Assembly: GCA_041648335.1 (NCBI GenBank)
Contig: JBAZPG010000004.1
Span: 13,793 to 77,792 of the forward strand
From: Candidatus Micrarchaeia archaeon
Lineage (GTDB): Archaea; Micrarchaeota; Micrarchaeia; Norongarragalinales; Norongarragalinaceae
Direction: 5' to 3'
Length of the DNA: 64,000 nt
The notes under the pieces are model-generated. The model did no database searches. It was given only the letters and a program-made list of their open reading frames with translations, and was not told where the DNA came from. Shown here one piece after another: positions 1 through 64,000 of this stretch (positions are counted from its first letter, which is position 1; each line of letters starts with the position of its first letter). A program made the translations under genes and the position numbers.

Positions 1-330
1 TACAAGCAGGACCACCCGCGCTTCTGCCTGGACGTAACCGGGGACATGCGTGCGTTGGCGAAAATCGTTCTCGAGTCCGACAAGACCGGGGGGATAATCC
101 TCGGCGGCGGCGCGGCAAAGCACCACGCAATCGGCGCCCAACTCGCACGCGGGGGTTTCGATTACGCGGTTTACGTTTCCACGGGCTCCCAGTACGACGG
201 CTCCCTGAGCGGCGCCCGAGTCACCGAGGCGGTTTCGTGGGGCAAGGTTAAGTCGCGCGCCCGCGTTGCGAACGTGGAGTGCGACGCTTCCCTTGCTTTC
301 CCGTTGATCGCGGCTGCGCTCAAGGGTTGA
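1..330 (+). CDS. dys: deoxyhypusine synthase, C-terminal fragment (5' end lies outside the window)
   Basis: Open frame from nt 1 with no stop until 330. The translation contains the GGGxxKHH motif that is conserved in deoxyhypusine synthases. Confidence 0.55.
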   Translation, partial: YKQDHPRFCLDVTGDMRALAKIVLESDKTGGIILGGGAAKHHAIGAQLARGGFDYAVYVSTGSQYDGSLSGARVTEAVSWGKVKSRARVANVECDASLAFPLIAAALKG

Positions 331-364
331 AAAAATAAAGAAAAACTAAAAGGGATTCTCGGAA

Positions 365-769
365 TTACTTGTCCTTCGAGATGTCGTAAATCGCCTTTAT
401 CGCGACGATTGCCGCGGCAGGGGCGATGAACACGCCAGCCAGGGACATCACGTTGCTCATGCTCTCCATGTAGGGGAGGATGGCGAATACGATGTTCAAG
501 CTCGACGCAGCCATCATGAACGCGATCGCCGACACGAGGAACGGAACCGTCTCCTTGTCGCTCACATTCAGGAAGCCAACTATTATGCCCAGGACAGCTA
601 AGACGAGTACTATCGTCGTGTCAGCCGTGGCAAAGAATCCCGCCAGCACGGCGAGAGCCAGACCGATTAGGAAAGCCCACGGGCCCAATTTGTTTACTGA
701 ATCCTTCACTTTTCTGGTCACCTCTTCGTTTAGCCTATTTTCGGCGAGCAACCCGCCCGCCCAAAACAC
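365..769 (-). CDS. small integral membrane protein, hypothetical
   Basis: 134-aa ORF predicted to have about four TM helices; no recognisable family. Confidence 0.4.
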   Translation of the reverse strand: MFWAGGLLAENRLNEEVTRKVKDSVNKLGPWAFLIGLALAVLAGFFATADTTIVLVLAVLGIIVGFLNVSDKETVPFLVSAIAFMMAASSLNIVFAILPYMESMSNVMSLAGVFIAPAAAIVAIKAIYDISKDK

Positions 770-819
770 GCAGAACCCATTACACTCCGCCCATTAAAAA
801 AGCGAGGTTTTTACGACAT

Positions 820-2547
820 TTAACGAACTTTTTGTTTTTCGTATAATGCGAGCGCTTCCTCTTCGGTCGTTGCCTCGGCTGGGGTCTTGTCGTAACGCAC
901 GCGCACCAGTCGCGGGAAACGCAACGCAAGCCCGCGTCCCGCGCTCTTGGCTGCGGTGTGCACCTCGCTCTGGCTCAATTCATCGGCTTTAACTTCCACC
1001 ACGATTTCGGGTTTCACCCAGGCGTGCGGCTCGATTAGCGAGTCAACTTCGTCCGGCTTCTTGGGCAGTTTGATTTTCTCGAGGCGTTCACTCAACTCTG
1101 CCAGCTGGGCTTCGCTGAAACCAGTTCCTATTTTCGCAATCGTGCGGTAGCCGCGTCCCGCGCGCACTGCGGTGAGCAATCCGCCGAGCCCGAATTCGGT
1201 GCGCTTGCCTTTCCCGTAATAATAACCGACAACGACCACGTCAAGGGTGTCAGCCAATCCCTCGGAATACGATTTCTTGAGTTTTATCCAGGCGAACTTG
1301 CGCGCCCCCGCGGCGTACGGTGCAGCGAAGTCCTTCACCATCACTCCCTCGAGCCCGGCGTCCACGCATTCCCCGAAGAATTCCTCGAGTGCCGCCGCGT
1401 CCTTTACGAGCTTGCCTTGCGACAGGCGGATCATCCCGTCCCCGCGCACCAAACCCGCGAGCGCGTTGCGCCGCTCCTTGAACGCCACGGGGGTGTAGTC
1501 GCGCCCGTCAGCGTAAAGCAAGTCGAACGCGAACACTTTGAGGGGGATTTCCTCGGATTTCGCCTTGATTCCGTGCTTGCGTTTGCGTTTCGCGGTCTCC
1601 TGGAACGCCTTGAAAGTGCCCGTGGCCTCGTCGAAGCTGATCGCCTCGCCCTCGAATATCGCCTCTTGCGCGCGCACTTGTTCGCGCACTGCCTTCACCA
1701 CGTCCGGGAACATGGCGGTGGTTTTCTCCTGGCGCCGCGAGTAAATCTCCACGCGCGAGCCGGACTTGTGTATCTGGAGGCGCAAGCCGTCGTATTTTCC
1801 CTCGGCGAAGCACTCGCCCATCTTTTTGATTATCCCCGCGGCATCAGGCAACCGTTCGGCGAGGGCTGGGCGGATGGGGTGGAACGGCTCGGCTTTGACG
1901 GCGCGTACCGCCTCCATTCCCTTCGAGTAAAGCGTCTCAGCCACGAGGCCCAAGTCCGAGGAAAGGTTGAACGCGCGTTCGAGCTCGCCGCGCAAACTCT
2001 TGTTCCCGGCTTTCGCGAACGAGAGCGCGTCGATTATCGTTGCCTCGCCCACGCCAAGGCGCAGCCGTCCGGTTACGAAGCGCGTCACCATCTTCGCCTC
2101 TTCGGGCGAGCCGTTCGAGAACAGTTCCCCGAGGAGCCGCGTCTTGGTGGTCTGGCTGCCCGTGCCCGACGCCGTGGCGATGTGCAACAGGTTGTCATGC
2201 ACTTTTGCCACCGTGAGGTTCGACGAAGCGAGCGAGTGCTGTTCGCGCTTCGCGAGCAACGCCTCGGCAGTTGCACCCAAGTCCCCGGTCTTGCGGTAGG
2301 ACGCCTTCACTTTTTTCTGGGATTGCCCGGAAACCGTTGCCAACGCGTTCACGCACAACGCCTCAGCCAAACCCAGCTCGACATCCTCGAACGCGGGCTT
2401 CACTATCCCCTGTAAAAGGTAAACTATGGCGCGCACCTCGCCGCGGGGCGCCTCCTCGAACAGCGCGCCCAAGTCGCGCGAAATGTCCAAGCGCGAGGAC
2501 TGCCCCTCGAGCTTCGAGAAAACTTCGGCAACGCGCGCGAACTCCAT
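820..2547 (-). CDS. lig: ATP-dependent DNA ligase
   Basis: 575 aa with motif I KYDGLRLQIHK (KxDGxR), an OB-fold region and an archaeal-type N-terminal DNA-binding domain. Its start abuts the stop of the upstream gene at 2548. Confidence 0.95.
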   Translation of the reverse strand: MEFARVAEVFSKLEGQSSRLDISRDLGALFEEAPRGEVRAIVYLLQGIVKPAFEDVELGLAEALCVNALATVSGQSQKKVKASYRKTGDLGATAEALLAKREQHSLASSNLTVAKVHDNLLHIATASGTGSQTTKTRLLGELFSNGSPEEAKMVTRFVTGRLRLGVGEATIIDALSFAKAGNKSLRGELERAFNLSSDLGLVAETLYSKGMEAVRAVKAEPFHPIRPALAERLPDAAGIIKKMGECFAEGKYDGLRLQIHKSGSRVEIYSRRQEKTTAMFPDVVKAVREQVRAQEAIFEGEAISFDEATGTFKAFQETAKRKRKHGIKAKSEEIPLKVFAFDLLYADGRDYTPVAFKERRNALAGLVRGDGMIRLSQGKLVKDAAALEEFFGECVDAGLEGVMVKDFAAPYAAGARKFAWIKLKKSYSEGLADTLDVVVVGYYYGKGKRTEFGLGGLLTAVRAGRGYRTIAKIGTGFSEAQLAELSERLEKIKLPKKPDEVDSLIEPHAWVKPEIVVEVKADELSQSEVHTAAKSAGRGLALRFPRLVRVRYDKTPAEATTEEEALALYEKQKVR

Positions 2548-5500
2548 TCAAGGCACCCAGCCGCTGATTATTCCAGTCAACTCGCTTTGCGCGTAAGTCG
2601 ACGGGTCGCCCTGCGCCGCGTCGAAAACGCCGCTTGCGCCCGCACCCGCATTCGCGTTCACCAAACCGAACGCCTCCCACGGCGCGGCATTCGCGAAAAC
2701 ATCCTGTAACGCCGGCGGCACGGGCGCGCACGACGCACTCAAACCGAAACGCACAACCGTGTAAAGCCGGTTATTGAAAACAAATTCTTCCACGCCCCCT
2801 GCCTTTGCCTCGCAAATTGCAACGCAGTTCCCGGAGGGAAGCGGCGAACAAACGAAATTCGCGGTCTTGGGTTCGGGCACGAGCGCGGGCAAGCTCACGA
2901 GCATTCCACTCAATTCGGCGCACGGTGCCACCGCAAGCGAGCACGCCGCCCGGCTGCCCGTGACATCCGAGTAAAAGCTGGGCACCACCACGCTTTGCGT
3001 TTCTTGTGCCTGCGCGAGCGAAGCAAGCGTCGCCTCTTCAGTTACCCGCACCCCGTCGTCCTCGCCGTGCGCGAAACCGCACAAGCGCGTTCCGCCAGCA
3101 GTCATAATCGAAGCGGAGTAATCCCACGTTGAACCGTCCGCACTCGCTGCCTTCAACTCCACTACTGCGGGTCCGCCACACGCTTCAACCGTAAACCCTT
3201 CTTCTTCCAACGCAGTCAAGCCGCCCTCGGCGAGCTGGGCAATGCCTACGAACTCGAATTCACCAAAGCCAAGCGCCCCCGCCGGCGCCCCTGCGCCCCG
3301 TTTGAACGCGCCGGCGTTCGCCGTGCGCAACGCCTCAGCCTTGAACGCCGCCATCATTTCCTTGGCAGCCGAAGCGTCGCACCAACCGCGGCTGCAGCAC
3401 AGCCAGTCCCCGCACGATTCAACGCGGGAACCCAAATCCGTTTTTCCCGGGAACAACGAAACCTGTTGCGGGTAGTCCACGCTTGCCGAAAAACTTCCGC
3501 TCTCGAACGCGGTTGACTCAGTCAGCTCGAACGCCCTGACTGCCGGCGAATCGAACTCAACGCCGTTCACGATGCGCGAGCCGAACTGTTTCTCGTCCAA
3601 AACAAACGCGAGCTTCGCCGCGCCGTCGCCTGGCGTCAACCCGCGCGGCTCAACGAGCAACGCTTCTTCTTCAACCGCAGTCACGCTTATCGGTATTTCA
3701 AGGCGCGCGTCTTTGAGGCAGGACGCGCTCACCACCAGGCGCGCGCCCGCGTCTTCGGGCGCCGCGTTGCCGTCAACCGCAAGCGGGCACGAGGGGTTGC
3801 CTGCGTCCGCGGCTTTGAACCACACCGCCCCGTTTGCATAACCGTAACACGATTCCGTGCCCGCGCTGCTCTCGAAGCGGTAGGCAAGCCCGCACTCTTC
3901 AGCCGTCAAGTCCAACGCAACCGCGTCCGCCGGATAAATCGAGTTGACTTCCAATTCGATTTCCAAGACGCGCGACTTGAGCGCGCCCGATTCGAGCCAG
4001 AAGTCCTCGTGCGCGCCAGTAGAATTCCACGCCGTACCGTTGCCTCCGGTTGCCTCTTCCGGCTTGCTCACCTGAACCGTGAAATCCTCGGTCGCGGCAT
4101 AGCATCCTGCCTTTTCAGGCGCGCGCTCCGCGTTGCCGAGTGCTTCGTCAAGCGGGTCACGCGTCCATTCGCTTCCCTTGATTGAATAGCCGCGGTAACC
4201 GAACGACACGGTTCCCGCGCCGCCGGCGCGCACCTTGAACACGCGTTCGCCCGCGTGCGCCCGCGAACGCGAATCCACCCACTTGTAGCCCCCGTTCAAC
4301 GCCGCAACCGAATCCTGCAAGAGTGCCGCGCAATATTCCCCCGCGTCGTCCAATTCAGCCGAGCTGCGTTCCACCCAGTCGCCTTTCGGGTAGTTGGTAA
4401 TCCAGGCGTCCCCGTGCACGCTCAACGCAACGCCCGCCTCGTCCGCGCCTTCCGCGGGCACGAGGTTGAACACGAGTTCGTATTCGCGTCCTTCCTCGAA
4501 CGCGTCCACGAAACCCGAGGCGTCCCGCGCGCCCACGAACTCCACGCGTGCCGTGCCGTCCGCGCGCTCGAGCTCCACCGAACGCGCGGCGCGTTCGCCC
4601 GGTTCCAAGCCGTCCACGGAAAATTCAGTCGCGGCGTAGCCGTCCGCGTCCGCGCGCACTATTGTTTCTTCAAAAGCGTCCAACTCGAAGCCATCAGCAT
4701 CCACTGAAACCTTTTCGTTGTTTTGCGTGACCTCGAACAAGGCGCGGTCAATCGAATTATTCGCGGAGTCAACCGCGTCCAGAACAAGGAACGCCTTGCC
4801 CCACGCGAGCTTCAGGCTAATGTTCTTGTCCTCGTCGAGCGTTACGCTCGCGGACGCCCGCTTCCCGTTCGCGTAAGCGGATACTGAGTATTCGCCCGCG
4901 TCGAGGCGGAACTCCGCCCGGCCGTCAAGGGCAAAAGCGTCCGCCTTCGCCTTGCCGTCCGCCGAGCGCACCGAGAGGCTCGCATTGCCCGCGTCCACCG
5001 TGACCAACAGTTTCTTGGATGATGCAGTCGAGCGCGCCACGACTTCCACGGTGCCGCCCGGTTGGAATTCGCGGCTGGTTACGGGCGCGAAGCCCGTGCC
5101 GGTTGCAACAAAGTAAAGCGATTCGTTCGAGTACGACGAGTACACTGCCTCGCCGTTCGTTTCCGTTGATGCCAGCGGGTTCGCGGGCAGCGAGTAAACC
5201 GAAATCAAGCAGGGCACGGGCGCGCCTCGCGCGTCCACTGCGCGCAGCGTGGTGTTCACCGGCTCGGCGGACAAGGAGATTTCAAGGAAGTTCGCGCCTT
5301 CGGAGAGCACGCGCGGCTCAGCGGAGCCGTCGAGCACGCCGTCGCCGACGAATACCGCGTACGCCTCGGTGCCCGCGGGCAAACCCCGAATGATTGCGCT
5401 TCCCGCTTCCACGCGCGCGGAACCCAGGAACACGCCCGCGTTGAAGTCGCGCACGAACACTTCACCGTCAACAGGCGCGCCGCTTGCGCCGGTCACGGTG

Positions 5501-5916
5501 ACAACTGCAATCGCCTCTGCGGGTTGTCCCGCTTGGCTCGCAACCGCAGCCGTGGCAAGTGAAATTGTTATTTTGTCGCGCGTGGGAATGAACGCTAAAG
5601 CTTCGGTTTCGTAGCCCTCTTTTGCCAGGCGCAAACCCACGACCGTTCCTGCTTCCGTATCAAAGTAATAAGCACCCGAGGCGTTCGTCTCCCCGCCCCC
5701 GAAATAGTCCCCTATTGAATAGTCCACGCGGACGCCTTCAAGGGGCGACGCGTTCGAGTCAACTACAATAACCGCGAATCCGCCCTGATGGAATATTGTT
5801 TCATTCAATGCCTCCGTTCCCGCCATTGCTTGGGGTTCCAGGAACGCGAAGGCCAAGGCGAGCACTAACACCACGAGAACAGCCATCACAACGCGTTCCG
5901 CAGCAATCCCAGCCAT
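2548..5916 (-). CDS. large secreted/surface protein with repeated CarbopepD_reg-like (Ig-like beta-sandwich) domains
   Basis: 1122 aa with an N-terminal signal-anchor, repeated ~80-aa beta-rich modules and a Cys-rich segment; no cytoplasmic enzyme motifs. Confidence 0.6.
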   Translation of the reverse strand: MAGIAAERVVMAVLVVLVLALAFAFLEPQAMAGTEALNETIFHQGGFAVIVVDSNASPLEGVRVDYSIGDYFGGGETNASGAYYFDTEAGTVVGLRLAKEGYETEALAFIPTRDKITISLATAAVASQAGQPAEAIAVVTVTGASGAPVDGEVFVRDFNAGVFLGSARVEAGSAIIRGLPAGTEAYAVFVGDGVLDGSAEPRVLSEGANFLEISLSAEPVNTTLRAVDARGAPVPCLISVYSLPANPLASTETNGEAVYSSYSNESLYFVATGTGFAPVTSREFQPGGTVEVVARSTASSKKLLVTVDAGNASLSVRSADGKAKADAFALDGRAEFRLDAGEYSVSAYANGKRASASVTLDEDKNISLKLAWGKAFLVLDAVDSANNSIDRALFEVTQNNEKVSVDADGFELDAFEETIVRADADGYAATEFSVDGLEPGERAARSVELERADGTARVEFVGARDASGFVDAFEEGREYELVFNLVPAEGADEAGVALSVHGDAWITNYPKGDWVERSSAELDDAGEYCAALLQDSVAALNGGYKWVDSRSRAHAGERVFKVRAGGAGTVSFGYRGYSIKGSEWTRDPLDEALGNAERAPEKAGCYAATEDFTVQVSKPEEATGGNGTAWNSTGAHEDFWLESGALKSRVLEIELEVNSIYPADAVALDLTAEECGLAYRFESSAGTESCYGYANGAVWFKAADAGNPSCPLAVDGNAAPEDAGARLVVSASCLKDARLEIPISVTAVEEEALLVEPRGLTPGDGAAKLAFVLDEKQFGSRIVNGVEFDSPAVRAFELTESTAFESGSFSASVDYPQQVSLFPGKTDLGSRVESCGDWLCCSRGWCDASAAKEMMAAFKAEALRTANAGAFKRGAGAPAGALGFGEFEFVGIAQLAEGGLTALEEEGFTVEACGGPAVVELKAASADGSTWDYSASIMTAGGTRLCGFAHGEDDGVRVTEEATLASLAQAQETQSVVVPSFYSDVTGSRAACSLAVAPCAELSGMLVSLPALVPEPKTANFVCSPLPSGNCVAICEAKAGGVEEFVFNNRLYTVVRFGLSASCAPVPPALQDVFANAAPWEAFGLVNANAGAGASGVFDAAQGDPSTYAQSELTGIISGWVP

Positions 5917-5943
5917 GAATAAACGATTACGCGTTCGGGGGCT

Positions 5944-6369
5944 TTAAAACAGTTTGACCGTGCCGTCAACCGCCAGGTGGCTCGCGTATGCGGCGCCCCC
6001 GAGCAAGGCGAGCGGCCAGCCCGCGAGGAACGCGAGGGCAGCGGAGAAGAGCGCGAGGCAGGCGAGCGAGTGCGTGAAACCCCGGTGCCTGGGCTTGAGC
6101 ACCAAAACGAGGATGCCCGCGAGCAAACCCGCGCCCAGCCCCCACGCCCAGTTTCCCGTGCGCGAGTACACGAGCGCGCCCGCTCCGAGCGCGACGCCCG
6201 CCAAGATGAAACGGAACAGTTTGCTCTTGTAGTTGTCCGCGTCGGGCGCGAGCGCTCCCAGCGCCACGACTGCCGCGGCAGTCCAGTCAAGGGGAACGCC
6301 GAGCGAGAGAGCGCTTGCGGCGAGCGCTGCCGCTGCCGCACCCGCAACCAAATGCCCGAAAGCGTTCAT
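5944..6369 (-). CDS. membrane-bound metal-dependent hydrolase (DUF457/YdjM-like)
   Basis: 141 aa, multi-TM, with the HRGFTHS and HLAVD His motifs typical of the family. Confidence 0.6.
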   Translation of the reverse strand: MNAFGHLVAGAAAAALAASALSLGVPLDWTAAAVVALGALAPDADNYKSKLFRFILAGVALGAGALVYSRTGNWAWGLGAGLLAGILVLVLKPRHRGFTHSLACLALFSAALAFLAGWPLALLGGAAYASHLAVDGTVKLF

Positions 6370-6392
6370 GTTAAACCATTGCTAAAATACGT

Positions 6393-6400
6393 TTTTATAC
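6393..6400 (+). promoter_or_regulatory. TATA-box-like element (TTTTTATA) about 22 nt upstream of the 6422 start
   Basis: AT-rich octamer in an otherwise GC-rich divergent intergenic region; spacing fits an archaeal TATA with a short leader. Confidence 0.3.
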
Positions 6401-6421
6401 CTCGCGAGGCGAAAACCCATC

Positions 6422-9400
6422 ATGGGTTTACTCGAAGGCGCGCGTGAACGCCTATCCGGCTTTTTGGGCGCGCTCAACGAACGCTATTACTCGTTAATGG
6501 ACTCCCTCCAGGAACGCGGAATCAAGGTTTACGATTGGTTCGTGAACCCCCTTGAGGAACGCGGTATTCCCTCGCTTCCCGTGCTCCTCGTGCTCCTGCT
6601 CGCGTTCGTTGCCGGGGCATTCCTCGCGTTCAACCCCCTTCAATCAACGGTTGCCCTCGAAGTCAGCGTTTACTCCCAGAACGAGCCGCTCGCGGGTGTC
6701 CCCGTAATCGTTTCAGTTGCCGGAAACGCTGCGACGGCGTTCACGGGTGCGGACGGCATTGCCCGCTTCGGAGCGCTGCCGCAGGGCGCGGATGCCCTTA
6801 TAACAATAAAGGAAACTGGTTACGGAAACTATGAGAAGCGCCTCGAACTCGCCCCGACTGATGGCGGGGCAGTTGAATTGCGCGCGAACCTCGAGGCAAT
6901 TGCGAAGCCGGCGATAACCGTGCTCGTCACCGATTCTTCGGGCACGCCGCTCGCGGGCGCCACCCTGTCTTATTCCAGTCCGGCAACGGGCGAACCGGTT
7001 GAAAAGCAAACGGACGCCTCTGGCTCCGTTCGCCTGGAATACTCGCAAAGCAACGAGATTTACTCCTTATATGTAACGCGCGACGGATTCGTCCAAGGGC
7101 GCGTAACCTGTTTTGCCTCTGGTACGGAGTGCGTAATCGAGCTCGAAGCCGAAGCGGACGCGGGCGGCGAACAAGGCGGCGCGCTCGAACCCATCGGCAC
7201 CGTAGTCGTGCGCGTGAAGAACGCGGCGGGAGAAAAAACCGAGGCTACTGTTGCGCTCCACGACGCGAACTCGCCTGCCGTGCTTGCGAGCAGCCGAACG
7301 AGCCAAGGCGTTGCGGTGTTCCGGGGAATCGCAGCGGGCACTTCGGTTTACGTTTCCGTTCAAGCCGAGGGTTACCTTAATTACAACGGCGGAACCGCTG
7401 GCGACGAGCAAACGGTTTCCAGCGCGGGCGACACCCTATTCAGCGTAATCCTCGCAACCGCGGGGAGCGCGGGCGCAAAACAGACGCGCTTCACGATTAC
7501 GGACGCGGAAGGCGCGCCGGTCCAAGGCGCTTACGTTAAACTCTATTCACTCAACGAGCCGCTTGCGTTGCTGGAGTTCCAGTCCACCGATGCCGCGGGC
7601 GACGCGATATTCGAGCTCGACGCGGACGCGCTCGCGTACGCCTCGATTTACGCTGACGGTTTCCTGCCGCGCGTGGAGCAACTCGTGGAGCCCGGCGCAT
7701 TCAAGACGTTCGCGCTCGAACCCCTTGCCCCGGGCAACAACGCCCCGGCTAAAATAACGGTGCTCGATGCGGACAACGGGCCGGTGCCGCAGGCGCGCGT
7801 GTTCATACTCGCGGGCGACGGCTTTGTTCTTGCATTGCCGTACGCGCAGACGCTCGAGGACGGTTCGGTTACTATCGACGGACTCCCGCTCGAAGGATTG
7901 CGCGCGCAGGCATCGAAGGGCGCTAGCCACGGCGAAAGCGACGAGTTCCAACCCGCGAGCGGGGAACTTGCCGAAGCGACGGTTACCTTCGCGCCGCTTT
8001 ACGGTCGCGTCCTCGCAATTGCCTCGGACGCCTCGCAGCCCGGCACGGGCGTTAACGCGCTCGTGCGCGCCTTCATCGAAGGCGAGGAAGTCGCCTCGTG
8101 CCAGTCGAACGCCACGCAATGCGAGCTGGACGTGCGCGCCAACAAACCCGTTACCTTGAAGTTCACCGCAACGAATTACGCTGAAACCATTACGCCCGCG
8201 TTCTCAGTCGCACCCGAGGAAACCGTCTCGAAGGCAGCGCAACTCGTGCCCCTCGCGCTTGCAAACCAGTTGTTCATCGTCTCGTTCGAGTTAATCGACC
8301 CAGCGAACGGACAACCGGTGCCCGAGGGCGCGCCCCTCGAGCGCGGCAAGCAATACGATGCCGTGCTCTACGCGAACCTCCCGCAAGGCGCGGACGCCTC
8401 GGGTTTCCGCCTCTCGCTCGAGGGGCCACAGGAAATCCTGTTCTATTCCGCGCCCGAAGACGCCGAGGCGTCGAGCGGCTCGAACACCCGGGAAGCGTCG
8501 TGCGACTATTGGACGCAGGACGGCGCGGTGCGTTGGGTGAACCTCGAGTTCACCGAGGGCTTCGGGGTGCGCGCTCTCTCCGCCCGCATACTCGTCTCCC
8601 CGCAAGCAACGAAAACGGACGAGCTGGCGTTCGAGTACCGCGCCTACGCCACTGACGGCGGGTTGTGGTACCGCAACCCGTTCGACGAGTCACGCAATTA
8701 TTCCGCTGGCGAAACGCCTTGCGTCGCGCCGTTCACCCGCGTCGAACGCGCGGTAACCGAGGGTTCGACTACGTGCAACGAATACGCCTGCCTTTCGCTG
8801 GTGTTCGACAACGGCGTTGAAACTCGCGGGAACGCGCTCCCGGTTGAAATAGGTGCGGCGTTCTCAACGTTTGTCGAGGCGCGCTTTTACGGCGACTACA
8901 CCTATCCTTACCTCTCGGTTGCCGCGGACGAAACAGAAATACTTTTTACAAGCGAATCGTTCCACAACGAGTCGAGCGAGCCGAATGCCGCGGAGTTCAC
9001 GCGCGAACTCGTGCTCGACGGACTGAATTCCGACGGGGGTGAAATATCCGCGCTCGCCCTTGTTGCGAGCAGGAACGCGGAAATCTCATTCGAATTGGGC
9101 TACCAGGACGGCGTGCTGCTTTCGACGACGCGTCGCATTTCAATTACGGGTGAAGGCGAACTCGTTGCCGCGGTAACACCGCAGGAACTCGAGGCGAACC
9201 AAGACAACGAACTCACGGTTACAGTGTACTCGGGAACGGGCTCTCCCGTGGAAGACGCACTCGTTGAATTACTCGACGGGGAAGGCGCACCGCTTGCGGG
9301 CGAAGAATACTACCTCGCGGGAGACGGCTCGCGCGGCAGCGGAGAGAACGGCGAATACTCTTTCGAAGTGCATCCCTCGTCGCCGGGCACCCTGCTCGTC

Positions 9401-12400
9401 TCGGTCGAACGCGAGGGCTACGCTTCCGCCGAACAGGAAATCGCCGTTGTCGCGACGGACTTCCTTTCGTTCGAACCCGACGCAGCCTCGCTCTCGGTTG
9501 ATTGCGACCCGCTCGAGCTCACGGTGTTCAACGAACTCGCGGTTGCTGCACCCGTGGAAGCGTCGTTCGCGGACAACGCCTGCGTGGTGCTCTCGGGTCC
9601 GCTCGTGACCAACAACGGAAACCACTCTTACTCTTTCACCGTGCCCGCCTCGGGTTCAACTACGCTTTTCGCGGAGCCGATAGTGAACCAGGACTGCTAT
9701 CTCGCGTTGAACTCGGTGCTCGAAGGCACGGGCTCCGCGTACTCTGGTACGGCGTACTTCCAGGTGGATTGCAGCGCGCTCGACCCGGTCGAGGAAGAAG
9801 CAATCGAGGACGACTGTTCTTCCGCGGACTGCGGCGCCTGCACCGAAACGCAGTGCATTGATTTGGAGGGTTACTGCCAACCCGCATATCTCACGCTTCC
9901 GGGAGGGAACCGTTCGTTCAACGGTTGCGTGGACGCCGAGCCAACTCCCGAAGCGTCGTGTAGCGCGGCGAACTGTTCGCTCTGCGACCAACAGGAGTGC
10001 CTCGCGCTCCAGAACCAGGGCGCCTGCCTTGCCGAGTACGCTGCGGGAGTTTACGCGCGCTGTTCTACGCTCGAGGCGTACGATTGTTCGCCTGGCAACT
10101 TCGATTTCTCGAACATACTCGCCCGCCGTCTTGCGCAATACCACGCGGACGCGTTGTTGAACCCGGCCATGGGCAAGCGCGTGATTGCCGCGAGCGCAAG
10201 CAACCAAGTCCTCATCACGAATTACGGCTACTCAATTGGTGCAACCGGTCCAGGTTGTGATAAAAAAGACAACTCAATCGTGTGCGATAAGCCCGTGAAC
10301 GCGATGTTCCCGATTAACGGGATGACTTTCTCGGTGCAGACCACGCTCGGACAGCAAATCAGCGTGCTCGCCGGGCTCGCGGATGAAGAGGATGAAGACA
10401 ATTCGTGTTTCGAGGTTAAGAAAGTGAACGGCGACTCCGCGTTCGGCATTGACGATTTGGCTGAAACCGTGCGCGGAACGCTCGGCGCGATAATGCTCAC
10501 CCCCGAGGCACCTTACGCGACCTACCTCGTGACATTCAAGGGCACGGACCCTGAGTGCGTTGATTACTCGTGGGAGAACGGCTTGCGCATGACCCCCAAG
10601 TCGAATAAGGACACGTTTACAATCGAACTCGAGCCGACTGTGTACGGCGGCGGGCAATTGGGCAGGGTAACCCTCACCTTAAACATGATTACGGAGGACG
10701 ACTCCGAGTATGAGGATTTCGCGGATGACGCCGCCAAGTACGCGTTGTTCGCAGTTCCCGCCTCGGGCACAATCTACAGCCGCGGCGCAACGGTCGAACC
10801 GGTGTTCATCACCGCGAACGCGTTCGACACGGACATTATGATTACTCACGGCGGTTCGACAACCGAGTTGGGTGAAGCGGGCATCGCATTCGTTCAAGCA
10901 AAGCTGGGCGACGCCTTCGAGTTGGATGTCAACGGCGTGAACGGCACGGGCTTTGCATTCGCTCCCGCTTCAACAACCGACACGGGCAACACCATCGCTG
11001 CGGGCGACATCGTGGGTTCGGTTTCCGCGAACGCGTTAACCGTTTTCACTAGTGTTCCTTCCACTGAGGAAGCAACTGCGGATGTGCCCGCATTGCCTTC
11101 CACGAGCGGCACAATAATCAACGGCGGAACATTCGATAACAGCGATTCAGAAACATCAACCGCCTCGAACGACGGCGTTACGGCAGAGGGTTTGGCGTGC
11201 AGTGGAACCGAGTGGTGCACCCCCGAGCAAGCCGCTTCAGCAGCCGAAGCCGCGCAAGCCGACTTGCAGGAATTATACGTTGAATTCTACGAGTCGCTCG
11301 ACCGCGTGGACTCCTCTGGCTTGGTGCAGGGGAGCGAGGAAGTGTTCAACCAGGCGCTTAACGACGCGATTGGCGACTACGCCGCGCGTTCGGCGGTTTA
11401 CCAGGCGTGTAAAGCCGCGGGAACCGACCCGCTTGCCGGACTCCAGGAGGACTGCACTGCGAACTACTTCGGTCCGGGCTTGAACGCGAACCCGTCCGGA
11501 TTCCAAACCAGCGAATATCCACAGCTTTCCGCGCCCGTTCCAGCTTCTTGGCAGGCGCCCCAGGGTTTCGGGAGCGTATACGGAAACGCGTTCACCCAAA
11601 CCGCCTGCAACTCCGAGTTAATGAATTACGGCATGGGTTCGACGCAGGCAATGGGCTCGAACTTCTGGAACTCGTTCACGGGTACGCTCACCGGACAACT
11701 CACGCCCTACTCGGGTGAAGTCGCCACCGGGCAACCCATACTCTCGTTCGACGAGGCAGTCGTGGTAATACCCATGAAAGTCGCGGGCGTGGGCATCGTG
11801 CCCTTCGTGTTCTCTTTCGACGCGGTTGAAGCCGGTTTAGCGGAAGGCGATGTTACCGGACAAGACGAGGACCGCCAACTCGTGCATATAATCGACACGA
11901 TTGACACCACGGGTTCGGTGCGCGCCGCGTCCCTCGTGACGTTCATCCACAAGCCCGACGTTTTCAGTGTACTCGACGGCGGCAGCCCCGAATCGAACGT
12001 GTTCGCGATACCCTACATCAATAACGCACAAACCGTTGTTTTCGCTGCAACGCCGAACCTGTTCACCATGAACAAGTACCCAATGACCATCGCGCCCGAG
12101 TGCGCTTTCGCCTCGTTGAATTATTGGACTGGAATTCAAAGCACGTCCGACGCGACTCAAAGCGGCGTGTTCGATGTTGCCGAACAGACTGTGGAAACAC
12201 TGGCGGTTACTTGCAACGGCGTCGTGAACACCCTAACCATTAACGCATTGACGAACAAGGTTACCGTCGGAAGCGGTGCAAACGCGTTGTTCGAGTGCCT
12301 GCTCGACGAGTCCAAGACGCTCGCGGGCACGGTAAGCGGTGACGAAACGAGCTTGACTTGCGATGGTTGCACTTGCACCCTGATTGAAGAGGCAACAGAA

Positions 12401-12457
12401 CCCGTTGAAGAAGTACCAGTTGAACCCGCGCCGGAAACGCCGCCTGTCGCAAGCTAA
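6422..12457 (+). CDS. giant surface protein (2011 aa) with CarbopepD_reg-like repeats and a Cys-rich EGF-like region
   Basis: N-terminal cytoplasmic stretch then a single TM (signal anchor). The first ~900 aa contain many beta-sandwich repeats. Residues ~1120-1230 hold a cluster of more than 25 Cys (CSSADCGACTETQC...). The C-terminal part has Thr/Gly-rich stretches. Confidence 0.7.
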   Translation: MGLLEGARERLSGFLGALNERYYSLMDSLQERGIKVYDWFVNPLEERGIPSLPVLLVLLLAFVAGAFLAFNPLQSTVALEVSVYSQNEPLAGVPVIVSVAGNAATAFTGADGIARFGALPQGADALITIKETGYGNYEKRLELAPTDGGAVELRANLEAIAKPAITVLVTDSSGTPLAGATLSYSSPATGEPVEKQTDASGSVRLEYSQSNEIYSLYVTRDGFVQGRVTCFASGTECVIELEAEADAGGEQGGALEPIGTVVVRVKNAAGEKTEATVALHDANSPAVLASSRTSQGVAVFRGIAAGTSVYVSVQAEGYLNYNGGTAGDEQTVSSAGDTLFSVILATAGSAGAKQTRFTITDAEGAPVQGAYVKLYSLNEPLALLEFQSTDAAGDAIFELDADALAYASIYADGFLPRVEQLVEPGAFKTFALEPLAPGNNAPAKITVLDADNGPVPQARVFILAGDGFVLALPYAQTLEDGSVTIDGLPLEGLRAQASKGASHGESDEFQPASGELAEATVTFAPLYGRVLAIASDASQPGTGVNALVRAFIEGEEVASCQSNATQCELDVRANKPVTLKFTATNYAETITPAFSVAPEETVSKAAQLVPLALANQLFIVSFELIDPANGQPVPEGAPLERGKQYDAVLYANLPQGADASGFRLSLEGPQEILFYSAPEDAEASSGSNTREASCDYWTQDGAVRWVNLEFTEGFGVRALSARILVSPQATKTDELAFEYRAYATDGGLWYRNPFDESRNYSAGETPCVAPFTRVERAVTEGSTTCNEYACLSLVFDNGVETRGNALPVEIGAAFSTFVEARFYGDYTYPYLSVAADETEILFTSESFHNESSEPNAAEFTRELVLDGLNSDGGEISALALVASRNAEISFELGYQDGVLLSTTRRISITGEGELVAAVTPQELEANQDNELTVTVYSGTGSPVEDALVELLDGEGAPLAGEEYYLAGDGSRGSGENGEYSFEVHPSSPGTLLVSVEREGYASAEQEIAVVATDFLSFEPDAASLSVDCDPLELTVFNELAVAAPVEASFADNACVVLSGPLVTNNGNHSYSFTVPASGSTTLFAEPIVNQDCYLALNSVLEGTGSAYSGTAYFQVDCSALDPVEEEAIEDDCSSADCGACTETQCIDLEGYCQPAYLTLPGGNRSFNGCVDAEPTPEASCSAANCSLCDQQECLALQNQGACLAEYAAGVYARCSTLEAYDCSPGNFDFSNILARRLAQYHADALLNPAMGKRVIAASASNQVLITNYGYSIGATGPGCDKKDNSIVCDKPVNAMFPINGMTFSVQTTLGQQISVLAGLADEEDEDNSCFEVKKVNGDSAFGIDDLAETVRGTLGAIMLTPEAPYATYLVTFKGTDPECVDYSWENGLRMTPKSNKDTFTIELEPTVYGGGQLGRVTLTLNMITEDDSEYEDFADDAAKYALFAVPASGTIYSRGATVEPVFITANAFDTDIMITHGGSTTELGEAGIAFVQAKLGDAFELDVNGVNGTGFAFAPASTTDTGNTIAAGDIVGSVSANALTVFTSVPSTEEATADVPALPSTSGTIINGGTFDNSDSETSTASNDGVTAEGLACSGTEWCTPEQAASAAEAAQADLQELYVEFYESLDRVDSSGLVQGSEEVFNQALNDAIGDYAARSAVYQACKAAGTDPLAGLQEDCTANYFGPGLNANPSGFQTSEYPQLSAPVPASWQAPQGFGSVYGNAFTQTACNSELMNYGMGSTQAMGSNFWNSFTGTLTGQLTPYSGEVATGQPILSFDEAVVVIPMKVAGVGIVPFVFSFDAVEAGLAEGDVTGQDEDRQLVHIIDTIDTTGSVRAASLVTFIHKPDVFSVLDGGSPESNVFAIPYINNAQTVVFAATPNLFTMNKYPMTIAPECAFASLNYWTGIQSTSDATQSGVFDVAEQTVETLAVTCNGVVNTLTINALTNKVTVGSGANALFECLLDESKTLAGTVSGDETSLTCDGCTCTLIEEATEPVEEVPVEPAPETPPVAS

Positions 12458-12460
12458 TCT

Positions 12461-12475
12461 TTTTTTATTTTTTCG
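12461..12475. terminator. oligo-T tract (CTTTTTTTATTTTTT) between convergent genes; archaeal intrinsic-terminator-like
   Basis: 15-nt T-rich run immediately after the stop at 12457 and before the RtcB stop at 12487. Confidence 0.45.
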
Positions 12476-12486
12476 CGCCGCGCCGC

Positions 12487-15315
12487 CTAACCCTTGATTA
12501 CGCCCATGGGCACGAGCCTCGCAACGATTCCGCAGAGTCCCGCGCGCTCCACCGCACCCACCACGTCGTCAACTTTCTTGTAGGCGCCGCCCGCCTCCTC
12601 GGCGAGCACGCCCGTTTCCACCGCACGCACGACAACACCGCGCGCCTCCATGCCCCGCTGTATTTCGATGCCGCTGTAATCGCGTAACGCCTGCGAACGG
12701 CTCTTCACGCGCCCGCTCCCGTGGCAAGTCGAACCCCAAGACTCCGCCGCGCCCGGTAAACCCTTTAGCACGTATGAAGCCGTTTCCATGCTCCCCGGAA
12801 TAATCACCGGCTGCCCTACCGCGCGGTAAGCCGCGGGAACCTCGGGGCGTCCCGCCCAGAACGCGCGCGTCGCACCCTTCCGGTGAACGCACAATTTTTT
12901 GCCGTTGTGTTCCTCGATTTTCGCGATGTTGTGGCACACGTCGTAAACGAGCGACAAGTCCATTGATTCCCAATCGCGCTTGAATACCTTCGCGAACGCC
13001 TCGCGCGTCCAGTGCGTCATCGCCTGGCGGTTCGCGAACGCGTAGTTCACCCCGCACGCCATCGCGCCGAGATAGTCGGACGCCTCCGGCGACGAGAGCG
13101 GCGCACAACACAACTCCTTGTCCGCGAGCTTGATTCCGTATTTTTCGCTCGCGCCCAGCATCACGCGGATGTAATCGTCACACACTTGATGTCCGAAACC
13201 GCGGGAGCCCGAGTGAATCGCAACGCACACCTGTCCCTCGCGCAAGCCGAACGCCTTCGCGGCTTCAACGTCGAACACTTTCTCAACGCGCTGGATTTCG
13301 AGGAAGTGGTTCCCGCTCCCGAGCGTGCCGAGCTGGGGGCGGCCGCGCTTGCGCGCCATCGCGCTCACCTTGGAGTAATCCGCGCCCCCCATTGCCCCGC
13401 CTTCCTCGCAGTGCTCCGCGTCCGCGGCTACGCCGTAGCCCTCGTCAAGCGCCCACTTCACGCCGCGTGTGACCGCCTCGCCGAGTTCGTCGTCGTCCTT
13501 GAGGCGGATGCGCCCCTTCGAGCCAACGCCCGACGGTATTCCCTCGAATAATGCGTCCACGAGTTCGCGGGCGCGCTGCTTCACCTCGCTTGCCTCGAGG
13601 TTGGTGCGCAGGAGGCGGATTCCGCAGTTGGACACTATCAATCCGTTGGCTACGAAGTTGTGGTTGTCTTCCACGGTGAAGTCGTAAACTTTTTCGATTC
13701 CTGCGGGTTCGATGGCTTCTATTTCATCCAGTATGCCGCCGTGTACTTTGATTTCCTTTGTTTTTTCTGTTGTGAACGCTTCAAAGGACGCGAAGCCGAG
13801 GTCCAGCCTCGTTCCAGTTTTCTCGTAAACGCTGCGTTGAACGAATCGCTTGTTGTAACCCAACTCGCGGGCTATTTCGTTAATCGTCAAGCCCTTTTCC
13901 TTGAGCTCCCTTGCTTTTTCGCGCGCCTGCTTTCTTTCAGTAGTGTGCCCGCGTTTCAACGCGATGTAGGCGCAGGCGATTTCCGCGGCGTTGGAGCGCT
14001 TCTCGTTGTATTCGAAGCCGATTTTCCTCCAAAGTTTTTCCAGGTTTTTTTCTTCGGCGGAGATTTCGAGCCGTAAGCGCACGGTTTCGCCTTTTTGGTT
14101 TGGTTGTTCGCTTCGTTCGGCGATTTTCGTGGTTTCAACCTCGAAATCTTCCTTCAACAGCCGCATTATTTGTATCAGGAACGCCCGACCAGATTGCTTG
14201 GCTACCGTGTTCTTGTTTTGTGCGAGTATGGGCGCGTTGAATCCGGTTTTGCAATGCGTTTTCGGCGTGGTTAGCTCGGCGCCGAAAAACCCAGCCAAGA
14301 ACAGGCGTTTCACCCATTTGGGTGCGTTCAACACCCAGTTCGGGACGCCATATTCCGCGATGGTTTTCCTTCCCAAAGGTAAACCGAGTTCCACGAGTTT
14401 CTCGCAGAACCCGCGGGAGTAAATGTGGAGTTCGCCGCAATTGGAAACGAATGTCTTGTCCCCGTATTGCGTCCTGATTTTGCCGACGCGCGTGCGCTCG
14501 AAAACGCTGCTCTTCACGCCGATTGACGCCAAGTCGCATTGCATTCTTTCCAAGTCGTTCTTGTTTCCGAACGCCTCCACACGGATTTTTCCACCTGTTT
14601 TAGAAGCACTGCCGTCGCCAAGCAGATAGCCGATAACCTTCGCGAGGACTCCCGTCGCCTCCTCCGAGAAGCCCTCGAGGTTGAACGGTTCATCGTATTC
14701 CACTCCTTCAAAGTACCTAACCGCAACCCGTTCTCCCTTGGTTAAATCGGCGAGCGGAGTCATCCCGCATTCTGTCAGGAACGGATGGTCTGCGCTGGCT
14801 TTAACCGAGAAACCCGAGTGCGTCTTTAACCCGTAAACCGCCGCGCTCTTGTGCATGAACGCGATTATTTGTTTGGGTTCGAAGCTTTTGTGCGCGTTTA
14901 GCGTTTGAAGCGAGCCACCTAACAGCATCGTCCTACCCGCATCCTCGCATTCAACGGGTTCGAACGAGGCTATTTTTTTCCAGTAACCTAGGTTCGACTC
15001 TATCCTAGCGTCACCCGAAAGGCAATTTATGTCATACCCCACTCCGCCAGGCGACACTATGCCCTCGTCGAAGTTGAAGGCAGCCACGCCGCCGATGGGG
15101 AAACCGTTTAAGGCCGTTGAAAACTTTTTTCAACAGTATCCTTCGTGCCCATCAGGCATGACCATGGCTTTGCCTTCCAAGCCGGGAAGCGAGGCGACGT
15201 TGTTTATTTGGCTTAACGTCCTATCCCGCTGCATTTGCGCGAACATCTCGTCGCTCGCGTAAACACGCACCCTGCCTTCTTCGAAGACGCAGTCCCGCGT
15301 TTTCTTGAAATCCAT
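12487..15315 (-). CDS. rtcB: RNA-splicing ligase RtcB, interrupted by a LAGLIDADG intein and by an in-frame 30-nt insertion carrying a TGA
   Basis: The N-terminal 61 aa (ORF 15130..15315, ATG at 15315) match the RtcB N-terminus (..DRTLSQINNVASLPG..MPDGHEGY). The downstream ORF continues in frame with GFPIGGVAAFNFDEGIVSPGGVGYDIN, followed by the intein and a 379-aa C-extein (CGIRLLRTN...GSGNHFLE...HRKGATRA...CHGSGR...VIKG) that aligns along its whole length with Pyrococcus RtcB. Confidence 0.85.
13627..15024 (-). mobile_element. intein (466 aa) with a LAGLIDADG homing-endonuclease domain, inserted at the Cys of the RtcB DINCG motif
   Basis: Begins CLSGDARI (block A), contains LAGLIDADG motifs IGYLLGDGS and FLAGFFGAEL, and ends ..GLIVSN followed by the +1 Cys of CGIRLL. 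Removing it restores GYDIN-CGIRLLRTN. Confidence 0.8.
15106..15135 (-). other. 30-nt in-frame insertion in rtcB (mRNA sense UGUUGAAAAAAGUUUUCAACGGCCUUAAAC) containing a UGA codon and an 8-bp/3-nt-loop hairpin
   Basis: It separates ..MPDGHEGY from GFPIGGVAAF.., which are contiguous in canonical RtcB. The sequence GUUGAAAA-AAG-UUUUCAAC is a perfect hairpin, and a 2-nt AC repeat at both junctions leaves the exact boundary ambiguous by 2 nt. Confidence 0.7.
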
Positions 15316-15406
15316 TTAGTGCCTCCTATTTTCTAGAATAAGTGTAATTCGCTATCGCGGTTTTTAACTTCTCGTTTTTGTACTGCGTGCATCGTGGCTT
15401 CCAGTG

Positions 15407-16309
15407 CTACTGTTTCCCGCAAGCGGCGACGAAGCGCGGCGCGGGGCGGTTCAAGTCGCACAACAAGATGATTTCGTTGTCCCAGACGAACGGCTGTTCG
15501 AAGACAAGGTGCACGCCCCCTTCAACCGGCTCGGCGTCGCACGGCTGCCCTTGGAAGCCGTTGAACGCGTGCAGGCGCTTCGGGAGTTCGCCGCGGCAGA
15601 ACTTCGATTTCTTGAGCGAGAATGTGCCTTCGAGTATTCCCGCCTGGTGCGCGGGCGAGAGCACGCTCCCCCGCGTTATCGCTTCTACCGTCGCGCCCTT
15701 GAAGCACAAGCCCACGCGCGCCCCCGCGCCAGCCTCGGAGACGTCGACGTCCTGCACCTGGATGCTGCGCACGTCTATCTTTTCCTTGCCCGGGTTCACG
15801 AAGAGCGAGTCGTGTATGCGCACCATGCCCCGGGCGACGAAGCCCAACGCAATCGAACCCACGCCCTTTACGTTGAATGAGGAATCGGCGAGGACTTTGG
15901 TTTCGCCGTCGTTCTTTGCGGTTGGCAGGGCGCGCACCCACTCCCCCGCCTCTTCCACGGTTTTGACTGCGTATCCTTCCACTGCCGTGCCTTTGGCGTA
16001 CGCGCTCAAGCCGTAGTCGCCCGCGAAGCACCCGCTCTTCTTTTCGAGTAAGTCGAGCGCGACGAGCGCTTCCCCGAACGCCGCGTCTCCCGCGTCGTGA
16101 GCGATTACGATGTGGTCCGCGAGTGCGAGGCAGTAGGCGAGCGAGGAGGGTTTCTCGGGCCAACGGAACGGCTCGCACAACGTGATTACCTTGCCGGCGT
16201 AAACCTCGTGCCAGAGGCGGTAGTCGGATTCCCCACCCTTCTTCGCGTTAACCTTGCAGAACTCTTCGGCTTGGTTGCCGAGAACGCAGACCGTGACATT
16301 GTCTTTCAT
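15407..16309 (-). CDS. EF-Tu/SelB-like protein with a degenerate GTPase domain (beta-barrel domain 2 retained)
   Basis: 300 aa. The central GVGSIALGFVARGMVRIHDSLFVNPG..VRSIQVQDVDVSEAGAGARVGLCFKG resembles EF-Tu domain 2. The N-terminus has VCVLGNQAEEF where a G1/P-loop would be, with no GHVDHGKT. Confidence 0.4.
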   Translation of the reverse strand: MKDNVTVCVLGNQAEEFCKVNAKKGGESDYRLWHEVYAGKVITLCEPFRWPEKPSSLAYCLALADHIVIAHDAGDAAFGEALVALDLLEKKSGCFAGDYGLSAYAKGTAVEGYAVKTVEEAGEWVRALPTAKNDGETKVLADSSFNVKGVGSIALGFVARGMVRIHDSLFVNPGKEKIDVRSIQVQDVDVSEAGAGARVGLCFKGATVEAITRGSVLSPAHQAGILEGTFSLKKSKFCRGELPKRLHAFNGFQGQPCDAEPVEGGVHLVFEQPFVWDNEIILLCDLNRPAPRFVAACGKQ

Positions 16310-16315
16310 AAGCGA

Positions 16316-16834
16316 TTATTTGCGTTGGACGGCGTTATAATCGTTTAGCCGTTGCGCTGCCAACGCGACGCCTCCGCCCGTGAGCGCGGTGGCGAACTGC
16401 ATCCAGGTGAACGCACCCGCGAGCGCGAGCGGCGCCAAGCCAGCCAGGTAGGCGAGCGCGAAGCACGCGGACAACAGCGCGGTCTTCGCGAGCGCGCCCA
16501 AGGCAACGCCTTTCGCGCCGCTAAATGCCTTTATCACCCAGGCGTAAGCCGCGTTGCCCGCCCAGATTGCGGGAATGAAGAACGCGAGGAAGGGCGTGAA
16601 CGAACCGAACAGCACGCCATAGGCGAGCGCGCCCAGCGAGGGCAGGAGCACGAACGGCGCGGCTGCGAGCCAACCCCGCTTGACTATTGCGAACGCTATC
16701 AAGGCGTTCACTGCGGTTCCGGTGGCGAACTGGTTCAATCCCAGGAACGGAACGAAGAACGCGGCGAATGCCCCGACGAATACCAGCGCGTTTTCGCGTG
16801 CGAAACTGTTTTTTCCAGCTACGGCAAAAGTCAT
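16316..16834 (-). CDS. integral membrane protein (possible ECF-type substrate-binding/BioY-like), hypothetical
   Basis: 172 aa with 5-6 TM segments. Confidence 0.35.
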   Translation of the reverse strand: MTFAVAGKNSFARENALVFVGAFAAFFVPFLGLNQFATGTAVNALIAFAIVKRGWLAAAPFVLLPSLGALAYGVLFGSFTPFLAFFIPAIWAGNAAYAWVIKAFSGAKGVALGALAKTALLSACFALAYLAGLAPLALAGAFTWMQFATALTGGGVALAAQRLNDYNAVQRK

Positions 16835-17643
16835 CAGTAACTTCCCTCCAATAATGCGCCTAATGCTATGAGTGCGACCGAGGCGAGCGCGAGGGTGGCT
16901 GTGTCCACGAGTACTTGGCGCATTCCGCCTGGGCAGTGCCTGGATTTAGTTAAGCCCGCGCTCAAAATGCCTCCGGCGATGCTCGCCACGAAGTAACCCG
17001 CGATTTCAAGCGAGCCGTGCGGCAGCAAACCCAGGAACCCGTACACGAAACCCATCACGCCGCCTGCCTTGACGGCTTCTCCGAGCACGACGCCGAGGAT
17101 GGCAGCGTTCCACACGAGGAGGTAGACACTACCGATTCCGTAGAGCAGGCAGAACGCGAGCATCAACGCCAGTACGCCTAGGTTGTGCGAGAAAAGGAAC
17201 CACGCGCGTTGAACATTAAAGGACCAGCCGGTGGTAAGTCCTTGGATTGCGCTCACTTCCTCGAGTTGCGGGGCGAAAACGCGCGCCCCCGCGTCCGCGG
17301 GGAGCAGGGCGTACCACGCGGTGAAGGCGAGCACTGCTCCGAGGAAGAAGAACGCGTAAATCTTGACGAGGCGCGAGTGCCTCGAGAGAAGCGCGCCCTC
17401 CTTCTTTACCGCGTCCACGAGCGACGAGGCGCGCACGCATTCGTCCTTCTCCTCTTCGCGCGCGAGGAGGCTCCAGAACAAAGGCACTGCGGGGAGCACG
17501 GCGAATACGAGCGCGGAGCCGCCCATCGACGGGAGGAAATATTCCACGAGGATGCCGAACGATACGAATAACGCTCCAAGCACGAGCATGGCGTGCGGTT
17601 TGCCGGCGGCCTTGTTCGGGGTAATCAGGTGGTCGAGAACCAT
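16834..17643 (-). CDS. SpoIIM-like (DUF95) membrane protein
   Basis: 269 aa, multi-TM, with the C-terminal LPHGSLEIAGYFVASIAGG motif typical of DUF95. Confidence 0.6.
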   Translation of the reverse strand: MVLDHLITPNKAAGKPHAMLVLGALFVSFGILVEYFLPSMGGSALVFAVLPAVPLFWSLLAREEEKDECVRASSLVDAVKKEGALLSRHSRLVKIYAFFFLGAVLAFTAWYALLPADAGARVFAPQLEEVSAIQGLTTGWSFNVQRAWFLFSHNLGVLALMLAFCLLYGIGSVYLLVWNAAILGVVLGEAVKAGGVMGFVYGFLGLLPHGSLEIAGYFVASIAGGILSAGLTKSRHCPGGMRQVLVDTATLALASVALIALGALLEGSY

Positions 17644-17757
17644 TTTTTATCGCTCGCTAAACAGAACGCGTTGCGTTGGTTTAAAACCTTGCCCTGCCTG
17701 CGCGCCGCCCAAACCTTTTAAGCCGCGGGAAAGAAACTTTTTTCGGAGTTACCCGGC

Positions 17758-18465
17758 TTGAACAAAACGCTGTTTTTATTTTTCCTCGTTGTTTCCCTAG
17801 GTTTGGCTTTCGCGGAATCCACGCCTTCGGGTGCCACTCCTTCGTACGGCACGGGCGGGAACGCGACTTGGGGCGGAGCGACGCCCACCGGGGTTGCGGC
17901 AAGCGGCGGCAACGTTTCCAACGTCGGCCTTTCTTCTAACACGCAAACCATGCGTTGGGTCGGCTTTTACGGTGATATTTCGGGCAACGTGGTGTTGAGG
18001 AACGCGGCGGGCGAGCAGTTCTACGCTTGGACGCAGTCCAACGCCTCGGGTTACGTGCTGGCGGCGAAGAACGCGAGCATCCTCTGGGCGACGCTCAAGG
18101 CGACCCCGCTCACGGGCGCGCAAATCGACGCCGCATTCACTTTCCTGGCTGCCAAGACGGACAGCGGCACTGCGACTTACAACACCACGAGTTTCGGGGG
18201 CACGGTCGCGGGCGTTGCGATAACCGCGGGTGTGGCGAGTTCGGGTACGACCATGTTCGGTTCGACCGGGAACACCTGGGTGCAGCAGACCTTGAACACG
18301 AGCACGGTCGGGGTTGACGACAAGTCGTCGGTGTTCATGTCGCGCATCAACAACAACCAGAACTCGTTCAACGGGACCGTGGTTGACTACCAGTTGATGG
18401 TGCCCGAGGACGAGTCCGCCAACACGGCGCCGACCGCGTATTACTTCTACCTCCAGCTTGACTGA
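17758..18465 (+). CDS. secreted glycoprotein-like protein (paralog of 20238..21224)
   Basis: Signal peptide MNKTLFLFFLVVSLGLAFA and many N-x-S/T sequons. Shares a GGNVSN motif and a C-terminal (V/A)DYQLMVP / ADFQLLLPV block with the 20238 gene. Confidence 0.5.
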   Translation: MNKTLFLFFLVVSLGLAFAESTPSGATPSYGTGGNATWGGATPTGVAASGGNVSNVGLSSNTQTMRWVGFYGDISGNVVLRNAAGEQFYAWTQSNASGYVLAAKNASILWATLKATPLTGAQIDAAFTFLAAKTDSGTATYNTTSFGGTVAGVAITAGVASSGTTMFGSTGNTWVQQTLNTSTVGVDDKSSVFMSRINNNQNSFNGTVVDYQLMVPEDESANTAPTAYYFYLQLD

Positions 18466-18546
18466 GGTTTTCCCTCTAGGAGACGGGCATATGGTTTTTA
18501 AAGCCCGTAACCCTTTATTCTTACGGTTTTGGTGGGTGGTTAGCTA

Positions 18547-20241
18547 GTGCGCAAGCTTTATGCGTTACTCGTTTTTGCAGTCCTATCGTCGTGCCTCGCT
18601 TCCGGGCAAGTGCTCGTGAATTCGCGCGACTGGCAGGATGTTTACCAGGGCGTGCTTTACGCCCAATCGTTCGGCGGCGCAACCGTCGAAGAATGCCGCT
18701 TCCTCCTGTCTTCGGACCACGCGGTGCACCAGTTCCTGAACGCCTCCAAGCCCGTGCTCTACATCGAGGGCAACCAGAATTATTACCCCGATTACGCGGG
18801 CGTGCTCTCGGACGCGGGTTTCACGCAAGTCGACGAACTGGCGCTCTCGGGGCTCCCCCTTGCAATGGAGCTCGCCGAGCGCGCGGACTGCTCGAAGTTC
18901 ATAATCGTCGGGGACGCGGCGGGTTACCACGCGGTGAGCGCTGCGCCTTACGCTTCGTTCACCCGGTCGTGCGTGCTCTTCGCGAACGCGGGCAATGCTG
19001 GCGAGATTGCATCGTTCTTGTCTGGACGCGCGGAGTCCACGATGGTTTTCGGTCCGGTTGACTCCGCGGTCGCCGGGGCGCTGGCGCCGTTGAGTCCCGA
19101 GACGGTGAGCACGGGCAGCCGCTACGGGGATAACATCGAAATCGTGTCGCGTTACCGCGCATTGAACCCCGTGGCGCAGGTTTCGTTCTCGAACGGGGAG
19201 TTCCTCGAAGCCAGTTTGTTCAGCGCATTTCCCGTAGTTCTCATCGGCCGCGATTACCCGCCGCAATCCGTGCTGGATTACTTCAACGGCGAGGGCAGCG
19301 GGGTAACCGTGGGCGTCGTGGTAGGGAACGACTTGCTGGGCGCAGCCAAGATAATCAAGGACGAGACGCCCGTTGAGGCGGTTTTCGTGAAATACGCCCA
19401 AGGGTGGGCGAAGCCGGGTTCGTTCTACTCGGAAGTCAGCGGCTTGGATTTGTTCTATTTGCCGGTTTATGATACGGGTTTGGAAGTGTCGCGTGCGGGT
19501 TACAACCTAGAGTCCCGCGAAATACAAGTCACCTTCGTCAACCCCTCCGAGTCGCTGCCGGTTTACTTCGAGTCCGCGACCACCCTGTATGCGGACGGCG
19601 TCGCGGTTGCAACGGTTTCCGACGCGGATGTCCTGCAGCTGGATGCTGGAAAAACGCTCGTCGTAGCCTACCCCGTGGCTGACGATTCGACTATAGTGAC
19701 TGCGGTGCGCGCCGGTTCGGCGTTTTCCGCGGAAGTGTTCGCCCGTTACGGCGGGGACGCCTCCGAGATGACGGATGAACTCAAGGAGACGTATCCCGTG
19801 GAGTTCGGCGAATCCGCCGACTCCTCCCTGCTCTCGCTCGGCGCGGTTTCCTATGACTCGAGTGCGTTCAAGCTTTACGTGGACTTGACTAACGAAGGCG
19901 GCGTTCCAGCGTTCGCGAACGTGCTCGTCACCGCGAAGGTGAACAACGTGGAGAACGCGTTCGAAACCATCGAGCCCGTGGAAGTGCCGGTATCAACCGA
20001 GCCCTACCGCGTTTCATTTGACTTGCGCTTGACCGAGGATGCGGCGCGCACCCTGTGGGGGAGCCCCGCGCTCGTGAGTGTTGATTACGGTGCGTCCCAA
20101 GGGTTGCTGTTGAAGCACCTTGAAGAGGAGCGCGGCGTGCAGGGCACCGCCGGTTTGAACCCGCTCCTCGTCGCCGGCGCGTTCCTGTTGGCCATCATAC
20201 TCGCGGCAGCGTACTGGTTCGGCGCAAAGAAGCGCAAGTGA
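18547..20241 (+). CDS. secreted surface protein with a C-terminal TM anchor ending KKRK
   Basis: N-terminal signal peptide; C-terminal NPLLVAGAFLLAIILAAAYWFGAKKRK. Confidence 0.5.
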   Translation: MRKLYALLVFAVLSSCLASGQVLVNSRDWQDVYQGVLYAQSFGGATVEECRFLLSSDHAVHQFLNASKPVLYIEGNQNYYPDYAGVLSDAGFTQVDELALSGLPLAMELAERADCSKFIIVGDAAGYHAVSAAPYASFTRSCVLFANAGNAGEIASFLSGRAESTMVFGPVDSAVAGALAPLSPETVSTGSRYGDNIEIVSRYRALNPVAQVSFSNGEFLEASLFSAFPVVLIGRDYPPQSVLDYFNGEGSGVTVGVVVGNDLLGAAKIIKDETPVEAVFVKYAQGWAKPGSFYSEVSGLDLFYLPVYDTGLEVSRAGYNLESREIQVTFVNPSESLPVYFESATTLYADGVAVATVSDADVLQLDAGKTLVVAYPVADDSTIVTAVRAGSAFSAEVFARYGGDASEMTDELKETYPVEFGESADSSLLSLGAVSYDSSAFKLYVDLTNEGGVPAFANVLVTAKVNNVENAFETIEPVEVPVSTEPYRVSFDLRLTEDAARTLWGSPALVSVDYGASQGLLLKHLEEERGVQGTAGLNPLLVAGAFLLAIILAAAYWFGAKKRK

Positions 20242-21224
20242 ATGCCTTGGACTTGAATCCAGCGGTTGCCGCTGTTTTAGCAGCACTCCTATTCTTGCCG
20301 TTTGCCTCCGCAGGCGGAGCCGCGGTCAGCGGGGGGAACGTATCCAACCTGCTCATCGATGCTTCGGTGCAGACGGGCGCGTGGGCGGGCGTTTACGGTT
20401 GGGTGGCTACGGGTGCGGGTGCGGTGGGTGAGACACTTTATTCGGGGAACGTATCCAACTTCACCGTGGTGTTCCCGTTGTATTGCACGGGCGGCGACAA
20501 CTTCCTGCTCGCCTCGAATTCCTCCACGCTGGATTGGAGCGCGCTCGCGAAGGGCGAACCGGCGGCGTTGGATTCGTTGCTGGGTTTCACCGGGAACGAG
20601 TCGGATTCGGCTAACCAGACGTTCAACGCGAGCGTGGACTACGCGATGGGCTCCCAGGTTTTCTTGGGGGCTAACGCGACTTACACTTTTTCGCAGTCCC
20701 TATCGCCCGGGTTCGACGAGGGGCTATTGGTGGATTCGTCGAGCGGGGCTTTCGTGTTCGTGACGCGCATTCACGCGGGCGAACTCGCGTTCTCGGGCGA
20801 ACCCGCGGACTTCCAGCTCTTGTTGCCCGTAGTCGGCGGTGTTGGTGCGAACGAATCGTATTACTTTTACGGTTCGGCGTTCAACTGCCCCGTGTCCACC
20901 GCGCCGTTGCAGCAGGGTGGGGCGGGCGGAGTGAACGTGCCCTATTCGCCGGACGGGGGCGGGGCGGGCGAGCCGACTTACGACCCGCAGAATTGGCCGG
21001 GCAAGGGTTGGGCTTCCCCGACTCCCCGGCCTTCACCCGCCGCTTCACCGTCGCCGCTTCCCGAGTTGAGCATAACCGGGGTGTTATTCGTAATGGAGGG
21101 CGGGGACATCCTGGGGTTGTCGGGTTTCGTGGCGCGCTATTGGTCGATTTTCGTTGTTGCCGCGATGTTCGCGGTGCTAATCGCGCTTGTCCTGTGGATG
21201 TTCGCCATGCGCCGCACCAACTGA
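20238..21224 (+). CDS. secreted glycoprotein-like protein with a Pro/Ser linker and C-terminal TM anchor (paralog of 17758..18465)
   Basis: Start overlaps the upstream stop (GTGA). Contains GGNVSN, the linker PTPRPSPAASPSPLPELS and a C-terminal hydrophobic helix ending RRTN. Confidence 0.5.
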   Translation: MNALDLNPAVAAVLAALLFLPFASAGGAAVSGGNVSNLLIDASVQTGAWAGVYGWVATGAGAVGETLYSGNVSNFTVVFPLYCTGGDNFLLASNSSTLDWSALAKGEPAALDSLLGFTGNESDSANQTFNASVDYAMGSQVFLGANATYTFSQSLSPGFDEGLLVDSSSGAFVFVTRIHAGELAFSGEPADFQLLLPVVGGVGANESYYFYGSAFNCPVSTAPLQQGGAGGVNVPYSPDGGGAGEPTYDPQNWPGKGWASPTPRPSPAASPSPLPELSITGVLFVMEGGDILGLSGFVARYWSIFVVAAMFAVLIALVLWMFAMRRTN

Positions 21225-24200
21225 CTTCAAGTCCGCCACGTTCACTTCAACTATGCGGCTGCCCTGCTTGCCCTGCATCGCGACGCCCACCAGGCAGTCC
21301 GCGTTCTTGTAAACCGTGTCGTTGTGCGTCACGACTATGAATTGCCCGTTCTTGCTCAACGCCTTCAACAACAACGCGAGCTTGCGCGAGTTCTCCTGGT
21401 CGAGCGCCGCGTCGGATTCGTCTAAAACGTAAACCGAGCTCGGGTTCGCGGACTGCACTGCGAACAGGAAGAGCAGGGCGATGAGGGCCTTTTCGCCGCC
21501 GCTCATCAGTTCCAGGTAGCGTATCTCCTTGTTGTCGAGTTCGACCTGAATCGTTAGTCCGCCCTCGAACGGCGCGTCCGGGTTCTCGAGGTAGAGCGAG
21601 CCGTGCCCGGTGAATATCTCGCCGAAAATGTTCTCGAACGACTTGTTGATGTGGTTGAACGTGGCCATGAACGTCTCCTTCTTCCTGCCTTCTATCTCGT
21701 TGATTATGCTGATTACCGCGTCCTTCTCCACGCCGAGTTGGGTGACGCGCTGCTTCTGTTCCTCGAGCTCGCGGAAACGTTGTCCGTACTTCTCGATTGC
21801 CGAGAGGTTCGGGTTCCCGAGTCCGGCGAGCGTCTCCTCGAGCTTCTTGCGCGCCAACGAGAGTTCCGGCTCGTGCTTCTTGGCGAGCTTCTCGCGCAGC
21901 GGTTCCACGCCCTCGTATTCCGCGAGGCGCGCCTTCGCCTCGACGAGGCGTTCGTCCACGTGCGCCTTCTGCACCTCGAGGTCCGTGCTCTCGCGGCGCA
22001 ACCCCTCGAGCGAGAACTGGCTGCCGCCTTTTTCGTTCGCCAGCGCGCCGATTTCCTTTTCGAGCCGGTTCCGCGTTTCCATGAGCTCCCCGAACTCCTT
22101 GGAGAACTCCCGGTAACGCTTCTGCTTCTCGGCGAGCGTCCCCTTGGCGGCACGTATCTCGTCGTCCGCCTTGTTCACCGCGTCCCTGCATTCCCCGAGG
22201 GCGCCCTCGGCTTCAGCGAAGCGCTTCTTCGCGGAATCGAACTCGCGTTGCGCGTACCCGCTCTTCGCCTCGGCCGCCTCCAACTCGGCGCGCGCCTTGT
22301 TCTCCGCGGTCTTCAACTCGCCGAGCTTGCGTTCGCGCTCGCGCGCGAGCCCGCCCAGGCGCGACTCCGTCTCCAAATCGATTTTCTCCTTGGCGGAAAG
22401 GTAATCGATGTTCAACTGGGAGAGGCGCTTGATCAACGCGCTCTTCTCCTCGTCCTTCCCCGCCGCGCCCTCGGCGCACTCCTTGATTTCCTTTTTCAAC
22501 TCGTTCGCCGCGCTCTTCGCGTTCGCGTTCCTCGACGTCCACTCCGCCTCGCTCTTGCGCGACTGCCCCAACTCGAGTTCGAGGGTCTTCAAGTTGAGTT
22601 CCGCACGGCTCTTCTCGCGGCGCGCTTCCGCGAGTGCATCGCGCACGCGGGACAATTCGGCGTAAACGCCCTCGCGCTCGGCTTTCGCCGCGTCCAAACG
22701 CGCGCGGAGTTTCTCGAGCGTAGCCTGTTCCGCGTAAACATTAACCGTCCGCTTCGCGCTCCCCCCGGTCACGAGCCCGCTTGCCTCCGCCAGTTCGCCC
22801 TGCATTGTCACGAGGCGCAGCTTGCGCACGAGCGGTTCCGCCGAGGCGAAGTCCTTCATCACCAGCGTGTTCCCGCACGCGTATTCCACCGCGCGGGCAA
22901 TCGAGGAATCGTATTCCAGCAAGTCGAGCAGGAACCCAACCGCACCCGGCGCCTTCGCGTGCTCCTTGTCCTCTGCCGACGGCTTTCGCGACTCGATTTT
23001 GTTAAGGGGAATGAACGACAAGCGCCCGAGGCGGTTCTTCTTCAAATACTCTACCGCCTGCCCGGCGGTCTTCACGGAATCAACAACAAGGTAGTTCAGG
23101 CGCGAGCCCAACGCGATGGTCACGGGGAGCGAGTGCTCGTCGTCGTAGGATATTAGTTCCTGGAGGATGCCGTGAACTCCCTTTACATTCTCCTTCACGC
23201 TCCGCGCCGCGGCAGTGTCCTCGCCCGCGCGTTCCCCAGCCATCTTTAAGCGGGACTCCTTCTCGACTATCTTCTCGCGGATTTCAAGGAGTTCGCCCTC
23301 GATTTTGGGTAAACCCTCGTTCAGCTTGCGTTCACTTTCGAAGAGTGCGCGTTGGCTGTTCTCCTTCTCGCGGTGCTCGCGTTCCGCTTGCTTGCGTTCC
23401 GCCTCGAGTTCGCTCTCCTTTCGCGCGTAATCCTCTTCGGGCGTGCCCTGGCGCAGGCGTTCGAGCTCGCGTTCCTTGAGTGCCTTGCGTTCGACCAATA
23501 TTGCGGATTCGCCCTGGAGTTTCTGGAGGGCGTCCTTGGTGCGCCCCATCTCCGTTTCGCACTCGCTTGCCTTGCGGCGCGCCTCCTGGAAGCCCTTCGA
23601 GAAAGCGTCCGCCTGCCCCAAGAGGGCTTTGAGTTCGCGTTCCTCTTTACCAACGATTTCCGCGAGCGACTTCGCCTCGTCGGCGAGTTCCTCCGAGCGC
23701 CGCTTCGCCCCGCCCAACTCGTCCTGGGCGCGCTGCATCGCGAGGCGTTCGTCGTCCTTGCGGCGTTCGAGGCGCGCCTCCTCGGTTTTCTTGTTGTCGA
23801 TGAGTTGCTTGTTCGCGTTGATTGCGTTGTTCAACGCGTTTATCTCGGCTTCGATTCCGCCCTCGAGGGCGCGCTTGTTCAACTCCGCGCTCGCCTGCTC
23901 TTTCTCCGCGTTCTTCGCGGTTATCCGCGCCTCGAGCTCCCTTATCTTGTGTTCCGCGGCGTTAGCCGCCGTTTCCCCGGCGAACAGCTTCTCGACGAGC
24001 GCCTCGAACTCCCTGGACAAGTCCGCGTGCGCGATTTCCGCGAGCGTGGCCTTCACGCGCTTTAACGCGGCATCCGTGTCGCGCCATTTCTCCGCCTTCT
24101 CCTTCTCGTCCTTCAACTCGCGGAGGTAACCCTCCTTCTCGTGCAAACTCACGTTCGCCTCGCCTATCTTCTGGTCCACGCGGCCGAGCTCGGCGAACGC

Positions 24201-24680
24201 CTCCTTCTTCTTCTCCTCGTACTCGCTCACGTTCGCGATTACGTCAATCAGTTCGCGGCGCTCCTTGGGGTGCATCTCGACGATGCGCTGGACTTCCCCC
24301 TGCTTGATGAAGTTGTTTAGCGAGATGCGCTTCTCGGCGAGGAACTCGTCGATTACGTACTTGTTCACGCGCTTGTCGTCCAGACGGTACTGCATCTTGC
24401 CGTCCGCCCGGATTTTGCGGGTGACGCTCCGCTTCTTGCCGTTGTCGTCGAACTCCACCGTGACCTCGGCAACGTTCGAGCCGTGCGAAATCAGGTCGCC
24501 TACCTTCTTGGCGCGCAACTGCTTGAGGCGCGAGTCCCCGAACGCGAACTGGAGGGCGTCCGTGATGTTGCTCTTCCCGCTCCCGTTCGGGCCGATCACG
24601 CAGTCCACGCCCGGCGTGAACGTGACCGTGGCGTTCTTGAACGACTTGAAGTTCTTCAGGACTACCTTATCTATGAACAT
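21177..24680 (-). CDS. smc: chromosome segregation protein SMC
   Basis: 1167 aa with N-terminal Walker A GPNGSGKSN, a long coiled-coil, a hinge region, and C-terminal signature LSGGEKALIALLFLFA plus Walker B YVLDESDAALD. Confidence 0.95.
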   Translation of the reverse strand: MFIDKVVLKNFKSFKNATVTFTPGVDCVIGPNGSGKSNITDALQFAFGDSRLKQLRAKKVGDLISHGSNVAEVTVEFDDNGKKRSVTRKIRADGKMQYRLDDKRVNKYVIDEFLAEKRISLNNFIKQGEVQRIVEMHPKERRELIDVIANVSEYEEKKKEAFAELGRVDQKIGEANVSLHEKEGYLRELKDEKEKAEKWRDTDAALKRVKATLAEIAHADLSREFEALVEKLFAGETAANAAEHKIRELEARITAKNAEKEQASAELNKRALEGGIEAEINALNNAINANKQLIDNKKTEEARLERRKDDERLAMQRAQDELGGAKRRSEELADEAKSLAEIVGKEERELKALLGQADAFSKGFQEARRKASECETEMGRTKDALQKLQGESAILVERKALKERELERLRQGTPEEDYARKESELEAERKQAEREHREKENSQRALFESERKLNEGLPKIEGELLEIREKIVEKESRLKMAGERAGEDTAAARSVKENVKGVHGILQELISYDDEHSLPVTIALGSRLNYLVVDSVKTAGQAVEYLKKNRLGRLSFIPLNKIESRKPSAEDKEHAKAPGAVGFLLDLLEYDSSIARAVEYACGNTLVMKDFASAEPLVRKLRLVTMQGELAEASGLVTGGSAKRTVNVYAEQATLEKLRARLDAAKAEREGVYAELSRVRDALAEARREKSRAELNLKTLELELGQSRKSEAEWTSRNANAKSAANELKKEIKECAEGAAGKDEEKSALIKRLSQLNIDYLSAKEKIDLETESRLGGLARERERKLGELKTAENKARAELEAAEAKSGYAQREFDSAKKRFAEAEGALGECRDAVNKADDEIRAAKGTLAEKQKRYREFSKEFGELMETRNRLEKEIGALANEKGGSQFSLEGLRRESTDLEVQKAHVDERLVEAKARLAEYEGVEPLREKLAKKHEPELSLARKKLEETLAGLGNPNLSAIEKYGQRFRELEEQKQRVTQLGVEKDAVISIINEIEGRKKETFMATFNHINKSFENIFGEIFTGHGSLYLENPDAPFEGGLTIQVELDNKEIRYLELMSGGEKALIALLFLFAVQSANPSSVYVLDESDAALDQENSRKLALLLKALSKNGQFIVVTHNDTVYKNADCLVGVAMQGKQGSRIVEVNVADLKSVGAAHGEHPQDKRD

Positions 24681-24797
24681 GGCTTTTTCCAGCGTTCCGG
24701 GTTGATGGTAGGAATCACGCGAAACGCCTTTAAAATACGTTCACCGCGTCAAAGCCCACCCTATGGTTGCCTTCCTTTTTCCATCCTTGCCGTTGGC

Positions 24798-25220
24798 TCA
24801 ATTTAGCTGCTTAACCATCAAATCGGGCGCGCACTCTTCTTTCCTCTTGCAGTGTAGGCAAACAAAAAGAGGTTGCGGGAACTCGTCTTCGCCAATCTTT
24901 CTGAAGCCCGCCGCTTCATAGAACCCCCGGGCGTGCCGGGTTATCAAGAAAATGCGTTGGGCGCCTAGTTTTTTTGCGGTTTCAATAACCTTATTCATCA
25001 GTTTTGTTCCAATGCCCTTGTTTTGATGCTTTTTGTCAACCGCAAGCAGGTCGAGCTTGTATTCATTGCCGGAACCGCGGAGAATTACGCTGCCCACGGG
25101 TTTTCCGTCCTCTATGGCCTCCCACGCTTTCAGACAGTTGTCAAAAGGGTGCACGTTCATGCCGAAGCTCTTTGCGAGCGACTCCACGAACGCAAAGTTT
25201 TTCGTTTCCCTTATTTCCAT
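24798..25220 (-). CDS. GNAT family N-acetyltransferase
   Basis: Acetyl-CoA-binding motif Q/RxxGxG/A (HQNKGIGTKLM) with a GNAT fold-length core. Confidence 0.8.
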   Translation of the reverse strand: MEIRETKNFAFVESLAKSFGMNVHPFDNCLKAWEAIEDGKPVGSVILRGSGNEYKLDLLAVDKKHQNKGIGTKLMNKVIETAKKLGAQRIFLITRHARGFYEAAGFRKIGEDEFPQPLFVCLHCKRKEECAPDLMVKQLN

Positions 25221-25426
25221 GATTTAATGTGCCTGGAGCCGGCTATTAAACTCTGGGGAATCCTGCGGTTCAGGAAAGGGGCGCGCACTCGACTATCGCC
25301 TCGTCGCCCTGCGCCGAGATGCCCCGCACCTCGAACGGCGACGCAGCGAACGCGGAAAGCAAATCCGCGTAACACAACTTGCTGACGTTTATTCTCATTT
25401 TTCCAACACCTCTTTTTTTGGGGACC

Positions 25427-25511
25427 TGCCGGGGGCGGGATTCGAACCCGCGATTGACCTTAGCCAAACCGCTCGACAGGCAGTCCCCTTAACCTGCTCG
25501 GGCACCCCGGC
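25427..25511 (-). tRNA. tRNA, 85 nt, with a 16-nt extra arm but a GUC-containing anticodon loop; identity unresolved (possibly Asp-like with a non-canonical insertion)
   Basis: Minus-strand sense GCCGGGG-UG-..-ACUGC-CUGUCGA-GCGGU-UUGGCUAAGGUCAAUC-GCGGG-UUCGAAU-CCCGC-CCCCGGC-A. It has a perfect 7-bp acceptor and T arm. The only pairable anticodon stem gives loop CUGUCGA, and no CCA is encoded. Confidence 0.55.
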
Positions 25512-25540
25512 GCAAAACCTTTTTATATTCCCTCCGGCAC

Positions 25541-25578
25541 TCCTTCCCTTGACAGGCAGTTCCCTTCCGCCCGTTCGG
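25541..25578 (-). repeat. degenerate (~80% identity) partial copy of the 5' half of the adjacent tRNA, located 5' of it
   Basis: GGTGCCCGAACGGGCGGAAGGGAACTGCCTGTCAAGGG aligns with tRNA positions 6-43, GGTGCCCGAGCAGGTTAAGGGGACTGCCTGTCGAGCGG. Confidence 0.5.
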
Positions 25579-25694
25579 GCACCTTTTTCTTTTTTTGTTA
25601 CGGTTTAAAACCAAGGCTCGACCCGTGGCTGCCACTGCTTCCACTCCCCGTTCGGGCAAGAACGCTTTTAACCCCAAAAAGCGTATCCCTTGTC

Positions 25695-26240
25695 ATGGAT
25701 GCGGACGAGGAAGCCGTGCGCTCGCTCAAGCGCTTCTTTTCGGAGCGCGACTCGCGTTCCCTGGAGAGCCAGGCGGCTAGTTTGGCGCGCGAGGCGCTCG
25801 TTCGCACGGATTCCGTGCTCGTGGACTTGTCTATTCTCGCTTTCGTGTTATCCAAGCTCTCGAACAAGCAGCACATCATTGAGTCCCGTTCCTGGGGTCC
25901 CGCATCCGGACGCATCTTGAGCCACCTGGAGGAAGCCGCACTCCAGTTCAAGGGCGGGGCGCGCGTGAAGGCAGGGGAAAGCGTGCGCGCGGCGCTAAAC
26001 GACGTGGACGCCCTCGGATTGGCTGAGGGACGTTTTGTTTCGAGCATGGTGGAGAAGGGGCGCATCAAGGCGGCAGCCCAGATGTACGCGCACGGCGCCT
26101 CCCTGGGGGCAGTCGCCTCGTTTACAGGGGCTTCGAAGTCGGATTTGGCTGATTACGTGGGGAACACCAACATCCCGGACAAGTACTCCTCGATGCCGGT
26201 GCGCGAGCGGCTGGAAGCCGCACGGAAGGTTTTCTCATGA
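25695..26240 (+). CDS. hypothetical protein (181 aa), translationally coupled to the downstream PIN-like gene
   Basis: Stop overlaps the downstream ATG (ATGA at 26237-26240); no recognisable motif. Confidence 0.4.
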   Translation: MDADEEAVRSLKRFFSERDSRSLESQAASLAREALVRTDSVLVDLSILAFVLSKLSNKQHIIESRSWGPASGRILSHLEEAALQFKGGARVKAGESVRAALNDVDALGLAEGRFVSSMVEKGRIKAAAQMYAHGASLGAVASFTGASKSDLADYVGNTNIPDKYSSMPVRERLEAARKVFS

Positions 26241-26902
26241 ACATCGTGTGCGACAGCTCCACGCTAATCTCGCTGGGCTCCACCGGGGTGCTGGACTGCC
26301 TGGAGTTCCTCACCCAGAAGACCGGCGCGTCGTTCATCATTCCCCCCGCGGTCGAGCGCGAGATAATCGGGCACGCCCTCCGCATTGACAAGTACCGCTT
26401 CTCCGGACTCCGTCTAAAGAGCCTGGTGCGCCGCGGCGTGCTCAAGGTAGTCGCCCTGCCCCCGCTGACTCGCGAGGGGCACCGCATACTCGACGAGGCG
26501 AACAACGCGTTCAAGGAGCGCGGGCGCGCATTCCAAATCCTGCAGGAAGGCGAGGCGGAGTGCATCGCCCTGTTGTCGTTCGTGCCCGCGGCTGCGCTCG
26601 CGGTGGACGAGAAAACCACGCGCCTGTTGCTCGAGGACCCCGCGGGTTTGGCGCGCGTAATCCAAGCCGATGCCGGGGAGCGCGTGGAGGCGGACCAGGG
26701 CGCGCTTGCCGCGCTCGCAAAGCGCCGCGGCAATACGCCGATAATCCGTTCCACCGAGATTCTCGCGGTTGCCGTAGAAAAGGGCTTTTTCGATTCCTTC
26801 GGGCAAGACAAGGCCGAAGCGTTGAAGGCGGGAGTGAACGCGTTGCGGCGGGCGGGTTGCAGCATCAGCCACCGCGAGTTGGACGAGTACGAAAGCCTTT
26901 AA
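26237..26902 (+). CDS. PIN-like domain protein (221 aa)
   Basis: N-terminal MNIVCDSSTLISL (PIN Asp-1), then acidic positions AVEREI, GEAECIALL and AVDEKT in PIN-like spacing. It is longer than a typical VapC. Confidence 0.45.
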   Translation: MNIVCDSSTLISLGSTGVLDCLEFLTQKTGASFIIPPAVEREIIGHALRIDKYRFSGLRLKSLVRRGVLKVVALPPLTREGHRILDEANNAFKERGRAFQILQEGEAECIALLSFVPAAALAVDEKTTRLLLEDPAGLARVIQADAGERVEADQGALAALAKRRGNTPIIRSTEILAVAVEKGFFDSFGQDKAEALKAGVNALRRAGCSISHRELDEYESL

Positions 26903-26928
26903 TCCCTTTCCAGCCAAAATTCTTGGAC

Positions 26929-27000
26929 AAGGGCTGGTAGATCAACGGTAGATCGCACGCTCCGCAAGCGTGAGGTTGCGGGTTCAAATCCCGTCCAGTC
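26929..27000 (+). tRNA. tRNA-Ala (anticodon CGC)
   Basis: Acceptor GGGCUGG/CCAGUCC with the G3:U70 alanine identity pair, D stem GAUC/GAUC, anticodon stem CACGC/GCGUG, loop UCCGCAA, T arm GCGGG-UUCAAAU-CCCGU, discriminator A. Position 33 is C rather than U, and no CCA is encoded. Confidence 0.8.
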
Positions 27001-27007
27001 CACTCGC

Positions 27008-27970
27008 GTGAAAAACAAGAAGAACATTTTCCTGTTTGCGAATGTTGTTTTAGCCGTCGCGCTCTTCTATTTGTTCTTCAAGGGCTTGGATTACGCGGCG
27101 TTGGGCGCGATACTCGGGCGCGCGCGCTTCGAGTGGATTCTTGCCGCAGCCGTGCTATACTATACCCTCCAGTTCTCCACTGCCCTGCGCCTGAAGTGGC
27201 TGAGCGACGAGCTCGTGCGCCCGGTGGGCGTTTTGGGTGTTTTCAAGGCGCATCTCGCGGGGCTGCTGTTCAGCGACTATACCCCGGGACGTGCGGGTTA
27301 CGCTTACTTCGTGGTGCGCGCCCGCGAGTGGGGGTTGAAGGCGCGCCAGGGCGTCCGCGTGTTCGGCGTCTCGCTCGCCTCGGACTTCTTCACGCGGGGC
27401 GTTTTCGCTGCGTTGAGCATTTACTACTTGTTCGATTCGCGGGAGGCGTTGCTCGCGTGCGCCGCCCTTCTAGTCGTTGGTTCGCTCGGGTTTCTGTGGG
27501 CGTTAACCGCGCCCCGCAAGCCCATCGCGCGCCTCCTTGCTTTGCTGCCGTCCACGGGTGCCGGGGAATTCTACGCGAGCGTGTTCAAGAAACGCATCTC
27601 CTCTCTGCTCGTCTACCTCAACGTTGGCGTGAGTTTCACCGGGGCGTTCGTGCGCGGCTTGGAGTGGATGTGCCTCGCCGCTGCCTTGGGGCATCCGTTC
27701 GCTTGGAGTGAACTATTCGTGTTCGCGGCGTTCAACTCCGTGTTGACTGCGTTGTCTTTCGTTCCGTTGAGTGTTGCCGGCCTCGGTTTGCAGGAGGGTG
27801 CGGGTGCGTTGTTCTTTTCGGCCGCACTCGGTGTTGATTTGGCTTTTGCGGGCGCGCTCATGCTCCTCGTGCGGTTCACCGAGGCGGGTTGCAACCTCGC
27901 GGGGTTGGCGGGTTTGGTTGCCCCAAGCGGGAAAACAAAGTCAACCAAAATTACGAAGAAGCGCAGCTGA
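27008..27970 (+). CDS. flippase-like domain membrane protein (UPF0104 / lysyl-PG synthase TM-region family)
   Basis: 320 aa, about 8 TM segments, N-terminal pattern typical of UPF0104. GTG start 8 nt after the tRNA-Ala. Confidence 0.5.
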   Translation: MKNKKNIFLFANVVLAVALFYLFFKGLDYAALGAILGRARFEWILAAAVLYYTLQFSTALRLKWLSDELVRPVGVLGVFKAHLAGLLFSDYTPGRAGYAYFVVRAREWGLKARQGVRVFGVSLASDFFTRGVFAALSIYYLFDSREALLACAALLVVGSLGFLWALTAPRKPIARLLALLPSTGAGEFYASVFKKRISSLLVYLNVGVSFTGAFVRGLEWMCLAAALGHPFAWSELFVFAAFNSVLTALSFVPLSVAGLGLQEGAGALFFSAALGVDLAFAGALMLLVRFTEAGCNLAGLAGLVAPSGKTKSTKITKKRS

Positions 27971-28054
27971 GCCGCTGGAAAAATAAACCCCGTTTGCCGA
28001 ACCGCTGCTGTTTTCAGTAGTCGTTTTTGTTTTTGCGGTTTTATTGCTTCGGGT

Positions 28055-28756
28055 TCACTCGGCTTTCGCGGGCTTCTCGCGCGGCACGCATTCTTCCTTG
28101 AAGATTATCTTCTTGACTTCAGGGATGAATTCGGTGGCCTGCACGTAGAAGCGCGTCTTGAGCACGAGGTACTCGCGCGAGAACTTGTCCACCTTCTCGG
28201 GCACGTCCACCGTTCCCACGCCCGCCTCGTAAGCTACTTTTGCGTCGGGCAGCAGGTCGTCTGCGAGCGCGGTGAACTTGTCGCCGGGCTTCTCAAGCAC
28301 GTCGAGCACCTTGTACTCGTAAACGATTTCGCGGTCCGCGAGCGGGTGGTTGAAGTCCACGCGCACCCGTCCCCCGGAGACGCTCTGGACGCGGGCGCGC
28401 CTTCCGTCCAACTCGACGGGCATGCCCACGAACGGCTGCACCTTCTGCTCCTGGAATTTTGCCAGCGGCACCAGGCGGACTTCCTCGCTGTTCTTCCTGC
28501 CGAACGCCTTCTCGGGCGCCAGCGTCAGCGTCTTTTCATCGCCCTTCTTCGCCTTGAATAACTCTTCCTCCAAACCCTGGAGTATCTGGTGTTTTCCAAG
28601 GGGCACGAGCACCGGGCCGTACTTCACGCGCGGGTCGAACGTGCCGGCCTCGCGGGCGCGCTTCTCACTCGTAGTATCAAACACGACGCCGTCGTCCTTG
28701 GTTGCACCCGTGAAATCGATTTTAACGAAGTCCCCTTCCTTTGGCATTGAATACAT
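28055..28756 (-). CDS. FKBP-type peptidyl-prolyl cis-trans isomerase (archaeal long type)
   Basis: N-terminal FKBP domain GDFVKIDFTG..DGVVFDTT with an insert-in-flap, and a C-terminal extension. Confidence 0.85.
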   Translation of the reverse strand: MYSMPKEGDFVKIDFTGATKDDGVVFDTTSEKRAREAGTFDPRVKYGPVLVPLGKHQILQGLEEELFKAKKGDEKTLTLAPEKAFGRKNSEEVRLVPLAKFQEQKVQPFVGMPVELDGRRARVQSVSGGRVRVDFNHPLADREIVYEYKVLDVLEKPGDKFTALADDLLPDAKVAYEAGVGTVDVPEKVDKFSREYLVLKTRFYVQATEFIPEVKKIIFKEECVPREKPAKAE

Positions 28757-28767
28757 TCACCTGTTTT

Positions 28768-29415
28768 TTAGTTCGTAGAGTTACCGCTGGTTTCGTTTAC
28801 AGTATTATTTCCATCCGCTTCGGGCTTTAAAGTTTCGCTTTCAAAGTCCGCAGCCGCCTGTTCGATTATCAGGCGCGCCACGCCGTCCGCGTCGATTTCC
28901 GCGTACACGCCCACCGGCACCTCGTCGCCGACTTCGACACCGAGTGCGTCCACGTATGCGGGCTGCCCGTTCAGGTTGACGGGTTGCAAGTCGCGGGTTT
29001 CGTTCGAGTCGAGCGTGTACAACGTGATTTTTGCAGCAAAATTAAGGCGCGCCACGCGCATCAAGAGCGCGTCGCACAACGGTTCGAGGGCGTCGCGTGC
29101 GTCCGCCATTGAGGCGTTCTCGTTGATTTGCGCGGCGTACGCGTTCTCGGACACCTTGTACACGAGCGTGAAGCCCGGCAGCGCTTCGAGCGCCGCCTGG
29201 GCTTGCGTGGAGTTGCACGAGAACGCGTATATCTGGTTCTCCAACTTCGTCACGGTGCCCGTGCCTTGGCCGCCGCCCTTGAACGCCGCCTGCGCGGCTG
29301 GCGAGGGTGTTGGTTTTGCCGAATCCGAAGAATACATGAGCACCGAGAACGTGCCAACGATGAACGTCAGTATTATCATTACCCCGAAGGCAACCATCAA
29401 CGTCTGTTTTTTCAT
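28768..29415 (-). CDS. secreted or membrane-anchored hypothetical protein
   Basis: 215 aa with one N-terminal TM helix. Confidence 0.4.
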   Translation of the reverse strand: MKKQTLMVAFGVMIILTFIVGTFSVLMYSSDSAKPTPSPAAQAAFKGGGQGTGTVTKLENQIYAFSCNSTQAQAALEALPGFTLVYKVSENAYAAQINENASMADARDALEPLCDALLMRVARLNFAAKITLYTLDSNETRDLQPVNLNGQPAYVDALGVEVGDEVPVGVYAEIDADGVARLIIEQAAADFESETLKPEADGNNTVNETSGNSTN

Positions 29416-29441
29416 GAATAACCACCACTAGCTATTTTCAA

Positions 29442-29948
29442 TCAGTAATAATGTATTCTTATTTGTTTAAGGAGTTTTTGGCGTTCGAGTATGGCTTCCA
29501 TCCAGTGGTTGCCGCCCCATACATTTGCCTTCCTAATTTTTTCCTTGCTGGACGGTATCAAGCGCGATAGCACCGTTGCTGCGGCTTCGTGCATTGCTTT
29601 CTGGGACAGTTTCAGCACGCGGCCGTCCGTGGTCTTGGTTTGCCTCAACGTGCCAAACTTTTTGGCGAGTTCGCTCCCGTGTTTTTCCAAGTCCTCGTCG
29701 GTCACGCCCGCCTCTTTGAGAACGTCTAGGACATGCTCTTCGTTGCTGTTGAACAGGTTTCCCGGTGCGGAGTAAGCAAACTTACCCTTGCCGTCACTCC
29801 AACGGAGCCCTTTTCTGCTCGCGGTTGACCGCCCGCGGGCATTAGTCCACTCGAGTTCGTCTAACAGGAAGCCACGCGTCCTCTCGATTAACTCGTATCT
29901 TTGTTTGAATCCGAAAGCGAGTTGTCCGCCTTGTTCTTCCCTCAACAT
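29442..29948 (-). CDS. hypothetical protein
   Basis: 168 aa, hydrophilic; no motif recognised. Confidence 0.3.
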   Translation of the reverse strand: MLREEQGGQLAFGFKQRYELIERTRGFLLDELEWTNARGRSTASRKGLRWSDGKGKFAYSAPGNLFNSNEEHVLDVLKEAGVTDEDLEKHGSELAKKFGTLRQTKTTDGRVLKLSQKAMHEAAATVLSRLIPSSKEKIRKANVWGGNHWMEAILERQKLLKQIRIHYY

Positions 29949-29952
29949 TTCA

Positions 29953-31287
29953 TCACTTGGGCGCGTACTTCAACAGTTTCTTGCGGAGCTCCTCGCCCGC
30001 CTTGTTGTCGAGCGTTACCGTGTTATCGCGTATCTCCATCAGGTTCTTGGATTGCATTGCGAACTTGTTGGGCGCCAAATCCTTGTACAATAAGACGCCC
30101 GAACCCACGATGGAGTGCGGACCCACCTTCACGCCGGGCATTATGGTGGCGTTGCTTCCCGTCTTGCAGTTGTCCGCCATTATCACGCCGAGTTTGTTCG
30201 TGCCCGAATCCATCTTCCCCTTGCCGAGCACCTCGACTTGGATGTGCGCCTCGTCGAACCGGAAGTTCGCGGTAATCGTGCCCGCCCCGAGCGAACAGTT
30301 GTCGCCCAACACGGAATCCCCGACGTACGCGGAGTGCGTCCAGCAGTTCTCGCCGATGACCGAGTACTTCACCTCGGTGGAGTAGCCGATGACGCTCTTC
30401 GCGCCGATTGAGGAGTGCCCGCGTACGAGCGCGTTGTTCCCAATCACCGCGTTGTCCCCGATGTAACACGGTCCCTCGATGACTGCGTTCTCGAATACGC
30501 GCACGCCCTCACCGATGTGCACGTGCTCGCCTTTTATCACGGCGCGCTCGGAGATGCGCGCGCTCTTCGCCGTGAACGCCTTTTGTTTGTCCAGGAAGTA
30601 TTCGTTCAAGCGCAACAAGTCCCACGGGAGCTTGTACGAGCCGAAGAAGCCCTTGTAGGATAGGGCGCGCACGTCGCCGCCCGCGTCAATCATCTTTTGT
30701 ATTGCCTCTTCGTACTGTGAGTCGGATTCGGGCACCGCAGCCAGGTGCCTGAAGATGTCCGAGTTGAGTATGTAAACGCCGATTACCGCGTTCTTGGACG
30801 GCTCTTTCCCCTTGTCGGGCTTCTCCACTATGCGGCGCACGCGGTCGCCCTTCAAGTCGAGTATCCCGAACTTCCACGTCTCCTCGGTGGGTTGCGAGGC
30901 GAATACTGCGTCGCACGACGTTGCTTTCGCGAGCATCGCCTTGAGCAAGCCGGGTTCGAACACGTCGTCCGCGTTCACCACCACGAACTTATCCGTCTTG
31001 CCGAGCGCGCCGCGCGCGCAAGCGAGCGCGTCCGCCATTCCCTTCGCTTCCTTCTGGAGCGCGTAGGATATTTTTACGCCGTGGCTTTTCGCGCCGAAGT
31101 AGTCCTTGATTTGTTCGGCGTTGTGCCCGACTACGCACACCGCTTCCTTGAACCCGGCTGCGGCGAGCTCTTCCACAACGTACTCCATGAGCGGCTTGCC
31201 GAGTAGTTTGAACATGGGTTTCGGCTTGTTCACTGCCAACGGGAACACGCGCTTCCCGTTCCCGGCTGCGAGTATGACTGCCTTCAT
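29953..31287 (-). CDS. bifunctional sugar-1-phosphate nucleotidyltransferase / acetyltransferase (GlmU-like; N-terminal NTP-transferase plus C-terminal left-handed beta-helix)
   Basis: N-terminal MKAVILAAGNGKR nucleotidyltransferase fold and C-terminal hexapeptide repeats; 4-nt overlap with the upstream gene. Confidence 0.85.
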   Translation of the reverse strand: MKAVILAAGNGKRVFPLAVNKPKPMFKLLGKPLMEYVVEELAAAGFKEAVCVVGHNAEQIKDYFGAKSHGVKISYALQKEAKGMADALACARGALGKTDKFVVVNADDVFEPGLLKAMLAKATSCDAVFASQPTEETWKFGILDLKGDRVRRIVEKPDKGKEPSKNAVIGVYILNSDIFRHLAAVPESDSQYEEAIQKMIDAGGDVRALSYKGFFGSYKLPWDLLRLNEYFLDKQKAFTAKSARISERAVIKGEHVHIGEGVRVFENAVIEGPCYIGDNAVIGNNALVRGHSSIGAKSVIGYSTEVKYSVIGENCWTHSAYVGDSVLGDNCSLGAGTITANFRFDEAHIQVEVLGKGKMDSGTNKLGVIMADNCKTGSNATIMPGVKVGPHSIVGSGVLLYKDLAPNKFAMQSKNLMEIRDNTVTLDNKAGEELRKKLLKYAPK

Positions 31288-32612
31288 TTTAACGCCGCCT
31301 CCACGAGTGCGCGTCCGGCGCGCGCCAATTCCTCCAAACGCTTTTGAGTATAAGCTTCGCAGTTCACCTTCAAGTAGGGTTCGGTGCCGCTCGGGCGCAC
31401 GAGGAGCCAGGCGCCGTCCGCGAAATCAACCCGCACCCCGTCTATCTCCGTCGCTTTCCCTCCGAGTGCGCGGACTCCCCCGGCAACCGCACGCATCGCT
31501 TTTGCCTTTTCCTGGTTGGAACACGCTAAACGCGTCTTGTCGAAGAAAACGCGGGGAATGCCGGAAAATTCTTTTTTAACCGCGTTCACGTCGCGTTTCG
31601 AGAGCAGCAACGCGGCAGGGTAAACCGTTGAAGAAAAGAAACCGAAGCGGGGCACGAGGTAGTGCCCGCACTCCTCGACGCCCAGCGCCGCTCCTCGGTT
31701 GCGCACGGCGCGCGCGATTACCGTGTCCCCGACTACGGTGCGGTAGAGCGTTCCCCCCGCCTGCTCGATTGCCTTCTCAACGAAGCGCCCGGTTTCCACC
31801 GAGCCCACGACCTCTTTTTTTACCGAGTCCGAGAGCACGCTCGCGGCCACGGCTGCATTGCCTTCTTGGAAGCCCAGGAAGCCGTTGCGGTCCAGGAACA
31901 CGATGCGGTCGTTGTCGCCGTCCAGGCACAACCCCGCGTCCGCCTTGTTCTCGCGGCTGAACGCGATTGTTTTCGCGAGCGTGTCCGGCTTGGGTTCGAG
32001 CGGGCGGTCGCACTTCGTAACATCCGGAGTGCAATTTACTTCGAGGACTTCGTGCCCGTGCGAACGCAAGAGCGCAGGCAGGTGTTCGGAATCAGGGCCG
32101 CACGCGCAGTCCACTGTCAAACGCATTTTCTTCAAGGGCTTCGGGCACAACCGCGCGAGGCGCGCGTAATACTCGCTTGCGCCATCCGCACGCGCCTCTT
32201 TACCCGCGGCGTTCTTCGCGCGCTTCGAGGGCGCGGCGTACTCGCGTTCGATTGCCTCTTGGTCGGTTGCCATTCCAAGCGCGTCGCAATACTTGAACCC
32301 GTTGTACTCGGGCGGGTTGTGGCTCGCGGTAATCATCACGCCCGCATCGAACCCGAGTTCGCGCGTCAAAAAATAGAGTCCCGGAGTGGAGAGCACGCCC
32401 AGGCGCGTCACGCCAAGCCCCGCTTCGAGCAATTCATCGACTGTTTTCTCTTCCAAGTCCGGACCGCTGCGGCGGGTGTCGCGCGCAACGCAAACACGCT
32501 TCCCTTCGCCTACGACTGCGGCGAACGCGTGGCTCAAACGCTCCACTAGTTCGTCGTTGACTTCAGTTCCGACGACGCCGCGGACTCCCGACGTTCCGAA
32601 TAGCTTGTTCAC
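31284..32612 (-). CDS. glmM: phosphoglucosamine mutase / phosphomannomutase (alpha-D-phosphohexomutase family)
   Basis: Active-site TASHNPPEYNGFKY, Mg-binding DGDNDR, and sugar-binding GVEECGH. Confidence 0.9.
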   Translation of the reverse strand: MNKLFGTSGVRGVVGTEVNDELVERLSHAFAAVVGEGKRVCVARDTRRSGPDLEEKTVDELLEAGLGVTRLGVLSTPGLYFLTRELGFDAGVMITASHNPPEYNGFKYCDALGMATDQEAIEREYAAPSKRAKNAAGKEARADGASEYYARLARLCPKPLKKMRLTVDCACGPDSEHLPALLRSHGHEVLEVNCTPDVTKCDRPLEPKPDTLAKTIAFSRENKADAGLCLDGDNDRIVFLDRNGFLGFQEGNAAVAASVLSDSVKKEVVGSVETGRFVEKAIEQAGGTLYRTVVGDTVIARAVRNRGAALGVEECGHYLVPRFGFFSSTVYPAALLLSKRDVNAVKKEFSGIPRVFFDKTRLACSNQEKAKAMRAVAGGVRALGGKATEIDGVRVDFADGAWLLVRPSGTEPYLKVNCEAYTQKRLEELARAGRALVEAALK

Positions 32613-33727
32613 TTCCTCTTCTTGCTCCCTTTAAGCAGGTAATACGCGCTCCCGAGAACCAGCGCCAAGCCCCCGAGAAGGAGCAGCGAGTTGTAATCGC
32701 TTGCCGGTTCCGGCGCGACGCCAGGGCTGGGCGACGGGCTCGGCGAAGGCGTTGCCGCAACGGCTTCCACGCAGGCGCCGTCCACGCACGCGCACGCCTT
32801 CTCCTTGTTCGCTATGCTTGCGCCCAGGCAGTAATACTCGAAGAGCGAGTCCCCTGCCGCGCAGTAGTCGGCGAACTCGTTCGCCTCCGTTGACACCGTG
32901 CCCTTTTCGTCGTAGAACAATCCGCCGTCACTGTCCGCGCAACTCGGGTTTATGGTGCACGCGCCCTGCGAACAGCCGTCGGTGCACTCCGTGCCTTGGG
33001 CTGCGCACCCGCCCTCGGTGCACGAGTAATCCAACAGCCAGTTGTTGACGCAGCCGTTCCTGCCGCTTATCGTGATTGAATCGCACCCATCCTCAACGTC
33101 AACGCATTCGGGTTCACAGCACGCAAGGTAGTTCACGCGGTTCGTGCTCGAGGGAATCCAGCCCGCAGGCGACTCCAACAGCACGGTTCCCAGTGCGTAA
33201 CCGCCTGCCGCTTCCGCAAGCACCACGAACTCGTTGGATGCGGCGGCGTCTTCCGCGCCGAACGCGTAGGCGCGCGGCGAACTGACCGTGACCACGCTGG
33301 CGTTCACTTCCACGCCGTCCATTTTCAGGAGGCGTGAACCGTACGTAAATGAAAGCGTTTCGAAAACGTCGCGCGTGCTCGAGTATTCCCCGCAGTAATA
33401 ATCCACCACCCCGTTTTCGGCTTCGGTAACCGAGGACTCGCTCTCGCCGTTCGCCTGTTTCACGAACGCTTCTCCGAGGTGGTCGCCGCCGATGCTAGAG
33501 TAATCCTGGCGTATCAACACGAAAACGTTCTTGCCGATGTTCCCGAACGCCATCGCCTGATCGGGGTTGATGGAGTTGAACCGGATGACGCCGCCCTGCA
33601 AGTCCCACGCGTAAGCGGGAATCAGGAACGCCGCCTCGTCGTAACCAACGTAGAATGTGTTCGCGCAATCCGCGAGCGCGCTCGCGAGGCACGATGCGGC
33701 AACCATCAACAAAAGAACCTTGTTCAT
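32609..33727 (-). CDS. Cys-rich secreted surface protein with a Pro/Ser linker and a C-terminal TM anchor ending KKRK
   Basis: Signal peptide; C-terminal ..ATPSPSPSPSPGVAPEPASDYNSLLLLGGLALVLGSAYYLLKGSKKRK. Confidence 0.5.
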   Translation of the reverse strand: MNKVLLLMVAASCLASALADCANTFYVGYDEAAFLIPAYAWDLQGGVIRFNSINPDQAMAFGNIGKNVFVLIRQDYSSIGGDHLGEAFVKQANGESESSVTEAENGVVDYYCGEYSSTRDVFETLSFTYGSRLLKMDGVEVNASVVTVSSPRAYAFGAEDAAASNEFVVLAEAAGGYALGTVLLESPAGWIPSSTNRVNYLACCEPECVDVEDGCDSITISGRNGCVNNWLLDYSCTEGGCAAQGTECTDGCSQGACTINPSCADSDGGLFYDEKGTVSTEANEFADYCAAGDSLFEYYCLGASIANKEKACACVDGACVEAVAATPSPSPSPSPGVAPEPASDYNSLLLLGGLALVLGSAYYLLKGSKKRK

Positions 33728-34294
33728 TTACTCTCCCTCCTTGCGTGTCACGCGGCTTTCGCCGGGCTCGTTCGCATCCTGGTACTTGCTGCCCAATTCC
33801 TTGTGGCCGTAAGCCTTGTCCGCGGGCGTTGTCAGTTCCCCGAACGATAGCTGGGCGATTCCCATTCCCGGGTAGAGCGCCACGGGGATTTTGCCCACGT
33901 TGCTCAACTCGAGCGTGAGCCGTCCGTTCCAGCCCGGGTCCACTTTTCCCGCGGTCGCGTGGATTATGATGCCCAGTCGCCCCAGCGAGCTCTTGCCTCC
34001 CAGCAACCCGAACAAGTCCGCGGGCAGGCGCACGCGTTCCACCAGGCACCCGAGCACGAACTCGTGGGGGTGGAGCACGAACGGCTCGCCCTCTGCTATC
34101 TTCACGAGTTCGGTGTAATCGCGGTTCTTGTCGCGCGGGTCGATGAACGCGTTGTGCATGTTCTTGAACACCCGGAACTCGCTGGACAAATGCAGGTCCA
34201 CACTCGACGGCTGGATGCACTTCCAGTCGAGCGGCTCGATTTCGATGCGCCCCGACTCGAGCGCCTCGCGAATACTCCGGTCACTCAAAAACAT
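33728..34294 (-). CDS. dcd: dCTP deaminase
   Basis: Begins MFLSDRSIREALESGRIEIEPL.. with a conserved dCTP deaminase/dUTPase-fold core. The annotated start is the internal Met of the longer ORF. Confidence 0.85.
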   Translation of the reverse strand: MFLSDRSIREALESGRIEIEPLDWKCIQPSSVDLHLSSEFRVFKNMHNAFIDPRDKNRDYTELVKIAEGEPFVLHPHEFVLGCLVERVRLPADLFGLLGGKSSLGRLGIIIHATAGKVDPGWNGRLTLELSNVGKIPVALYPGMGIAQLSFGELTTPADKAYGHKELGSKYQDANEPGESRVTRKEGE

Positions 34295-35424
34295 CAAACA
34301 GCCAACTCCGCGTACATTTCCTCGTAAGCGCGCGCGGTCTCGTCCCACGTGAATTTTTCGAGCACGCGCTTCCTGCCCTTGGCGCCGAGGCGCATCCTCA
34401 AGTTTTTGTCCCCCAAGAGTGTTTTAATCCTTTCTTTGAGCGCCTTCGCGCTCGCCTTCTTGCACACGAAACCAGCATCCCCGATGACTTCGGGTATACC
34501 CCCCGCGTCCGTCCCGACCACGGGTTTGCCCGCGGCCATCGCCTCGGCGAGCACCATCCCGAACGGCTCCCATACGCTCGGCAACGCGAACACGTCGCAC
34601 GCCCCGTAAATCCCGGCGAGGTACTTGTCCGAGACGTGCCCCGTGCAGAACACCGCGTTCACACCCTCGCGCTTGGCTTGCGCCTTCAACTCCTTTTCGA
34701 GCGGACCGCGCCCGAGCACCACGAGCGTGGCGTCCAAGCCCTTCATCGCGTCAATCAAATACGAGAGCCCCTTCTGTTTGACGAGGCGGCAGGTGGTCAA
34801 CACCATCTGTCCCTCAATGCGGTTGTCTTCGCGGAACTTCCTCCCGCTCACGCGCGGGTTGAACAAGTCGTGGTCCACCCCGTTGTAAGCCACACGCGTG
34901 CGCGGCCACAACTCGCTCGGCACGGTCTCCCTGATGGTAGCCCTACTCACTCCCGCGATGCAGGTGCACGCCTTCATCGTGCTCTTCCCGATGACATCGT
35001 CGTAGAACTGCCCCAACGCGTCCGTTGCCGCGTCAATGCCCACCGTGCGCGCGTTGTGGATGGTGATTCCAAGTTTCTTCTTCAAGTGCCTCTTGACGAG
35101 CGTGACGTCCGCGCTCCCGTACACGAACCGGTTGTGGATGTGCACCAAATCAACCTTCTTCGCCTCGCGCGCCAAATCCAGCAGCGAGAACGGGGTGACG
35201 GGCACGGGCGGGGGCAGTGGGTGCGGCAAATCGTTGAGCACCCACGCGGGTGTCCGCACGATGCGCACCCCCTCCACGGTCTCTTCGGCTTTCGTGCCCT
35301 TCAGGCGTGCCGTCAAGACGGTTACGTCGTGGTTCTTGGCGAGTCGGCGGCTCACCTCGTAAACGTGCTTCTCGGTTCCACCCTGGTAGGGCGGGTAGAA
35401 CGGGTTGAGCATCAACAGCTTCAT
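34294..35424 (-). CDS. glycosyltransferase family 4 (GT-B, group 1)
   Basis: C-terminal E-x7-E region (..EPFGMVLAEAMAAGKPVVGTDAGG..) typical of GT4. Confidence 0.85.
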   Translation of the reverse strand: MKLLMLNPFYPPYQGGTEKHVYEVSRRLAKNHDVTVLTARLKGTKAEETVEGVRIVRTPAWVLNDLPHPLPPPVPVTPFSLLDLAREAKKVDLVHIHNRFVYGSADVTLVKRHLKKKLGITIHNARTVGIDAATDALGQFYDDVIGKSTMKACTCIAGVSRATIRETVPSELWPRTRVAYNGVDHDLFNPRVSGRKFREDNRIEGQMVLTTCRLVKQKGLSYLIDAMKGLDATLVVLGRGPLEKELKAQAKREGVNAVFCTGHVSDKYLAGIYGACDVFALPSVWEPFGMVLAEAMAAGKPVVGTDAGGIPEVIGDAGFVCKKASAKALKERIKTLLGDKNLRMRLGAKGRKRVLEKFTWDETARAYEEMYAELAV

Positions 35425-35936
35425 TTCAACCGCCTCGCGACGAGTTCGCGCGCGAAATAGCCGAACGCCAACGAACCGACAACCAAAAGCACCACGCCCG
35501 ACGGGTCGAGAGCCGCGGCGTTGCGTACGACCTCGTTAGTCGATTCCGCGAACGCCTTGTCCGTTGCGCTCCCGAGCACGGGTGCGGGCGCCTGCGTTGG
35601 AATCGTGGGGAACAACCGGTAAACGCCCGCGATTATTGCGAGCGCGCTTGCCCCCAACAGGAAGAGGACACGCGAGCCCCCCGGCTGGACTACGCTCCGT
35701 CCTTTCTCGGTCAAGTCGAAGTAAACCCACTTGCCGTTCGCGCGGCGCGCCACGAGCCCTGCCTTGAGCATTTTCTCCAAATGCTGCCCGGTCGCTTGGA
35801 CGCTCGTCTTCGACTCGCGCGAGAGCTCGCTCGCGGTCTTGCCGCGTTCGCACAGCGACTTGAGCATGGAGACGCGGGCATCGCTCGCGAGCGCCTTGAA
35901 CGACTCCAAATCCAGGACTACTTCACCCAACTTCAA
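35421..35936 (-). CDS. winged-HTH (ArsR-like) regulator fused to a C-terminal TM region
   Basis: wHTH SMLKSLCERGKTASELSRESKTSVQATGQHLEKMLKAGLVAR followed by two hydrophobic helices. The N-terminal Arg-rich extension of the ORF is discounted. Confidence 0.45.
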   Translation of the reverse strand: MKLGEVVLDLESFKALASDARVSMLKSLCERGKTASELSRESKTSVQATGQHLEKMLKAGLVARRANGKWVYFDLTEKGRSVVQPGGSRVLFLLGASALAIIAGVYRLFPTIPTQAPAPVLGSATDKAFAESTNEVVRNAAALDPSGVVLLVVGSLAFGYFARELVARRLK

Positions 35937-36429
35937 CCACCGTTTCGCTTGCGGGCTTGCGTTTGCCCTCGGGTTTCTCCGCCGGAACGCCGACGGGCAC
36001 GAGCACCACGGGCTCGAATTCTTTCGGAATCGCGAGCGCCTTGCGCACCCCTTCGGCATCGAACGCCCCGCACCACACCGAACCCAAACCCAGCGCGTGC
36101 GCGGCGAGCAGCAAATTCTCCACGGACGCGCTCACGTCCATCAAACTGAATCGCTCGGCTTTCTCGCCGAAGCGCGCCAACCCGTCCGCATGCGTGCAAC
36201 CTATAACTATTAACGGCATTTCGGGTTTGAACCCGCGACGCGTTACCGCGCACAATTCCTCGATTTTCCCCTTGTTAGTTACGAAATAGAAGCGGCGCGA
36301 TTCCGCGTTCATGGCGCTGGGCGCCCAACGCACGGCTTCCTTTAGCTCGTCGAGCGCGCCCTCGGGGAGCGCGTCGGCGTTAAACGCGCGTATGCTCCTC
36401 CGCCCGTTTATCGCTTCCGTGACGCGCAT
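35923..36429 (-). CDS. nitroreductase family protein
   Basis: RRSIRAF motif and a nitroreductase-fold core, 168 aa. Confidence 0.8.
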   Translation of the reverse strand: MRVTEAINGRRSIRAFNADALPEGALDELKEAVRWAPSAMNAESRRFYFVTNKGKIEELCAVTRRGFKPEMPLIVIGCTHADGLARFGEKAERFSLMDVSASVENLLLAAHALGLGSVWCGAFDAEGVRKALAIPKEFEPVVLVPVGVPAEKPEGKRKPASETVVEVG

Positions 36430-36860
36430 TCCAACAACTCCTTGCGTTTTTCAGTCATTTTCTCAATCATTATGCCTATTAGTTCAGCCCGGCTTAGGGT
36501 CTTTGCCGTCACTGGAACCGAGTTTGTTTCTATGTGCGCCTTTATTTCTTTCATCTGCGCGATTCCCTGCGAGTCGGAGGGCACGGTGTGATTCATTATT
36601 TCTGCAATACTCACGAAGTGTTCGCCGGTTGTGTTCGGGTCCTTCAAAACACGGGCCAGCATGGGGGTGGCGTGCCCCAATGCAATCAAGCCTTCCTTGT
36701 CCCCGGTTTTCAAGAATTGTTCCAAAGCGCTAGTCAAGTTGTTGATGGCTTCGGAACGCCTTTCGCCTCCTAATTTTTGGGATAAACTGGTTGCCGCGTC
36801 AACCCTATTCGTCAAGTCCGCTTCCCTTTGTTTCAAAACAGTAACCGGACGTTTGAACAC
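36408..36860 (-). CDS. hypothetical protein
   Basis: 150-aa helical protein; no motif. Confidence 0.3.
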   Translation of the reverse strand: MFKRPVTVLKQREADLTNRVDAATSLSQKLGGERRSEAINNLTSALEQFLKTGDKEGLIALGHATPMLARVLKDPNTTGEHFVSIAEIMNHTVPSDSQGIAQMKEIKAHIETNSVPVTAKTLSRAELIGIMIEKMTEKRKELLECASRKR

Positions 36861-36867
36861 TTCAGAT

Positions 36868-37278
36868 TCACTTCCAACCGCGGTTGGCTACGAGGCGCTC
36901 CTTGAGGCGGCTGCGCGCGTAGAAAGCCACGACGAGCACCGCGAACCCAGCCGCGATTATCGCGGCGTTCTCGGCGAGCATGAACTGGCAGGCGCACAGC
37001 GAGTAAACCAGGTATTCGACGAACGCGCCGAGGACAACGAGCCACAACAGGCGGAGCTCGATTAGGTATTCCGCGAACAAGCCCTGCTTCTTAATCGCAG
37101 CCACGGGGTAGAAGTACATGAAGCTCGCGGCAGCCAACAGGAGCACGCCGGGGAAGAACGTCTTCGTGGACGCGGGGTAGAACAACTCCGCAGCCAGCGC
37201 CACGAGGAACACGCCCGCCAAGTGCAGGGCAAGGTAAGTGTTCTCTTTTTCCGATAGCCAGTCAATCAAACCGCGCAT
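36868..37278 (-). CDS. small membrane protein, hypothetical
   Basis: 136 aa, 4 TM. Confidence 0.35.
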   Translation of the reverse strand: MRGLIDWLSEKENTYLALHLAGVFLVALAAELFYPASTKTFFPGVLLLAAASFMYFYPVAAIKKQGLFAEYLIELRLLWLVVLGAFVEYLVYSLCACQFMLAENAAIIAAGFAVLVVAFYARSRLKERLVANRGWK

Positions 37279-37434
37279 AAAAACACCCCGTAAAAACTAT
37301 TGTAAAAATAACCCGCAGCGGGCTTAAAAGCGTTGCCCGACGCCCCGCCAAGCAACGCCTTTTTTTACTCCGCCGCCAACAAGGGAATCGGATGATGACC
37401 AAGAACTAACAAACTCTGACTTCGTGATGAGTGA

Positions 37435-37448
37435 CGGACGGTCTGACA
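37435..37448. repeat. left copy of a perfect 14-bp direct repeat (CGGACGGTCTGACA) flanking a low-GC cassette
   Basis: The identical 14-mer recurs at 38634..38647, and the intervening ~1.2 kb is markedly AT-richer than the flanks. Confidence 0.55.
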
Positions 37449-37481
37449 ACGATTCATTAGCTTGATCAACAGTGAGGAAAA

Positions 37482-37844
37482 ATGGAAAAAACAGAATTTG
37501 AGGAATGGTTTAAACAATTGGGAAATGCGTGGTGCGCTAGAGACCCCGAAAAAGCCGCAAGCCTCTTCTCCAAGAATGTAGAATATTATGAATCGGTTTT
37601 TGAACCCCCGTGCAACTGGGACAAAGTCCTTGAACTGTGGCTTGCCGTGCCAAAAAACCAGAAGGATATTACTTACGATTTTGAAATAATATCTACTGCG
37701 GGTAATCTTGCTGTTTGTAACTGGAAAGTGTCGAGAACGATGCTTCCGGATAATAAACTACAGAGAATAAACGGAATTTTTATAATTCGGCTAAATCAAG
37801 CCGGTCTTTGCGATTACTTTAAGCAATGGCGCTCGGTGCACTAA
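37482..37844 (+). CDS. NTF2-like / SnoaL-like small protein, hypothetical
   Basis: 120 aa, low-GC codon usage, alpha+beta cone-like pattern. Confidence 0.35.
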   Translation: MEKTEFEEWFKQLGNAWCARDPEKAASLFSKNVEYYESVFEPPCNWDKVLELWLAVPKNQKDITYDFEIISTAGNLAVCNWKVSRTMLPDNKLQRINGIFIIRLNQAGLCDYFKQWRSVH

Positions 37845-38095
37845 CTTATTGAACCGAACGCAGTTTCGCGGCAAAAACCTATTTCCGCGAAAACGAGCTG
37901 GCTCTGAATGTGCGAGCGCTCAGGCAATCCCCCAAGCGTGCCTCTGACTTGCGGTTATCTTACGTTTGCCGCCGCGATTGTAAGATAATTGGTTTTCCGT
38001 TTTTCCACTGCTTAGGCGCACATCTTGCTTGCCTAGACTAAATGCAGCAGCGCTAATTCACTTTTTATACTTTTAAAAAGAATCAACGATTACTG

Positions 38096-38599
38096 ATGTA
38101 CATGAAAAAAGCGATTCTGCTGTTCGGTCCGTCCGGGGTTGGAAAAAGTACGGTGGCAGCCATGATTTGCAAAAACCATGGTTTCAAGCACTGCGACGCG
38201 GACGAATTCAAATGGCGTTATTCTCACAAGAGGTCAAAGAAACGAACCGAAATAGGCGAAGCCGAAGCATTCGCGTACGCCAAACAACTTATTCACGCAA
38301 AAGAAAATCTGGTCGTCGAAGCACTGCCCGATAAATATCTTAAAAAACTGGCGGGGCTTTTGAAGCGCGGCGGATACAAAGTGCTCGAAATCTCGCTTTG
38401 CGCATCCGTGAAGCAATGCGTGAGAAATAACGCTTCGAGAAAAAGAAAAAATTACGATGCGAAGGTAATCCGCGCAGTTTACCGAGACCTCTCTAGAAAC
38501 AGAGGCCTAGTCGTCAATACCGAGGGCTTGTCCGCTTGGCAGACGTATAACTTGATAAAAAAGGCGCTCGATAAGCGCCCGTCATTTCCGCAGAAATGA
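38096..38599 (+). CDS. P-loop NTPase / small-molecule kinase-like protein (AAA_33 / zeta-toxin-like fold)
   Basis: Walker A GPSGVGKST near the N-terminus; 167 aa; low GC. Confidence 0.55.
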   Translation: MYMKKAILLFGPSGVGKSTVAAMICKNHGFKHCDADEFKWRYSHKRSKKRTEIGEAEAFAYAKQLIHAKENLVVEALPDKYLKKLAGLLKRGGYKVLEISLCASVKQCVRNNASRKRKNYDAKVIRAVYRDLSRNRGLVVNTEGLSAWQTYNLIKKALDKRPSFPQK

Positions 38600-38633
38600 A
38601 CCGCCCTCCGTCGGTCAAGTGTTGTTCCCCTAG

Positions 38634-38647
38634 CGGACGGTCTGACA
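38634..38647. repeat. right copy of the 14-bp direct repeat (CGGACGGTCTGACA), followed by a low-complexity GAAA/CTTT inverted-repeat tract
   Basis: See the left copy; downstream GAAACTTTCTTTTCTTTCCGAAGAAAAGAAACTTTC carries dyad symmetry. Confidence 0.55.
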
Positions 38648-38757
38648 GAAACTTTCTTTTCTTTCCGAAGAAAAGAAACTTTCATGAAAGAAAAGAAGGG
38701 TTTGACTTTTCATGAAAAGAAAAAACAGCGATTCTTTCGTGAAATAAAAGAAGGGGT

Positions 38758-39729
38758 CTACCGTATCTCGCCCACGAGCTCTTCGAGTATGTCCTCGAGG
38801 GTTACCACGCCCGCGAACTCGCCTTTCTCGTCCACCACGACCGCGATGTTCCTGCCGAGCGACTGGAGGGTGGCGAACGCGTTGTGGAGTTTGTCGGTCG
38901 TATGCAACAGCACGGGTTTCGTGCACACCTTGTCCACCGTCCAGTCGGGGTGCTCGTAGAACGCCCGGACGAGCGCCTTGAACGAAATCGTGCCCACTAT
39001 CTTCTTCTGGGGGGTGAGCACCGGGAAGCGCGAGTAAACGCTCCACACCGCCTTCTTGTGCGCCTCGGCAACGGACTGTTCGGAAGACAGCATCACCGCG
39101 CTTGACTTCGGTGTCATCGCCCTTGAAACCGGGCGGTCGTTGAATTCGAGCACGTTCTCGATGAGTTCGCGCTCCTTCTCGGATATCCCCTTGTGTTTGG
39201 CGCCGAGCTTGACTGCCGAACGGACTTCGGCTTCGGTGAACTGCTCTATACCCGTAGCCGTCGAGTAAACGCCGGGGATGAGGCGGTTGATGGACTCGAA
39301 GAGCACCACCAACGGGAAGGAAAGCCAGTAGAACGCCTCGATTGCCTTAGCCGAGGACAACGCGATTTTTTCCCCGTACGTGGTGGCCGCGCTTTTCGGC
39401 GCGATGTCCCCGAAAGTCAACAACAGGAAACTCATAAGCCCGATTGCGATACCCACCCCTGCCTCCCCGAACAAGCCCGTGGATATGCTCGTCGCGAGTG
39501 CGGAGGCGGCCACGTTCGCGATGTTGCCTCCGATTAAGAGCGAAATTACCACTCGGCGGCGTTTGGAACGCAACCGCGCCAGGCTCTCCGCCCCGGGCGC
39601 CGCTTCCTCCACCAGGGAATGCAGCCGGACGGACGAGAGCGAGAGGAACGCCACTTCGGTTGCGGCGAAGAACGCGGACGCGGCAACCAACGCGGCAAGC
39701 AGCGCGGCCTGCGCATAAAAATCAAGCAT
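38758..39729 (-). CDS. CNNM/CorB-family membrane protein (DUF21 transmembrane domain plus a CBS pair)
   Basis: N-terminal DUF21 multi-TM region and C-terminal tandem CBS domains (..VVDEKGEFAGVVTLEDILEELVGEI). Confidence 0.85.
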   Translation of the reverse strand: MLDFYAQAALLAALVAASAFFAATEVAFLSLSSVRLHSLVEEAAPGAESLARLRSKRRRVVISLLIGGNIANVAASALATSISTGLFGEAGVGIAIGLMSFLLLTFGDIAPKSAATTYGEKIALSSAKAIEAFYWLSFPLVVLFESINRLIPGVYSTATGIEQFTEAEVRSAVKLGAKHKGISEKERELIENVLEFNDRPVSRAMTPKSSAVMLSSEQSVAEAHKKAVWSVYSRFPVLTPQKKIVGTISFKALVRAFYEHPDWTVDKVCTKPVLLHTTDKLHNAFATLQSLGRNIAVVVDEKGEFAGVVTLEDILEELVGEIR

Positions 39730-39794
39730 GATGGAAAAGACGCGAAGGCGGTTTAAAACGATTGGCGCGCTTTACAAAAAGCCTAAAAACATTG

Positions 39795-40499
39795 TTAGAG
39801 GCGCGCCGCGCCTAACGCGCACAACGCTGCAACGAGCAGGGGCTGGTGCGCCAGGTAAATCGCGAGCGAGTGCCTGCCCGCCAGGCACAACGCCCCCGCG
39901 TAAAAAGGCTTCTCGAATAACGCGAAAGCGCGCCTGCCGCCCCGATAGAATATTTTTCCGGCGGCAACGCCGAACAGGAATACGCCGAACCACGGGAACA
40001 ACGGTTCGTAGTCAACCGAGGAAAAGCCCGCGGGCGCAACGCCCAGCCACAAGAACAGTTGGGTTTCGGGTTGGATTGTTGCCAAGGGAACGGCGAGCGC
40101 GATAATCACGCAACCCAAAACAACCAAGGCAACGGGAGGCAGGCGCAAGGCGAACGCGCCCGCGAGTATTATCGACGCGCCTATCAAGTGTAAAACCCCG
40201 AAGACAACGAACGCTTCGGGAATGAAGTAAAACGTTGTTGCGGTGACGAGCAAGCCGCACGCGAATATTTTCGCGCCGCGCGCCGCCAGGCGTTTGCCTT
40301 GCGTGGACGCGAGGTGCGTGCTCAAGCCGGCGAGGAAAACGAATGCGGCAACCGTGGCGAACGCCCACAACTGGTTCGCAGGCAACGCGGGGTCAAAGCT
40401 CGCGATGCCGAAATAAGCGAGGGCGTAGAGCCAGTTGAATGCGAGCATGGACGCCACCGCGGCGCCGCGCGCGAAGTCCACCTCCCAGAATCGGGGCAT
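39795..40499 (-). CDS. DUF1624-like acyltransferase-family membrane protein
   Basis: 234 aa, multi-TM, with an N-terminal RFWEVDFARG motif. Confidence 0.45.
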   Translation of the reverse strand: MPRFWEVDFARGAAVASMLAFNWLYALAYFGIASFDPALPANQLWAFATVAAFVFLAGLSTHLASTQGKRLAARGAKIFACGLLVTATTFYFIPEAFVVFGVLHLIGASIILAGAFALRLPPVALVVLGCVIIALAVPLATIQPETQLFLWLGVAPAGFSSVDYEPLFPWFGVFLFGVAAGKIFYRGGRRAFALFEKPFYAGALCLAGRHSLAIYLAHQPLLVAALCALGAARL

Positions 40500-40535
40500 T
40501 CACCAATTAAGAAAACGCAGGTTAAAATGATTGGC

Positions 40536-40552
40536 TGCGTTCAATTGATTTG
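40536..40552. repeat. left copy of an imperfect 17-bp direct repeat (TGCGTTCAATTGATTTG) bounding a 4.2-kb low-GC segment
   Basis: Matches 44770..44786 (TGCGTTCAGTTTATTTC) at 14 of 17 positions. GC content drops sharply between the two copies. Confidence 0.4.
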
Positions 40553-40712
40553 ACAAAATCACATCATCCTCCCGAGGTAGGGTGTGGTATATTTCAATAG
40601 GTTAGTTGTGGACTATTATTGAACGACGTTGCATAATTTTAATATTTACCTACGAATCTATTTGACCGAAAAACATATATTACTCTTTTATCATTAATAT
40701 TGATAGATTTGT

Positions 40713-41030
40713 ATGGTTATGGCTAAAGAAGATCCGAACGAAATACTTCAGGCTCTGCTGAGGATAGAGCATCGCCTCGAGGACATGGGGGCATTACTGC
40801 GCCTGGGTCAGCGCGGACAAATCGAGCAAATCAAACAAGAATTCTTGAGTAGTGGTGTACGTAAATCAGTTTATGAGTTATGCAACGGGAACTGCTCCGT
40901 CAACGAGATGGCTGCCAAGTTGCACAAAAAGGGACCCAACATAAGCCGGGCCCTTGGAGAGCTTGAGGCTGCTGGATTGATACGGCAAATTAGGGCTGGC
41001 AGGCACGTTAGCTACGAGCGCCTGATTTGA
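40713..41030 (+). CDS. winged-HTH (ArsR/MarR-like) DNA-binding protein
   Basis: SVNEMAAKLHKKGPNISRALGELEAAGLIRQIRAGRHVSY is a recognition helix plus wing; 105 aa, low GC. Confidence 0.55.
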   Translation: MVMAKEDPNEILQALLRIEHRLEDMGALLRLGQRGQIEQIKQEFLSSGVRKSVYELCNGNCSVNEMAAKLHKKGPNISRALGELEAAGLIRQIRAGRHVSYERLI

Positions 41031-41031
41031 G

Positions 41032-41259
41032 GTGGGGAATATGAGTGAAGAAATATTAGCCCGCATAGACCGGCGTTTAGAACAACTGGTTAAGATATCT
41101 GCGTTGAATGTCGGCAAGGATTCAACTTTGACTGATAGGATAGTATTGCTCTACAAGATTGATTTCGGACCGAAAGAAATTGCAGAAATTCTTGGAACAA
41201 ATCCTAACGTGGTTAATGTTCGATTATCCGAAGCGCGAAAACGAGGCGAGATAAAATGA
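41032..41259 (+). CDS. small HTH protein, sigma-70 region-4-like (paralog 1 of 3)
   Basis: 75 aa ending PKEIAEILGTNPNVVNVRLSEARKRG; overlaps the next gene by ATGA. Confidence 0.5.
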   Translation: MGNMSEEILARIDRRLEQLVKISALNVGKDSTLTDRIVLLYKIDFGPKEIAEILGTNPNVVNVRLSEARKRGEIK

Positions 41260-41474
41260 AAATCAAATCCGAATTGGATGTATTAAACGAGATTTCAAGG
41301 AAACTAGATGTCCTAATAATCACGCTAACTTGTCAAGGCAAGTCCGAAGACGAAGTAACTCAGATATTCATGAGATCTGGGCTCAGCTGTCCTGAACTTT
41401 CTACGATAACTGGTATAAGTGTTGCTGCAATCCAAAAACGTATTGAACGCGCACGAAAACGGGTGAAAAAATGA
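41256..41474 (+). CDS. small HTH protein, sigma-70 region-4-like (paralog 2 of 3)
   Basis: 72 aa ending PELSTITGISVAAIQKRIERARKRV; overlaps the next ATG by ATGA. Confidence 0.5.
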   Translation: MKIKSELDVLNEISRKLDVLIITLTCQGKSEDEVTQIFMRSGLSCPELSTITGISVAAIQKRIERARKRVKK

Positions 41475-41638
41475 GTGACGAAGATATTGCCAAGGAGCTA
41501 GCAGACATAAAGAAATTGTTTATACTCAACTTAATGTCCGCGGGCGTAAATTCAACAGATATCGCTAAGACCCTCGGAGTAACAAAGGGGCGATTAAGTC
41601 AAATAGTAAAGCGGCCATCCAAGAAATCAACGGATTGA
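41471..41638 (+). CDS. small HTH protein, sigma-70 region-4-like (paralog 3 of 3; 55 aa, below the ORF-track length cutoff)
   Basis: Hand-translated: MSDEDIAKELADIKKLFILNLMSAGVNSTDIAKTLGVTKGRLSQIVKRPSKKSTD. It has the same HTH pattern and is translationally coupled. Confidence 0.4.
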   Translation: MSDEDIAKELADIKKLFILNLMSAGVNSTDIAKTLGVTKGRLSQIVKRPSKKSTD

Positions 41639-41680
41639 TCCTAAAAATAATGGTACAACCATAAACTCGATACAACTGGT

Positions 41681-42472
41681 TTGATAAATATGAATTCTAG
41701 CGCTCCTTTGGATGCAGATACGCTAAAGAAAAACTGCGCACATTATGCTGGTCTTCATTCCAAAGCAATCGACGTTTTGAGAAAAGCCAACGGAAAAATC
41801 GATTATAAAAAAATTGCCGAAATTCTGAGTCTTTCTAAAACTAGAGTTAGTAGCCTATTGAAGTCAGCCGAGCGATTTGGGCTCGCAAGAAAAGAGGAAA
41901 AATTATACAAAAAGTTGCCAGGTATTCTTCAGCATATGCCTAAGCGGACCACTAAAAAAACGAGTTTCAGATCCGTATCGGAGGTTATGGTTGGGGCAAC
42001 TAAAAAAGCAAGCTCATTTAAGCGTAAACCGTACATCGGTTTTAGAACCAAAACGCAAGATGAGGGCAGGATGGCTAACGCATATATTTGGGTGTATATA
42101 ACAGAAAATCTCCTGCGAGACCTCATACGGAATGTATTTTCATCAGAAAAAGACTGGTGGAACAAGCAGGTTAATGGCGCAATTAAAAAAGAAGTACGTG
42201 ACGCTATAGCCAAATACCCTTATGACGGAGCTAAAAGAAAAGATGAACTGGAATATACTCACTTGGGGCAGCTTAAAGAGATAATAACCTCAAAAATGAA
42301 TTGGAATCTATTTTTATCTCATCTCAATGAAACTGATAAAAATAGTTTTAATGCTACGGTGGAAAAAGCTATCCCCTATAGAAATTCAATTGCTCATTGC
42401 ACTCGCCTGACCTCAGAGGATTTTAAATTTGTTGAACTGAGATTCAAGGACATTTTGAAAATGATAAAATAG
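41681..42472 (+). CDS. HTH-HEPN fusion protein (N-terminal wHTH; C-terminal HEPN-like domain with an R-x4-H motif)
   Basis: N-terminal ..KKIAEILSLSKTRVSSLLKSAERFGLARK; C-terminal ..KAIPYRNSIAHCTRLTSEDF containing RNSIAH (Rx4H), reminiscent of Abi_2/Swt1-type HEPN. Confidence 0.5.
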   Translation: MINMNSSAPLDADTLKKNCAHYAGLHSKAIDVLRKANGKIDYKKIAEILSLSKTRVSSLLKSAERFGLARKEEKLYKKLPGILQHMPKRTTKKTSFRSVSEVMVGATKKASSFKRKPYIGFRTKTQDEGRMANAYIWVYITENLLRDLIRNVFSSEKDWWNKQVNGAIKKEVRDAIAKYPYDGAKRKDELEYTHLGQLKEIITSKMNWNLFLSHLNETDKNSFNATVEKAIPYRNSIAHCTRLTSEDFKFVELRFKDILKMIK

Positions 42473-42670
42473 GCAAAGATATTCTTTCTTCGGAAACAAC
42501 AAATCTTTTTTGGTATCCGACAAACCTGCGCACCTCAAGCAGCTAACCTGATCGCTCAAAAGAGTGGCTACACCCTATCTTTCCCGCTTATTTCCGCACT
42601 GAAGCGTTTTGCTCCGATTTTCAGTGGCAACGACCCCTAAGCACCTTTTTAATGCGTCTTCGGGTTTACT

Positions 42671-43552
42671 ATGCGGGGGACTGGCGTGCTAAAGGAAGCT
42701 AAACCGTTTGTTAAATGGGCTGGAGGCAAGCGCCAGCTTTTGGACGAACTCACCCGGGGCCTTCCGTCCTTTGAAAATTATCACGAACCGTTTTTGGGTG
42801 GTGCCGCGTTCTTTTTCAGGTTGGAGGCAGAAGACAGGATAAACACGGCTTTCTTGAGCGACTCCAACGAGGAACTAATCAACGCTTACTCGATAATCAA
42901 AAGTGACGTTTTCGGGTTGATGGCGGAACTATCTTCCCCGATTTACGCGAACAATGAAGCCGCTTACTACAAAATGCGGGCCTCCAAGCCTTCTTCAAAG
43001 GTAGCGCGCGCGGCGCGTTTCATTTACCTGAACAAGACCGCGTTCAACGGGTTGTACCGCGTTAATTCGAAGGGCGGTTTCAACGTTCCCTTCGGGCGTT
43101 ACGATAACCCGAAGATACTCGACAGCGAAAATCTGTTGCTGGTTCACCGCGCCTTGCAAAAAGACGAGCTTTACTGCGGCGACTTCGCGGTTGTGTTGAA
43201 GAATGCGAAACGCGGTGATTTGGTTTACTTTGACCCGCCCTATCATCCAATATCCAAGACCGCGCACTTCACGAGCTACACTAAGGACAAGTTCTCTGAG
43301 GTGGATCAAACGAAGCTCATGAAAACCGTCAAGGCGCTCGATTCGCGTGGCTGTTTCGTGTTATTGAGCAACTCGTACTCCGACTTTACCGCCGAACTTT
43401 ACGCGGAGTTCGAGCCGGAAGTGATTTTTGCAAGCAGGATGATAAACTGCAAGGGAGACCGTCGAGGCAAAGTGCAGGAGTTACTTGTCCGGAATTGGGA
43501 GCCCAAGGTAGCCCAGAGGAAGCTCGTTGAAGAAATAGTCGCAATCAACTGA
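42671..43552 (+). CDS. DNA adenine methyltransferase, Dam/D12 class (N6-adenine MTase)
   Basis: N-terminal KPFVKWAGGKRQLL (AdoMet-binding motif I region), catalytic DPPY, and FNGLYRVN. Confidence 0.9.
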   Translation: MRGTGVLKEAKPFVKWAGGKRQLLDELTRGLPSFENYHEPFLGGAAFFFRLEAEDRINTAFLSDSNEELINAYSIIKSDVFGLMAELSSPIYANNEAAYYKMRASKPSSKVARAARFIYLNKTAFNGLYRVNSKGGFNVPFGRYDNPKILDSENLLLVHRALQKDELYCGDFAVVLKNAKRGDLVYFDPPYHPISKTAHFTSYTKDKFSEVDQTKLMKTVKALDSRGCFVLLSNSYSDFTAELYAEFEPEVIFASRMINCKGDRRGKVQELLVRNWEPKVAQRKLVEEIVAIN

Positions 43553-44008
43553 TTTGATGTACGCTAAAACATCCGCGTATTCCTTCTTTTTGAACCAGTC
43601 GTTTAAGACGTAAACATACTTGACTTTCAATTTCGGTTCGACGAGCTTCTTGTACTGCTTTAACTTGAAGTCGCAGGTCTGGAGCTTCTCGTCCACCGAA
43701 CCCGCGACCGTCTGGAACTTGGTTTCAACTATGAAAAGCGTCTCGTTCACCAGAACGAGCACGGCGTCGTCCGGCAGGAGCTTCTTGGAAATCAGTTTTC
43801 CAACATTTACGCCCATCGGCGCCAACAAGCCCGAATAAAGCCTGTTTTTCTTGTAAAGGCGCGCCACATCCTTGCCCTTGAAGGTTACGGTGTCGTCGCT
43901 GACCGCGTAACCCTTGATTTTCGAGATGACCGTAGCAAAGTCGGTTCTCTTCTCGAAGTGGAGCCCGTGAAGCGTAGTTTTGCTACCGCCCTTTCCTCCG
44001 CGAATCAT
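43481..44008 (-). CDS. putative PD-(D/E)xK nuclease; candidate restriction endonuclease partnered with the Dam-like MTase
   Basis: A PDD..(x18)..IVETK arrangement is compatible with a PD-(D/E)xK core. It lies convergent to the MTase and overlaps its 3' end by ~70 nt. The start is set at the internal Met (MIRGGKGG) because the upstream part of the ORF looks non-coding. Confidence 0.3.
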   Translation of the reverse strand: MIRGGKGGSKTTLHGLHFEKRTDFATVISKIKGYAVSDDTVTFKGKDVARLYKKNRLYSGLLAPMGVNVGKLISKKLLPDDAVLVLVNETLFIVETKFQTVAGSVDEKLQTCDFKLKQYKKLVEPKLKVKYVYVLNDWFKKKEYADVLAYIKSVDCDYFFNELPLGYLGLPIPDK

Positions 44009-44146
44009 AATACTAACAATATTGCCGGGTATTTTAGGTTTTAGCGGCTTCAGGTTTTGCTCTTTAAACCCCGTTTTGGGCGAGTTAAAGGAGAATAGCG
44101 CCGGATTTAGGAGTAGTTTTAAATCCGTCTTGGTTTTAGTTGTTTT

Positions 44147-44704
44147 ATGCCCGCGCCAAATAAGAAGTACGACTACTGCGATCCCATCCAGTTGAATTTG
44201 AAGAACAAAACGCGAGAAGAATTTAGACGGAGTATAGTAACCTGCTTTCTTTTGGAAAACAAGGGGTATTGGGACGATGAAGTCCAGCATGTTATGCATT
44301 ACACTTATTTTGTAGAAACAATAGCCGATGGTTCAAGAATTTACTTAAAGCGTCCCGCGCGTTTAAACAAGGGAATGGATTTTCAAGTAAATGCAGAAAA
44401 TTTTCTTAAATATGAAAACGGTAATAACAAACCACCCAGCCACAAGGACATAATAAAGGACCTAAAAAATAAAAAAAAAGAAGCTCCTAAAAAATTTGCG
44501 CAATTGATGAAGTTAATTGCGCGGGTCTATAATTGCGAAGAGCCAGATGAAGTTCTGTCCGGCAGTAATCTAAAATTTAATTCGGGTGCAACCATAGAAT
44601 TGTTGTTGAAATTATTGAAATGGTTGTTTATCGAACAGGATATGACTTACTGGAGTTATGATGGCCGCGAAATGCTTAAACGAGGAATAGACGAACTGGC
44701 GTGA
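44147..44704 (+). CDS. hypothetical basic protein (185 aa), low GC
   Basis: Coding-like Lys/Glu/Asn-rich composition in the AT-rich island; no motif. Confidence 0.35.
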   Translation: MPAPNKKYDYCDPIQLNLKNKTREEFRRSIVTCFLLENKGYWDDEVQHVMHYTYFVETIADGSRIYLKRPARLNKGMDFQVNAENFLKYENGNNKPPSHKDIIKDLKNKKKEAPKKFAQLMKLIARVYNCEEPDEVLSGSNLKFNSGATIELLLKLLKWLFIEQDMTYWSYDGREMLKRGIDELA

Positions 44705-44769
44705 ACGCGATTTTCATATATTTTATGCGCAGATCTGACCGTGAGCGGAGAATTCATTTAGCGCAAAGT

Positions 44770-44786
44770 TGCGTTCAGTTTATTTC
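44770..44786. repeat. right copy of the imperfect 17-bp direct repeat (TGCGTTCAGTTTATTTC)
   Basis: See 40536..40552. Confidence 0.4.
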
Positions 44787-45003
44787 GGCGAGCTTGCGCT
44801 TGACTTCCTCGTAATCCTCGTGGAGCCGGCGGTCTCTTTTCAGGGGGTCCATGCGGACCTTGGCTTCGAGTTCGATGAGTTTCGCCTTCAAACCCGACTT
44901 CCTGCGTTCCAAATCCTTTTTGCTCAAACCCATAAACGAATCGCCTCTCTACTAACTTGACGAGGAAGCGGAAGGTTTTAAGCGCGCCGCTTGGACGCCT
45001 AAG

Positions 45004-46170
45004 TTAAAACGGGATGTCGTCTTCGCTAGGTTTTCCTTTATTTTTCCTTGCAACCAATTGCCTGAAAATCCGCGAGGCGGCGCCTTGTTTGTATTTTTCG
45101 CGTTTTTCTTTCGCTTTTTTTCGCGCGTCCTCCAGCGTCGGTTTCTCGAGCGGAACTACAGAAGCATGTAAATTTTCGTAGTCTTTCAACTGTCCGTCAT
45201 AGTCTTTCAACAAATGGCGTTCGTAAGCTTCTTCGATTCTTTTGATTGTTTCTTTGGGCAGTTGCTGGAAGTGCGGGGTTATCTCGTGCGCGTCATCGAA
45301 TATTACCTGGCGCAATTCTGCGGCCAAGTGGTTTTCTTCGGTTGAACCGCCGGTCGAGTAATCCCAGCCAATTTCGCCCGGACGCCGGTTAGGTGCATTT
45401 CCCTTCTTGCCTTCTTCCTTCAAGTATGTGCCCGCAAGTGCTTTGGTTACGCGCGCGGTTCTCTCGCTTGGTTCCATTTTTTTCAACCAACCGGAAAGTA
45501 CGCAAACGCCGTTCTGCCGAGCGATGCGCGAGCGTTTGTCATTCAACAAGTTCAAGGCGTATTCCACGCCTTCGGGCGCACCCAAACGTACTAATGTCCT
45601 GACGGCATCGCTGCGGGTATTTTTGTTAGGGTCTTCGAGAAAGGGCAGCAGATGGCGTACGAGGTGCGGGTCACCCGAGAAGGCAATGGATTGGATTAAC
45701 TTGCTTCTCACGAAACTGCTTTTTTGGTCCGGCGCATGTAATGCTTGACAGGCGCCGAACGCGATTTCCGGGTAGTGCATAAATGCAGCTAATTTTTCGG
45801 CGGCGATGGCGCGCACCCAGTGGCTTCGGTCCCCGGTTGCTACCTTCAAGAGTTCTTCGCCCGCCGTCTGGCTCTTACGTCCACTCAATTTTTCCAGGTT
45901 GGCCAGCGCGCGCACTGCGGTTCCGCGGACTTCAAAGCGAGGGTCCCCGCGGATTAATTGGATTAACTTTCCATGGGCTTCCGGGGCGTCGATTGAGCCG
46001 AGAGCTGCCGCGAGTTTTACCCGTTTTTCCACGCCCGCGTTTTCAAACGAGGAGACGAGTTTAGCAAGGATTCCCGCTGGAATTTCATTCGAGATTATTC
46101 TTTGGCGGGGGTATTCAAATCGCGAACTAACATTATCCACCTTACTCCTTTGTTGCATCCATTTCGGCAT
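45004..46170 (-). CDS. HEAT-repeat (PBS-lyase-type) protein
   Basis: Multiple DPxxxVRxxAxxALxxxG repeats (DPRFEVRGTAVRALANL, DRSHWVRAIAAEKLA, DPNKNTRSDAVRTLVRLG). Confidence 0.7.
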   Translation of the reverse strand: MPKWMQQRSKVDNVSSRFEYPRQRIISNEIPAGILAKLVSSFENAGVEKRVKLAAALGSIDAPEAHGKLIQLIRGDPRFEVRGTAVRALANLEKLSGRKSQTAGEELLKVATGDRSHWVRAIAAEKLAAFMHYPEIAFGACQALHAPDQKSSFVRSKLIQSIAFSGDPHLVRHLLPFLEDPNKNTRSDAVRTLVRLGAPEGVEYALNLLNDKRSRIARQNGVCVLSGWLKKMEPSERTARVTKALAGTYLKEEGKKGNAPNRRPGEIGWDYSTGGSTEENHLAAELRQVIFDDAHEITPHFQQLPKETIKRIEEAYERHLLKDYDGQLKDYENLHASVVPLEKPTLEDARKKAKEKREKYKQGAASRIFRQLVARKNKGKPSEDDIPF

Positions 46171-46224
46171 GATGCTCCTTGTTCCGCGGTGCTTTTATTT
46201 ATTGTGCGACGGTGCGGATTGGCT

Positions 46225-46755
46225 TCACCGGCTGAGCGCCCACCAGAGCATGACGAGCATGGCGAATTTGGCTGCGAAAACCGCGAGCCAGAGGCGCGCG
46301 ATCTTGATGTCCGTCATTTCGAGGAAGGCGAGGGCGATTTCGTCCGGGAAAGGCATCGCGAACACGAACAAGCCCGCCGCCGGGAGCACGAGCTTGAACT
46401 TGCGGCACTGCCAGCGGATTCGGTAGACTAGCTTGCGTGCGTTCGCTTCGAGCGTGTCCCGCATCGCCGAGAACAGGAACGCGTCAACCGTGGCTGCGGT
46501 GGCGGCTGCCACGGCGGCGACCACGAGTGCGTTCTCGGCGCGCATCAACTCGAATACCACCACCATTGCGAACGGGGTGGTCGAGCCGAACGTGTAAAAA
46601 GCGCCGGCGAGGCACGCGCCCAGCAAGCCCAGCGTCAGCAGGTAGCCGGAGACGATGCGGTCGAACCCGAGGAGGACGAGGGCGGCGCTTGCAACCACGA
46701 AGCCGGTCGCGACGAGGAACCGCTTGTCGAAGGATAAGTGTTTTGCGAATAACAT
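46225..46755 (-). CDS. integral membrane protein, hypothetical
   Basis: 176 aa, 4-5 TM. Confidence 0.4.
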   Translation of the reverse strand: MLFAKHLSFDKRFLVATGFVVASAALVLLGFDRIVSGYLLTLGLLGACLAGAFYTFGSTTPFAMVVVFELMRAENALVVAAVAAATAATVDAFLFSAMRDTLEANARKLVYRIRWQCRKFKLVLPAAGLFVFAMPFPDEIALAFLEMTDIKIARLWLAVFAAKFAMLVMLWWALSR

Positions 46756-46958
46756 GCCTGACTCGTCTTATGGCGTGGGGCGTTAAAAACGCTGTTCACG
46801 CTTGGATTTTCTGGAAGCAATACGTCCCGATGGCGAGCATCACGAGGAGTTCCTCGATGCGTCCGGCGCGCTCGGCCTTGCTTGAGTGCGAGCGAGTTTT
46901 TTAAACCGTTTTTTCGGGAAGCCAAAAGCAATAAAACCGCGCGCGTTTCAACGAGTAC

Positions 46959-47921
46959 ATGGTTTTCCTGGAACTCGCCACGCTCCTCGTGGGCGTCGCA
47001 TTCCTGTCGAAGTCCGCGGAACTCGTGGTCGAGCACGCCGAGCGGCTCGCGCGCTTCCTCGGGATAGGCCAGCTCGCCGTGGGCTTTTTACTCGTCTCCA
47101 CGCTCACCACGCTCCCCGAGCTCTCGGTTTCAGTGATTTCGTCGAGCGCGGGCGAGGGTGCGATTGCGGCGGGGAACGCGTTCGGTTCCATCGTGTGCAA
47201 CATCCTGTTGATACTCGGCTTGGGCGGCGTGCTCTACGGGTTCAAAGTGAACCGCGCGGACGCGAGGGACGCGGGGCTCACCCTCCTGGTTACCACCGTG
47301 CTCGCGCTCTACATGCTTTTCAGCAGCGCGGTCCGCGGCGAGGCAATCGGTTTCGGGGAAGGCGTGCTCTTGCTCCTCGTTTTCGTGCTTTACGCGCTCG
47401 TGATTTTGAGGCGCGAACCCGCGGCGTCAAGCAAGGAGACTGTTTCCCGCGAGGAGGCGGTGCGCTCGTTCCTGTTCTTCGCCGGCGGCATCTTCGTGGT
47501 GTTGTTCAGCGCGAGCGTCGTGGTTGGTGCAGCCGTGGCGTTGGCCGCATCCGCGGGGATAGCCGAGAGCTTCATCGGCGCCACCATAATCGCGCTGGGC
47601 ACCTCGCTCCCAGAGTTGAGCATCGTTCTCTCGGCGTTCAAAGCCAAGCGTTACGGGTTGGGTTTGGGGAACGTCATTGGCGCGAACATGTTGAACGCCA
47701 CCCTCGTGCTCGGGGCTGCGGCGATAATCTCGCCCTTGTCCGTGCTCGCGCTCCCCGTGTTCACTTCCGTTTTGTTGTTCGCGGTGCTCGCGAGCGTGGC
47801 GTTGTTGTATGCGGTTGCAGTGGGCGGGCGCGTGGGCAGGCGTGGCGGCGCCGCGTTCCTCGCCCTTTATGTAATCTATCTGGTTGCCACGTTCGCGTTG
47901 CAGTTCGCTCCCGCGGCTTAG
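46959..47921 (+). CDS. Na+/Ca2+ exchanger family (CaCA, YrbG-like) transporter
   Basis: Two alpha-repeat regions (GNAFGSIVCNILLILG, GTSLPELSIVLSAFKAK..NVIGANMLN), 10 TM. Confidence 0.85.
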   Translation: MVFLELATLLVGVAFLSKSAELVVEHAERLARFLGIGQLAVGFLLVSTLTTLPELSVSVISSSAGEGAIAAGNAFGSIVCNILLILGLGGVLYGFKVNRADARDAGLTLLVTTVLALYMLFSSAVRGEAIGFGEGVLLLLVFVLYALVILRREPAASSKETVSREEAVRSFLFFAGGIFVVLFSASVVVGAAVALAASAGIAESFIGATIIALGTSLPELSIVLSAFKAKRYGLGLGNVIGANMLNATLVLGAAAIISPLSVLALPVFTSVLLFAVLASVALLYAVAVGGRVGRRGGAAFLALYVIYLVATFALQFAPAA

Positions 47922-48727
47922 AACAAGGTTGCCGCGTACGCCGCGAGCACGAGGAACATTCCCACTTTCGAGGCGCGTTGGCTGTCCCGGTAGCCTCCCA
48001 TCTGGTAGAGTTTGTGGCACGAGTAAGCGAGGGCGAGCGCGCCCAAGCCCGCCAAATCCAATGCGAGCATGTTCTGTCCGACTATCACCGGGAGGGCGGC
48101 GGTGAGCGAGGCGCCCACGTAACAGGCGTTCACGATTTGCTTGGCGTTCGCTTCGCCTATCACCATCGGGAGCGAGAGTTTGAAACCCGTGTCGCCGCGG
48201 CGGTCCTCGAGGTCCTTGGTTATCTCGCGTCCGGCGTTAGCCAGGAACGCGGCGACCGCGAGGAAGCCCGCAATCGAGTAGTTCCCCGAGGGCAGCGCGC
48301 CGTAAACTATGACTGCGCCCGTGCCCGCGGCAGCCACCCAGTTCCCGAGCCACTTCACCTTGCGGAAGAACGCGGAGTAGGCGTAGAGGAGGGCGGCGAA
48401 GAACACCGCGTAAATCGCGGTGTCCAGCGAGAGGAGTCCGGCGAAGAATATTCCCGCGGCGAACAAGAGCATGGCGAACGCGTACGCCGTATTTTCGGGG
48501 ACGCGGCGCGAGGGAATCGGGCGGTTCGGTTTGTGTCGTGCGTCAACATCGCGGTCGAAGTAATCGTTAATTGCCTGTCCGCCCGCGCACACGAGGAACG
48601 CGGACGAAGCCAAGAGGGCGACGGGGACGTCCAATGCCGGGACGCCGGCGGCGAGCGAGTAGCCTAGCCAGGCGCCGAAGCCCGCCATCAGCGAGTTCAA
48701 CGGACGCATGAGTTCCAGATAAGGCAT
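47918..48727 (-). CDS. UbiA-family prenyltransferase (for example a DGGGP synthase-like enzyme)
   Basis: NDYFDRDVD Asp-rich motif 1, a second D-rich motif, multi-TM; 4-nt overlap with the upstream gene. Confidence 0.8.
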   Translation of the reverse strand: MPYLELMRPLNSLMAGFGAWLGYSLAAGVPALDVPVALLASSAFLVCAGGQAINDYFDRDVDARHKPNRPIPSRRVPENTAYAFAMLLFAAGIFFAGLLSLDTAIYAVFFAALLYAYSAFFRKVKWLGNWVAAAGTGAVIVYGALPSGNYSIAGFLAVAAFLANAGREITKDLEDRRGDTGFKLSLPMVIGEANAKQIVNACYVGASLTAALPVIVGQNMLALDLAGLGALALAYSCHKLYQMGGYRDSQRASKVGMFLVLAAYAATLF

Positions 48728-48931
48728 ATCCGCCTAAGGGCGGGAGCGTTTAAAACCTTGCCCGTGGGGTTGGGGGTTTATTAATTTTTTCGCGGCAAAG
48801 AGCTTTCAAGAGCCGTAATGCTGGACTTGACTTTCACATTGTCAATACTGGACTTGCTCGTGCTGGTAGCGTTGAGCATAGCCGCCTGGGAAGTCCTCGA
48901 GAACGGCGGGCTGTTTTGAGTCCCGCTTACT

Positions 48932-49849
48932 TCAGTCCCCGCACGCGCAATCCTCGTGTAATACTGTGCTGTACGTGCCCTCCTGGCCGTGCGCCCGTAT
49001 CACTTCCGCTGAGTAACCTTCCTTTGTCAACAGGAGGTTGGGCACGAATCCGTCTTCAAACCCGTTTTCCGAGAGCGCGAGCGGCACTTTGATTATTCCC
49101 TTTGAGTCCGAAAACAATTCGGGTGCAACTCCGTCGTCCAGGTTCGTTGCGCGCACTCCCTCCAGCGGTTCGCCGTCCGGTCCGTAAACCGCGAGCAACC
49201 GGTAACTTATTCCGAGCTCCAAAACGAAATCTGCTTCCGTTACCCACTCGCTAACCCACCGGTCCCACTGGCTTTCTCCAACGAAGTAACCGGTTGACGG
49301 GCTCACGAGTACATTGTAATCCGCCTCGTTTATGCTGTCGAACGCTGCGATTCCATCCGCGTCAGTGTATTCGAGGTATTCGGCGTTACATTCCTGGTAT
49401 TGTGAACAGCTTATTTGGGATATTGCCACCGCTAGGTTCGCCACGGGTTGCCCGTCTTCGTCAATGAAGCGCAGGGACAAGTCCTTTGTCAGCGAAGGTT
49501 GTGCGTTCGGGTTTGCCAACAAAAAGCCCAAATATGCCAGCACGCCCAGAAAAACCACAGCCAACGCGAGCGCCTTGAAAGAGGAAAAGAGCTTCACGAG
49601 GTGCGGCGTTGCGGTTTCGTGCCGTTTCAAACCCAGTCCCTCGTTTAACAGGTATTTCCCGAAAATCAATGAGGTTACGCCCAAGGCAATCGGGACGAGC
49701 ATCCCGATGAATATTTTGCTTGCCAGCGCGCCGCCCGTCTCCCTCGGGCTTAACGACCAGAAAACAATCAACGCCACTCCCAAGCAGGCTATGCCGAACA
49801 CGAACGCGGTGAACGCGCCGCACAACCTTACGAGTTTCTTCAATTCCAT
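48932..49849 (-). CDS. membrane-anchored extracellular protein with a CarbopepD_reg-like domain, hypothetical
   Basis: Two N-terminal TM helices followed by a beta-rich ectodomain. Confidence 0.4.
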   Translation of the reverse strand: MELKKLVRLCGAFTAFVFGIACLGVALIVFWSLSPRETGGALASKIFIGMLVPIALGVTSLIFGKYLLNEGLGLKRHETATPHLVKLFSSFKALALAVVFLGVLAYLGFLLANPNAQPSLTKDLSLRFIDEDGQPVANLAVAISQISCSQYQECNAEYLEYTDADGIAAFDSINEADYNVLVSPSTGYFVGESQWDRWVSEWVTEADFVLELGISYRLLAVYGPDGEPLEGVRATNLDDGVAPELFSDSKGIIKVPLALSENGFEDGFVPNLLLTKEGYSAEVIRAHGQEGTYSTVLHEDCACGD

Positions 49850-49861
49850 ATCCGAACACCT

Positions 49862-50245
49862 CTAACTCGTCCACAAACCGTGCACGTTGCACAGCACGCG
49901 GGCGCGCAGCTTCCTCGCGTCCTTCACCGTGAACGACACTTCGGGCGCCTCGCCGGGGTAGAGGCGTTTCGTCTCGAGGATGCGTTCGCCTTGGATGAGC
50001 TGGATGAATTCAAGGTAGTGGTTGTCGAGCATCGGGTGAGCTGTTGAGCCGACGCGCACGGTGACTTGGTTTCCCTTGACTTCCACGAGCGGCACGTGCT
50101 TCTCGCGTCCCTCTTGCAGGTAAGTTTGCTCGGGGAGAAATTCCATGGGCTTCCCGCAGCACACGAGTTCGCCTTGGTGTGCCTCGATTACGCTGACTAC
50201 GTTTCCGCACACGCTGCACTTGTAAACCCCGTTCTTTTCCGCCAT
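49862..50245 (-). CDS. dfx: desulfoferrodoxin (2Fe superoxide reductase)
   Basis: N-terminal desulforedoxin-like CSVCGN..CCG and C-terminal SOR centre ligands (H..H..CNVHGLW). Confidence 0.9.
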   Translation of the reverse strand: MAEKNGVYKCSVCGNVVSVIEAHQGELVCCGKPMEFLPEQTYLQEGREKHVPLVEVKGNQVTVRVGSTAHPMLDNHYLEFIQLIQGERILETKRLYPGEAPEVSFTVKDARKLRARVLCNVHGLWTS

Positions 50246-50254
50246 GATTAGTTA

Positions 50255-51877
50255 TCAACCTCGCTTGCATTCGCCAATTGAATCCAAATCTATTTCGAAG
50301 GCAACGCACGGCGCAGCCAACCCGAAGTTCTCGAGCACCTGCGGGTGCACTTCGCCCACGAAGCCGACGCGTTTTCCCTTCATGATTACCTCGGCTTGCC
50401 TTCCCTTCATGAACTTCTTTTCAGTCGAGGGCTTGAAAACCGTTTGCACGCCCAACGCCCGCGCCAGGTGCGCGAGAGTTGCCGTTGCCTCCGCCAGGTC
50501 CGCGTTCGCGTGGCACGAAGCCGCGCACGCGTGCCTCCGCGTGAGGGTGCCCTCGCGTCCCCCGCGTTCCACGGTTTCGCCGACCTCGAACACGCGCTGG
50601 GGATAGGCGCGGTGGGTGTTCTCCGACAATAAGCCCAGTAGCGAGGGGAGGAGCGAACTGCGCACGCAACCGTATTCGCTGCTCATCGGGTTCCGGATGC
50701 GCACGATTTCCTTTTCCGAGAACGCCTTGGCCGCCGTTTCCGCGGAACAGAGCACGCCCGTGCTCGCCTCCACGAAGCCCGCAGCCGCGAGCGCGTCGCG
50801 TGCCGCGTTATCCTGGAGCGTTTCCGCGGCTAAGCCGCCGCGCGTGAACGCCTTGGGTGGCTTGGGCGTGAACTCGTTGTAACCGTAACCGAGCGCGAGT
50901 TCTTCCACCAAATCCACGGGGTGGAGGAAGTCCGCGCGGTAACGCGGAATGAAACAACGGAGCACGCCCGCCTTGTGCGTTGCCTCCAAGCGCTGTTTGG
51001 CGAGGAGCGCCGTTGCGTCGCTCGCTTCGAGCTTGACGCCCAGCGCGCGGTTGGCATCGTCAAGCGAGAGCAGCATCTCGTGCGGCTTCACCTCGGGGGC
51101 AAGGCGTCCGTCGCACTCCACTGCCTCGATTTTACAGCCCGCGTCCTGGAACTCGTGGCACAGTATGTTGAGCGCGGTGTTGCACGCCTCCCAATCCGTG
51201 CCCGTGACATCGAAAAGCAAGTCGGTTGTCCAGAGCGTGACCGCGGTGCGCTGGGAGTTGATTATCGGGGGCAGCGACAGCACGCCTTTCGCGTCGCAGA
51301 ACAACGGGTAATGCTTTCCATCCAAGCAATAGGCGTACTCGCGCCCCTTGTCGTGCTCCTTCATTATCCGCGAGATGGACGCTTCCTCGCGCCAACCGAG
51401 CGGCTGGAACGTTTGCTTTGCGTCAACCGCCTTGTAAACCAAATCGCCTTCCACGGTGGACGCGTCGTGTATACCCACCGCGACCTTGCGCCTGCGGCGC
51501 CCGTGAGTCAACACGAGTTTCTCCTGCAATTGCATCAATTCGGCAATGCTTTCCGCGTCGAACTTTGCGCCGCGCGCGAACGCCGCCAACGCGTACGGAC
51601 GGATTTTCTTCACGCTTTCTTCCACCGTGAGCCGCGTCTTGGATTTTGTGAGCTTGAGTTTCGCGAGCCCCGCCTCGGTCCCGAGGCGCCCTTTGAGCGC
51701 ACGGAGCACCCCCCACCTGCCCAGCAAGTCCGGGCGGTCTCCGGTAACCTCGAGCGAGAGGAGTTCCCCGTTGCTCTCCACGCCCGCCTTGATTTGGGGG
51801 AGCGCTTCGAGGAGTTCGCTTTCGCTGGCGCCGGATTCGCGCAACAGCCACTCCTTCGACATTTGCACGGAAACCAT
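50255..51877 (-). CDS. pheT: phenylalanine--tRNA ligase beta subunit (archaeal type)
   Basis: 540 aa with B3/B4 and B5 domains and a class II-like C-terminal core, adjacent to pheS. Confidence 0.95.
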   Translation of the reverse strand: MVSVQMSKEWLLRESGASESELLEALPQIKAGVESNGELLSLEVTGDRPDLLGRWGVLRALKGRLGTEAGLAKLKLTKSKTRLTVEESVKKIRPYALAAFARGAKFDAESIAELMQLQEKLVLTHGRRRRKVAVGIHDASTVEGDLVYKAVDAKQTFQPLGWREEASISRIMKEHDKGREYAYCLDGKHYPLFCDAKGVLSLPPIINSQRTAVTLWTTDLLFDVTGTDWEACNTALNILCHEFQDAGCKIEAVECDGRLAPEVKPHEMLLSLDDANRALGVKLEASDATALLAKQRLEATHKAGVLRCFIPRYRADFLHPVDLVEELALGYGYNEFTPKPPKAFTRGGLAAETLQDNAARDALAAAGFVEASTGVLCSAETAAKAFSEKEIVRIRNPMSSEYGCVRSSLLPSLLGLLSENTHRAYPQRVFEVGETVERGGREGTLTRRHACAASCHANADLAEATATLAHLARALGVQTVFKPSTEKKFMKGRQAEVIMKGKRVGFVGEVHPQVLENFGLAAPCVAFEIDLDSIGECKRG

Positions 51878-51880
51878 TCT

Positions 51881-53299
51881 TCAGCGTCCCCTCAAGTAAT
51901 CCAAATCACGCGACATCAATTCGCGAATGTCCTTTGCCTCGAGCTCGACCATGGCGAGGCGGTCGATTCCCAAACCCCAGGCGAGCACGGGCGTTTTCAC
52001 GCCGAGCGCAGCGAGCATCTCGGGGCGGAACATCCCTGCGCCTCCTACCTCCGCCCAGCCCTTGCCGGGAATGTTCGCGTGCATCTCCACGCTCGGCTCG
52101 GTGAACGGGAAATACGAGGGCGCGAACTTGATTTCGCGGGCGCCGAACACTTCGGCTGCGAAGTCCTTCAGGTAGCCGAGGAGCTCGCGGAACGACAAAC
52201 CCTCCTCAACGACGATGCCCTCGCATTGGTTGAATTCGATGAAGTGCTTCCAATCAATCTCGTCCGGACGGAACACGCGTCCGATGGAGAAAATGCGCGC
52301 GGGCGGTTTCACGCCTTTCGCGAGTTCGCGCGCGCTCACCGCAGTGGTTTGCGAACGCATTACGAGGCGCGCCGCGATTTCCGGGTCCCACTTGTAACCC
52401 CAGCCCTTGGAGCCCGCGAGTCCGCGCTCGTGCGCCTTTTTTACGAGCGAGAGAGTAGCCGAGTCGAGTATCTCGCCGCGGCACGGGTCGTCCACCTGGA
52501 ATACGTCGTGGATTTCGCGTGCGGGGTGGTCTTGCGCCATGAACAACGCGTCCATGTTCCAGAACTCGAGTTCCACGAGGGGACCGCGTGCCTCCTGGAA
52601 ACCCATTGCCGCCAGCTTGCCGCGTATTCGGTTCAAGAACTCCTTGTAAGCGTGCTTCTTTCCGTAGTCCGCTGAATCGTTTAGCGTGGCTAGGTCGTAT
52701 TCCGCGTACTTCTTTTTGCGCCAGTCGCCCGACTTCAAATCCTCGGGAGTGAGGCGCGTTGCCTTAGCTTCGCCCGTTGCCTGCGTTGCCTTTGACGTGG
52801 CGCGCGCACTGAACCTCTTTTCGACGCGCTGGATTGCGAGCTTGCGCGCGAACAACTCGGCGAACACCTCGTGCGCAGGCAGCGCAGCCGAGGGATTCAA
52901 TAAGAATTCCTCGATTTTCGACACGGGTGCATCCAGGCGTTCGAGGCGCCCCGCTTTTATTTCAAGCCACTTCTTCTTCTTCGCCCACTGCAACGCCACC
53001 GAGGTTTCCTGCGCGTTCAAGCCCGCTGCTTCCGCGGCTTCCTTGATTCCCGCGCTCTCGCCCACCGCCTGCCAGAGGCGGCGCTCGGGCAATCCGCGTT
53101 TTACGCAATTCAGTCCTTCGGGCGTGAGCTCGGCCCGAGCTTCCTCGGCGCGGGCGACTTCAGCGTAGCCCTCTTCCTTGAGGGTTTCGAGCGCGCTCAT
53201 CACGGTTTCGGGAGCCAAGCGCACGGCTGCGGCGATTTCGCGGGCATCCGCGTATTCGTGCGTGAGCGCTTTCAATACGATAAGGCTTTTTTCGTTCAT
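51881..53299 (-). CDS. pheS: phenylalanine--tRNA ligase alpha subunit (archaeal type)
   Basis: 472 aa with N-terminal winged-helix domains and C-terminal class II motifs 1-3 (..FRPEMLAALG.., GLGIDRLAM). Confidence 0.95.
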   Translation of the reverse strand: MNEKSLIVLKALTHEYADAREIAAAVRLAPETVMSALETLKEEGYAEVARAEEARAELTPEGLNCVKRGLPERRLWQAVGESAGIKEAAEAAGLNAQETSVALQWAKKKKWLEIKAGRLERLDAPVSKIEEFLLNPSAALPAHEVFAELFARKLAIQRVEKRFSARATSKATQATGEAKATRLTPEDLKSGDWRKKKYAEYDLATLNDSADYGKKHAYKEFLNRIRGKLAAMGFQEARGPLVELEFWNMDALFMAQDHPAREIHDVFQVDDPCRGEILDSATLSLVKKAHERGLAGSKGWGYKWDPEIAARLVMRSQTTAVSARELAKGVKPPARIFSIGRVFRPDEIDWKHFIEFNQCEGIVVEEGLSFRELLGYLKDFAAEVFGAREIKFAPSYFPFTEPSVEMHANIPGKGWAEVGGAGMFRPEMLAALGVKTPVLAWGLGIDRLAMVELEAKDIRELMSRDLDYLRGR

Positions 53300-53353
53300 T
53301 GCCCGGGTTCCCCGATTTCTTTTTTAATCACACGGTGTTAATAAAAAAGGCTT

Positions 53354-53581
53354 ATGGACAACGCGATACCGCCTTCGTGCGCGAACAAAACGGGTTCTTG
53401 GCGCTCCAGGAAACCCGTGGTGGACGAATCCAAGTGCGTGGGCTGCAAGACGTGCGAGCGGGGCTGCCCGGACTCGTGCATCCGCGTGGTTGACGGCAAG
53501 GCGAAAGTGGATTACGATTACTGCAAGGGCTGCGGCATCTGCGCGCACGAGTGCCCGGTTAAATGCATCAAGATGGAGTGA
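53354..53581 (+). CDS. porD: pyruvate/2-oxoacid:ferredoxin oxidoreductase delta subunit (2x[4Fe-4S] ferredoxin)
   Basis: Two CxxCxxCxxxCP motifs in 75 aa. Confidence 0.85.
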   Translation: MDNAIPPSCANKTGSWRSRKPVVDESKCVGCKTCERGCPDSCIRVVDGKAKVDYDYCKGCGICAHECPVKCIKME

Positions 53582-53586
53582 ACTAA

Positions 53587-54015
53587 GTGTTATTCTGGTT
53601 GCTGTGGTTCGGTTTGCTTCTTTTCCTAGCGGGCACTTGGCTCGGGGTGTACTCGTGGAACGGGCCCCGCCTGGGTGCGGTCGCGTCCGACAAGGGCAGG
53701 AAGTGCTGGACTTGCTCGGTTGCCTTGAGCGCCACCGGGCTCGCCGTCCTCCTCGCGAGCCTCCTGTTGTTGAGCGGTTTCACCTTCAAGCGTTACGCTT
53801 CCTCTTCCCTGTCCGAGTTCTGGGGTGCCGTGCTCGTGATGGGTTTGGGCGCGCTCCTCTCCCTTGTCCTCTCCGGACGCCAGGGCGCGCGCTTCCCTGA
53901 CGAGTCGCGCGCGGGCTTGTTCTACGCTGGACTCGCCCTACTCGCGTTGGGTTTCGCCGCATTGCTGTGGCTCATGCTTCCTAACCAATTGTTGTGCGGG
54001 GTGGCTTCAGCGTGA
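53587..54015 (+). CDS. hydrophobic membrane protein embedded in the POR operon, hypothetical
   Basis: 142 aa, 4 TM. Its stop overlaps the GTG start of porA (GTGA at 54012-54015). Confidence 0.4.
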   Translation: MLFWLLWFGLLLFLAGTWLGVYSWNGPRLGAVASDKGRKCWTCSVALSATGLAVLLASLLLLSGFTFKRYASSSLSEFWGAVLVMGLGALLSLVLSGRQGARFPDESRAGLFYAGLALLALGFAALLWLMLPNQLLCGVASA

Positions 54016-55127
54016 AAGAGATAGCCGAGGGCGGCATTCTGTTGGCGCGGACTGCCGCGCGCTGCAAGCTCGACGTGGTAGCCGCGTTCCCGATTACGCC
54101 TTCGACGCACATCCCCCAGGAGCTCTCGCGCATCCAACCCGAACACGGCTACGATTTCGTCCCCGTTGAGTCGGAGTTCTCGGCGTTGAGCGTGCTCATA
54201 GGCGCATCGGCAACCGGTGCCCGGACGTTCACCGCAACGAGCAGCCAAGGACTCCTCTTGATGCACGAGGCGCTGTTCAACGCCTCGGGAATGCGCCTCC
54301 CGCTCGTAATGGTGGTTGCGAACCGAGCCATCGGCGCGCCCCTGAACATCTGGAACGACTGGCAGGACTCAATCTCGCAACGCGATGCCGGTTGGATTCA
54401 ATTATACTGCAAGAACAACCAGGAAGCGGTTGACACGCTCATCCAGTCGTTCAAGACCGCGGAAGCGTGCGAGATTCCGGTGATGGTGTGCCTGGACGGA
54501 TTCTATTTGACGCACGAAGTGTCCCCGGTGGACGTGCCCTCGCAGGAGGAAATCGCTTCGTTCCTCCCGAAGCGCGCGCCCCGCAAGGTCCTTGACCCGG
54601 CGGCTCCGTGCGCGCAAGGCGCTTACGCTACCCCCGAGTATTACCAGGAATTCAGGCGCGAGTTGCACGAGGCGCTCGAGGCGTCGGCAAAGCAAATCGA
54701 GGCGAACGCCGCCGAGTTCGCGAAGGCGTTCAACCGCCCCCAAATTGCATTCGTCGAGGAGACGGGCAAAACGGGCGGGCTCGCGGTAGTCACCATGGGC
54801 AGCTTGGCCGAACAATGCGAGATGCAGGCGGAAGCAGGGGAATTCGACTTGGTGCGCTTGAAGTGCCTGCGCCCGTTCCCGCGTGAAGCGCTCGCACGCG
54901 CCCTCAAGGGACGCAAGCGCATACTCGTAATCGAGAAGAGTTTCAGCGCGGGGAACGAGGGCGCGTTGGCAATCGAGGTTAAATCGTTATTGAAGGACTT
55001 GAATTCGGATGCAATCGTTACCGGAGCGGTGACCGGCTTGGGCGGCAGGGACGTGTCCGTGCGCATAGTGCACGAACTCGCCGAGAAAGCCGCGAAAGCA
55101 GAAGAGAGCTCGCGCGTTTGGGTGTAA
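54012..55127 (+). CDS. porA: pyruvate/2-oxoacid:ferredoxin oxidoreductase alpha subunit
   Basis: VAAFPITPSTHIPQELS and further POR-alpha core motifs. The start is placed at the GTG (MKEIAEGG...), preferred over the track's upstream GTG. Confidence 0.9.
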   Translation: MKEIAEGGILLARTAARCKLDVVAAFPITPSTHIPQELSRIQPEHGYDFVPVESEFSALSVLIGASATGARTFTATSSQGLLLMHEALFNASGMRLPLVMVVANRAIGAPLNIWNDWQDSISQRDAGWIQLYCKNNQEAVDTLIQSFKTAEACEIPVMVCLDGFYLTHEVSPVDVPSQEEIASFLPKRAPRKVLDPAAPCAQGAYATPEYYQEFRRELHEALEASAKQIEANAAEFAKAFNRPQIAFVEETGKTGGLAVVTMGSLAEQCEMQAEAGEFDLVRLKCLRPFPREALARALKGRKRILVIEKSFSAGNEGALAIEVKSLLKDLNSDAIVTGAVTGLGGRDVSVRIVHELAEKAAKAEESSRVWV

Positions 55128-55130
55128 AAA

Positions 55131-56006
55131 ATGGAATACTTCCTCAAAGGACACACGGCTTGCGCCGGTTGCGGTTGCGCGCTCACCGTCCGCCACGTCT
55201 TGGAAACGCTCGGCAAGGACATCGTGGTAGTCAACGCTACGGGTTGCATGGAAATCATCTCGACGCCCTACCCCCGCAACAACTGGAACGTTCCCTACAT
55301 CCACAGCTTGTTCGAGAACGTGCCCGCGGTGGGTGCGGGAGTGAGCCGCGCACTCAAGAAGCTCGGCAAGAAGGCAATCGTGGTGTGCATCGGAGGCGAC
55401 GGCGCCACTTATGACATCGGCTTCGGCGCGTTGAGCGGCGCCATGGAACGCAACGAGGACCTGCTTTACATTTGCTATGACAACGAGGCGTACTCGAACA
55501 CCGGGCTCCAGCGCAGCGGCGCCACCCCGTTCGCCTCCGCGACCACGACTTCGCCCGCGGAAGTGGGTGGCAAGGGCGAGTGGAAGAAGAACATCTCGTT
55601 CATCGCCGCCGCACACGCCATACCCTACGTTGCCTCGGCGAGCATCGCGTTCCTCCCTGACTTGCAAGCCAAGCTCAAGAAGGCCGCGTCCATGAAGGGC
55701 TTCCGTTTCATCAGCATCCACGCCCCCTGCACCGTGGGTTGGCGCATCCCCACCGACAAGACCCTCGAGGTGTCGCGCCTCGCGGTGGAGTGCGGGCTCT
55801 GGAACCTGTTCGAAATAGAGAACGGAGTATTCAAACTCTCGCGTCCGCTCGGCTCGAAGCCGGTGGAGGAATACCTCAAGATGCAGGGCAGGTTCGCGCA
55901 CGTCACTCCCGAGCAAATCAAGACGATTGAAACGCACGCCGGCGAGGCGAAGCTCGAACTCGAGAAGCTCGAGAAATCCGGCTTGAACTTCACGCGCCTA
56001 CTTTGA
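55131..56006 (+). CDS. porB: pyruvate/2-oxoacid:ferredoxin oxidoreductase beta subunit (TPP-binding)
   Basis: N-terminal CAGCGC [4Fe-4S] ligand cluster and TPP-binding GDG..N motif. Confidence 0.9.
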   Translation: MEYFLKGHTACAGCGCALTVRHVLETLGKDIVVVNATGCMEIISTPYPRNNWNVPYIHSLFENVPAVGAGVSRALKKLGKKAIVVCIGGDGATYDIGFGALSGAMERNEDLLYICYDNEAYSNTGLQRSGATPFASATTTSPAEVGGKGEWKKNISFIAAAHAIPYVASASIAFLPDLQAKLKKAASMKGFRFISIHAPCTVGWRIPTDKTLEVSRLAVECGLWNLFEIENGVFKLSRPLGSKPVEEYLKMQGRFAHVTPEQIKTIETHAGEAKLELEKLEKSGLNFTRLL

Positions 56007-56780
56007 GCGCGAAATCAGTTTGGCGTGCAAGTCCGTCTTCAAACCGAGCACTTCGTGGGCGAGCTGGGTGCCGCCAATCACGTCGGGTATCACGATGTAG
56101 TCCGCGCCCGCCTGGTGGAGTTTGCTCACCGCGTTCTTGTTGAACGCCCGCGAAGCAATCTTCAAGTAAGGGTTCAACTCGCGTGCCGTAAGTGAGAGGA
56201 AGACGTTGGACGAGTCGCTCTCGAGCGCGGCAACGAGCCGCTGGGCGCGTGTTACCCCTGCCTTCTCAAGCGTCTTGAAGTCGAGTGCGTCCCCTTGGAG
56301 CACGAGGCAGCCGTCCCCGCGCGCCGCCTCGATGGGTGCATCGTCCTTATCAACAACAACGAACGGTTGCCGGTTCTCCTGGAGCACCCCGCAGAAAGTC
56401 CTGCCGAGCGCGCCGTAACCGCAAACAATGAAGTGCCCCTTCAAGCCGTCTATTTTCCTTGCCATTCTCTTCTTCCCTCCGAACTCGGATTCCAAAAAGC
56501 GTTGCATTCCCGCGGAAACCAGGAGCACGAGTGCCCCCATGGTTGCCAAGCCCACGAGCGCGCGGATCGCCTTGGTTTCCAGCCGCGCGACACCCGAGCA
56601 GTCAACGTAAACCGCGGTGCACGCCGTCTCCAAGGCGGCATCCCCGAAGCTCCGCTTCTCCACGGTTATGTAATCCAAAATCGCCAGCGAGTAAATCGCT
56701 AGCAAAACGAATAGCAGTAAAGCGTAATTCTTGCGGGCTACCTTCACCCCGCTGACGCCTGCCAACGGGTGTGCTGCCAA
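55998..56780 (-). CDS. potassium channel-like protein with a TrkA-N/RCK NAD-binding domain
   Basis: N-terminal TM helices, then a Rossmann GxGxxG (IVCGYGALG) RCK domain. Confidence 0.7.
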   Translation of the reverse strand: MAAHPLAGVSGVKVARKNYALLLFVLLAIYSLAILDYITVEKRSFGDAALETACTAVYVDCSGVARLETKAIRALVGLATMGALVLLVSAGMQRFLESEFGGKKRMARKIDGLKGHFIVCGYGALGRTFCGVLQENRQPFVVVDKDDAPIEAARGDGCLVLQGDALDFKTLEKAGVTRAQRLVAALESDSSNVFLSLTARELNPYLKIASRAFNKNAVSKLHQAGADYIVIPDVIGGTQLAHEVLGLKTDLHAKLISRSK

Positions 56781-56781
56781 A

Positions 56782-57087
56782 TCAAACCACTATGCAGTGT
56801 TCGCAACCCGTGCCCAGCGCCCAAACGAGCACGATGAACCCAACCAACAAGAGGGCTACGCCCAACCAACCCGCCCAAGTGAACGCCTTGACTATCGCGG
56901 CGATTTTCTCGAGCAAGCCCGGCGACTTTACGCCGGAATCCTTCTTCTTGCCTTTCGCCTGGCGGATGGCTTCGTTCGAGTCGCCTTCGCTCCAGCCCGA
57001 CTCTAACAGGGACTTCTTGACGTCGTCGTCCGAGAAACCCTCGCCCAAGCTCTTCTTCGCGTACTCAACCGCACTCGAATCAACCAT
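56782..57087 (-). CDS. small C-terminally anchored membrane protein, hypothetical
   Basis: 101 aa with one C-terminal TM. Confidence 0.3.
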   Translation of the reverse strand: MVDSSAVEYAKKSLGEGFSDDDVKKSLLESGWSEGDSNEAIRQAKGKKKDSGVKSPGLLEKIAAIVKAFTWAGWLGVALLLVGFIVLVWALGTGCEHCIVV

Positions 57088-57240
57088 AATTCAAAATCAC
57101 TCGATTAACCTCAAGTCGCGGGCGCTTTTAAAATGCTTCGTCAGCTGACTCTCTTCCGTTCACAGGACGCCCCGAAGGGCGTTCTCACAAATACCTATAT
57201 TTTCGTCATCCGAAGCCTTGACCGCGGGAAGATTTTACAA

Positions 57241-57350
57241 AACCATCCCGTTGCCATGAATATTCCCGGACAGATTTCCAAGAAACCCGTTCGTTGCTGT
57301 CTAGCCCCGGACAAGTTTCAAACGAAACTTCTTTGGAAAGAAGTTTCATC
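57241..57350. repeat. two adjacent degenerate ~40-nt copies of the tRNA-Gln 3' end plus its flank, followed by a perfect 11-bp-stem hairpin
   Basis: Copies at 57241..57279 and 57280..57319 resemble 57351..57390 (the flank AAGAAACCCGTTCCGTTGTTGCA plus the tRNA 3' end TAGCCCCGGACAGATTC). The hairpin GAAACTTCTTT-GG-AAAGAAGTTTC lies at 57324..57347. Confidence 0.5.
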
Positions 57351-57373
57351 AAGAAACCCGTTCCGTTGTTGCA

Positions 57374-57446
57374 TAGCCCCGGACAGATTCGAACTGTCGT
57401 CTCCGGCTCCAGAGGCCAGCATACTTGACCACTATACTACGGGGCT
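57374..57446 (-). tRNA. tRNA-Gln (anticodon CUG)
   Basis: Acceptor AGCCCCG/CGGGGCU, anticodon stem CUGGC/GCCGG with loop CUCUGGA, T arm GACAG-UUCGAAU-CUGUC, discriminator A. No CCA is encoded. Confidence 0.8.
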
Positions 57447-57474
57447 AACTGCAATAATAAGCGATTCAAAGGTA

Positions 57475-58101
57475 TTAATTGCTTTCCCGTGACGGACACA
57501 ACGCGCGCACCACGCACTTTCCGCAACGCGGTTTGCGCGCCACGCACACGCGCCTCCCGTGCTCCACGAGCAGCTCGTTCAACGCCCACCATTTGCCGCG
57601 GGGGAAGAGCGCCATCAAGTCGCGTTCGATTCCCGCCTGCGTGTTTCGCAGCGTGAAACCGAGGCGCCGGCTCAACCGCCAGACGTGCGTGTCCACTGCC
57701 ACGCCTTCCACGCGCTGGAACGCGAGCGACAAAACGATGTTCGCCGTCTTGCGCCCGACGCCCGGCAGCGCCACGAGTTCGGACATCGAGCGTGGAACAA
57801 GACCGCCGTGCTTCTCAACTATCGCCTTGGCTGCGCCCTTCAAGTGCCGCGCCTTCTGGCGGTAGTAACCCGTGGAACGCACGAGTTTTTCAAGTTCGCT
57901 CGCATTCGCGCGCGAGAAATCCGCGGGCGTCTTGAAGCGCGCGAACAACGCGGGCATTACTTTGTCGACGCGCGCGTCCGTGCACTGGGCGGATAAAATC
58001 GTTGCGACGAGCAAGTGGAATGCATCCCCCTTGCCGAGGGAAGGCTCGCCGTATTCTTTATCGAGTCGGGCGAGCACCCGCAACGCCTTGGCGCGCTTCA
58101 C
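57475..58101 (-). CDS. nth: endonuclease III (HhH-GPD DNA glycosylase with a [4Fe-4S] cluster)
   Basis: HhH motif LPGVGRKTANIVL, catalytic-Asp region VDTHV, C-terminal C-x6-C-x2-C-x5-C. The Arg-rich N-terminal extension of the ORF is discounted, so the start is approximate. Confidence 0.85.
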   Translation of the reverse strand: MKRAKALRVLARLDKEYGEPSLGKGDAFHLLVATILSAQCTDARVDKVMPALFARFKTPADFSRANASELEKLVRSTGYYRQKARHLKGAAKAIVEKHGGLVPRSMSELVALPGVGRKTANIVLSLAFQRVEGVAVDTHVWRLSRRLGFTLRNTQAGIERDLMALFPRGKWWALNELLVEHGRRVCVARKPRCGKCVVRALCPSRESN

Positions 58102-58583
58102 CGCTTCTTCCCTTTCCCGAAAGCCAGCCGGATGCGCGCCTTGACTTCCTTCGAGCCGCGGTGCTCGCGCCTGATTTCCGCGAGGCACTTCGCCACGAGG
58201 CGCTTGTTCTTCCAGCGCGCGACTTCCGCGAGCACGGCGTCCAAATCCGTTTTGCTCACCTTGCCCACCAGTTCGACAACGCGGCGCTGGAGTGCGGGGT
58301 CGCTCTTCCCAGCCATCATCGACAACAACGGGAGGATTCTGCTCGACGGCTCGCTGCTCCCGCGTGCGGGGCGCGCGAACTCGAACACGAAAACGGATTC
58401 CACCGGCGTGCCGAGCACGCGGCACAACCGCGCCGCCTGCTCGAGCGAGGGCATGCCGCCCTTGTCGATGCGTTTGGTTTCGCGTTCGGAGACGCCCGCA
58501 GCCGAGGCGAGTTCGGCTATAGCGTATTTTTTCTTTTCGCGTTCCGCGCGCAACAAGCTCTTTTTACCGGTAACCTTCAACAC
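58098..58583 (-). CDS. XRE-family HTH (HTH_3) regulator with a C-terminal extension
   Basis: YAIAELASAAGVSERETKRIDKGGMPSLEQAARLCRVLG matches the HTH_3 pattern. The start is approximate, and the stop abuts the nth start. Confidence 0.4.
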   Translation of the reverse strand: MLKVTGKKSLLRAEREKKKYAIAELASAAGVSERETKRIDKGGMPSLEQAARLCRVLGTPVESVFVFEFARPARGSSEPSSRILPLLSMMAGKSDPALQRRVVELVGKVSKTDLDAVLAEVARWKNKRLVAKCLAEIRREHRGSKEVKARIRLAFGKGKKR

Positions 58584-58621
58584 GATTTTGCCCCACCGAA
58601 CCCGTAACCGCGGGCGCACTT

Positions 58622-59257
58622 TTAACGCTTTTGACGCGGCTTGATTTTGTTAGCAACCAGTTTCGCCAGTTTGGCGTGGCTCTCCTTGGTTAAGTGTACC
58701 CCGTCTTTCCCGACTTTCAAGCCGCTCGCGTCAACGAACCCGCATTTGTTTTTCTTGGCTATTTTGGAGTAAACTGCGCTCAATCTCTTCGACTTTTCAG
58801 TTCCGCCGGCGTACCTTTCTTTCGTGTAATCAGTTGTTTCATCTATTACCGCGGGCGAGATGATTAGCACTTTCCGTTTTTTAGCCCCGCACTGCGACTT
58901 CCTAGTCAACGCGACTTTCACGAAGTAAGTCTCTAACAGCCCGCCTATTTCTTCGGGTGTGTTGTCGAATTCTTCCTTTAGCTCGGTAGTGCCGAGAAGG
59001 AGTATTACCCATTCGAGCGGGTCATGAGAGTCCAAGCAGGGAACGAAATAATCGCTTCCGCGCCTGCCTTCCTTGTTCGGCCGGGCATATACTGAGTGTA
59101 ACGTCCTGCTGTTCAAACCCTCCTCAATTACTTCGAAGTCTGACCCGAGCAGTTTTTTTAATACTTTCGGGAACCTCACTTCTTCAGAAAAACGTTTGAA
59201 CCTAGTGTTTGGAATGCAGCCCCAAACGTTCGAGTCGCCGAAGCAAAGTATTCTAAC
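58622..59257 (-). CDS. SGNH/GDSL hydrolase (arylesterase/lipase-like); no canonical start codon found upstream of the GDS motif
   Basis: The in-frame upstream translation reads ..VRILCFGDSNVWGCIP.., an N-terminal GDSL block. Between the preceding stop (TAA) and FGDSN there is no ATG/GTG/TTG, only ATA/GTT codons. Confidence 0.6.
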   Translation of the reverse strand, partial: VRILCFGDSNVWGCIPNTRFKRFSEEVRFPKVLKKLLGSDFEVIEEGLNSRTLHSVYARPNKEGRRGSDYFVPCLDSHDPLEWVILLLGTTELKEEFDNTPEEIGGLLETYFVKVALTRKSQCGAKKRKVLIISPAVIDETTDYTKERYAGGTEKSKRLSAVYSKIAKKNKCGFVDASGLKVGKDGVHLTKESHAKLAKLVANKIKPRQKR

Positions 59258-59339
59258 GGTCAGATCGTTCCACCGAACCCGTAACCCCGCGCTCGTTTTT
59301 AACCGTTCACTTTAAAACCGCGCAGCGGTTAACCGCCTG

Positions 59340-60419
59340 ATGAAAGCGGACAACAAGGGCGTGCTCGTTTATTCACTGGACCCCTCGGTTAAAGGCGTGG
59401 AGCCGCGCGCGCGCTTCGAGCGCACCAAACGCTTCGACAGCCGCTTTACCCTCGCGAAACAATACGACGGCGGCGCCCCGGCGTTCGAGAAGGGCTGGCT
59501 TTACTCGTTCGTGGGCGGCGAAGAAGCGAGCGGTTTCATCGCGCTCGGCTTCGACGGCTCGAACTCGTTCCTGTTCAACGAGCTCCGCGCGAACGGGAAG
59601 ACTTTCCGTTTGGGCGAGGGTTTGCACGCGGCGCGCTTTGACTCCCGCCGCGGCAGTGCGCGCATACGCGAGCCCGGCGTCGAGTTGGATTGGAGCGGGG
59701 CAAACGCTTGTTACCGCGTGCGCTTCAAGTGCCGCAAGGATGCTAACGAGCTAGAACTCGTTTATTCGTTCAAGAGGATTAAGCAATCAATCGGGGGCTA
59801 CCGCGCGGTTTTCGAGGAGTACGGCGGGGTACTGGGTTACTTTATTTTCTCGCCGTGCCACGGGAAACTCGAAATCAAGGTGAAGGGGGACGCCGAGGTT
59901 TTCTCGAAGGGTTTGTCCTGCCTCGCGAACAAAACCGTCGAATCGGATTTCGCCTATTGCGAGAACGTGCGTTCCCTCGTGCCTTTCGCCTCGATGGGTT
60001 GGCATTGGACGCTGTTGTGCTGCCGCGACCCAGCCGGGCGTCCGGAGAAAATCGTTGGTTTCATGGACATGTTCTTCGGGAAGGCGCCCGGCATCCCGCT
60101 CAACTTGCAATTGTATTCGGTGGACTTGGCTACGGGGCGTCTTGACGTGTATGGCAACCCCCGTGTGCGTTACTCGCACGGCGCGATTCCCTCGTTGGCA
60201 GTTGAAAGCAGGGATAAGGCGCTCTCGCTCGCGGTCCGCAAGGTGAACGCGGGCGCCGAACAGGAAATCCGCGGGAAAAAACTCGCGGGCGTCCTGGAGA
60301 CCGCGGACATCGATTACCGCGCCTACCCCTCGAAGGGCGTCGTGAAATTCAACGGCAAACGGCGCGCCGCGACGGGCACGAGCGAGTATGCGGGCTTCAG
60401 GAAGGGCTACTGGCTATAA
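59340..60419 (+). CDS. hypothetical protein (359 aa)
   Basis: Long ORF with typical coding composition; no motif recognised. Confidence 0.4.
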   Translation: MKADNKGVLVYSLDPSVKGVEPRARFERTKRFDSRFTLAKQYDGGAPAFEKGWLYSFVGGEEASGFIALGFDGSNSFLFNELRANGKTFRLGEGLHAARFDSRRGSARIREPGVELDWSGANACYRVRFKCRKDANELELVYSFKRIKQSIGGYRAVFEEYGGVLGYFIFSPCHGKLEIKVKGDAEVFSKGLSCLANKTVESDFAYCENVRSLVPFASMGWHWTLLCCRDPAGRPEKIVGFMDMFFGKAPGIPLNLQLYSVDLATGRLDVYGNPRVRYSHGAIPSLAVESRDKALSLAVRKVNAGAEQEIRGKKLAGVLETADIDYRAYPSKGVVKFNGKRRAATGTSEYAGFRKGYWL

Positions 60420-60446
60420 ATAAGCCGCGTGCCCAGTTGAATCCAG

Positions 60447-61301
60447 GTGTCTGTTTTGCTTTTGTCACGGGTTGAAGGGGAACGCGCGCGTCCGACAAGT
60501 AGTCCTGTTTTTTCTAAAATTTACAAAGACAGGCTGGACGAGCACCTGAACCAGCAAATGAGTGGCGTAATCAGCGGTTGGACCCCAAGTCCGCGCGAGC
60601 CGCTAAATTTCCAGACTATTCACGAGGAATTGAAACTGCCCAAAAGTTTATCTGTCCGCGCCGAACAATACTGCATTTGGCGGCTGCGGGGCTACTTGCG
60701 CGGCACGGGAAAACTTCCGGCGTGGTATGCTAAGTTGTCGTCCAAGGCGCGCGCCAGGATTCCGGATGCGGTGCTGTTCGGGTTGCGTGACTCGAAGCAT
60801 CCGAATGCCGTGCGGCTTTTAGGCGAAACGCTGGATCGTGCGGAAGAAATGTTGCCAGTGGACGCGAAAAGCAAGGCTAGCGCCTACAAAAATCTGTGCG
60901 AACGGGTACACTATTTTTTTGCGCGCGGACCCGGCAGGCCTGACGAACGGGGGGATTTGACGAAAACCTCGTTTTCCGTGTTATCCAAGTTAACCGAACA
61001 CAAAGAACCCACAATCCGTTTTGAAGCCAAAGAAATAATACGAATGATTGCCGCCCATCATCCGAAAATTCAACAAAGCTTGCCTAATTTGTTCGACCTG
61101 ATTGCGGGAACGCCCTATAGCCATACTACCGAGCCTCACATTGTTTCCCGCAACAATATCGTGCACTCACCAGAATACAATAAAATATTGTTAGCCGCGT
61201 TAAGAGAGGTAACCCTCGAAGGCGAGGTTTCCGAAGATACGCACATATTGGAAGCCCGTTTCAACAAAAAAGTTTTGCACGCGCACGGGCTACTCAACTA
61301 G
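60447..61301 (+). CDS. hypothetical protein, possibly alpha-helical repeat; start uncertain
   Basis: 284-aa ORF; N-terminal ~35 aa doubtful. Confidence 0.3.
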   Translation: MSVLLLSRVEGERARPTSSPVFSKIYKDRLDEHLNQQMSGVISGWTPSPREPLNFQTIHEELKLPKSLSVRAEQYCIWRLRGYLRGTGKLPAWYAKLSSKARARIPDAVLFGLRDSKHPNAVRLLGETLDRAEEMLPVDAKSKASAYKNLCERVHYFFARGPGRPDERGDLTKTSFSVLSKLTEHKEPTIRFEAKEIIRMIAAHHPKIQQSLPNLFDLIAGTPYSHTTEPHIVSRNNIVHSPEYNKILLAALREVTLEGEVSEDTHILEARFNKKVLHAHGLLN

Positions 61302-61317
61302 TAACCGGGGCCTGCGT

Positions 61318-62139
61318 TCAACGCCGCTTGGGCGCGGGGCGCTTGCCTTTCTTCAACAATGCCGCGGCAGCCGTCCAGTCGCCCGGATGCCACGGGGTCC
61401 CTGCGCGCGTTCCCCGCATATATAAGTCGCCTGTTTCGCGCGGGTTCTTCACAGGGTTGAACATCTTTAACACGCGGTTCAACGGGTGCCCCCTCGGGAG
61501 GGCGTCAGCAAACTCGAATAAATTGTGCGCGGCTTTCGAACGGACCGCGGGGTTCGCGTGCCGCAAACCCGCGCTTCCCAGCAACTTCAAAATCGCGGCG
61601 TGCGCTTCCGCTTCGGGCAACGGCGTTTCCCTTGGCTCGGGGGCAACCGCCTGCGTTGCACGCTCTTTAATTCGTTTGACTATTTGTTTTCGCGCTTCCT
61701 CGATTGCGGAGCGCGCCTCGTCCGCCTCGCCTTCTTTCGGAGTCAGGTAACCCAAGTGTTCGGGTTTGTGCCCCAATTCGCCGAGCGCTTGCGCGAGTAT
61801 GCCCCGCGTGTCCTCGCTGAACGGGTGGGTCGCGCGGAACAACTCCCCGATTTTGTCCGTCAAGCCGCGCGCCTTGTTCTCCGCTGCAGCGCGGGCGAAG
61901 GTCTCCCTGACCCCGCGGTTGCTGTCATTCAAGCCGCGTTCGATGACTCCCACGGCGTAAGGGTGCGGACGGTTGATTAACGCTAAACCCACGGCTTCCC
62001 GCACCGCTGGGTCCGGGTGCTCCACGAAGCGCGCGATGCGTTCGACGAACCGGCCGTTGTCCTCCTCCTGCCGGGATACCAGCTCGATTCGTTTCAATGC
62101 TTTTGCAGTGTGCGGCGTTCCAGTCGGCATGCTTTTCAC
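61318..62139 (-). CDS. HEAT-repeat (PBS-lyase-type) protein
   Basis: DPAVREAVGLALIN, NRGVRETFARAAAEN and further HEAT-like repeats. Confidence 0.65.
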   Translation of the reverse strand: MKSMPTGTPHTAKALKRIELVSRQEEDNGRFVERIARFVEHPDPAVREAVGLALINRPHPYAVGVIERGLNDSNRGVRETFARAAAENKARGLTDKIGELFRATHPFSEDTRGILAQALGELGHKPEHLGYLTPKEGEADEARSAIEEARKQIVKRIKERATQAVAPEPRETPLPEAEAHAAILKLLGSAGLRHANPAVRSKAAHNLFEFADALPRGHPLNRVLKMFNPVKNPRETGDLYMRGTRAGTPWHPGDWTAAAALLKKGKRPAPKRR

Positions 62140-62381
62140 TCCTTCAACGCATTCAGTTTAACTACGAGGGTGCTTATCTGCTTCCCGTTCAACCCGTGCG
62201 CCAAGCATCCTTCTTCAAGGGTTTCGCCGCGCGCCATCGCGCAACCAACGCACCCGAGCCCGGCTTCGGCGAGGAGGCGTGCCCCATCCAGTCCCGTTAC
62301 CTCGAGCACTTTTGAAATCAGCCAGTTCTTTTCAACCATTTCGATTAACCCAATTCGGGCGTTCCGGTTATTTAACTTCAC
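62136..62381 (-). CDS. DUF1858-like redox disulfide protein (hybrid-cluster-protein-associated CxxC domain)
   Basis: 81 aa with GCVGCAMA motif; overlaps the upstream HEAT gene by 4 nt. Confidence 0.55.
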   Translation of the reverse strand: MKLNNRNARIGLIEMVEKNWLISKVLEVTGLDGARLLAEAGLGCVGCAMARGETLEEGCLAHGLNGKQISTLVVKLNALKE

Positions 62382-62402
62382 TCGCGGCTCGTTAAATTTG
62401 TT

Positions 62403-62852
62403 TTACTCGGGTTTGAGGTTGCCTTCGAGTGCCTTGAGTTGTTTCGCGGTGGTGGTGATCCAGGCGGGTGGTTGCCCGAGGTGCTCGCCTTTCACTAGTG
62501 CTTGGTAAAACGTGATGAATGCTTTCGGGTTGTCGACAGGGTTTACGTGTTGGCGGGCGATTACTGCCAGGTTATCGGGGTGCTCGTTCTTGATTGCTTC
62601 AGCAATTGCACCGATTGCTCGAGCGGCGTAATCGCGCACAAGTGAGTCAGGGTCGTTTATTCCTTTTTCTGGTGCGGTTAATGGTTCGAGTCCGTCGTAG
62701 TGTCCTATTGCGCCGATTACTGCGGCAGCGTTTGCACGTATTACCGCCCACCGTTCGTTATTTGTATCGGAGTAGCTTAATTTTTTTACCTCGCTTTGAA
62801 ATCGCTCGTATTGCGAGTGCCCGGGTTCCATTGGTCGGATGCGGGGAGTCAT
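62403..62852 (-). CDS. small HEAT-repeat protein, member of a tandem paralog array (1 of 3)
   Basis: Ends ..FYQALVKGEHLGQPPAWITTTAKQLKALEGNLKPE; N-terminal PMEPGHSQYERFQS; start immediately follows the stop of the upstream paralog. Confidence 0.6.
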   Translation of the reverse strand: MTPRIRPMEPGHSQYERFQSEVKKLSYSDTNNERWAVIRANAAAVIGAIGHYDGLEPLTAPEKGINDPDSLVRDYAARAIGAIAEAIKNEHPDNLAVIARQHVNPVDNPKAFITFYQALVKGEHLGQPPAWITTTAKQLKALEGNLKPE

Positions 62853-63493
62853 TTCAGGTTGCCTTCCAACGCTTTCAGTTGTTTCGCGTAAGTAGTAATC
62901 CAGGCGGGCGGTTGCCCGAGGTGCTCGCCGTTCATTAGTGCTTGGTAAAACTTGAAGAAGGCTTTCCAGTGTTCGTTGGGGTTGATGTGGTTCGCGGCGA
63001 TTGCGAGAATGTGGTCGGGATGAGTTATCTTAATTTTTTCGGCGATTGTAATGAGTGCCAGACGGAGGTTCTCAAGTATGCCCTGATTGTATGGTTCGTT
63101 TAAGGCAAAGTGTATGTTTAGTTTTTCGGTTATGACGGGTATTACATTGATTACTAGTTTGTTATTGGGCTGTTCTGTGCTGGTTTTTTCTAATATTTCT
63201 CTGAGCGCATCCGTAGCGATGGCGCGTACTTGATAATCTGAATCGTTTATTCCTTGTTCTTTGGCGGTTAGAAGGGGTATCATATCTGGGTGTCCGATGT
63301 CCCTGAATTTTATTATGGCTGCCGTGCGTTTTTTCCTATCTAGTTCCTCTACCCATTTTATTGCGGCTGCCGCGTCGGCTGCCGTGCGCGTTTTCCAGAC
63401 GTCGTGGTAAGTTAAGTCCATCCTCGCCTTTTGGAAGGCATTGTATTGTGGGTGTTCGCGGTCCATTGGTTGGATGCTTGGTGCGGGTTTCAT
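62849..63493 (-). CDS. small HEAT-repeat protein, tandem paralog (2 of 3)
   Basis: Ends ..FYQALMNGEHLGQPPAWITTYAKQLKALEGNLK. Start set at the ATG (MKPAPSIQPMDREHPQY) that directly follows the upstream stop. Confidence 0.6.
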   Translation of the reverse strand: MKPAPSIQPMDREHPQYNAFQKARMDLTYHDVWKTRTAADAAAAIKWVEELDRKKRTAAIIKFRDIGHPDMIPLLTAKEQGINDSDYQVRAIATDALREILEKTSTEQPNNKLVINVIPVITEKLNIHFALNEPYNQGILENLRLALITIAEKIKITHPDHILAIAANHINPNEHWKAFFKFYQALMNGEHLGQPPAWITTYAKQLKALEGNLK

Positions 63494-63984
63494 TTTAGGT
63501 TGCCTTCCAGCGCTTTCAGTTGTTTCGCGGTGGTGGTGAGCCAAGCGGGCGGTTGCCCGCGGTGCTCGCCTTTCGCTAGTGACTCGTAAAATTTGCTGAA
63601 TGCTTTCGGGTTGTCGATGGGGTTAATGTGTTGGCGGGCGATTACCGCGTGGTGTTCGGGTTGCTCGTCCTTGATTGCTTCAATGATTGCGTTGATTGCT
63701 TTGGCCGCGTATTCGCGCGTCGTTCCATCTAATTCGTAGTTTATTGCTTTTTCGATTAGCGGTTTGATTCCATCTGGGTGACCGATTTTGCCGATTGCTT
63801 GGACGATTTTCCAGCGCACAGCGGTGTATGGCTCGTTTAGTGCTTTTTCTAGTGGTTTGATTCCGGCCGGGTGTCCTATTCTGTCGATTGTTTCGACGCC
63901 TTCCTCGCGGATATATGCTTCGGGGTGGCTTAATTTTTCTACCGCACTTTGGAATCGCTCGTATTGCGGGTGTCCGGGTTTCAT
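63490..63984 (-). CDS. small HEAT-repeat protein, tandem paralog (3 of 3)
   Basis: Ends ..FYESLAKGEHRGQPPAWLTTTAKQLKALEGNLK; N-terminal MKPGHPQYERFQSAVEKL; repeated DGIKPL/IGHPDGIKPL units. Confidence 0.6.
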   Translation of the reverse strand: MKPGHPQYERFQSAVEKLSHPEAYIREEGVETIDRIGHPAGIKPLEKALNEPYTAVRWKIVQAIGKIGHPDGIKPLIEKAINYELDGTTREYAAKAINAIIEAIKDEQPEHHAVIARQHINPIDNPKAFSKFYESLAKGEHRGQPPAWLTTTAKQLKALEGNLK

Positions 63985-64000
63985 CGGTTGAATTTCTTTG

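Follow-up and report, generated by a model that had tools for sequence, protein, structure and literature searches.

Gene content of the low-GC segment

The window, by which we mean the whole stretch of 64,000 nucleotides that was analysed, contains a low-GC segment of about 4.2-4.3 kb at 40500-44790. The segment consists of three modules (A, B, and C) with different histories, because the modules differ in GC3 and overall composition, in tetranucleotide signature, and in GATC content. The features are as follows.

40500..40712, AT-rich divergent intergenic region between the DUF1624 gene (minus strand) and the first HTH gene
40536-40552, left 17-mer, within the DUF1624/HTH intergenic region
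40713-42472, module A: one wHTH, three short helix-HTH paralogues, and the wHTH-HEPN gene
40713..41030, plus, wHTH105, winged-helix regulator of MarR/ArsR type (Pfam), first gene of the array
41032..41259, plus, HTH75, N-terminal helix followed by an HTH (Sigma70_r4_2), array paralogue
41256..41474, plus, HTH72, short helix+HTH paralogue, 4-nt overlap with the upstream gene
41471..41638, plus, HTH55, shortest HTH, linker-less type, 4-nt overlap with the upstream gene
41690..42472, plus, wHTH-HEPN protein, 260 aa, alternative start TTG at 41681
42619..44008, module B: R-M cassette of 1.39 kb, alignable at the DNA level with other Micrarchaeota
42671..43552, plus, Dam-family N6-adenine DNA methyltransferase (D12 class), 293 aa, PF02086 at 1.6e-56
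43481..44008, minus, Nuc176, PD-(D/E)xK nuclease of 175 aa, putative restriction enzyme
44147..44704, plus, EQD185 (module C), 185 aa, unnamed family with the motif KWLFIEQDxTYWNYSGR
44770..44786, plus, right 17-mer, overlapping the stop and last codons of the 52-aa ORF
44775-44933, minus, 52-aa coiled-coil ORF, its 3' end overlapping the right 17-mer

Profile searches against Pfam, NCBIfam, and PADLOC were in line with the first-pass annotation: regulatory and nucleic-acid-targeting genes dominate the segment. Gene content, motifs, composition, the recurrence of each module elsewhere, and the GATC depletion were observed directly; the biochemical activities, the GATC specificity, and the relation between toxin and regulators are all inferences.

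Composition of the segment

The abrupt fall in GC described earlier behind the DUF1624 gene (40499) was recovered in 400-nt windows, where GC drops from 0.60-0.62 at 39000-40399 to 0.44 at 40400-40799; the intergenic region that holds the left 17-mer is the left edge of the segment. Minima of 0.37 are reached at 42000-42399 and 44200-44599, against a background of about 0.60-0.64 for the 64-kb window. The recovery placed near 44790 is only partial: GC rises there, but the 52-aa ORF and the HEAT gene still have values of 0.48-0.56, and 0.62 is regained only at about 46200. The GC3 values are 0.34-0.45 for the HTH75, HTH72, HTH55, and HEPN genes, 0.56 for the wHTH gene, 0.65 for the Dam gene, 0.70 for the nuclease gene, and 0.42 for the 185-aa ORF, compared to 0.73-0.86 in host genes. 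The tetranucleotide correlation with the host is 0.43-0.46 in 40501-43000, the most extreme deviation of the whole 64 kb (window mean 0.79, sd 0.07), and about 0.74, host-like, in the R-M cassette. With GC and GC3 far under the host values and this tetranucleotide deviation, the segment is compositionally foreign.

Module A resembles Nanoarchaeota in GC, and Logan contigs of SRR8449827 end at 43506/43514, within the island, as might be expected if low-GC DPANN DNA had been joined chimerically to a Micrarchaeia contig during assembly or binning. We give this explanation hardly any weight. Independent assemblies contain both junctions at 100% identity: the Logan contig L002 covers 29795-43506 and crosses the left junction, and L117 crosses the right one from 43514 outward. 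The same proteins are found on ENA and NCBI contigs, and the HEPN and nuclease proteins are identical to NCBI entries of a Candidatus Micrarchaeia MAG, with a source contig of 533 kb. The Logan break falls within the Micrarchaeota-type R-M cassette, not at a GC boundary.

The HTH array and the wHTH-HEPN gene

The wHTH gene at the head of the array, already called in the first-pass annotation, matches MarR_2 with 27.9 bits (cut-off 27) and HTH_5 with 23.6 bits (cut-off 22) in Pfam, and the NCBIfam ArsR/SmtB model with 1.8e-9, under that model's cut-off; a 91-aa array gene of locus L066 shares 35% identity with it. The three genes that follow had been described as sigma-r4-like HTHs. This fits two of them, both below the Sigma70_r4_2 cut-off of 25.7 bits (HTH75, 25.0 bits; HTH72, 24.5 bits), while the third, HTH55, is KorA-like (24.3 bits, also below the cut-off). 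HTH75 is 41% identical to an array gene of L060 and 30% to one of L066, HTH72 matches an array gene of L066, and HTH55 has tblastn matches to array genes of L067 and L068. The linker-less type to which HTH55 belongs is usually placed near the end of the array, and in the family alignment its layout is common to the conserved 'MPKKNK...' genes of L060, L063, L067, and L068. Sequence comparison and the family alignment showed the array proteins to be helix+HTH paralogues of one another; their HTH aligns with the N-terminal domain of the HEPN protein (hhalign probability 91%, E 1e-6).

The proposed HTH-HEPN fusion was borne out as a wHTH joined to a HEPN_Swt1 domain. The latter scores 27.7 bits, barely above the Pfam cut-off of 27.5, and the model matches 25 of the 34 family members; in PADLOC the protein matches PDC-M34B (66 bits, 7.9e-19). 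The RNxxxH motif (R231-N232-x3-H236) and the ENxLR helix (E139-N140...R143...R147) are invariant in the family, and the protein is predicted to be an active RNase of the Abi2/Swt1 clade.

We found 86 full-length relatives of the wHTH-HEPN protein; all named sources but one are DPANN (Micrarchaeia, Nanoarchaeota). The recurrence of the operon rests on five distinct other contexts, all from DPANN, and in each of these the HEPN gene follows a tight co-directional array of 2-6 genes encoding 55-98 aa. Tyrosine integrases lie near the operon in three of the five: they adjoin it in L063 and L066, and the integrase is 5.5 kb off in L067, which also bears VirB4/TrbC-like genes. The closest relative (66%, L068) lies in a module with a GC of 0.35 inside a host of 0.56-0.61, and in L060 the operon is found between housekeeping genes, with no integrase. 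The HEPN domain may be an Abi2/Swt1-class RNase acting as a toxin or abortive-infection effector. The HTH proteins co-transcribed with it, which carry an HTH related to the N-terminal domain of the HEPN protein itself, would repress the operon and/or restrain the RNase as long as neither the element nor the cell is disturbed. The source of module A was probably a low-GC DPANN donor, in which the same operon would ride integrase-bearing elements.

A different reading, which we regard as unlikely, is that module A was the transcription-control region of a mobile element, encoding small repressors and excision factors rather than a defence system or toxin, with the wHTH-HEPN protein a regulatory or RNA-processing factor left over after the rest was deleted. 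The integrases or conjugation-like genes beside the module in L063, L066, and L067 would fit, as would the facts that every partner is a DNA-binding protein and that no known antitoxin family and no PDC-M34A partner is present. However, neither the catalytic RNxxxH motif nor the ENxLR helix varies within the family, and the L060 operon, like the one described here, lacks an integrase, as fits a self-sufficient selfish or defence cassette. The Abi2/Swt1 clade of HEPN domains is also typically tied to Abi and R-M contexts (PMC3710099).

The Dam methylase and nuclease cassette

Both members of the R-M pair named in the first-pass annotation are present. The Dam methylase scores 283 bits against TIGR00571 (cut-off 114.85) and matches PADLOC MTase_II at 1.9e-95. 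The nuclease has the PD-(D/E)xK fold and motif; its gene is convergent with the Dam gene, with a 72-nt 3' overlap. A 272-aa ORF considered as the nuclease gene was replaced by the 175-aa ORF at 43481-44008. Nuc176 falls in no characterised restriction-enzyme family, with a weak match to PDDEXK_11 in Pfam only, and its conservation is unusually high for a Type II enzyme (mean column identity 69%; 60-65% identity between Omnitrophica and Micrarchaeota).

In blastn, the cassette is 73% identical to L118 7001-8390 and 69% identical to L121 6998-8328. At one end the DNA similarity stops precisely with the start codon of the nuclease gene, and at the other about 50 nt ahead of the Dam gene. The convergent pair with its 72-nt overlap is kept in both of these Micrarchaeota neighbourhoods, and in L121 the order is integrase, R-M, small gene, tRNA-Leu. 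The GC of the cassette is below that of the host in all three genomes. Module B is probably a minimal Type II-like R-M cassette circulating among Micrarchaeota, in which the methylase would protect GATC and Nuc176 would cut unmethylated GATC sites.

The host part of the window contains 14 GATC sites where 130 are expected, an approximately 9-fold depletion (O/E 0.11) and the lowest O/E among all 16 four-base palindromes. The depletion is far weaker in the island, which has 8 of the 23 sites in the window against 14.3 expected; at the host rate, the Poisson probability of this count is 2e-5. The flanks of the other cassette carriers contain 2 sites (L121) and 12 sites (L118), with 42 expected in each, and host O/E spans 0.05-0.28 across the carriers. 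By an established argument, palindrome avoidance of this kind is a signature of restriction pressure and not of Dam-directed repair. The depletion in the host and its weakness in the island point to real GATC restriction and to the import of module A.

The same values argue against Dam and Nuc176 (with or without EQD185) being a methyl-directed repair or epigenetic module of the Dam/MutH kind that persists in Micrarchaeota, as do the sub-host GC of the cassette and its presence in three neighbourhoods that are unrelated to one another, in one of which an integrase and a tRNA gene lie on either side of it. This alternative has little probability in our view, even though the high conservation of Nuc176, the host-like tetranucleotide signature of the cassette, and the MutH-like genes alongside in bacterial and viral clusters would suit it. 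GATC methylases are also persistent in several archaeal taxa, and Dam-like orphan methylases retained for non-defence reasons are common among archaea (PMC10609329).

EQD185

With the nuclease gene encoding 175 aa and not 272, the full 185-aa ORF is real, and the basic protein noted earlier was retained (pI 8.8; gene divergent from the nuclease gene). A confident structure model had no match among solved folds. Nearly all of 27 EQD loci have a Dam methylase within 3 kb: 21 of 23 loci on viral contigs, as well as L123 and L125, have a homologue at a distance of no more than about 3 kb, and L127 has one on a sibling contig. The typical cluster contains MutH-like, DUF7004, PDDEXK_11 (the Nuc176 homologue), EQD, Dam, DpnA-like methylase, and R.DpnII genes, and a Dam-EQD fusion exists. 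The family accompanies Dam methylases in bacteria and archaea as well as on viral contigs. Tentatively, EQD185 most likely serves GATC systems as an accessory subunit with a DNA-binding or regulatory function. A complete DpnII system adjoins Nuc176 and EQD in many loci; because that system has its own nuclease, their role may not be primary restriction.

Boundaries and origin of the island

The first-pass annotation had treated the segment as one 4.2-kb unit bracketed by 17-bp direct repeats. Both 17-mers are present, at 40536 and 44770, and agree at 14 of 17 positions; this is the chance level. Among 300 random site pairs spaced 4.29 kb within the window, with equally sized search zones, 99 (33%) yielded a match of at least 14/17, and the real zones contain three such pairs. 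The window contains no more than two occurrences of the consensus, although this search is circular because the pattern was built from the two copies. In tblastn, five tyrosine recombinases from related loci had no match in the 64-kb window, in line with the reported absence of an integrase, and neither an integrase remnant, an att site, nor a nearby tRNA gene or target was found in the window. No relative of the flanking DUF1624 protein exceeds 45% identity in genome or metagenome collections, and look-ups of exact protein sequences gave only the same strain.

It is improbable that the segment is one decayed integrative element of some 4.2 kb, with the repeats as att remnants and the integrase lost. 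The 17-mers do lie where borders are expected, past the DUF1624 promoter zone and at the 3' end of the 52-aa ORF, and relatives of modules A and B adjoin tyrosine integrases elsewhere, which makes descent from integrative elements plausible. However, GC does not recover at 44790, the modules are unlike in GC3, tetranucleotide signature, and GATC density, and in other genomes the HTH-HEPN operon is found apart from the Dam/nuclease cassette, each in different neighbourhoods. Neither repeat-bounded unity nor a single origin of the segment was supported. We consider it probable that at least two independently mobile cassettes came together to form the segment as a composite defence/addiction island in the genome of a tiny symbiotic archaeon (Candidatus Micrarchaeia); because neither an integrase, an att site, nor an empty site was found, we infer the mode and number of insertions.

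Comparison with known systems

As in GATC R-M systems of the DpnII/MboI/LlaDCHI type (Dam-family M1, DpnA-like M2, R.DpnII PF04556), a D12 methylase of the Dam family adjoins a nuclease in a compact mobile cassette, and host GATC avoidance is shared. In L125 and many viral contigs, complete dpnM-dpnA-dpnB-like clusters are directly preceded by homologues of Nuc176 and EQD185. In contrast to these systems, the island has neither a DpnII-family nuclease nor a second methylase; its nuclease is a 175-aa PDDEXK_11-like protein of putative specificity, the two genes converge and overlap by a conserved 72 nt, and EQD185, with no recognisable solved fold, is added.

With the Abi2/Swt1-clade HEPN RNases (lactococcal AbiD/AbiF; HEPN_Swt1), as described by Anantharaman et al. 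2013 (PMC3710099), the domain shares the Rx4H motif with Asn after Arg, the upstream ENxLR helix, and a mobile or defence setting beside R-M genes. It differs in its fusion to an N-terminal winged helix, in always following 2-6 small HTH paralogues in the contexts examined, and in the essentially DPANN-confined distribution of its 86 relatives; a winged-helix-HEPN protein with an HTH array is not among the architectures in the passages of that survey that were consulted. The HEPN half also corresponds to PDC-M34B of the PADLOC two-gene candidate PDC-M34. No neighbour of the HEPN gene matched PDC-M34A models in PADLOC, and the searchable literature does not mention PDC-M34 by name; PDCs as a class are candidates not yet validated (PMC12988326).

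Type II toxin-antitoxin systems with HTH antitoxins and HEPN-MNT pairs likewise have small co-directional DNA-binding genes directly upstream of a predicted RNase toxin, and the likeness extends to the array itself, where stop and start codons overlap. Here, however, there are four HTH genes rather than one and no MNT nucleotidyltransferase, the putative toxin bears its own HTH, and neutralisation is putative. Finally, although the window has no integrase, nearby tRNA gene, or significant flanking repeats, the island resembles tRNA-targeting tyrosine-integrase islands, such as the integrase and R-M mini-element at tRNA-Leu in L121, in its small size, its sub-host GC, and the R-M cassette itself.

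Composition and edges of the low-GC segment

The segment between about 40500 and 44790 is flanked on the left by a DUF1624 gene on the minus strand, and on the right by a 52-aa coiled-coil ORF that is followed by a HEAT-repeat gene. The first-pass annotation had described an abrupt drop in GC content after position 40499 and a recovery near 44790. The drop is present (0.44 at the 40500 edge, with minima of 0.37, against a window background of about 0.60-0.64). The recovery, however, is only partial: the GC content is 0.48-0.56 across the 52-aa ORF and the HEAT gene, and 0.62 is reached only near 46200. The genes of the segment fall into three modules, whose composition compares with that of the host genes as follows.

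Module A, 40713-42472: a winged HTH gene (wHTH105), three short HTH genes (HTH75, HTH72, HTH55) and a gene for a 260-aa wHTH-HEPN protein; GC3 0.34-0.45 in the three short HTH genes and the HEPN gene, 0.56 in the wHTH gene; tetranucleotide correlation with the host 0.43-0.46 for 40501-43000; 5 GATC sites
Module B, 42619-44008: a Dam methylase gene and a nuclease gene (Nuc176); GC3 0.65 and 0.70, respectively; tetranucleotide correlation about 0.74, host-like; 1 GATC site
Module C, 44147-44704: a 185-aa ORF (EQD185); GC3 0.42; tetranucleotide correlation 0.66-0.68; 2 GATC sites
Host part of the window: GC3 0.73-0.86; tetranucleotide correlation, window mean 0.79 with a standard deviation of 0.07; 14 GATC sites in 53.8 kb

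The stretch 40501-43000 is by far the strongest tetranucleotide outlier of the window. The signatures of the modules differ, and the segment is a mosaic, in which module A was imported from a low-GC donor. Such differences speak for two or more separate acquisitions at a single, permissive intergenic site.

The 52-aa ORF (44775-44933) has a GC3 of 0.72, near that of the host. The HEAT-repeat gene that it adjoins (45004-46170) has an atypical composition (GC 0.52, GC3 0.56) and contains no GATC site. A second low-GC patch is located at 37200-38700, beyond two native genes (CNNM/CBS and DUF1624). This patch contains a SnoaL_2-like ORF (37482-37844, GC3 0.42), an AAA_33 or polynucleotide-kinase-like ORF (38096-38599, GC3 0.55; match to phrog_505 at 5e-12), and one of the rare GATC sites of the window, at 37464; it may be a further imported segment.

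The window was found at 100% identity in a 533-kb ENA contig and in two Logan contigs of SRR8449827. NCBI entries from a Candidatus Micrarchaeia archaeon MAG match the HEPN and nuclease proteins without a difference. An assembly chimera, in which the segment and its flanks would have been joined artificially, is unlikely because independent assemblies reproduce both junctions. Both Logan contigs stop at 43506-43514, within the overlap of the Dam and nuclease genes, perhaps owing to variation between strains or to a gap in the coverage of that sample.

Repeats, integrases, and insertion targets

Two imperfect 17-bp direct repeats, at 40536 and 44770, had been offered as the bounds of the segment. 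The repeats exist and match at 14 of 17 positions; however, their significance as bounds is at chance level. They may be remnants of att sites, but a match at least as good was found in 99 of 300 (33%) random site pairs spaced 4.29 kb apart, using search zones of equal size in the real sequence, and the real search zones contain three pairs that match this well. Given this control, the 17-mers carry no evidential weight. The 20 largest repeat families listed for 35500-47500 include no better flanking repeats, and no att-like repeats were found around the integrases of two related loci (L121 and L066).

The absence of an integrase was borne out: a tblastn search with five integrases from related loci returned no match below an E-value of 0.08 in the 64 kb, and none of the island proteins matched Phage_integrase. 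There is no tRNA insertion target at the island, the nearest tRNA genes being at 26931 and 57373. A search for an empty insertion site, by scans of genomes and metagenomes with the DUF1624 protein (39795-40499), found relatives that were at best 40-45% identical, and exact-protein look-ups with this protein and the HEAT protein returned the same strain only.

The DUF1624/HGSNAT_cat relatives are mostly from methanogens and some alphaproteobacteria; no close relative of this flanking "native" gene is recorded. Elsewhere in the window, an 85-nt tRNA-Asp gene (25427-25511) probably bears an intron, which fits an archaeal genome.

The HTH array and the wHTH-HEPN protein

The gene content first assigned to the island was essentially right, with two corrections: the nuclease is 175 aa long, and the 185-aa ORF is a real gene. 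The 260-aa protein of module A has a winged helix at its N-terminus and, in addition, a HEPN domain. Its match to the HEPN_Swt1 profile is marginal (27.7 bits against a cut-off of 27.5), and 25 of 34 relatives match that profile at E <= 0.01. It is also matched by the PADLOC model PDC-M34B (66 bits, 7.9e-19); no island protein matches the PDC-M34A models, and the two-component PDC-M34 system of PADLOC is not complete. The Rx4-6H catalytic motif (R231-N232-x3-H236) is invariant in 34 sequences, as is the E-N-x-L-R helix upstream of it, and on the strength of both the protein is predicted to be an active RNase.

In each of the five other genomic contexts inspected, two to six closely packed genes for proteins of 55-98 aa lie ahead of the HEPN gene and run in its direction. 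In the window, neighbouring array genes overlap by 4 nt at 41256-41259 and at 41471-41474, and 51 nt separate the array from the HEPN gene. The array proteins are loosely related paralogues of a single family, in which an HTH follows an N-terminal helix ("..I..KLD.I..LL"); every array has a longer member of the winged-helix type and, towards the end, a short one that lacks the linker. The array HTH is related to the N-terminal domain of the HEPN protein (hhalign probability 91%, E 1e-6). The label sigma-70 region 4, which the first-pass annotation had given to the small HTH proteins, did not hold: two of them reach 25.0 and 24.5 bits where the cut-off is 25.7, and the third hits KorA and other generic HTH models, every score being below the cut-off. 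Judged by these profile scores, the likeness to sigma-70 region 4 is one of HTH type only. The regions upstream of the arrays had only AT-rich k-mers in common, which are uninformative as to a shared operator motif.

Among the 86 full-length relatives of the HEPN protein, the named sources are all DPANN archaea (Micrarchaeia and Nanoarchaeota) except for one 2.7-kb contig of Paceibacterota. The operon lies directly beside tyrosine integrases in two loci (L063 and L066); in a third (L067), it is 5.5 kb from a tyrosine integrase and adjoins VirB4/TrbC-like genes; and in a fourth (L060), it is on its own, with housekeeping genes to either side. With 66% identity, L068 is the closest relative; there too, the module has a GC content of 0.35 in a host of 0.56-0.61. 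We conclude that module A is an operon carried as conserved cargo by DPANN mobile elements. Its architecture suggests that the HTH proteins would gate the HEPN protein as a toxin or abortive-infection effector.

A viral origin of the HEPN operon was considered and rejected, there being no relative in IMG/VR. In the consulted sections of the 2013 HEPN survey (PMC3710099), the Abi2/Swt1 HEPN clade is linked to Abi and R-M contexts, and the combination of a wHTH-HEPN protein with an HTH array is not listed; we found no description of it elsewhere in the literature. Our literature searches likewise returned no functional description of PDC-M34, DUF7004, PDDEXK_11, or HEPN proteins in DPANN archaea.

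The Dam methylase and its companion nuclease

The methylase is unambiguously a Dam-family (D12, alpha-class) N6-adenine DNA methyltransferase (PF02086 1.6e-56; TIGR00571 283 bits against a cut-off of 114.85). The adjoining endonuclease gene (43481-44008) encodes 175 aa; hundreds of homologues are 173-176 aa long and start with MIRGG, and this shorter extent frees the divergent 185-aa ORF. Nuc176 is unusually conserved, with invariant P-D ... E-x-K and G-S-V-D-E-K-L-Q-T-C motifs; its structure was modelled with a pLDDT of 83, and it has a nuclease fold with an intact catalytic motif. In profile searches, it gave a weak match to PDDEXK_11 (21.4 bits, below the cut-off) and none to DpnII or MutH, and it had no sequence match to a solved structure. 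By these comparisons, Nuc176 falls outside the characterised GATC enzyme families (DpnII/MboI PF04556, Sau3AI/MutH) and matches no characterised restriction-enzyme family. For both Nuc176 and EQD185, searches of Pfam, NCBIfam, PHROGs, PADLOC, and PDB sequences found no named family above threshold.

Other Micrarchaeota have this convergent Dam/nuclease pair too, again overlapping by 72 nt at the 3' ends, in neighbourhoods that are unrelated. The cassettes are 69-73% similar at the DNA level, and this similarity ends at the cassette edges; in all three genomes, the cassette is lower in GC content than its host. One of these loci (L121) has the order integrase, R-M genes, small gene, tRNA-Leu. 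The predicted activity is cleavage of unmethylated GATC by Nuc176, with protection through m6A; the evidence for it is indirect and comes from the GATC counts given below.

In records of cultured phages and plasmids, Nuc176 matched only a frameshifted copy from Neisseria gonorrhoeae and, weakly, one from Leuconostoc. The gonococcal copy (L151, NZ_CP119140.1, 10933-11467; 49% identity) lies beside a DpnA-like methylase gene and a Dam remnant and appears to be what is left of the same GATC cluster after decay. The record itself is 2.17 Mb long and is entered as a plasmid in PLSDB.

Avoidance of GATC

Avoidance of a palindrome in a genome is an established argument for restriction pressure. In the host part of the window, GATC occurs 14 times against 130 expected (O/E 0.11), the lowest ratio among the sixteen 4-base palindromes. 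The island has 8 sites against 14.3 expected, which is one third of all GATC sites in the window (P = 2e-5 at the host rate). The flanks of the other module B carriers are also poor in GATC, with 2 sites in L121 and 12 in L118 against 42 expected in each; GATC O/E in the other cassette carriers is 0.05 and 0.28.

Three caveats bear on a reading in terms of restriction: GATC methylases often persist as orphans in archaea (PMC10609329), Nuc176 is unusually conserved, and it has no match among characterised restriction-enzyme families. A purely epigenetic role of this Dam methylase does not fit the depletion of GATC. The depletion in genomes that carry the cassette supports real GATC restriction; the roughly nine-fold deficit would be a long-term record, in the genome, of the action of a compact GATC system. 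A difference in GATC density between an island and its host, as seen here, offers a simple, reusable marker of recently imported DNA in such genomes.

Strong avoidance extends to GGCC, with 54 sites in the host part of the window where 273 were expected (O/E 0.20); this suggests a GGCC-specific restriction system somewhere in the genome or lineage; none is located within the window.

EQD185 and the wider GATC cluster

The 185-aa ORF has homologues in 371 representative clusters, and the alignments cover almost all of it. In 21 of 23 loci on viral contigs, and in two further EQD loci (L123 and L125), a Dam homologue is found no more than about 3 kb from the EQD gene; for another (L127), it is on a sibling contig. 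The common cluster comprises MutH-like, DUF7004, PDDEXK_11 (a Nuc176 homologue, 40-58% identity), EQD, Dam, a DpnA-like methylase, and R.DpnII. Nuc176 and EQD185 thus keep turning up alongside GATC systems of the DpnII type. The association of EQD is closer with the methylase than with any single nuclease, and L118 and L121 lack EQD; this fits an accessory role. In places, the family is fused to Dam methylases or to a BglII-like nuclease. The structure of EQD185 was predicted with confidence, and the model matches no solved fold.

Clustering by blastp joined the EQD and DUF7004 families, though their homology is unproven by hhalign (E 0.11 over 46 columns); the merge was probably caused by ORFs that span both adjacent genes. 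No match to EQD185 was found in records of cultured phages and plasmids. At NCBI, EQD185 (P0357, 44147-44704) is labelled "DNA adenine methylase", yet it has no methyltransferase domain; this mislabel probably spread from Dam-EQD fusion proteins. On the archaeal contig of L123, an EQD homologue, an unrelated 173-aa protein, and Dam form an island at 6001-9500 with a GC content of 0.26-0.32 in a host of about 0.45. All 10 GATC sites of that 12.5-kb locus are in or beside the island, and its distal flanks have no site; the window shows this pattern too.

Discussion

The segment had been interpreted as a horizontally acquired defence island or a decayed integrative element. Taken as a whole, that account is confirmed in part as an observation and supported in part as an interpretation: the foreign composition and the integrase-linked relatives speak for it, whereas a single, repeat-bounded unit is not supported. 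Descent from integrative elements is plausible given these integrase-linked relatives.

DPANN archaea have tiny genomes. Surveys report few R-M and CRISPR systems in them (PMC12988326), and it is against this reported poverty that a Micrarchaeon carries a compact GATC system. No function has been described for three families of this locus: the multi-HTH/wHTH-HEPN operon found on DPANN mobile elements, the very conserved, Dam-paired 175-aa PD-(D/E)xK nuclease, and EQD. All three are small and easily expressed, and hence experimentally tractable.

It is possible, if on balance rather doubtful, that two undescribed systems lie side by side in this locus: a DPANN-specific mobile operon, in which a variable array of paralogous helix-plus-HTH proteins gates a wHTH-HEPN RNase, and EQD185 as a new functional subunit of GATC restriction systems. 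If true, the operon would represent a novel design for toxin control or for abortive infection, carried by DPANN integrative elements, and EQD185 would be a reader of methylation or of GATC, or a nuclease of novel fold, in a family that spans bacteria, archaea, and their viruses.

The locus as such is a variation on established kinds of system, namely the defence island, the GATC R-M system, and the HEPN effector. It differs from a tyrosine-recombinase genomic island in that the integrase, att repeats beyond chance, and a tRNA target are all missing. Set beside GATC systems of the DpnII type, the Micrarchaeal locus is pared down and lacks DpnII itself. Like type II toxin-antitoxin modules, module A has a small gene for a DNA-binding partner immediately upstream within its operon.

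Follow-up and report, generated by a model that had tools for sequence, protein, structure and literature searches.

Five co-directional, tightly coupled genes at positions 40713-42472 of the window (the whole stretch of 64,000 nucleotides that was analysed) join an array of small HTH genes to a gene for a winged HTH-HEPN fusion protein, and this layout of array plus putative RNase is probably an undescribed anti-virus or toxin-antitoxin (TA) module. In the literature searched, no HEPN RNase is described as accompanied by several paralogous HTH proteins. We give a probability of about one half to the reading that the module is a self-contained, horizontally mobile, Abi- or TA-like conflict operon, in which HTH partners would keep the HEPN RNase repressed or caged.

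Gene organisation of the locus

The layout was established from the list of open reading frames and from a reading of the sequence; all five ORFs were found where an earlier annotation made from the letters alone (the sequence-only reading) had placed them.

40713..41030, + strand: leader winged-HTH gene (fam7, 105 aa); winged HTH of the ArsR/MarR type whose N-terminus forms an amphipathic helix
41041..41259, + strand: mini-HTH 1 (fam0, 72 aa from ATG 41041; the alternative GTG 41032 gives 75 aa)
41256..41474, + strand: mini-HTH 2 (fam4, 72 aa); ATGA overlap with mini-HTH 1
41471..41638, + strand: mini-HTH 3 (fam3, 55 aa); ATGA overlap with mini-HTH 2; the HEPN-proximal member in the window
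41690..42472, + strand: effector gene, winged HTH-HEPN fusion (260 aa; the alternative TTG 41681 gives 263 aa)
41714..41935, + strand: ArsR-like winged HTH at the N-terminus of the effector (residues 9-82, 260-aa form)
42056..42460, + strand: C-terminal Swt1/Abi2-clade HEPN domain of the effector (residues 123-257)
42380-42382 (R) and 42395-42397 (H), + strand: HEPN catalytic-motif residues, within AIPYRNSIAHCTRL

The two ATGA overlaps, which had already been proposed as the sign of coupling among the mini-HTH genes, are both visible in the sequence; the leader and mini-HTH 1 are separated by 1-10 nt and mini-HTH 3 and the HEPN gene by 42-51 nt. Concerning the sizes first given for the mini proteins (75, 72 and 55 aa), the last two stand, while the first protein is likelier to have 72 residues: ATG 41041 is preceded by a Shine-Dalgarno-like motif (GGTGGGG), the NCBI call is likewise 72 aa, and this start is more likely than GTG 41032. 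For the effector gene, ATG 41690 (MNSSAPLD...) is the more likely start, in agreement with the N-termini of homologs. Public annotation apparently misses one of the tiny ORFs here.

The HEPN effector

The proposal of a C-terminal HEPN domain with an Rx4H signature was confirmed by a Pfam match at threshold, by the AF2 fold and by the invariance of R and H in 74 homologs. The match of the window protein to Pfam HEPN_Swt1 (PF18731) is marginal, at 27.7 bits vs a gathering cut-off of 27.5, and a distant HEPN relative, in locus L060, reaches 56.3 bits. The PADLOC profile PDC-M34B matches the effector over residues 126-261 (E = 7.9e-19), and Abi_2 (PF07751) does not appear among its Pfam matches at E<=1. 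In the AF2 model (pLDDT 89.5) the domain is predicted to form the all-alpha helical bundle of the HEPN fold. The motif AIPYRNSIAHCTRL, quoted in the sequence-only reading, is indeed found in this protein, with R231 and H236 as the putative catalytic residues; both are invariant (R-N-S-I-x-H) in alignments of 25 and 74 homologs. The N-terminal E-N-x2-R helix motif is present in the window domain, and ENxxR is also kept across the 74 sequences. The effector HEPN probably cleaves RNA without metal ions, by means of the invariant R and H.

The small HTH proteins of the array

The leader protein matches Pfam MarR_2 (27.9 bits) and HTH_5 (23.6 bits) and the NCBIfam ArsR/SmtB model (1.8e-9). It had been treated as an element apart from the mini-HTH genes, but the 105-aa protein belongs to the family set of the array: its family, fam7, is a recurrent array leader, and a helix of the form LxxIxxxLxxLxxLL is common to the N-termini of the mini proteins and of the winged-HTH array members. 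By hhalign, fam7 and the N-terminal domain of the HEPN protein match at 95%, and most pairs of array families exceed 90%, which upholds the view of the mini-HTH proteins as paralogs. The idea of a triplication has to be abandoned, since the array consists of 2-6 ancient, diverged paralogs, 169 of 170 having their best match in another locus; recent tandem duplication is ruled out by the same count. The family most often adjacent to HEPN in archaeal loci is fam4.

The mini proteins (55-75 aa) are predicted to have a single helix joined to an HTH, with confident HTH folds. They had been called sigma-r4-like, and mini-HTH 1 and mini-HTH 2 do match Sigma70_r4_2 near the cut-off (25.0 and 24.5 bits); both values, however, lie under the cut-off of 25.7. 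At E<1e-3 this family is matched by 16 of 150 array members; mini-HTH 3 does not match it and has a KorA-type HTH as its best Pfam match (24.3 bits), and ParB and DnaA-IV outscore sigma r4 for the mini proteins. Their fold is that of a generic simple HTH, and the assignment to the sigma-r4 type is weak and non-specific. The mini proteins also lack the sigma region 2 that would go with a region 4, and the family works in archaea as well, which to our knowledge have no sigma factors; the N-terminal helix shared with the winged-HTH members distinguishes them from sigma-70 region 4, LuxR-GerE and ParB. Nor is an HTH of bacterial type remarkable in itself in an archaeon, as had been thought, because the module is also present in CPR bacteria and was acquired horizontally here. 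Being only roughly neutral to basic and resembling ordinary DNA binders, the array members may act purely as transcription factors, which counts against the reading favoured here.

Given their tiny sizes (55-72 aa), the mini-ORFs might be spurious, and the AT-rich DNA ahead of HEPN a mere leader that may conceal an antitoxin RNA of the AbiF or ToxIN kind. This would agree with the NCBI locus tags, which suggest one gene between mini-HTH 1 (WC607_02230) and HEPN (WC607_02240), and with the closest solved HEPN structure, PbAbiF (PDB 8vz6), which works with an ncRNA according to the title of that entry. The explanation is effectively refuted by the selection analysis and keeps hardly any probability: pN is below pS in each of the 128 orthologous mini-ORF pairs (median omega ~0.17), and the proteins have confidently predicted HTH folds and family profiles. 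Judging from these ratios, the array members are real genes under purifying selection, and it is such protein-coding genes that fill the space upstream of HEPN. The RNA antitoxin was rejected on its own account, as TRF and Rfam returned no tandem repeats and no Rfam families in 40.0-46.5 kb.

Linkage of the array to the HEPN gene

The sequence-only reading depended on a conserved linkage between the mini-HTH genes and HEPN, and the survey of homolog neighbourhoods found it in 30 of the 33 informative loci (those with at least 1.5 kb of upstream DNA), where 2-6 contiguous co-directional small HTH genes lie directly upstream of HEPN. In L028 and L032 the array is present too, interrupted by a solo HEPN gene, and distant HEPN relatives (30-36% identity) retain it. 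The coupling seen in the window recurs across loci: 146 array junctions included 62 start/stop overlaps (4 or 1 nt), 41 gaps of at most 15 nt and 7 larger ones. Partnership of the small HTH genes with HEPN is conserved. Downstream of HEPN, the search for a recurrent extra component gave just small clusters, of at most 3 loci each.

The family next to HEPN co-varies with the HEPN phylogeny (p = 0.0005-0.0015), whereas the leader family does not. We evaluated in this light whether the locus could be an ordinary two-component type II TA system, in which just the HEPN-adjacent HTH protein is the antitoxin, while the others, whether independently acting transcription factors or orphan genes resembling antitoxins, have accumulated in the same island with no functional tie to the RNase. 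Co-variation limited to the proximal member, with distal and leader members reshuffled and an array length that varies from 2 to 6, speaks for such a system, as does the antitoxin-first order with overlapping stop and start, which is the canonical type II layout (PMC2701414). However, none of the 30 array-bearing loci has a single HTH gene, all having at least two; the members form one related superfamily with a distinctive N-terminal helix; coupling runs along the whole array and purifying selection bears on all members; and the loose but recurrent order, with a fam1 or fam7 leader followed by fam0, is unexpected under accidental accretion. We therefore regard the two-component explanation as unlikely.

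Promoter, operator and terminator elements

Around the five genes, the following putative control elements were recognised by reading the sequence:

40667..40682, + strand: putative archaeal promoter; BRE-like CGAAAAA (40667-40673), then TATA-like CATATATTA (40674-40682)
40689..40705, no strand: candidate operator, the imperfect palindrome TATCATTAATATTGATA, downstream of the TATA-like element and ahead of the start codon
42504..42511, + strand: T-run TCTTTTTT, 32 nt past the HEPN stop codon; plausible terminator of archaeal type

The TATA-like element lies ~31-39 nt upstream of the leader ATG, and the element as a whole may well act as the promoter of the operon. In archaeal homolog loci the same element, of RAAAGnTTTATATA type, is found 25-35 nt upstream of the leader gene, and in CPR loci TTGACA-N17-TATAAT precedes it. 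Archaeal repressors usually bind between the TATA element and the start codon, where the palindrome lies; a longer inverted repeat (40651-40661 / 40703-40713) is also found here. The operator is nevertheless a weak part, because no motif is common to the loci: no k-mer upstream of the arrays was enriched across loci beyond shuffles, and all that these regions showed were AT-rich promoter elements and inverted repeats peculiar to single loci. Oligo-T transcription termination is established in archaea, and the T-run plausibly ends the operon.

Genomic context, distribution and mobility

Downstream of the module the window has two convergent genes:

42671..43552, + strand: Dam-like D12-class N6-adenine DNA methyltransferase (MethyltransfD12 1.6e-56, PADLOC MTase_II 1.9e-95)
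43481..44299, - strand: candidate PD-(D/E)XK nuclease, convergent with the methyltransferase (PDDEXK_11 21.4 bits, below cut-off)

A D...ETK motif is visible in the translated nuclease candidate, which is a probable type II R-M partner of the methyltransferase. The methyltransferase, PD-(D/E)XK, 185-aa and HEAT genes were considered as further parts of the module and discarded, with 0 matches beside homologs; the methyltransferase gives the module a defence-island setting.

Other genomes, too, support a conflict-system context for the module. Type I R-M operons enclose it in L045 and L009, between hsdR/hsdM and hsdS, and in L060 AbiEi/AbiEii adjoin it. The neighbours of homologs, in raw family tallies that are pooled and not per locus, include R-M components, integrases, Fic and HNH, with Phage_integrase as the most frequent single Pfam family (4/127). 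Extra HEPN paralogs, solo Swt1-like or Ymh-like, often join the module loci, as is typical of defence islands. The module was found in DPANN archaea and in CPR bacteria, with domain-appropriate promoters in each; its distribution is patchy and its neighbours vary. Its GC content (27-41%) is never above that of the flanks, and in the window it is 41% vs 59%, within a low-GC island at ~40.5-46.2 kb whose boundaries are set by composition alone. The window module is evidently a horizontally acquired one.

A different possibility is that the locus serves regulation and not defence, with a cascade of small HTH transcription factors and, at its end, a DNA-tethered HEPN protein that controls episymbiont gene expression as a processing or regulatory RNase or an RNA sensor. 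Here the winged HTH of the HEPN protein itself would find a natural role, being predicted with high confidence as a DNA-binding fold; MtlR, Las1 and Swt1 are HEPN proteins acting as regulators or in processing (PMC3710099), and a DPANN-conserved MNT-HEPN fusion is found in a housekeeping context (PMC6393860). Such regulation is hard to reconcile with the patchy spread, the AT-rich foreign composition and the variable neighbours, with the embedding in R-M operons next to integrases, Fic and AbiE, with the extra HEPN paralogs so frequent at these loci, and with catalytic R and H as strictly conserved as in active toxins; we hold it to be distinctly unlikely.

The low-GC island, the place of Phage_integrase at the top of the neighbour families and the weak matches of mini-HTH 3 to KorA and phage HTH families could also mean that the locus governs immunity or regulation in an integrated provirus, plasmid or integrative island, with Cro/CI/KorA-like switches and a HEPN gene for superinfection exclusion or addiction that benefits the element and not the cell. 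But no relative was found among IMG/VR viral contigs, 50,697 phage genomes (INPHARED) and 72,556 plasmids (PLSDB), and the island proteins of the window include no integrase and no structural or replication genes. Convincing att repeats do not flank the island either: the search for att sites gave one flanking repeat only (40335 / 46471; 24 nt, 83%), inside unrelated genes. Mini-HTH 1 has no viral structural match and, together with the empty viral, phage and plasmid sets, this leaves a virus or plasmid origin unsupported; we judge the integrated-element explanation improbable.

Comparison with known systems

The Abi2/Swt1 HEPN clade has been found in or next to R-M operons, where an embedded HEPN protein is seen as a back-up defence (PMC3710099). 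Our module resembles the Abi2/AbiD/AbiF and Swt1-like RNases in its Rx4H motif and in its location beside R-M genes. It differs in that the effector does not match Abi_2 in Pfam, goes without the tandem-repeat ncRNA antitoxin known from AbiF, and has an ArsR-like winged HTH as its N-terminal domain, with 2-6 HTH genes ahead of it; moreover, it is so far limited to DPANN and CPR. AbiF with its ncRNA (PDB 8vz6) is, like the type IX retrons below, a precedent for a HEPN protein caged by an HTH partner and/or nucleic acid.

With type II TA systems such as HigBA and MqsRA, the module shares small, coupled DNA-binding genes upstream of a nuclease gene and a mobile, patchy spread. A classical type II antitoxin is one gene, not 2-6, and in the three-component systems (omega-epsilon-zeta, PaaR2-PaaA2-ParE2) a separate regulator stands besides the antitoxin. 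Here, instead of a layout of two, at most three, genes, there are 3-7, with several paralogous HTH partners, and the putative toxin has a DNA-binding domain of its own. In addition, the characterised TA partner of HEPN toxins is MNT and not an HTH protein.

The claim of novelty holds for the organisation, which the literature searched does not describe, but not for the HEPN domain, which is related to the PADLOC candidate PDC-M34B. PDC-M34 is an unannotated and unvalidated two-gene cassette (FAM_01148>>FAM_01657), and PDCs were discovered through their embedding in known defence systems (bioRxiv 10.1101/2024.01.29.577857), which L045 and L009 share; the supplementary tables identify PDC-M34 members by family numbers only. 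The PDC-M34B model (~190 aa) aligns to the C-terminal domain of the effector only. PDC-M34A had no match among the island proteins of the window, and it is absent from the best 25 families listed for each of two sets, 150 array members and 127 neighbours. Membership in PDC-M34 was rejected, as no A component was found among these proteins and listed families.

In type IX retrons (RT, ncRNA/msDNA, winged HTH or KH-HTH, and HEPN), an HTH protein and a nucleic-acid scaffold block the HEPN active site, and a phage nuclease lifts the block by destroying the scaffold (bioRxiv 10.64898/2026.07.14.738597, 10.64898/2026.07.14.737667). They resemble the module in having a HEPN RNase with a separate HTH protein, but the HTH-caged HEPN, tested there, is here a proposed mechanism only, and the module has several HTH paralogs vs one and a HEPN protein with its own winged HTH. 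No reverse transcriptase was found among the island proteins, and no msr/msd ncRNA by Rfam.

Finally, the position of the L045 and L009 modules between hsdR/hsdM and hsdS is that of prrC, and suggests a back-up RNase that would be released when restriction is subverted. Unlike PrrC/RloC, the effector has no N-terminal ABC-ATPase, the ArsR-like winged HTH taking its place; the window copy lies beside a type II-like R-M pair and not in a type I operon, and most module homologs are outside type I operons.

Proposed mechanism

In the favoured reading, that of a self-contained conflict operon, a single polycistronic and translationally coupled transcript would encode the leader winged HTH, a variable number of small HTH paralogs (three in the window and 1-5 at other loci) and the winged HTH-HEPN protein. 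The HEPN domain would be the effector RNase and the HTH proteins its obligate partners: they would bind the promoter of the operon and auto-repress it and, together with the winged HTH of the effector, hold the RNase inactive in a nucleoprotein or hetero-oligomeric complex. Neutralisation may rest chiefly on the HEPN-proximal member, with the distal ones serving as interchangeable regulators or sensors. When infection strikes or the element is lost, the complex would be disturbed through partner turnover, DNA damage or displacement, and the freed RNase, presumably toxic, would cut cellular and viral RNA, leading to dormancy or death.

A bolder version, which we put forward only tentatively and consider rather unlikely, treats the array as a portable, combinatorial cage or sensor cassette placed on varied winged HTH-fused effectors, that is, as a new immune class specific to DPANN and CPR that crosses between archaea and bacteria by swapping promoters. 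The HTH paralogs would then assemble on DNA, via the shared N-terminal helix, into a hetero-oligomeric scaffold that keeps the effectors inactive. The effectors would be the Swt1-like HEPN proteins, a family of 234-241 aa and a 287-aa protein of L060 with an unmatched C-terminal domain. The 234-241-aa family has weak HEPN-like motifs, its relative in L045 matching the Ymh HEPN family, and for the 287-aa protein no Pfam or PDB sequence match was found.

Implications

DPANN and CPR are reported to be poor in CRISPR-Cas and R-M and rich in compact candidates for defence systems, most of them not yet validated (PMC12988326). For these lineages the module is a well-delimited and strongly conserved defence candidate, and its domain-appropriate promoters make it a clean natural example of the transfer of a conflict system between domains; the versions with sigma70 promoters, such as those of L009, L030 and L026, could be used directly in ordinary bacterial hosts. 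Should the HTH proteins prove to neutralise or cage the RNase, the array would explain why tiny ORFs matter in such genomes, and it would represent a new regulatory logic for HEPN proteins, besides MNT AMPylation, RNA antitoxins and the msDNA scaffolds of retrons.

Gene content of the module and of its surroundings

The five co-directional ORFs that the sequence-only reading had claimed at window 40713-42472, in a Candidatus Micrarchaeia (DPANN) MAG, are all present as described, judging from ORF calls and from the sequence itself. The first gene encodes a leader of 105 aa, an ArsR/MarR-type winged HTH protein (Pfam MarR_2 and HTH_5; NCBIfam ArsR/SmtB, 1.8e-9), with a candidate promoter (40667-40682) and a palindrome (40689-40705) on its 5' side; then come three small HTH genes (mini1, mini2 and mini3), with ATGA overlaps at the mini1/mini2 and mini2/mini3 junctions, and the wHTH-HEPN effector gene. 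For mini1 the most probable start codon is ATG 41041 (72 aa), since a GGTGGGG Shine-Dalgarno-like motif precedes it and the NCBI call agrees, and for the effector ATG 41690 (260 aa), because the N-termini of its homologs match; the NCBI start of the HEPN gene is later and gives 254 aa. The NCBI locus tags of mini1 (WC607_02230) and of the HEPN gene (WC607_02240) leave room for a single annotated gene between them, so that one of mini2 and mini3 (window 41256-41638) appears to be absent from the public annotation.

The GC content is 41% in the module, 45% in the island that contains it (about 40.5-46.2 kb) and 59% in the rest of the window. The module adjoins a Dam-type methyltransferase and a weak PD-(D/E)XK candidate.

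Genes of the low-GC island beside the module, and of a second low-GC patch (window 37200-38800, 40-47% GC)
42671-43552, + strand: Dam-like D12 N6-adenine methyltransferase, convergent with the 272-aa ORF and overlapping it by about 70 nt
within 42671-44299, - strand: 272-aa ORF with a weak PD-(D/E)XK match and a D...ETK motif
44147-44704: 185-aa ORF, no family match (island)
45004-46170, - strand: 388-aa HEAT-repeat protein (island)
37482-37844: SnoaL-like gene, 120 aa (second patch)
38096-38599: P-loop kinase-like gene, 167 aa, AAA_33 and weak Zeta_toxin match (second patch)

Because of the match and the motif of the 272-aa ORF, this ORF and the methyltransferase are probably a type II restriction-modification (R-M) pair. 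The ORF may in truth start further downstream, as its N-terminal third does not look genic. Two high-GC genes (CNNM/CBS and HGSNAT-like) separate the second patch from the main island. The island is bracketed by a 24-nt imperfect direct repeat (40335-40358 and 46471-46494; 83% identity, spacing 6136 nt), considered as a pair of att sites; as both copies lie inside unrelated high-GC genes, it is probably due to chance. Elsewhere in the window, ARAGORN predicts a tRNA-Asp (25427-25511) of 85 nt, above the standard tRNA length, which may contain an intron; tRNA introns are common in archaea.

The HEPN effector

The C-terminal part of the effector scores barely above the gathering threshold of Pfam HEPN_Swt1 (27.7 against 27.5 bits) and matches the PDC-M34B models of PADLOC at 7.9e-19, which relates it to an unvalidated defence candidate. 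We collected 83 homologs, nearly all full-length at about 260 aa and without functional annotation; their source labels are 'hypothetical protein' or MarR/Lrp-family regulator. Neither the R and H of RNSIxH nor the E-N-x2-R motif of the first HEPN helix varies in alignments of 25 and 74 sequences. With the 74-sequence alignment as input, AlphaFold2 gave a confident model (mean pLDDT 89.5) in which a basic, disordered linker joins a wHTH (residues 9-82) to an all-alpha domain (residues 123-257). The HEPN fold with conserved R/H that had been proposed for this protein is thus upheld by the profile matches, by the invariant residues and by the model, and the C-terminal part is, on this predictive evidence, a HEPN domain.

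Linkage of the small HTH genes to the HEPN gene

We compared 59 loci encoding relatives, 14 of them taken from GTDB species genomes and 45 from metagenomes, and counted linkage in the 33 whose upstream DNA extends to 1.5 kb or more. In 30 of them, 2-6 contiguous co-directional ORFs of 55-105 aa, all belonging to one HTH family set, lie immediately 5' of the HEPN gene, an arrangement retained even with HEPN relatives of just 30-36% identity (L060, L061). In two of the three exceptions (L028, L032) the array is present and a 172-aa ORF, a solo Swt1-like HEPN paralog (hhalign 98%), separates it from the wHTH-HEPN gene; the third (L059) is a HEPN fragment. The linkage proposed for the window is therefore upheld. 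Since neither the methyltransferase, the nuclease candidate, the 185-aa ORF nor the HEAT-repeat gene adjoins any homolog in the loci compared, the conserved unit is exactly the five genes first proposed.

The small ORFs are real genes: pN is below pS in 128/128 orthologous pairs, and omega, in pairs with unsaturated dS, has a median of about 0.17. This, together with a search of 40.0-46.5 kb that found no Rfam family and no tandem repeat, refutes the idea that they are spurious ORFs or conceal an RNA antitoxin, to which we attach almost no probability. Among 146 array junctions, 62 are start/stop overlaps of 4 nt or 1 nt, 41 are gaps of at most 15 nt and only 7 are larger gaps, a packing that would suit coupled translation. 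Recent duplication was ruled out as the origin of these genes, the best match of 169 of the 170 small HTH proteins being in another locus.

Network clustering gives about 11 array subfamilies, most of which are linked by profile-profile comparison at more than 90% probability over nearly their full length; the closest to the N-terminal domain of the effector (93-95%) are fam9 and fam7, the latter made of wHTH leaders of about 100 aa and including the 105-aa leader of the window. The order follows a loose grammar, with a fam1 or fam7 leader, fam0, a variable middle and finally fam4, 3, 9, 2 or 0 next to HEPN (7-0-4-3 in the window). The family in the HEPN-proximal position varies together with HEPN phylogeny (p = 0.0005-0.0015 by permutation) and the leader family, in the same analysis, does not. 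This suggests that the proximal HTH and HEPN form a stable core and that the distal part can be exchanged; the co-variation could also come from simple linkage. It is unlikely, in our judgement, that the system is a plain two-gene toxin-antitoxin (TA) pair accompanied by bystander regulators.

The mini-HTH proteins had been described as sigma-r4-like. The AlphaFold2 model of mini1 (pLDDT 87.9) shows a long N-terminal amphipathic helix followed by a three-helix HTH; as only 16 of 150 array members match Sigma70_r4_2 at E<1e-3 and the window proteins fall under the curated cut-off, the term is fair as a nickname and fails as a family assignment. A profile made from the entire array set retrieved only 29 matches from 5.8 billion proteins (27 of 63-72 aa, the others of 93 and 136 aa), the few named ones from DPANN MAGs, and the family appears narrow by this search.

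Possible other effectors on the same array

The array appears to be a cassette able to serve more than one effector. In L060 (1528-3343, - strand) a second, divergent array (fam7-fam3-fam0-fam5/4) leads to a protein of 287 aa. Its N-terminus is wHTH-like, its C-terminal domain has no Pfam or PDB sequence match, and the protein may be a different effector. In L001 a second array (fam0-fam2) leads to a 234-aa protein sharing IENLI... and ...ANDxTH motifs with proteins of L008 and L017, which cluster by BLAST with an L045 protein matching the Ymh HEPN family (Hypoth_Ymh).

Additional putative effectors in homolog loci
222-241-aa family (HTH-like N-terminus; IENLI... and ANDxTH in the C-terminus), following either the HEPN gene directly or a separate mini-array: L045 6765-7430; L008 6777-7487; L017 4320-5045; L001 2024-2728
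Solo 172-aa Swt1-like HEPN (hhalign 98%; ENxYR and RNVVAH motifs), between the array and the wHTH-HEPN gene: L024 638-1156; L028 5385-5906; L032 5284-5802

Direct HEPN evidence is weak for the 287-aa protein and for those of L001, L008 and L017. As the solo HEPN sits before the wHTH-HEPN gene, L024, L028 and L032 encode two tandem HEPN proteins, which could form a heterodimeric RNase.

Genomic context and distribution

Among 127 neighbouring ORFs pooled over 25 loci (Pfam and PADLOC; enrichment is qualitative), the recurrent families are integrases, C5, N6 and N4 DNA methylases, type I HsdR, HsdM and HsdS, type IIG, Fic and HNH proteins. In L045 the module lies between hsdR on one side and a Ymh-family HEPN gene, hsdS and hsdM on the other, in L009 between hsdM and hsdS, the same PrrC-like embedded position reported for Abi2/Swt1 and Ymh HEPN genes (Anantharaman et al., PMC3710099) and the basis on which Payne et al. 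nominated PDC candidates; in L060, AbiEi/AbiEii stand beside it. That the effector is a regulatory RNase without a role in defence seems to us distinctly improbable. The module is absent from IMG/VR, phage genomes and plasmids, all three of which were searched, and a region of mobile-element immunity is a still fainter prospect.

Named records are from DPANN archaea (Woese-, Nano- and Pacearchaeota, Diapherotrites), from CPR bacteria (Saccharibacteria, Tagabacteria) and from unclassified 'bacterium' MAGs, with one short contig binned as Deltaproteobacteria. This two-domain distribution is not a binning artefact, because archaeal loci carry a BRE/TATA element (RAAAGnTTTATATA) 25-35 nt ahead of the leader start codon and bacterial loci TTGACA-N17-TATAAT upstream. 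Strict patterns assign 7 loci to the archaeal and 6 to the bacterial class, in agreement with record taxonomy wherever both are known. HEPN sequences group by promoter class (nearest neighbour of the same class in 12/13, p = 0.004) and some subfamilies are class-specific (fam2 bacterial; fam4, 5, 9 and 10 archaeal), which is consistent with the module having crossed between the domains on few occasions and diversified afterwards. Its GC content is low (27-41%) and in no case above that of its flanks.

Proposed mechanism

The gene order and coupling resemble those of antitoxins, and the HEPN looks active; together with the DNA-binding domain of the effector, the N-terminal helix, portability and conflict-system neighbours, this points to an Abi/TA-like module, as far as sequence can indicate. 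Beyond the HEPN fold with its conserved motif, the conserved coupled HTH partners and the defence context, what follows is what we infer. The HTH proteins would auto-repress the operon and also restrain the RNase, probably by taking it into a nucleoprotein or hetero-oligomeric complex; the N-terminal helix shared across the array family would suit oligomerisation. Portability between archaea and bacteria suggests a self-contained mechanism, independent of host sigma factors and transcription machinery.

A tested precedent, by analogy, for such HTH-based caging is offered by type IX retrons, in which the HEPN active site stays covered by msDNA and a wHTH or KH-HTH protein as long as no phage nuclease has cut the scaffold; AbiF, also HEPN, is caged by an ncRNA. 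Unlike these, the module has no detectable RT, ncRNA or tandem repeat, so that caging, if any, would need the HTH proteins, possibly with genomic DNA. No operator motif common to the loci was found in the upstream regions compared. In three related CPR-type loci (L003, L004, L034) an inverted repeat about 110 nt before the leader gene, GGATAA...(about 40 nt)...TTATCC, brackets the sigma70-like promoter; it is possibly an operator, or mere shared ancestry.

HTH-HEPN fusions are known in general, such as SIGMA-HTH with DUF4145 HEPN or, within giant R-M proteins, wHTH with Swt1/Abi2 HEPN (PMC3710099). In the literature covered, which is incomplete, we saw no account of several HTH paralogs arrayed in obligate association with a HEPN gene, and none that places the module in DPANN or CPR. 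Judged by its sequence features, the module joins the existing candidates for HEPN defence/TA systems; it is sharply delimited and open to testing, unusual in having several partner genes, and cleanly distributed across the two domains.
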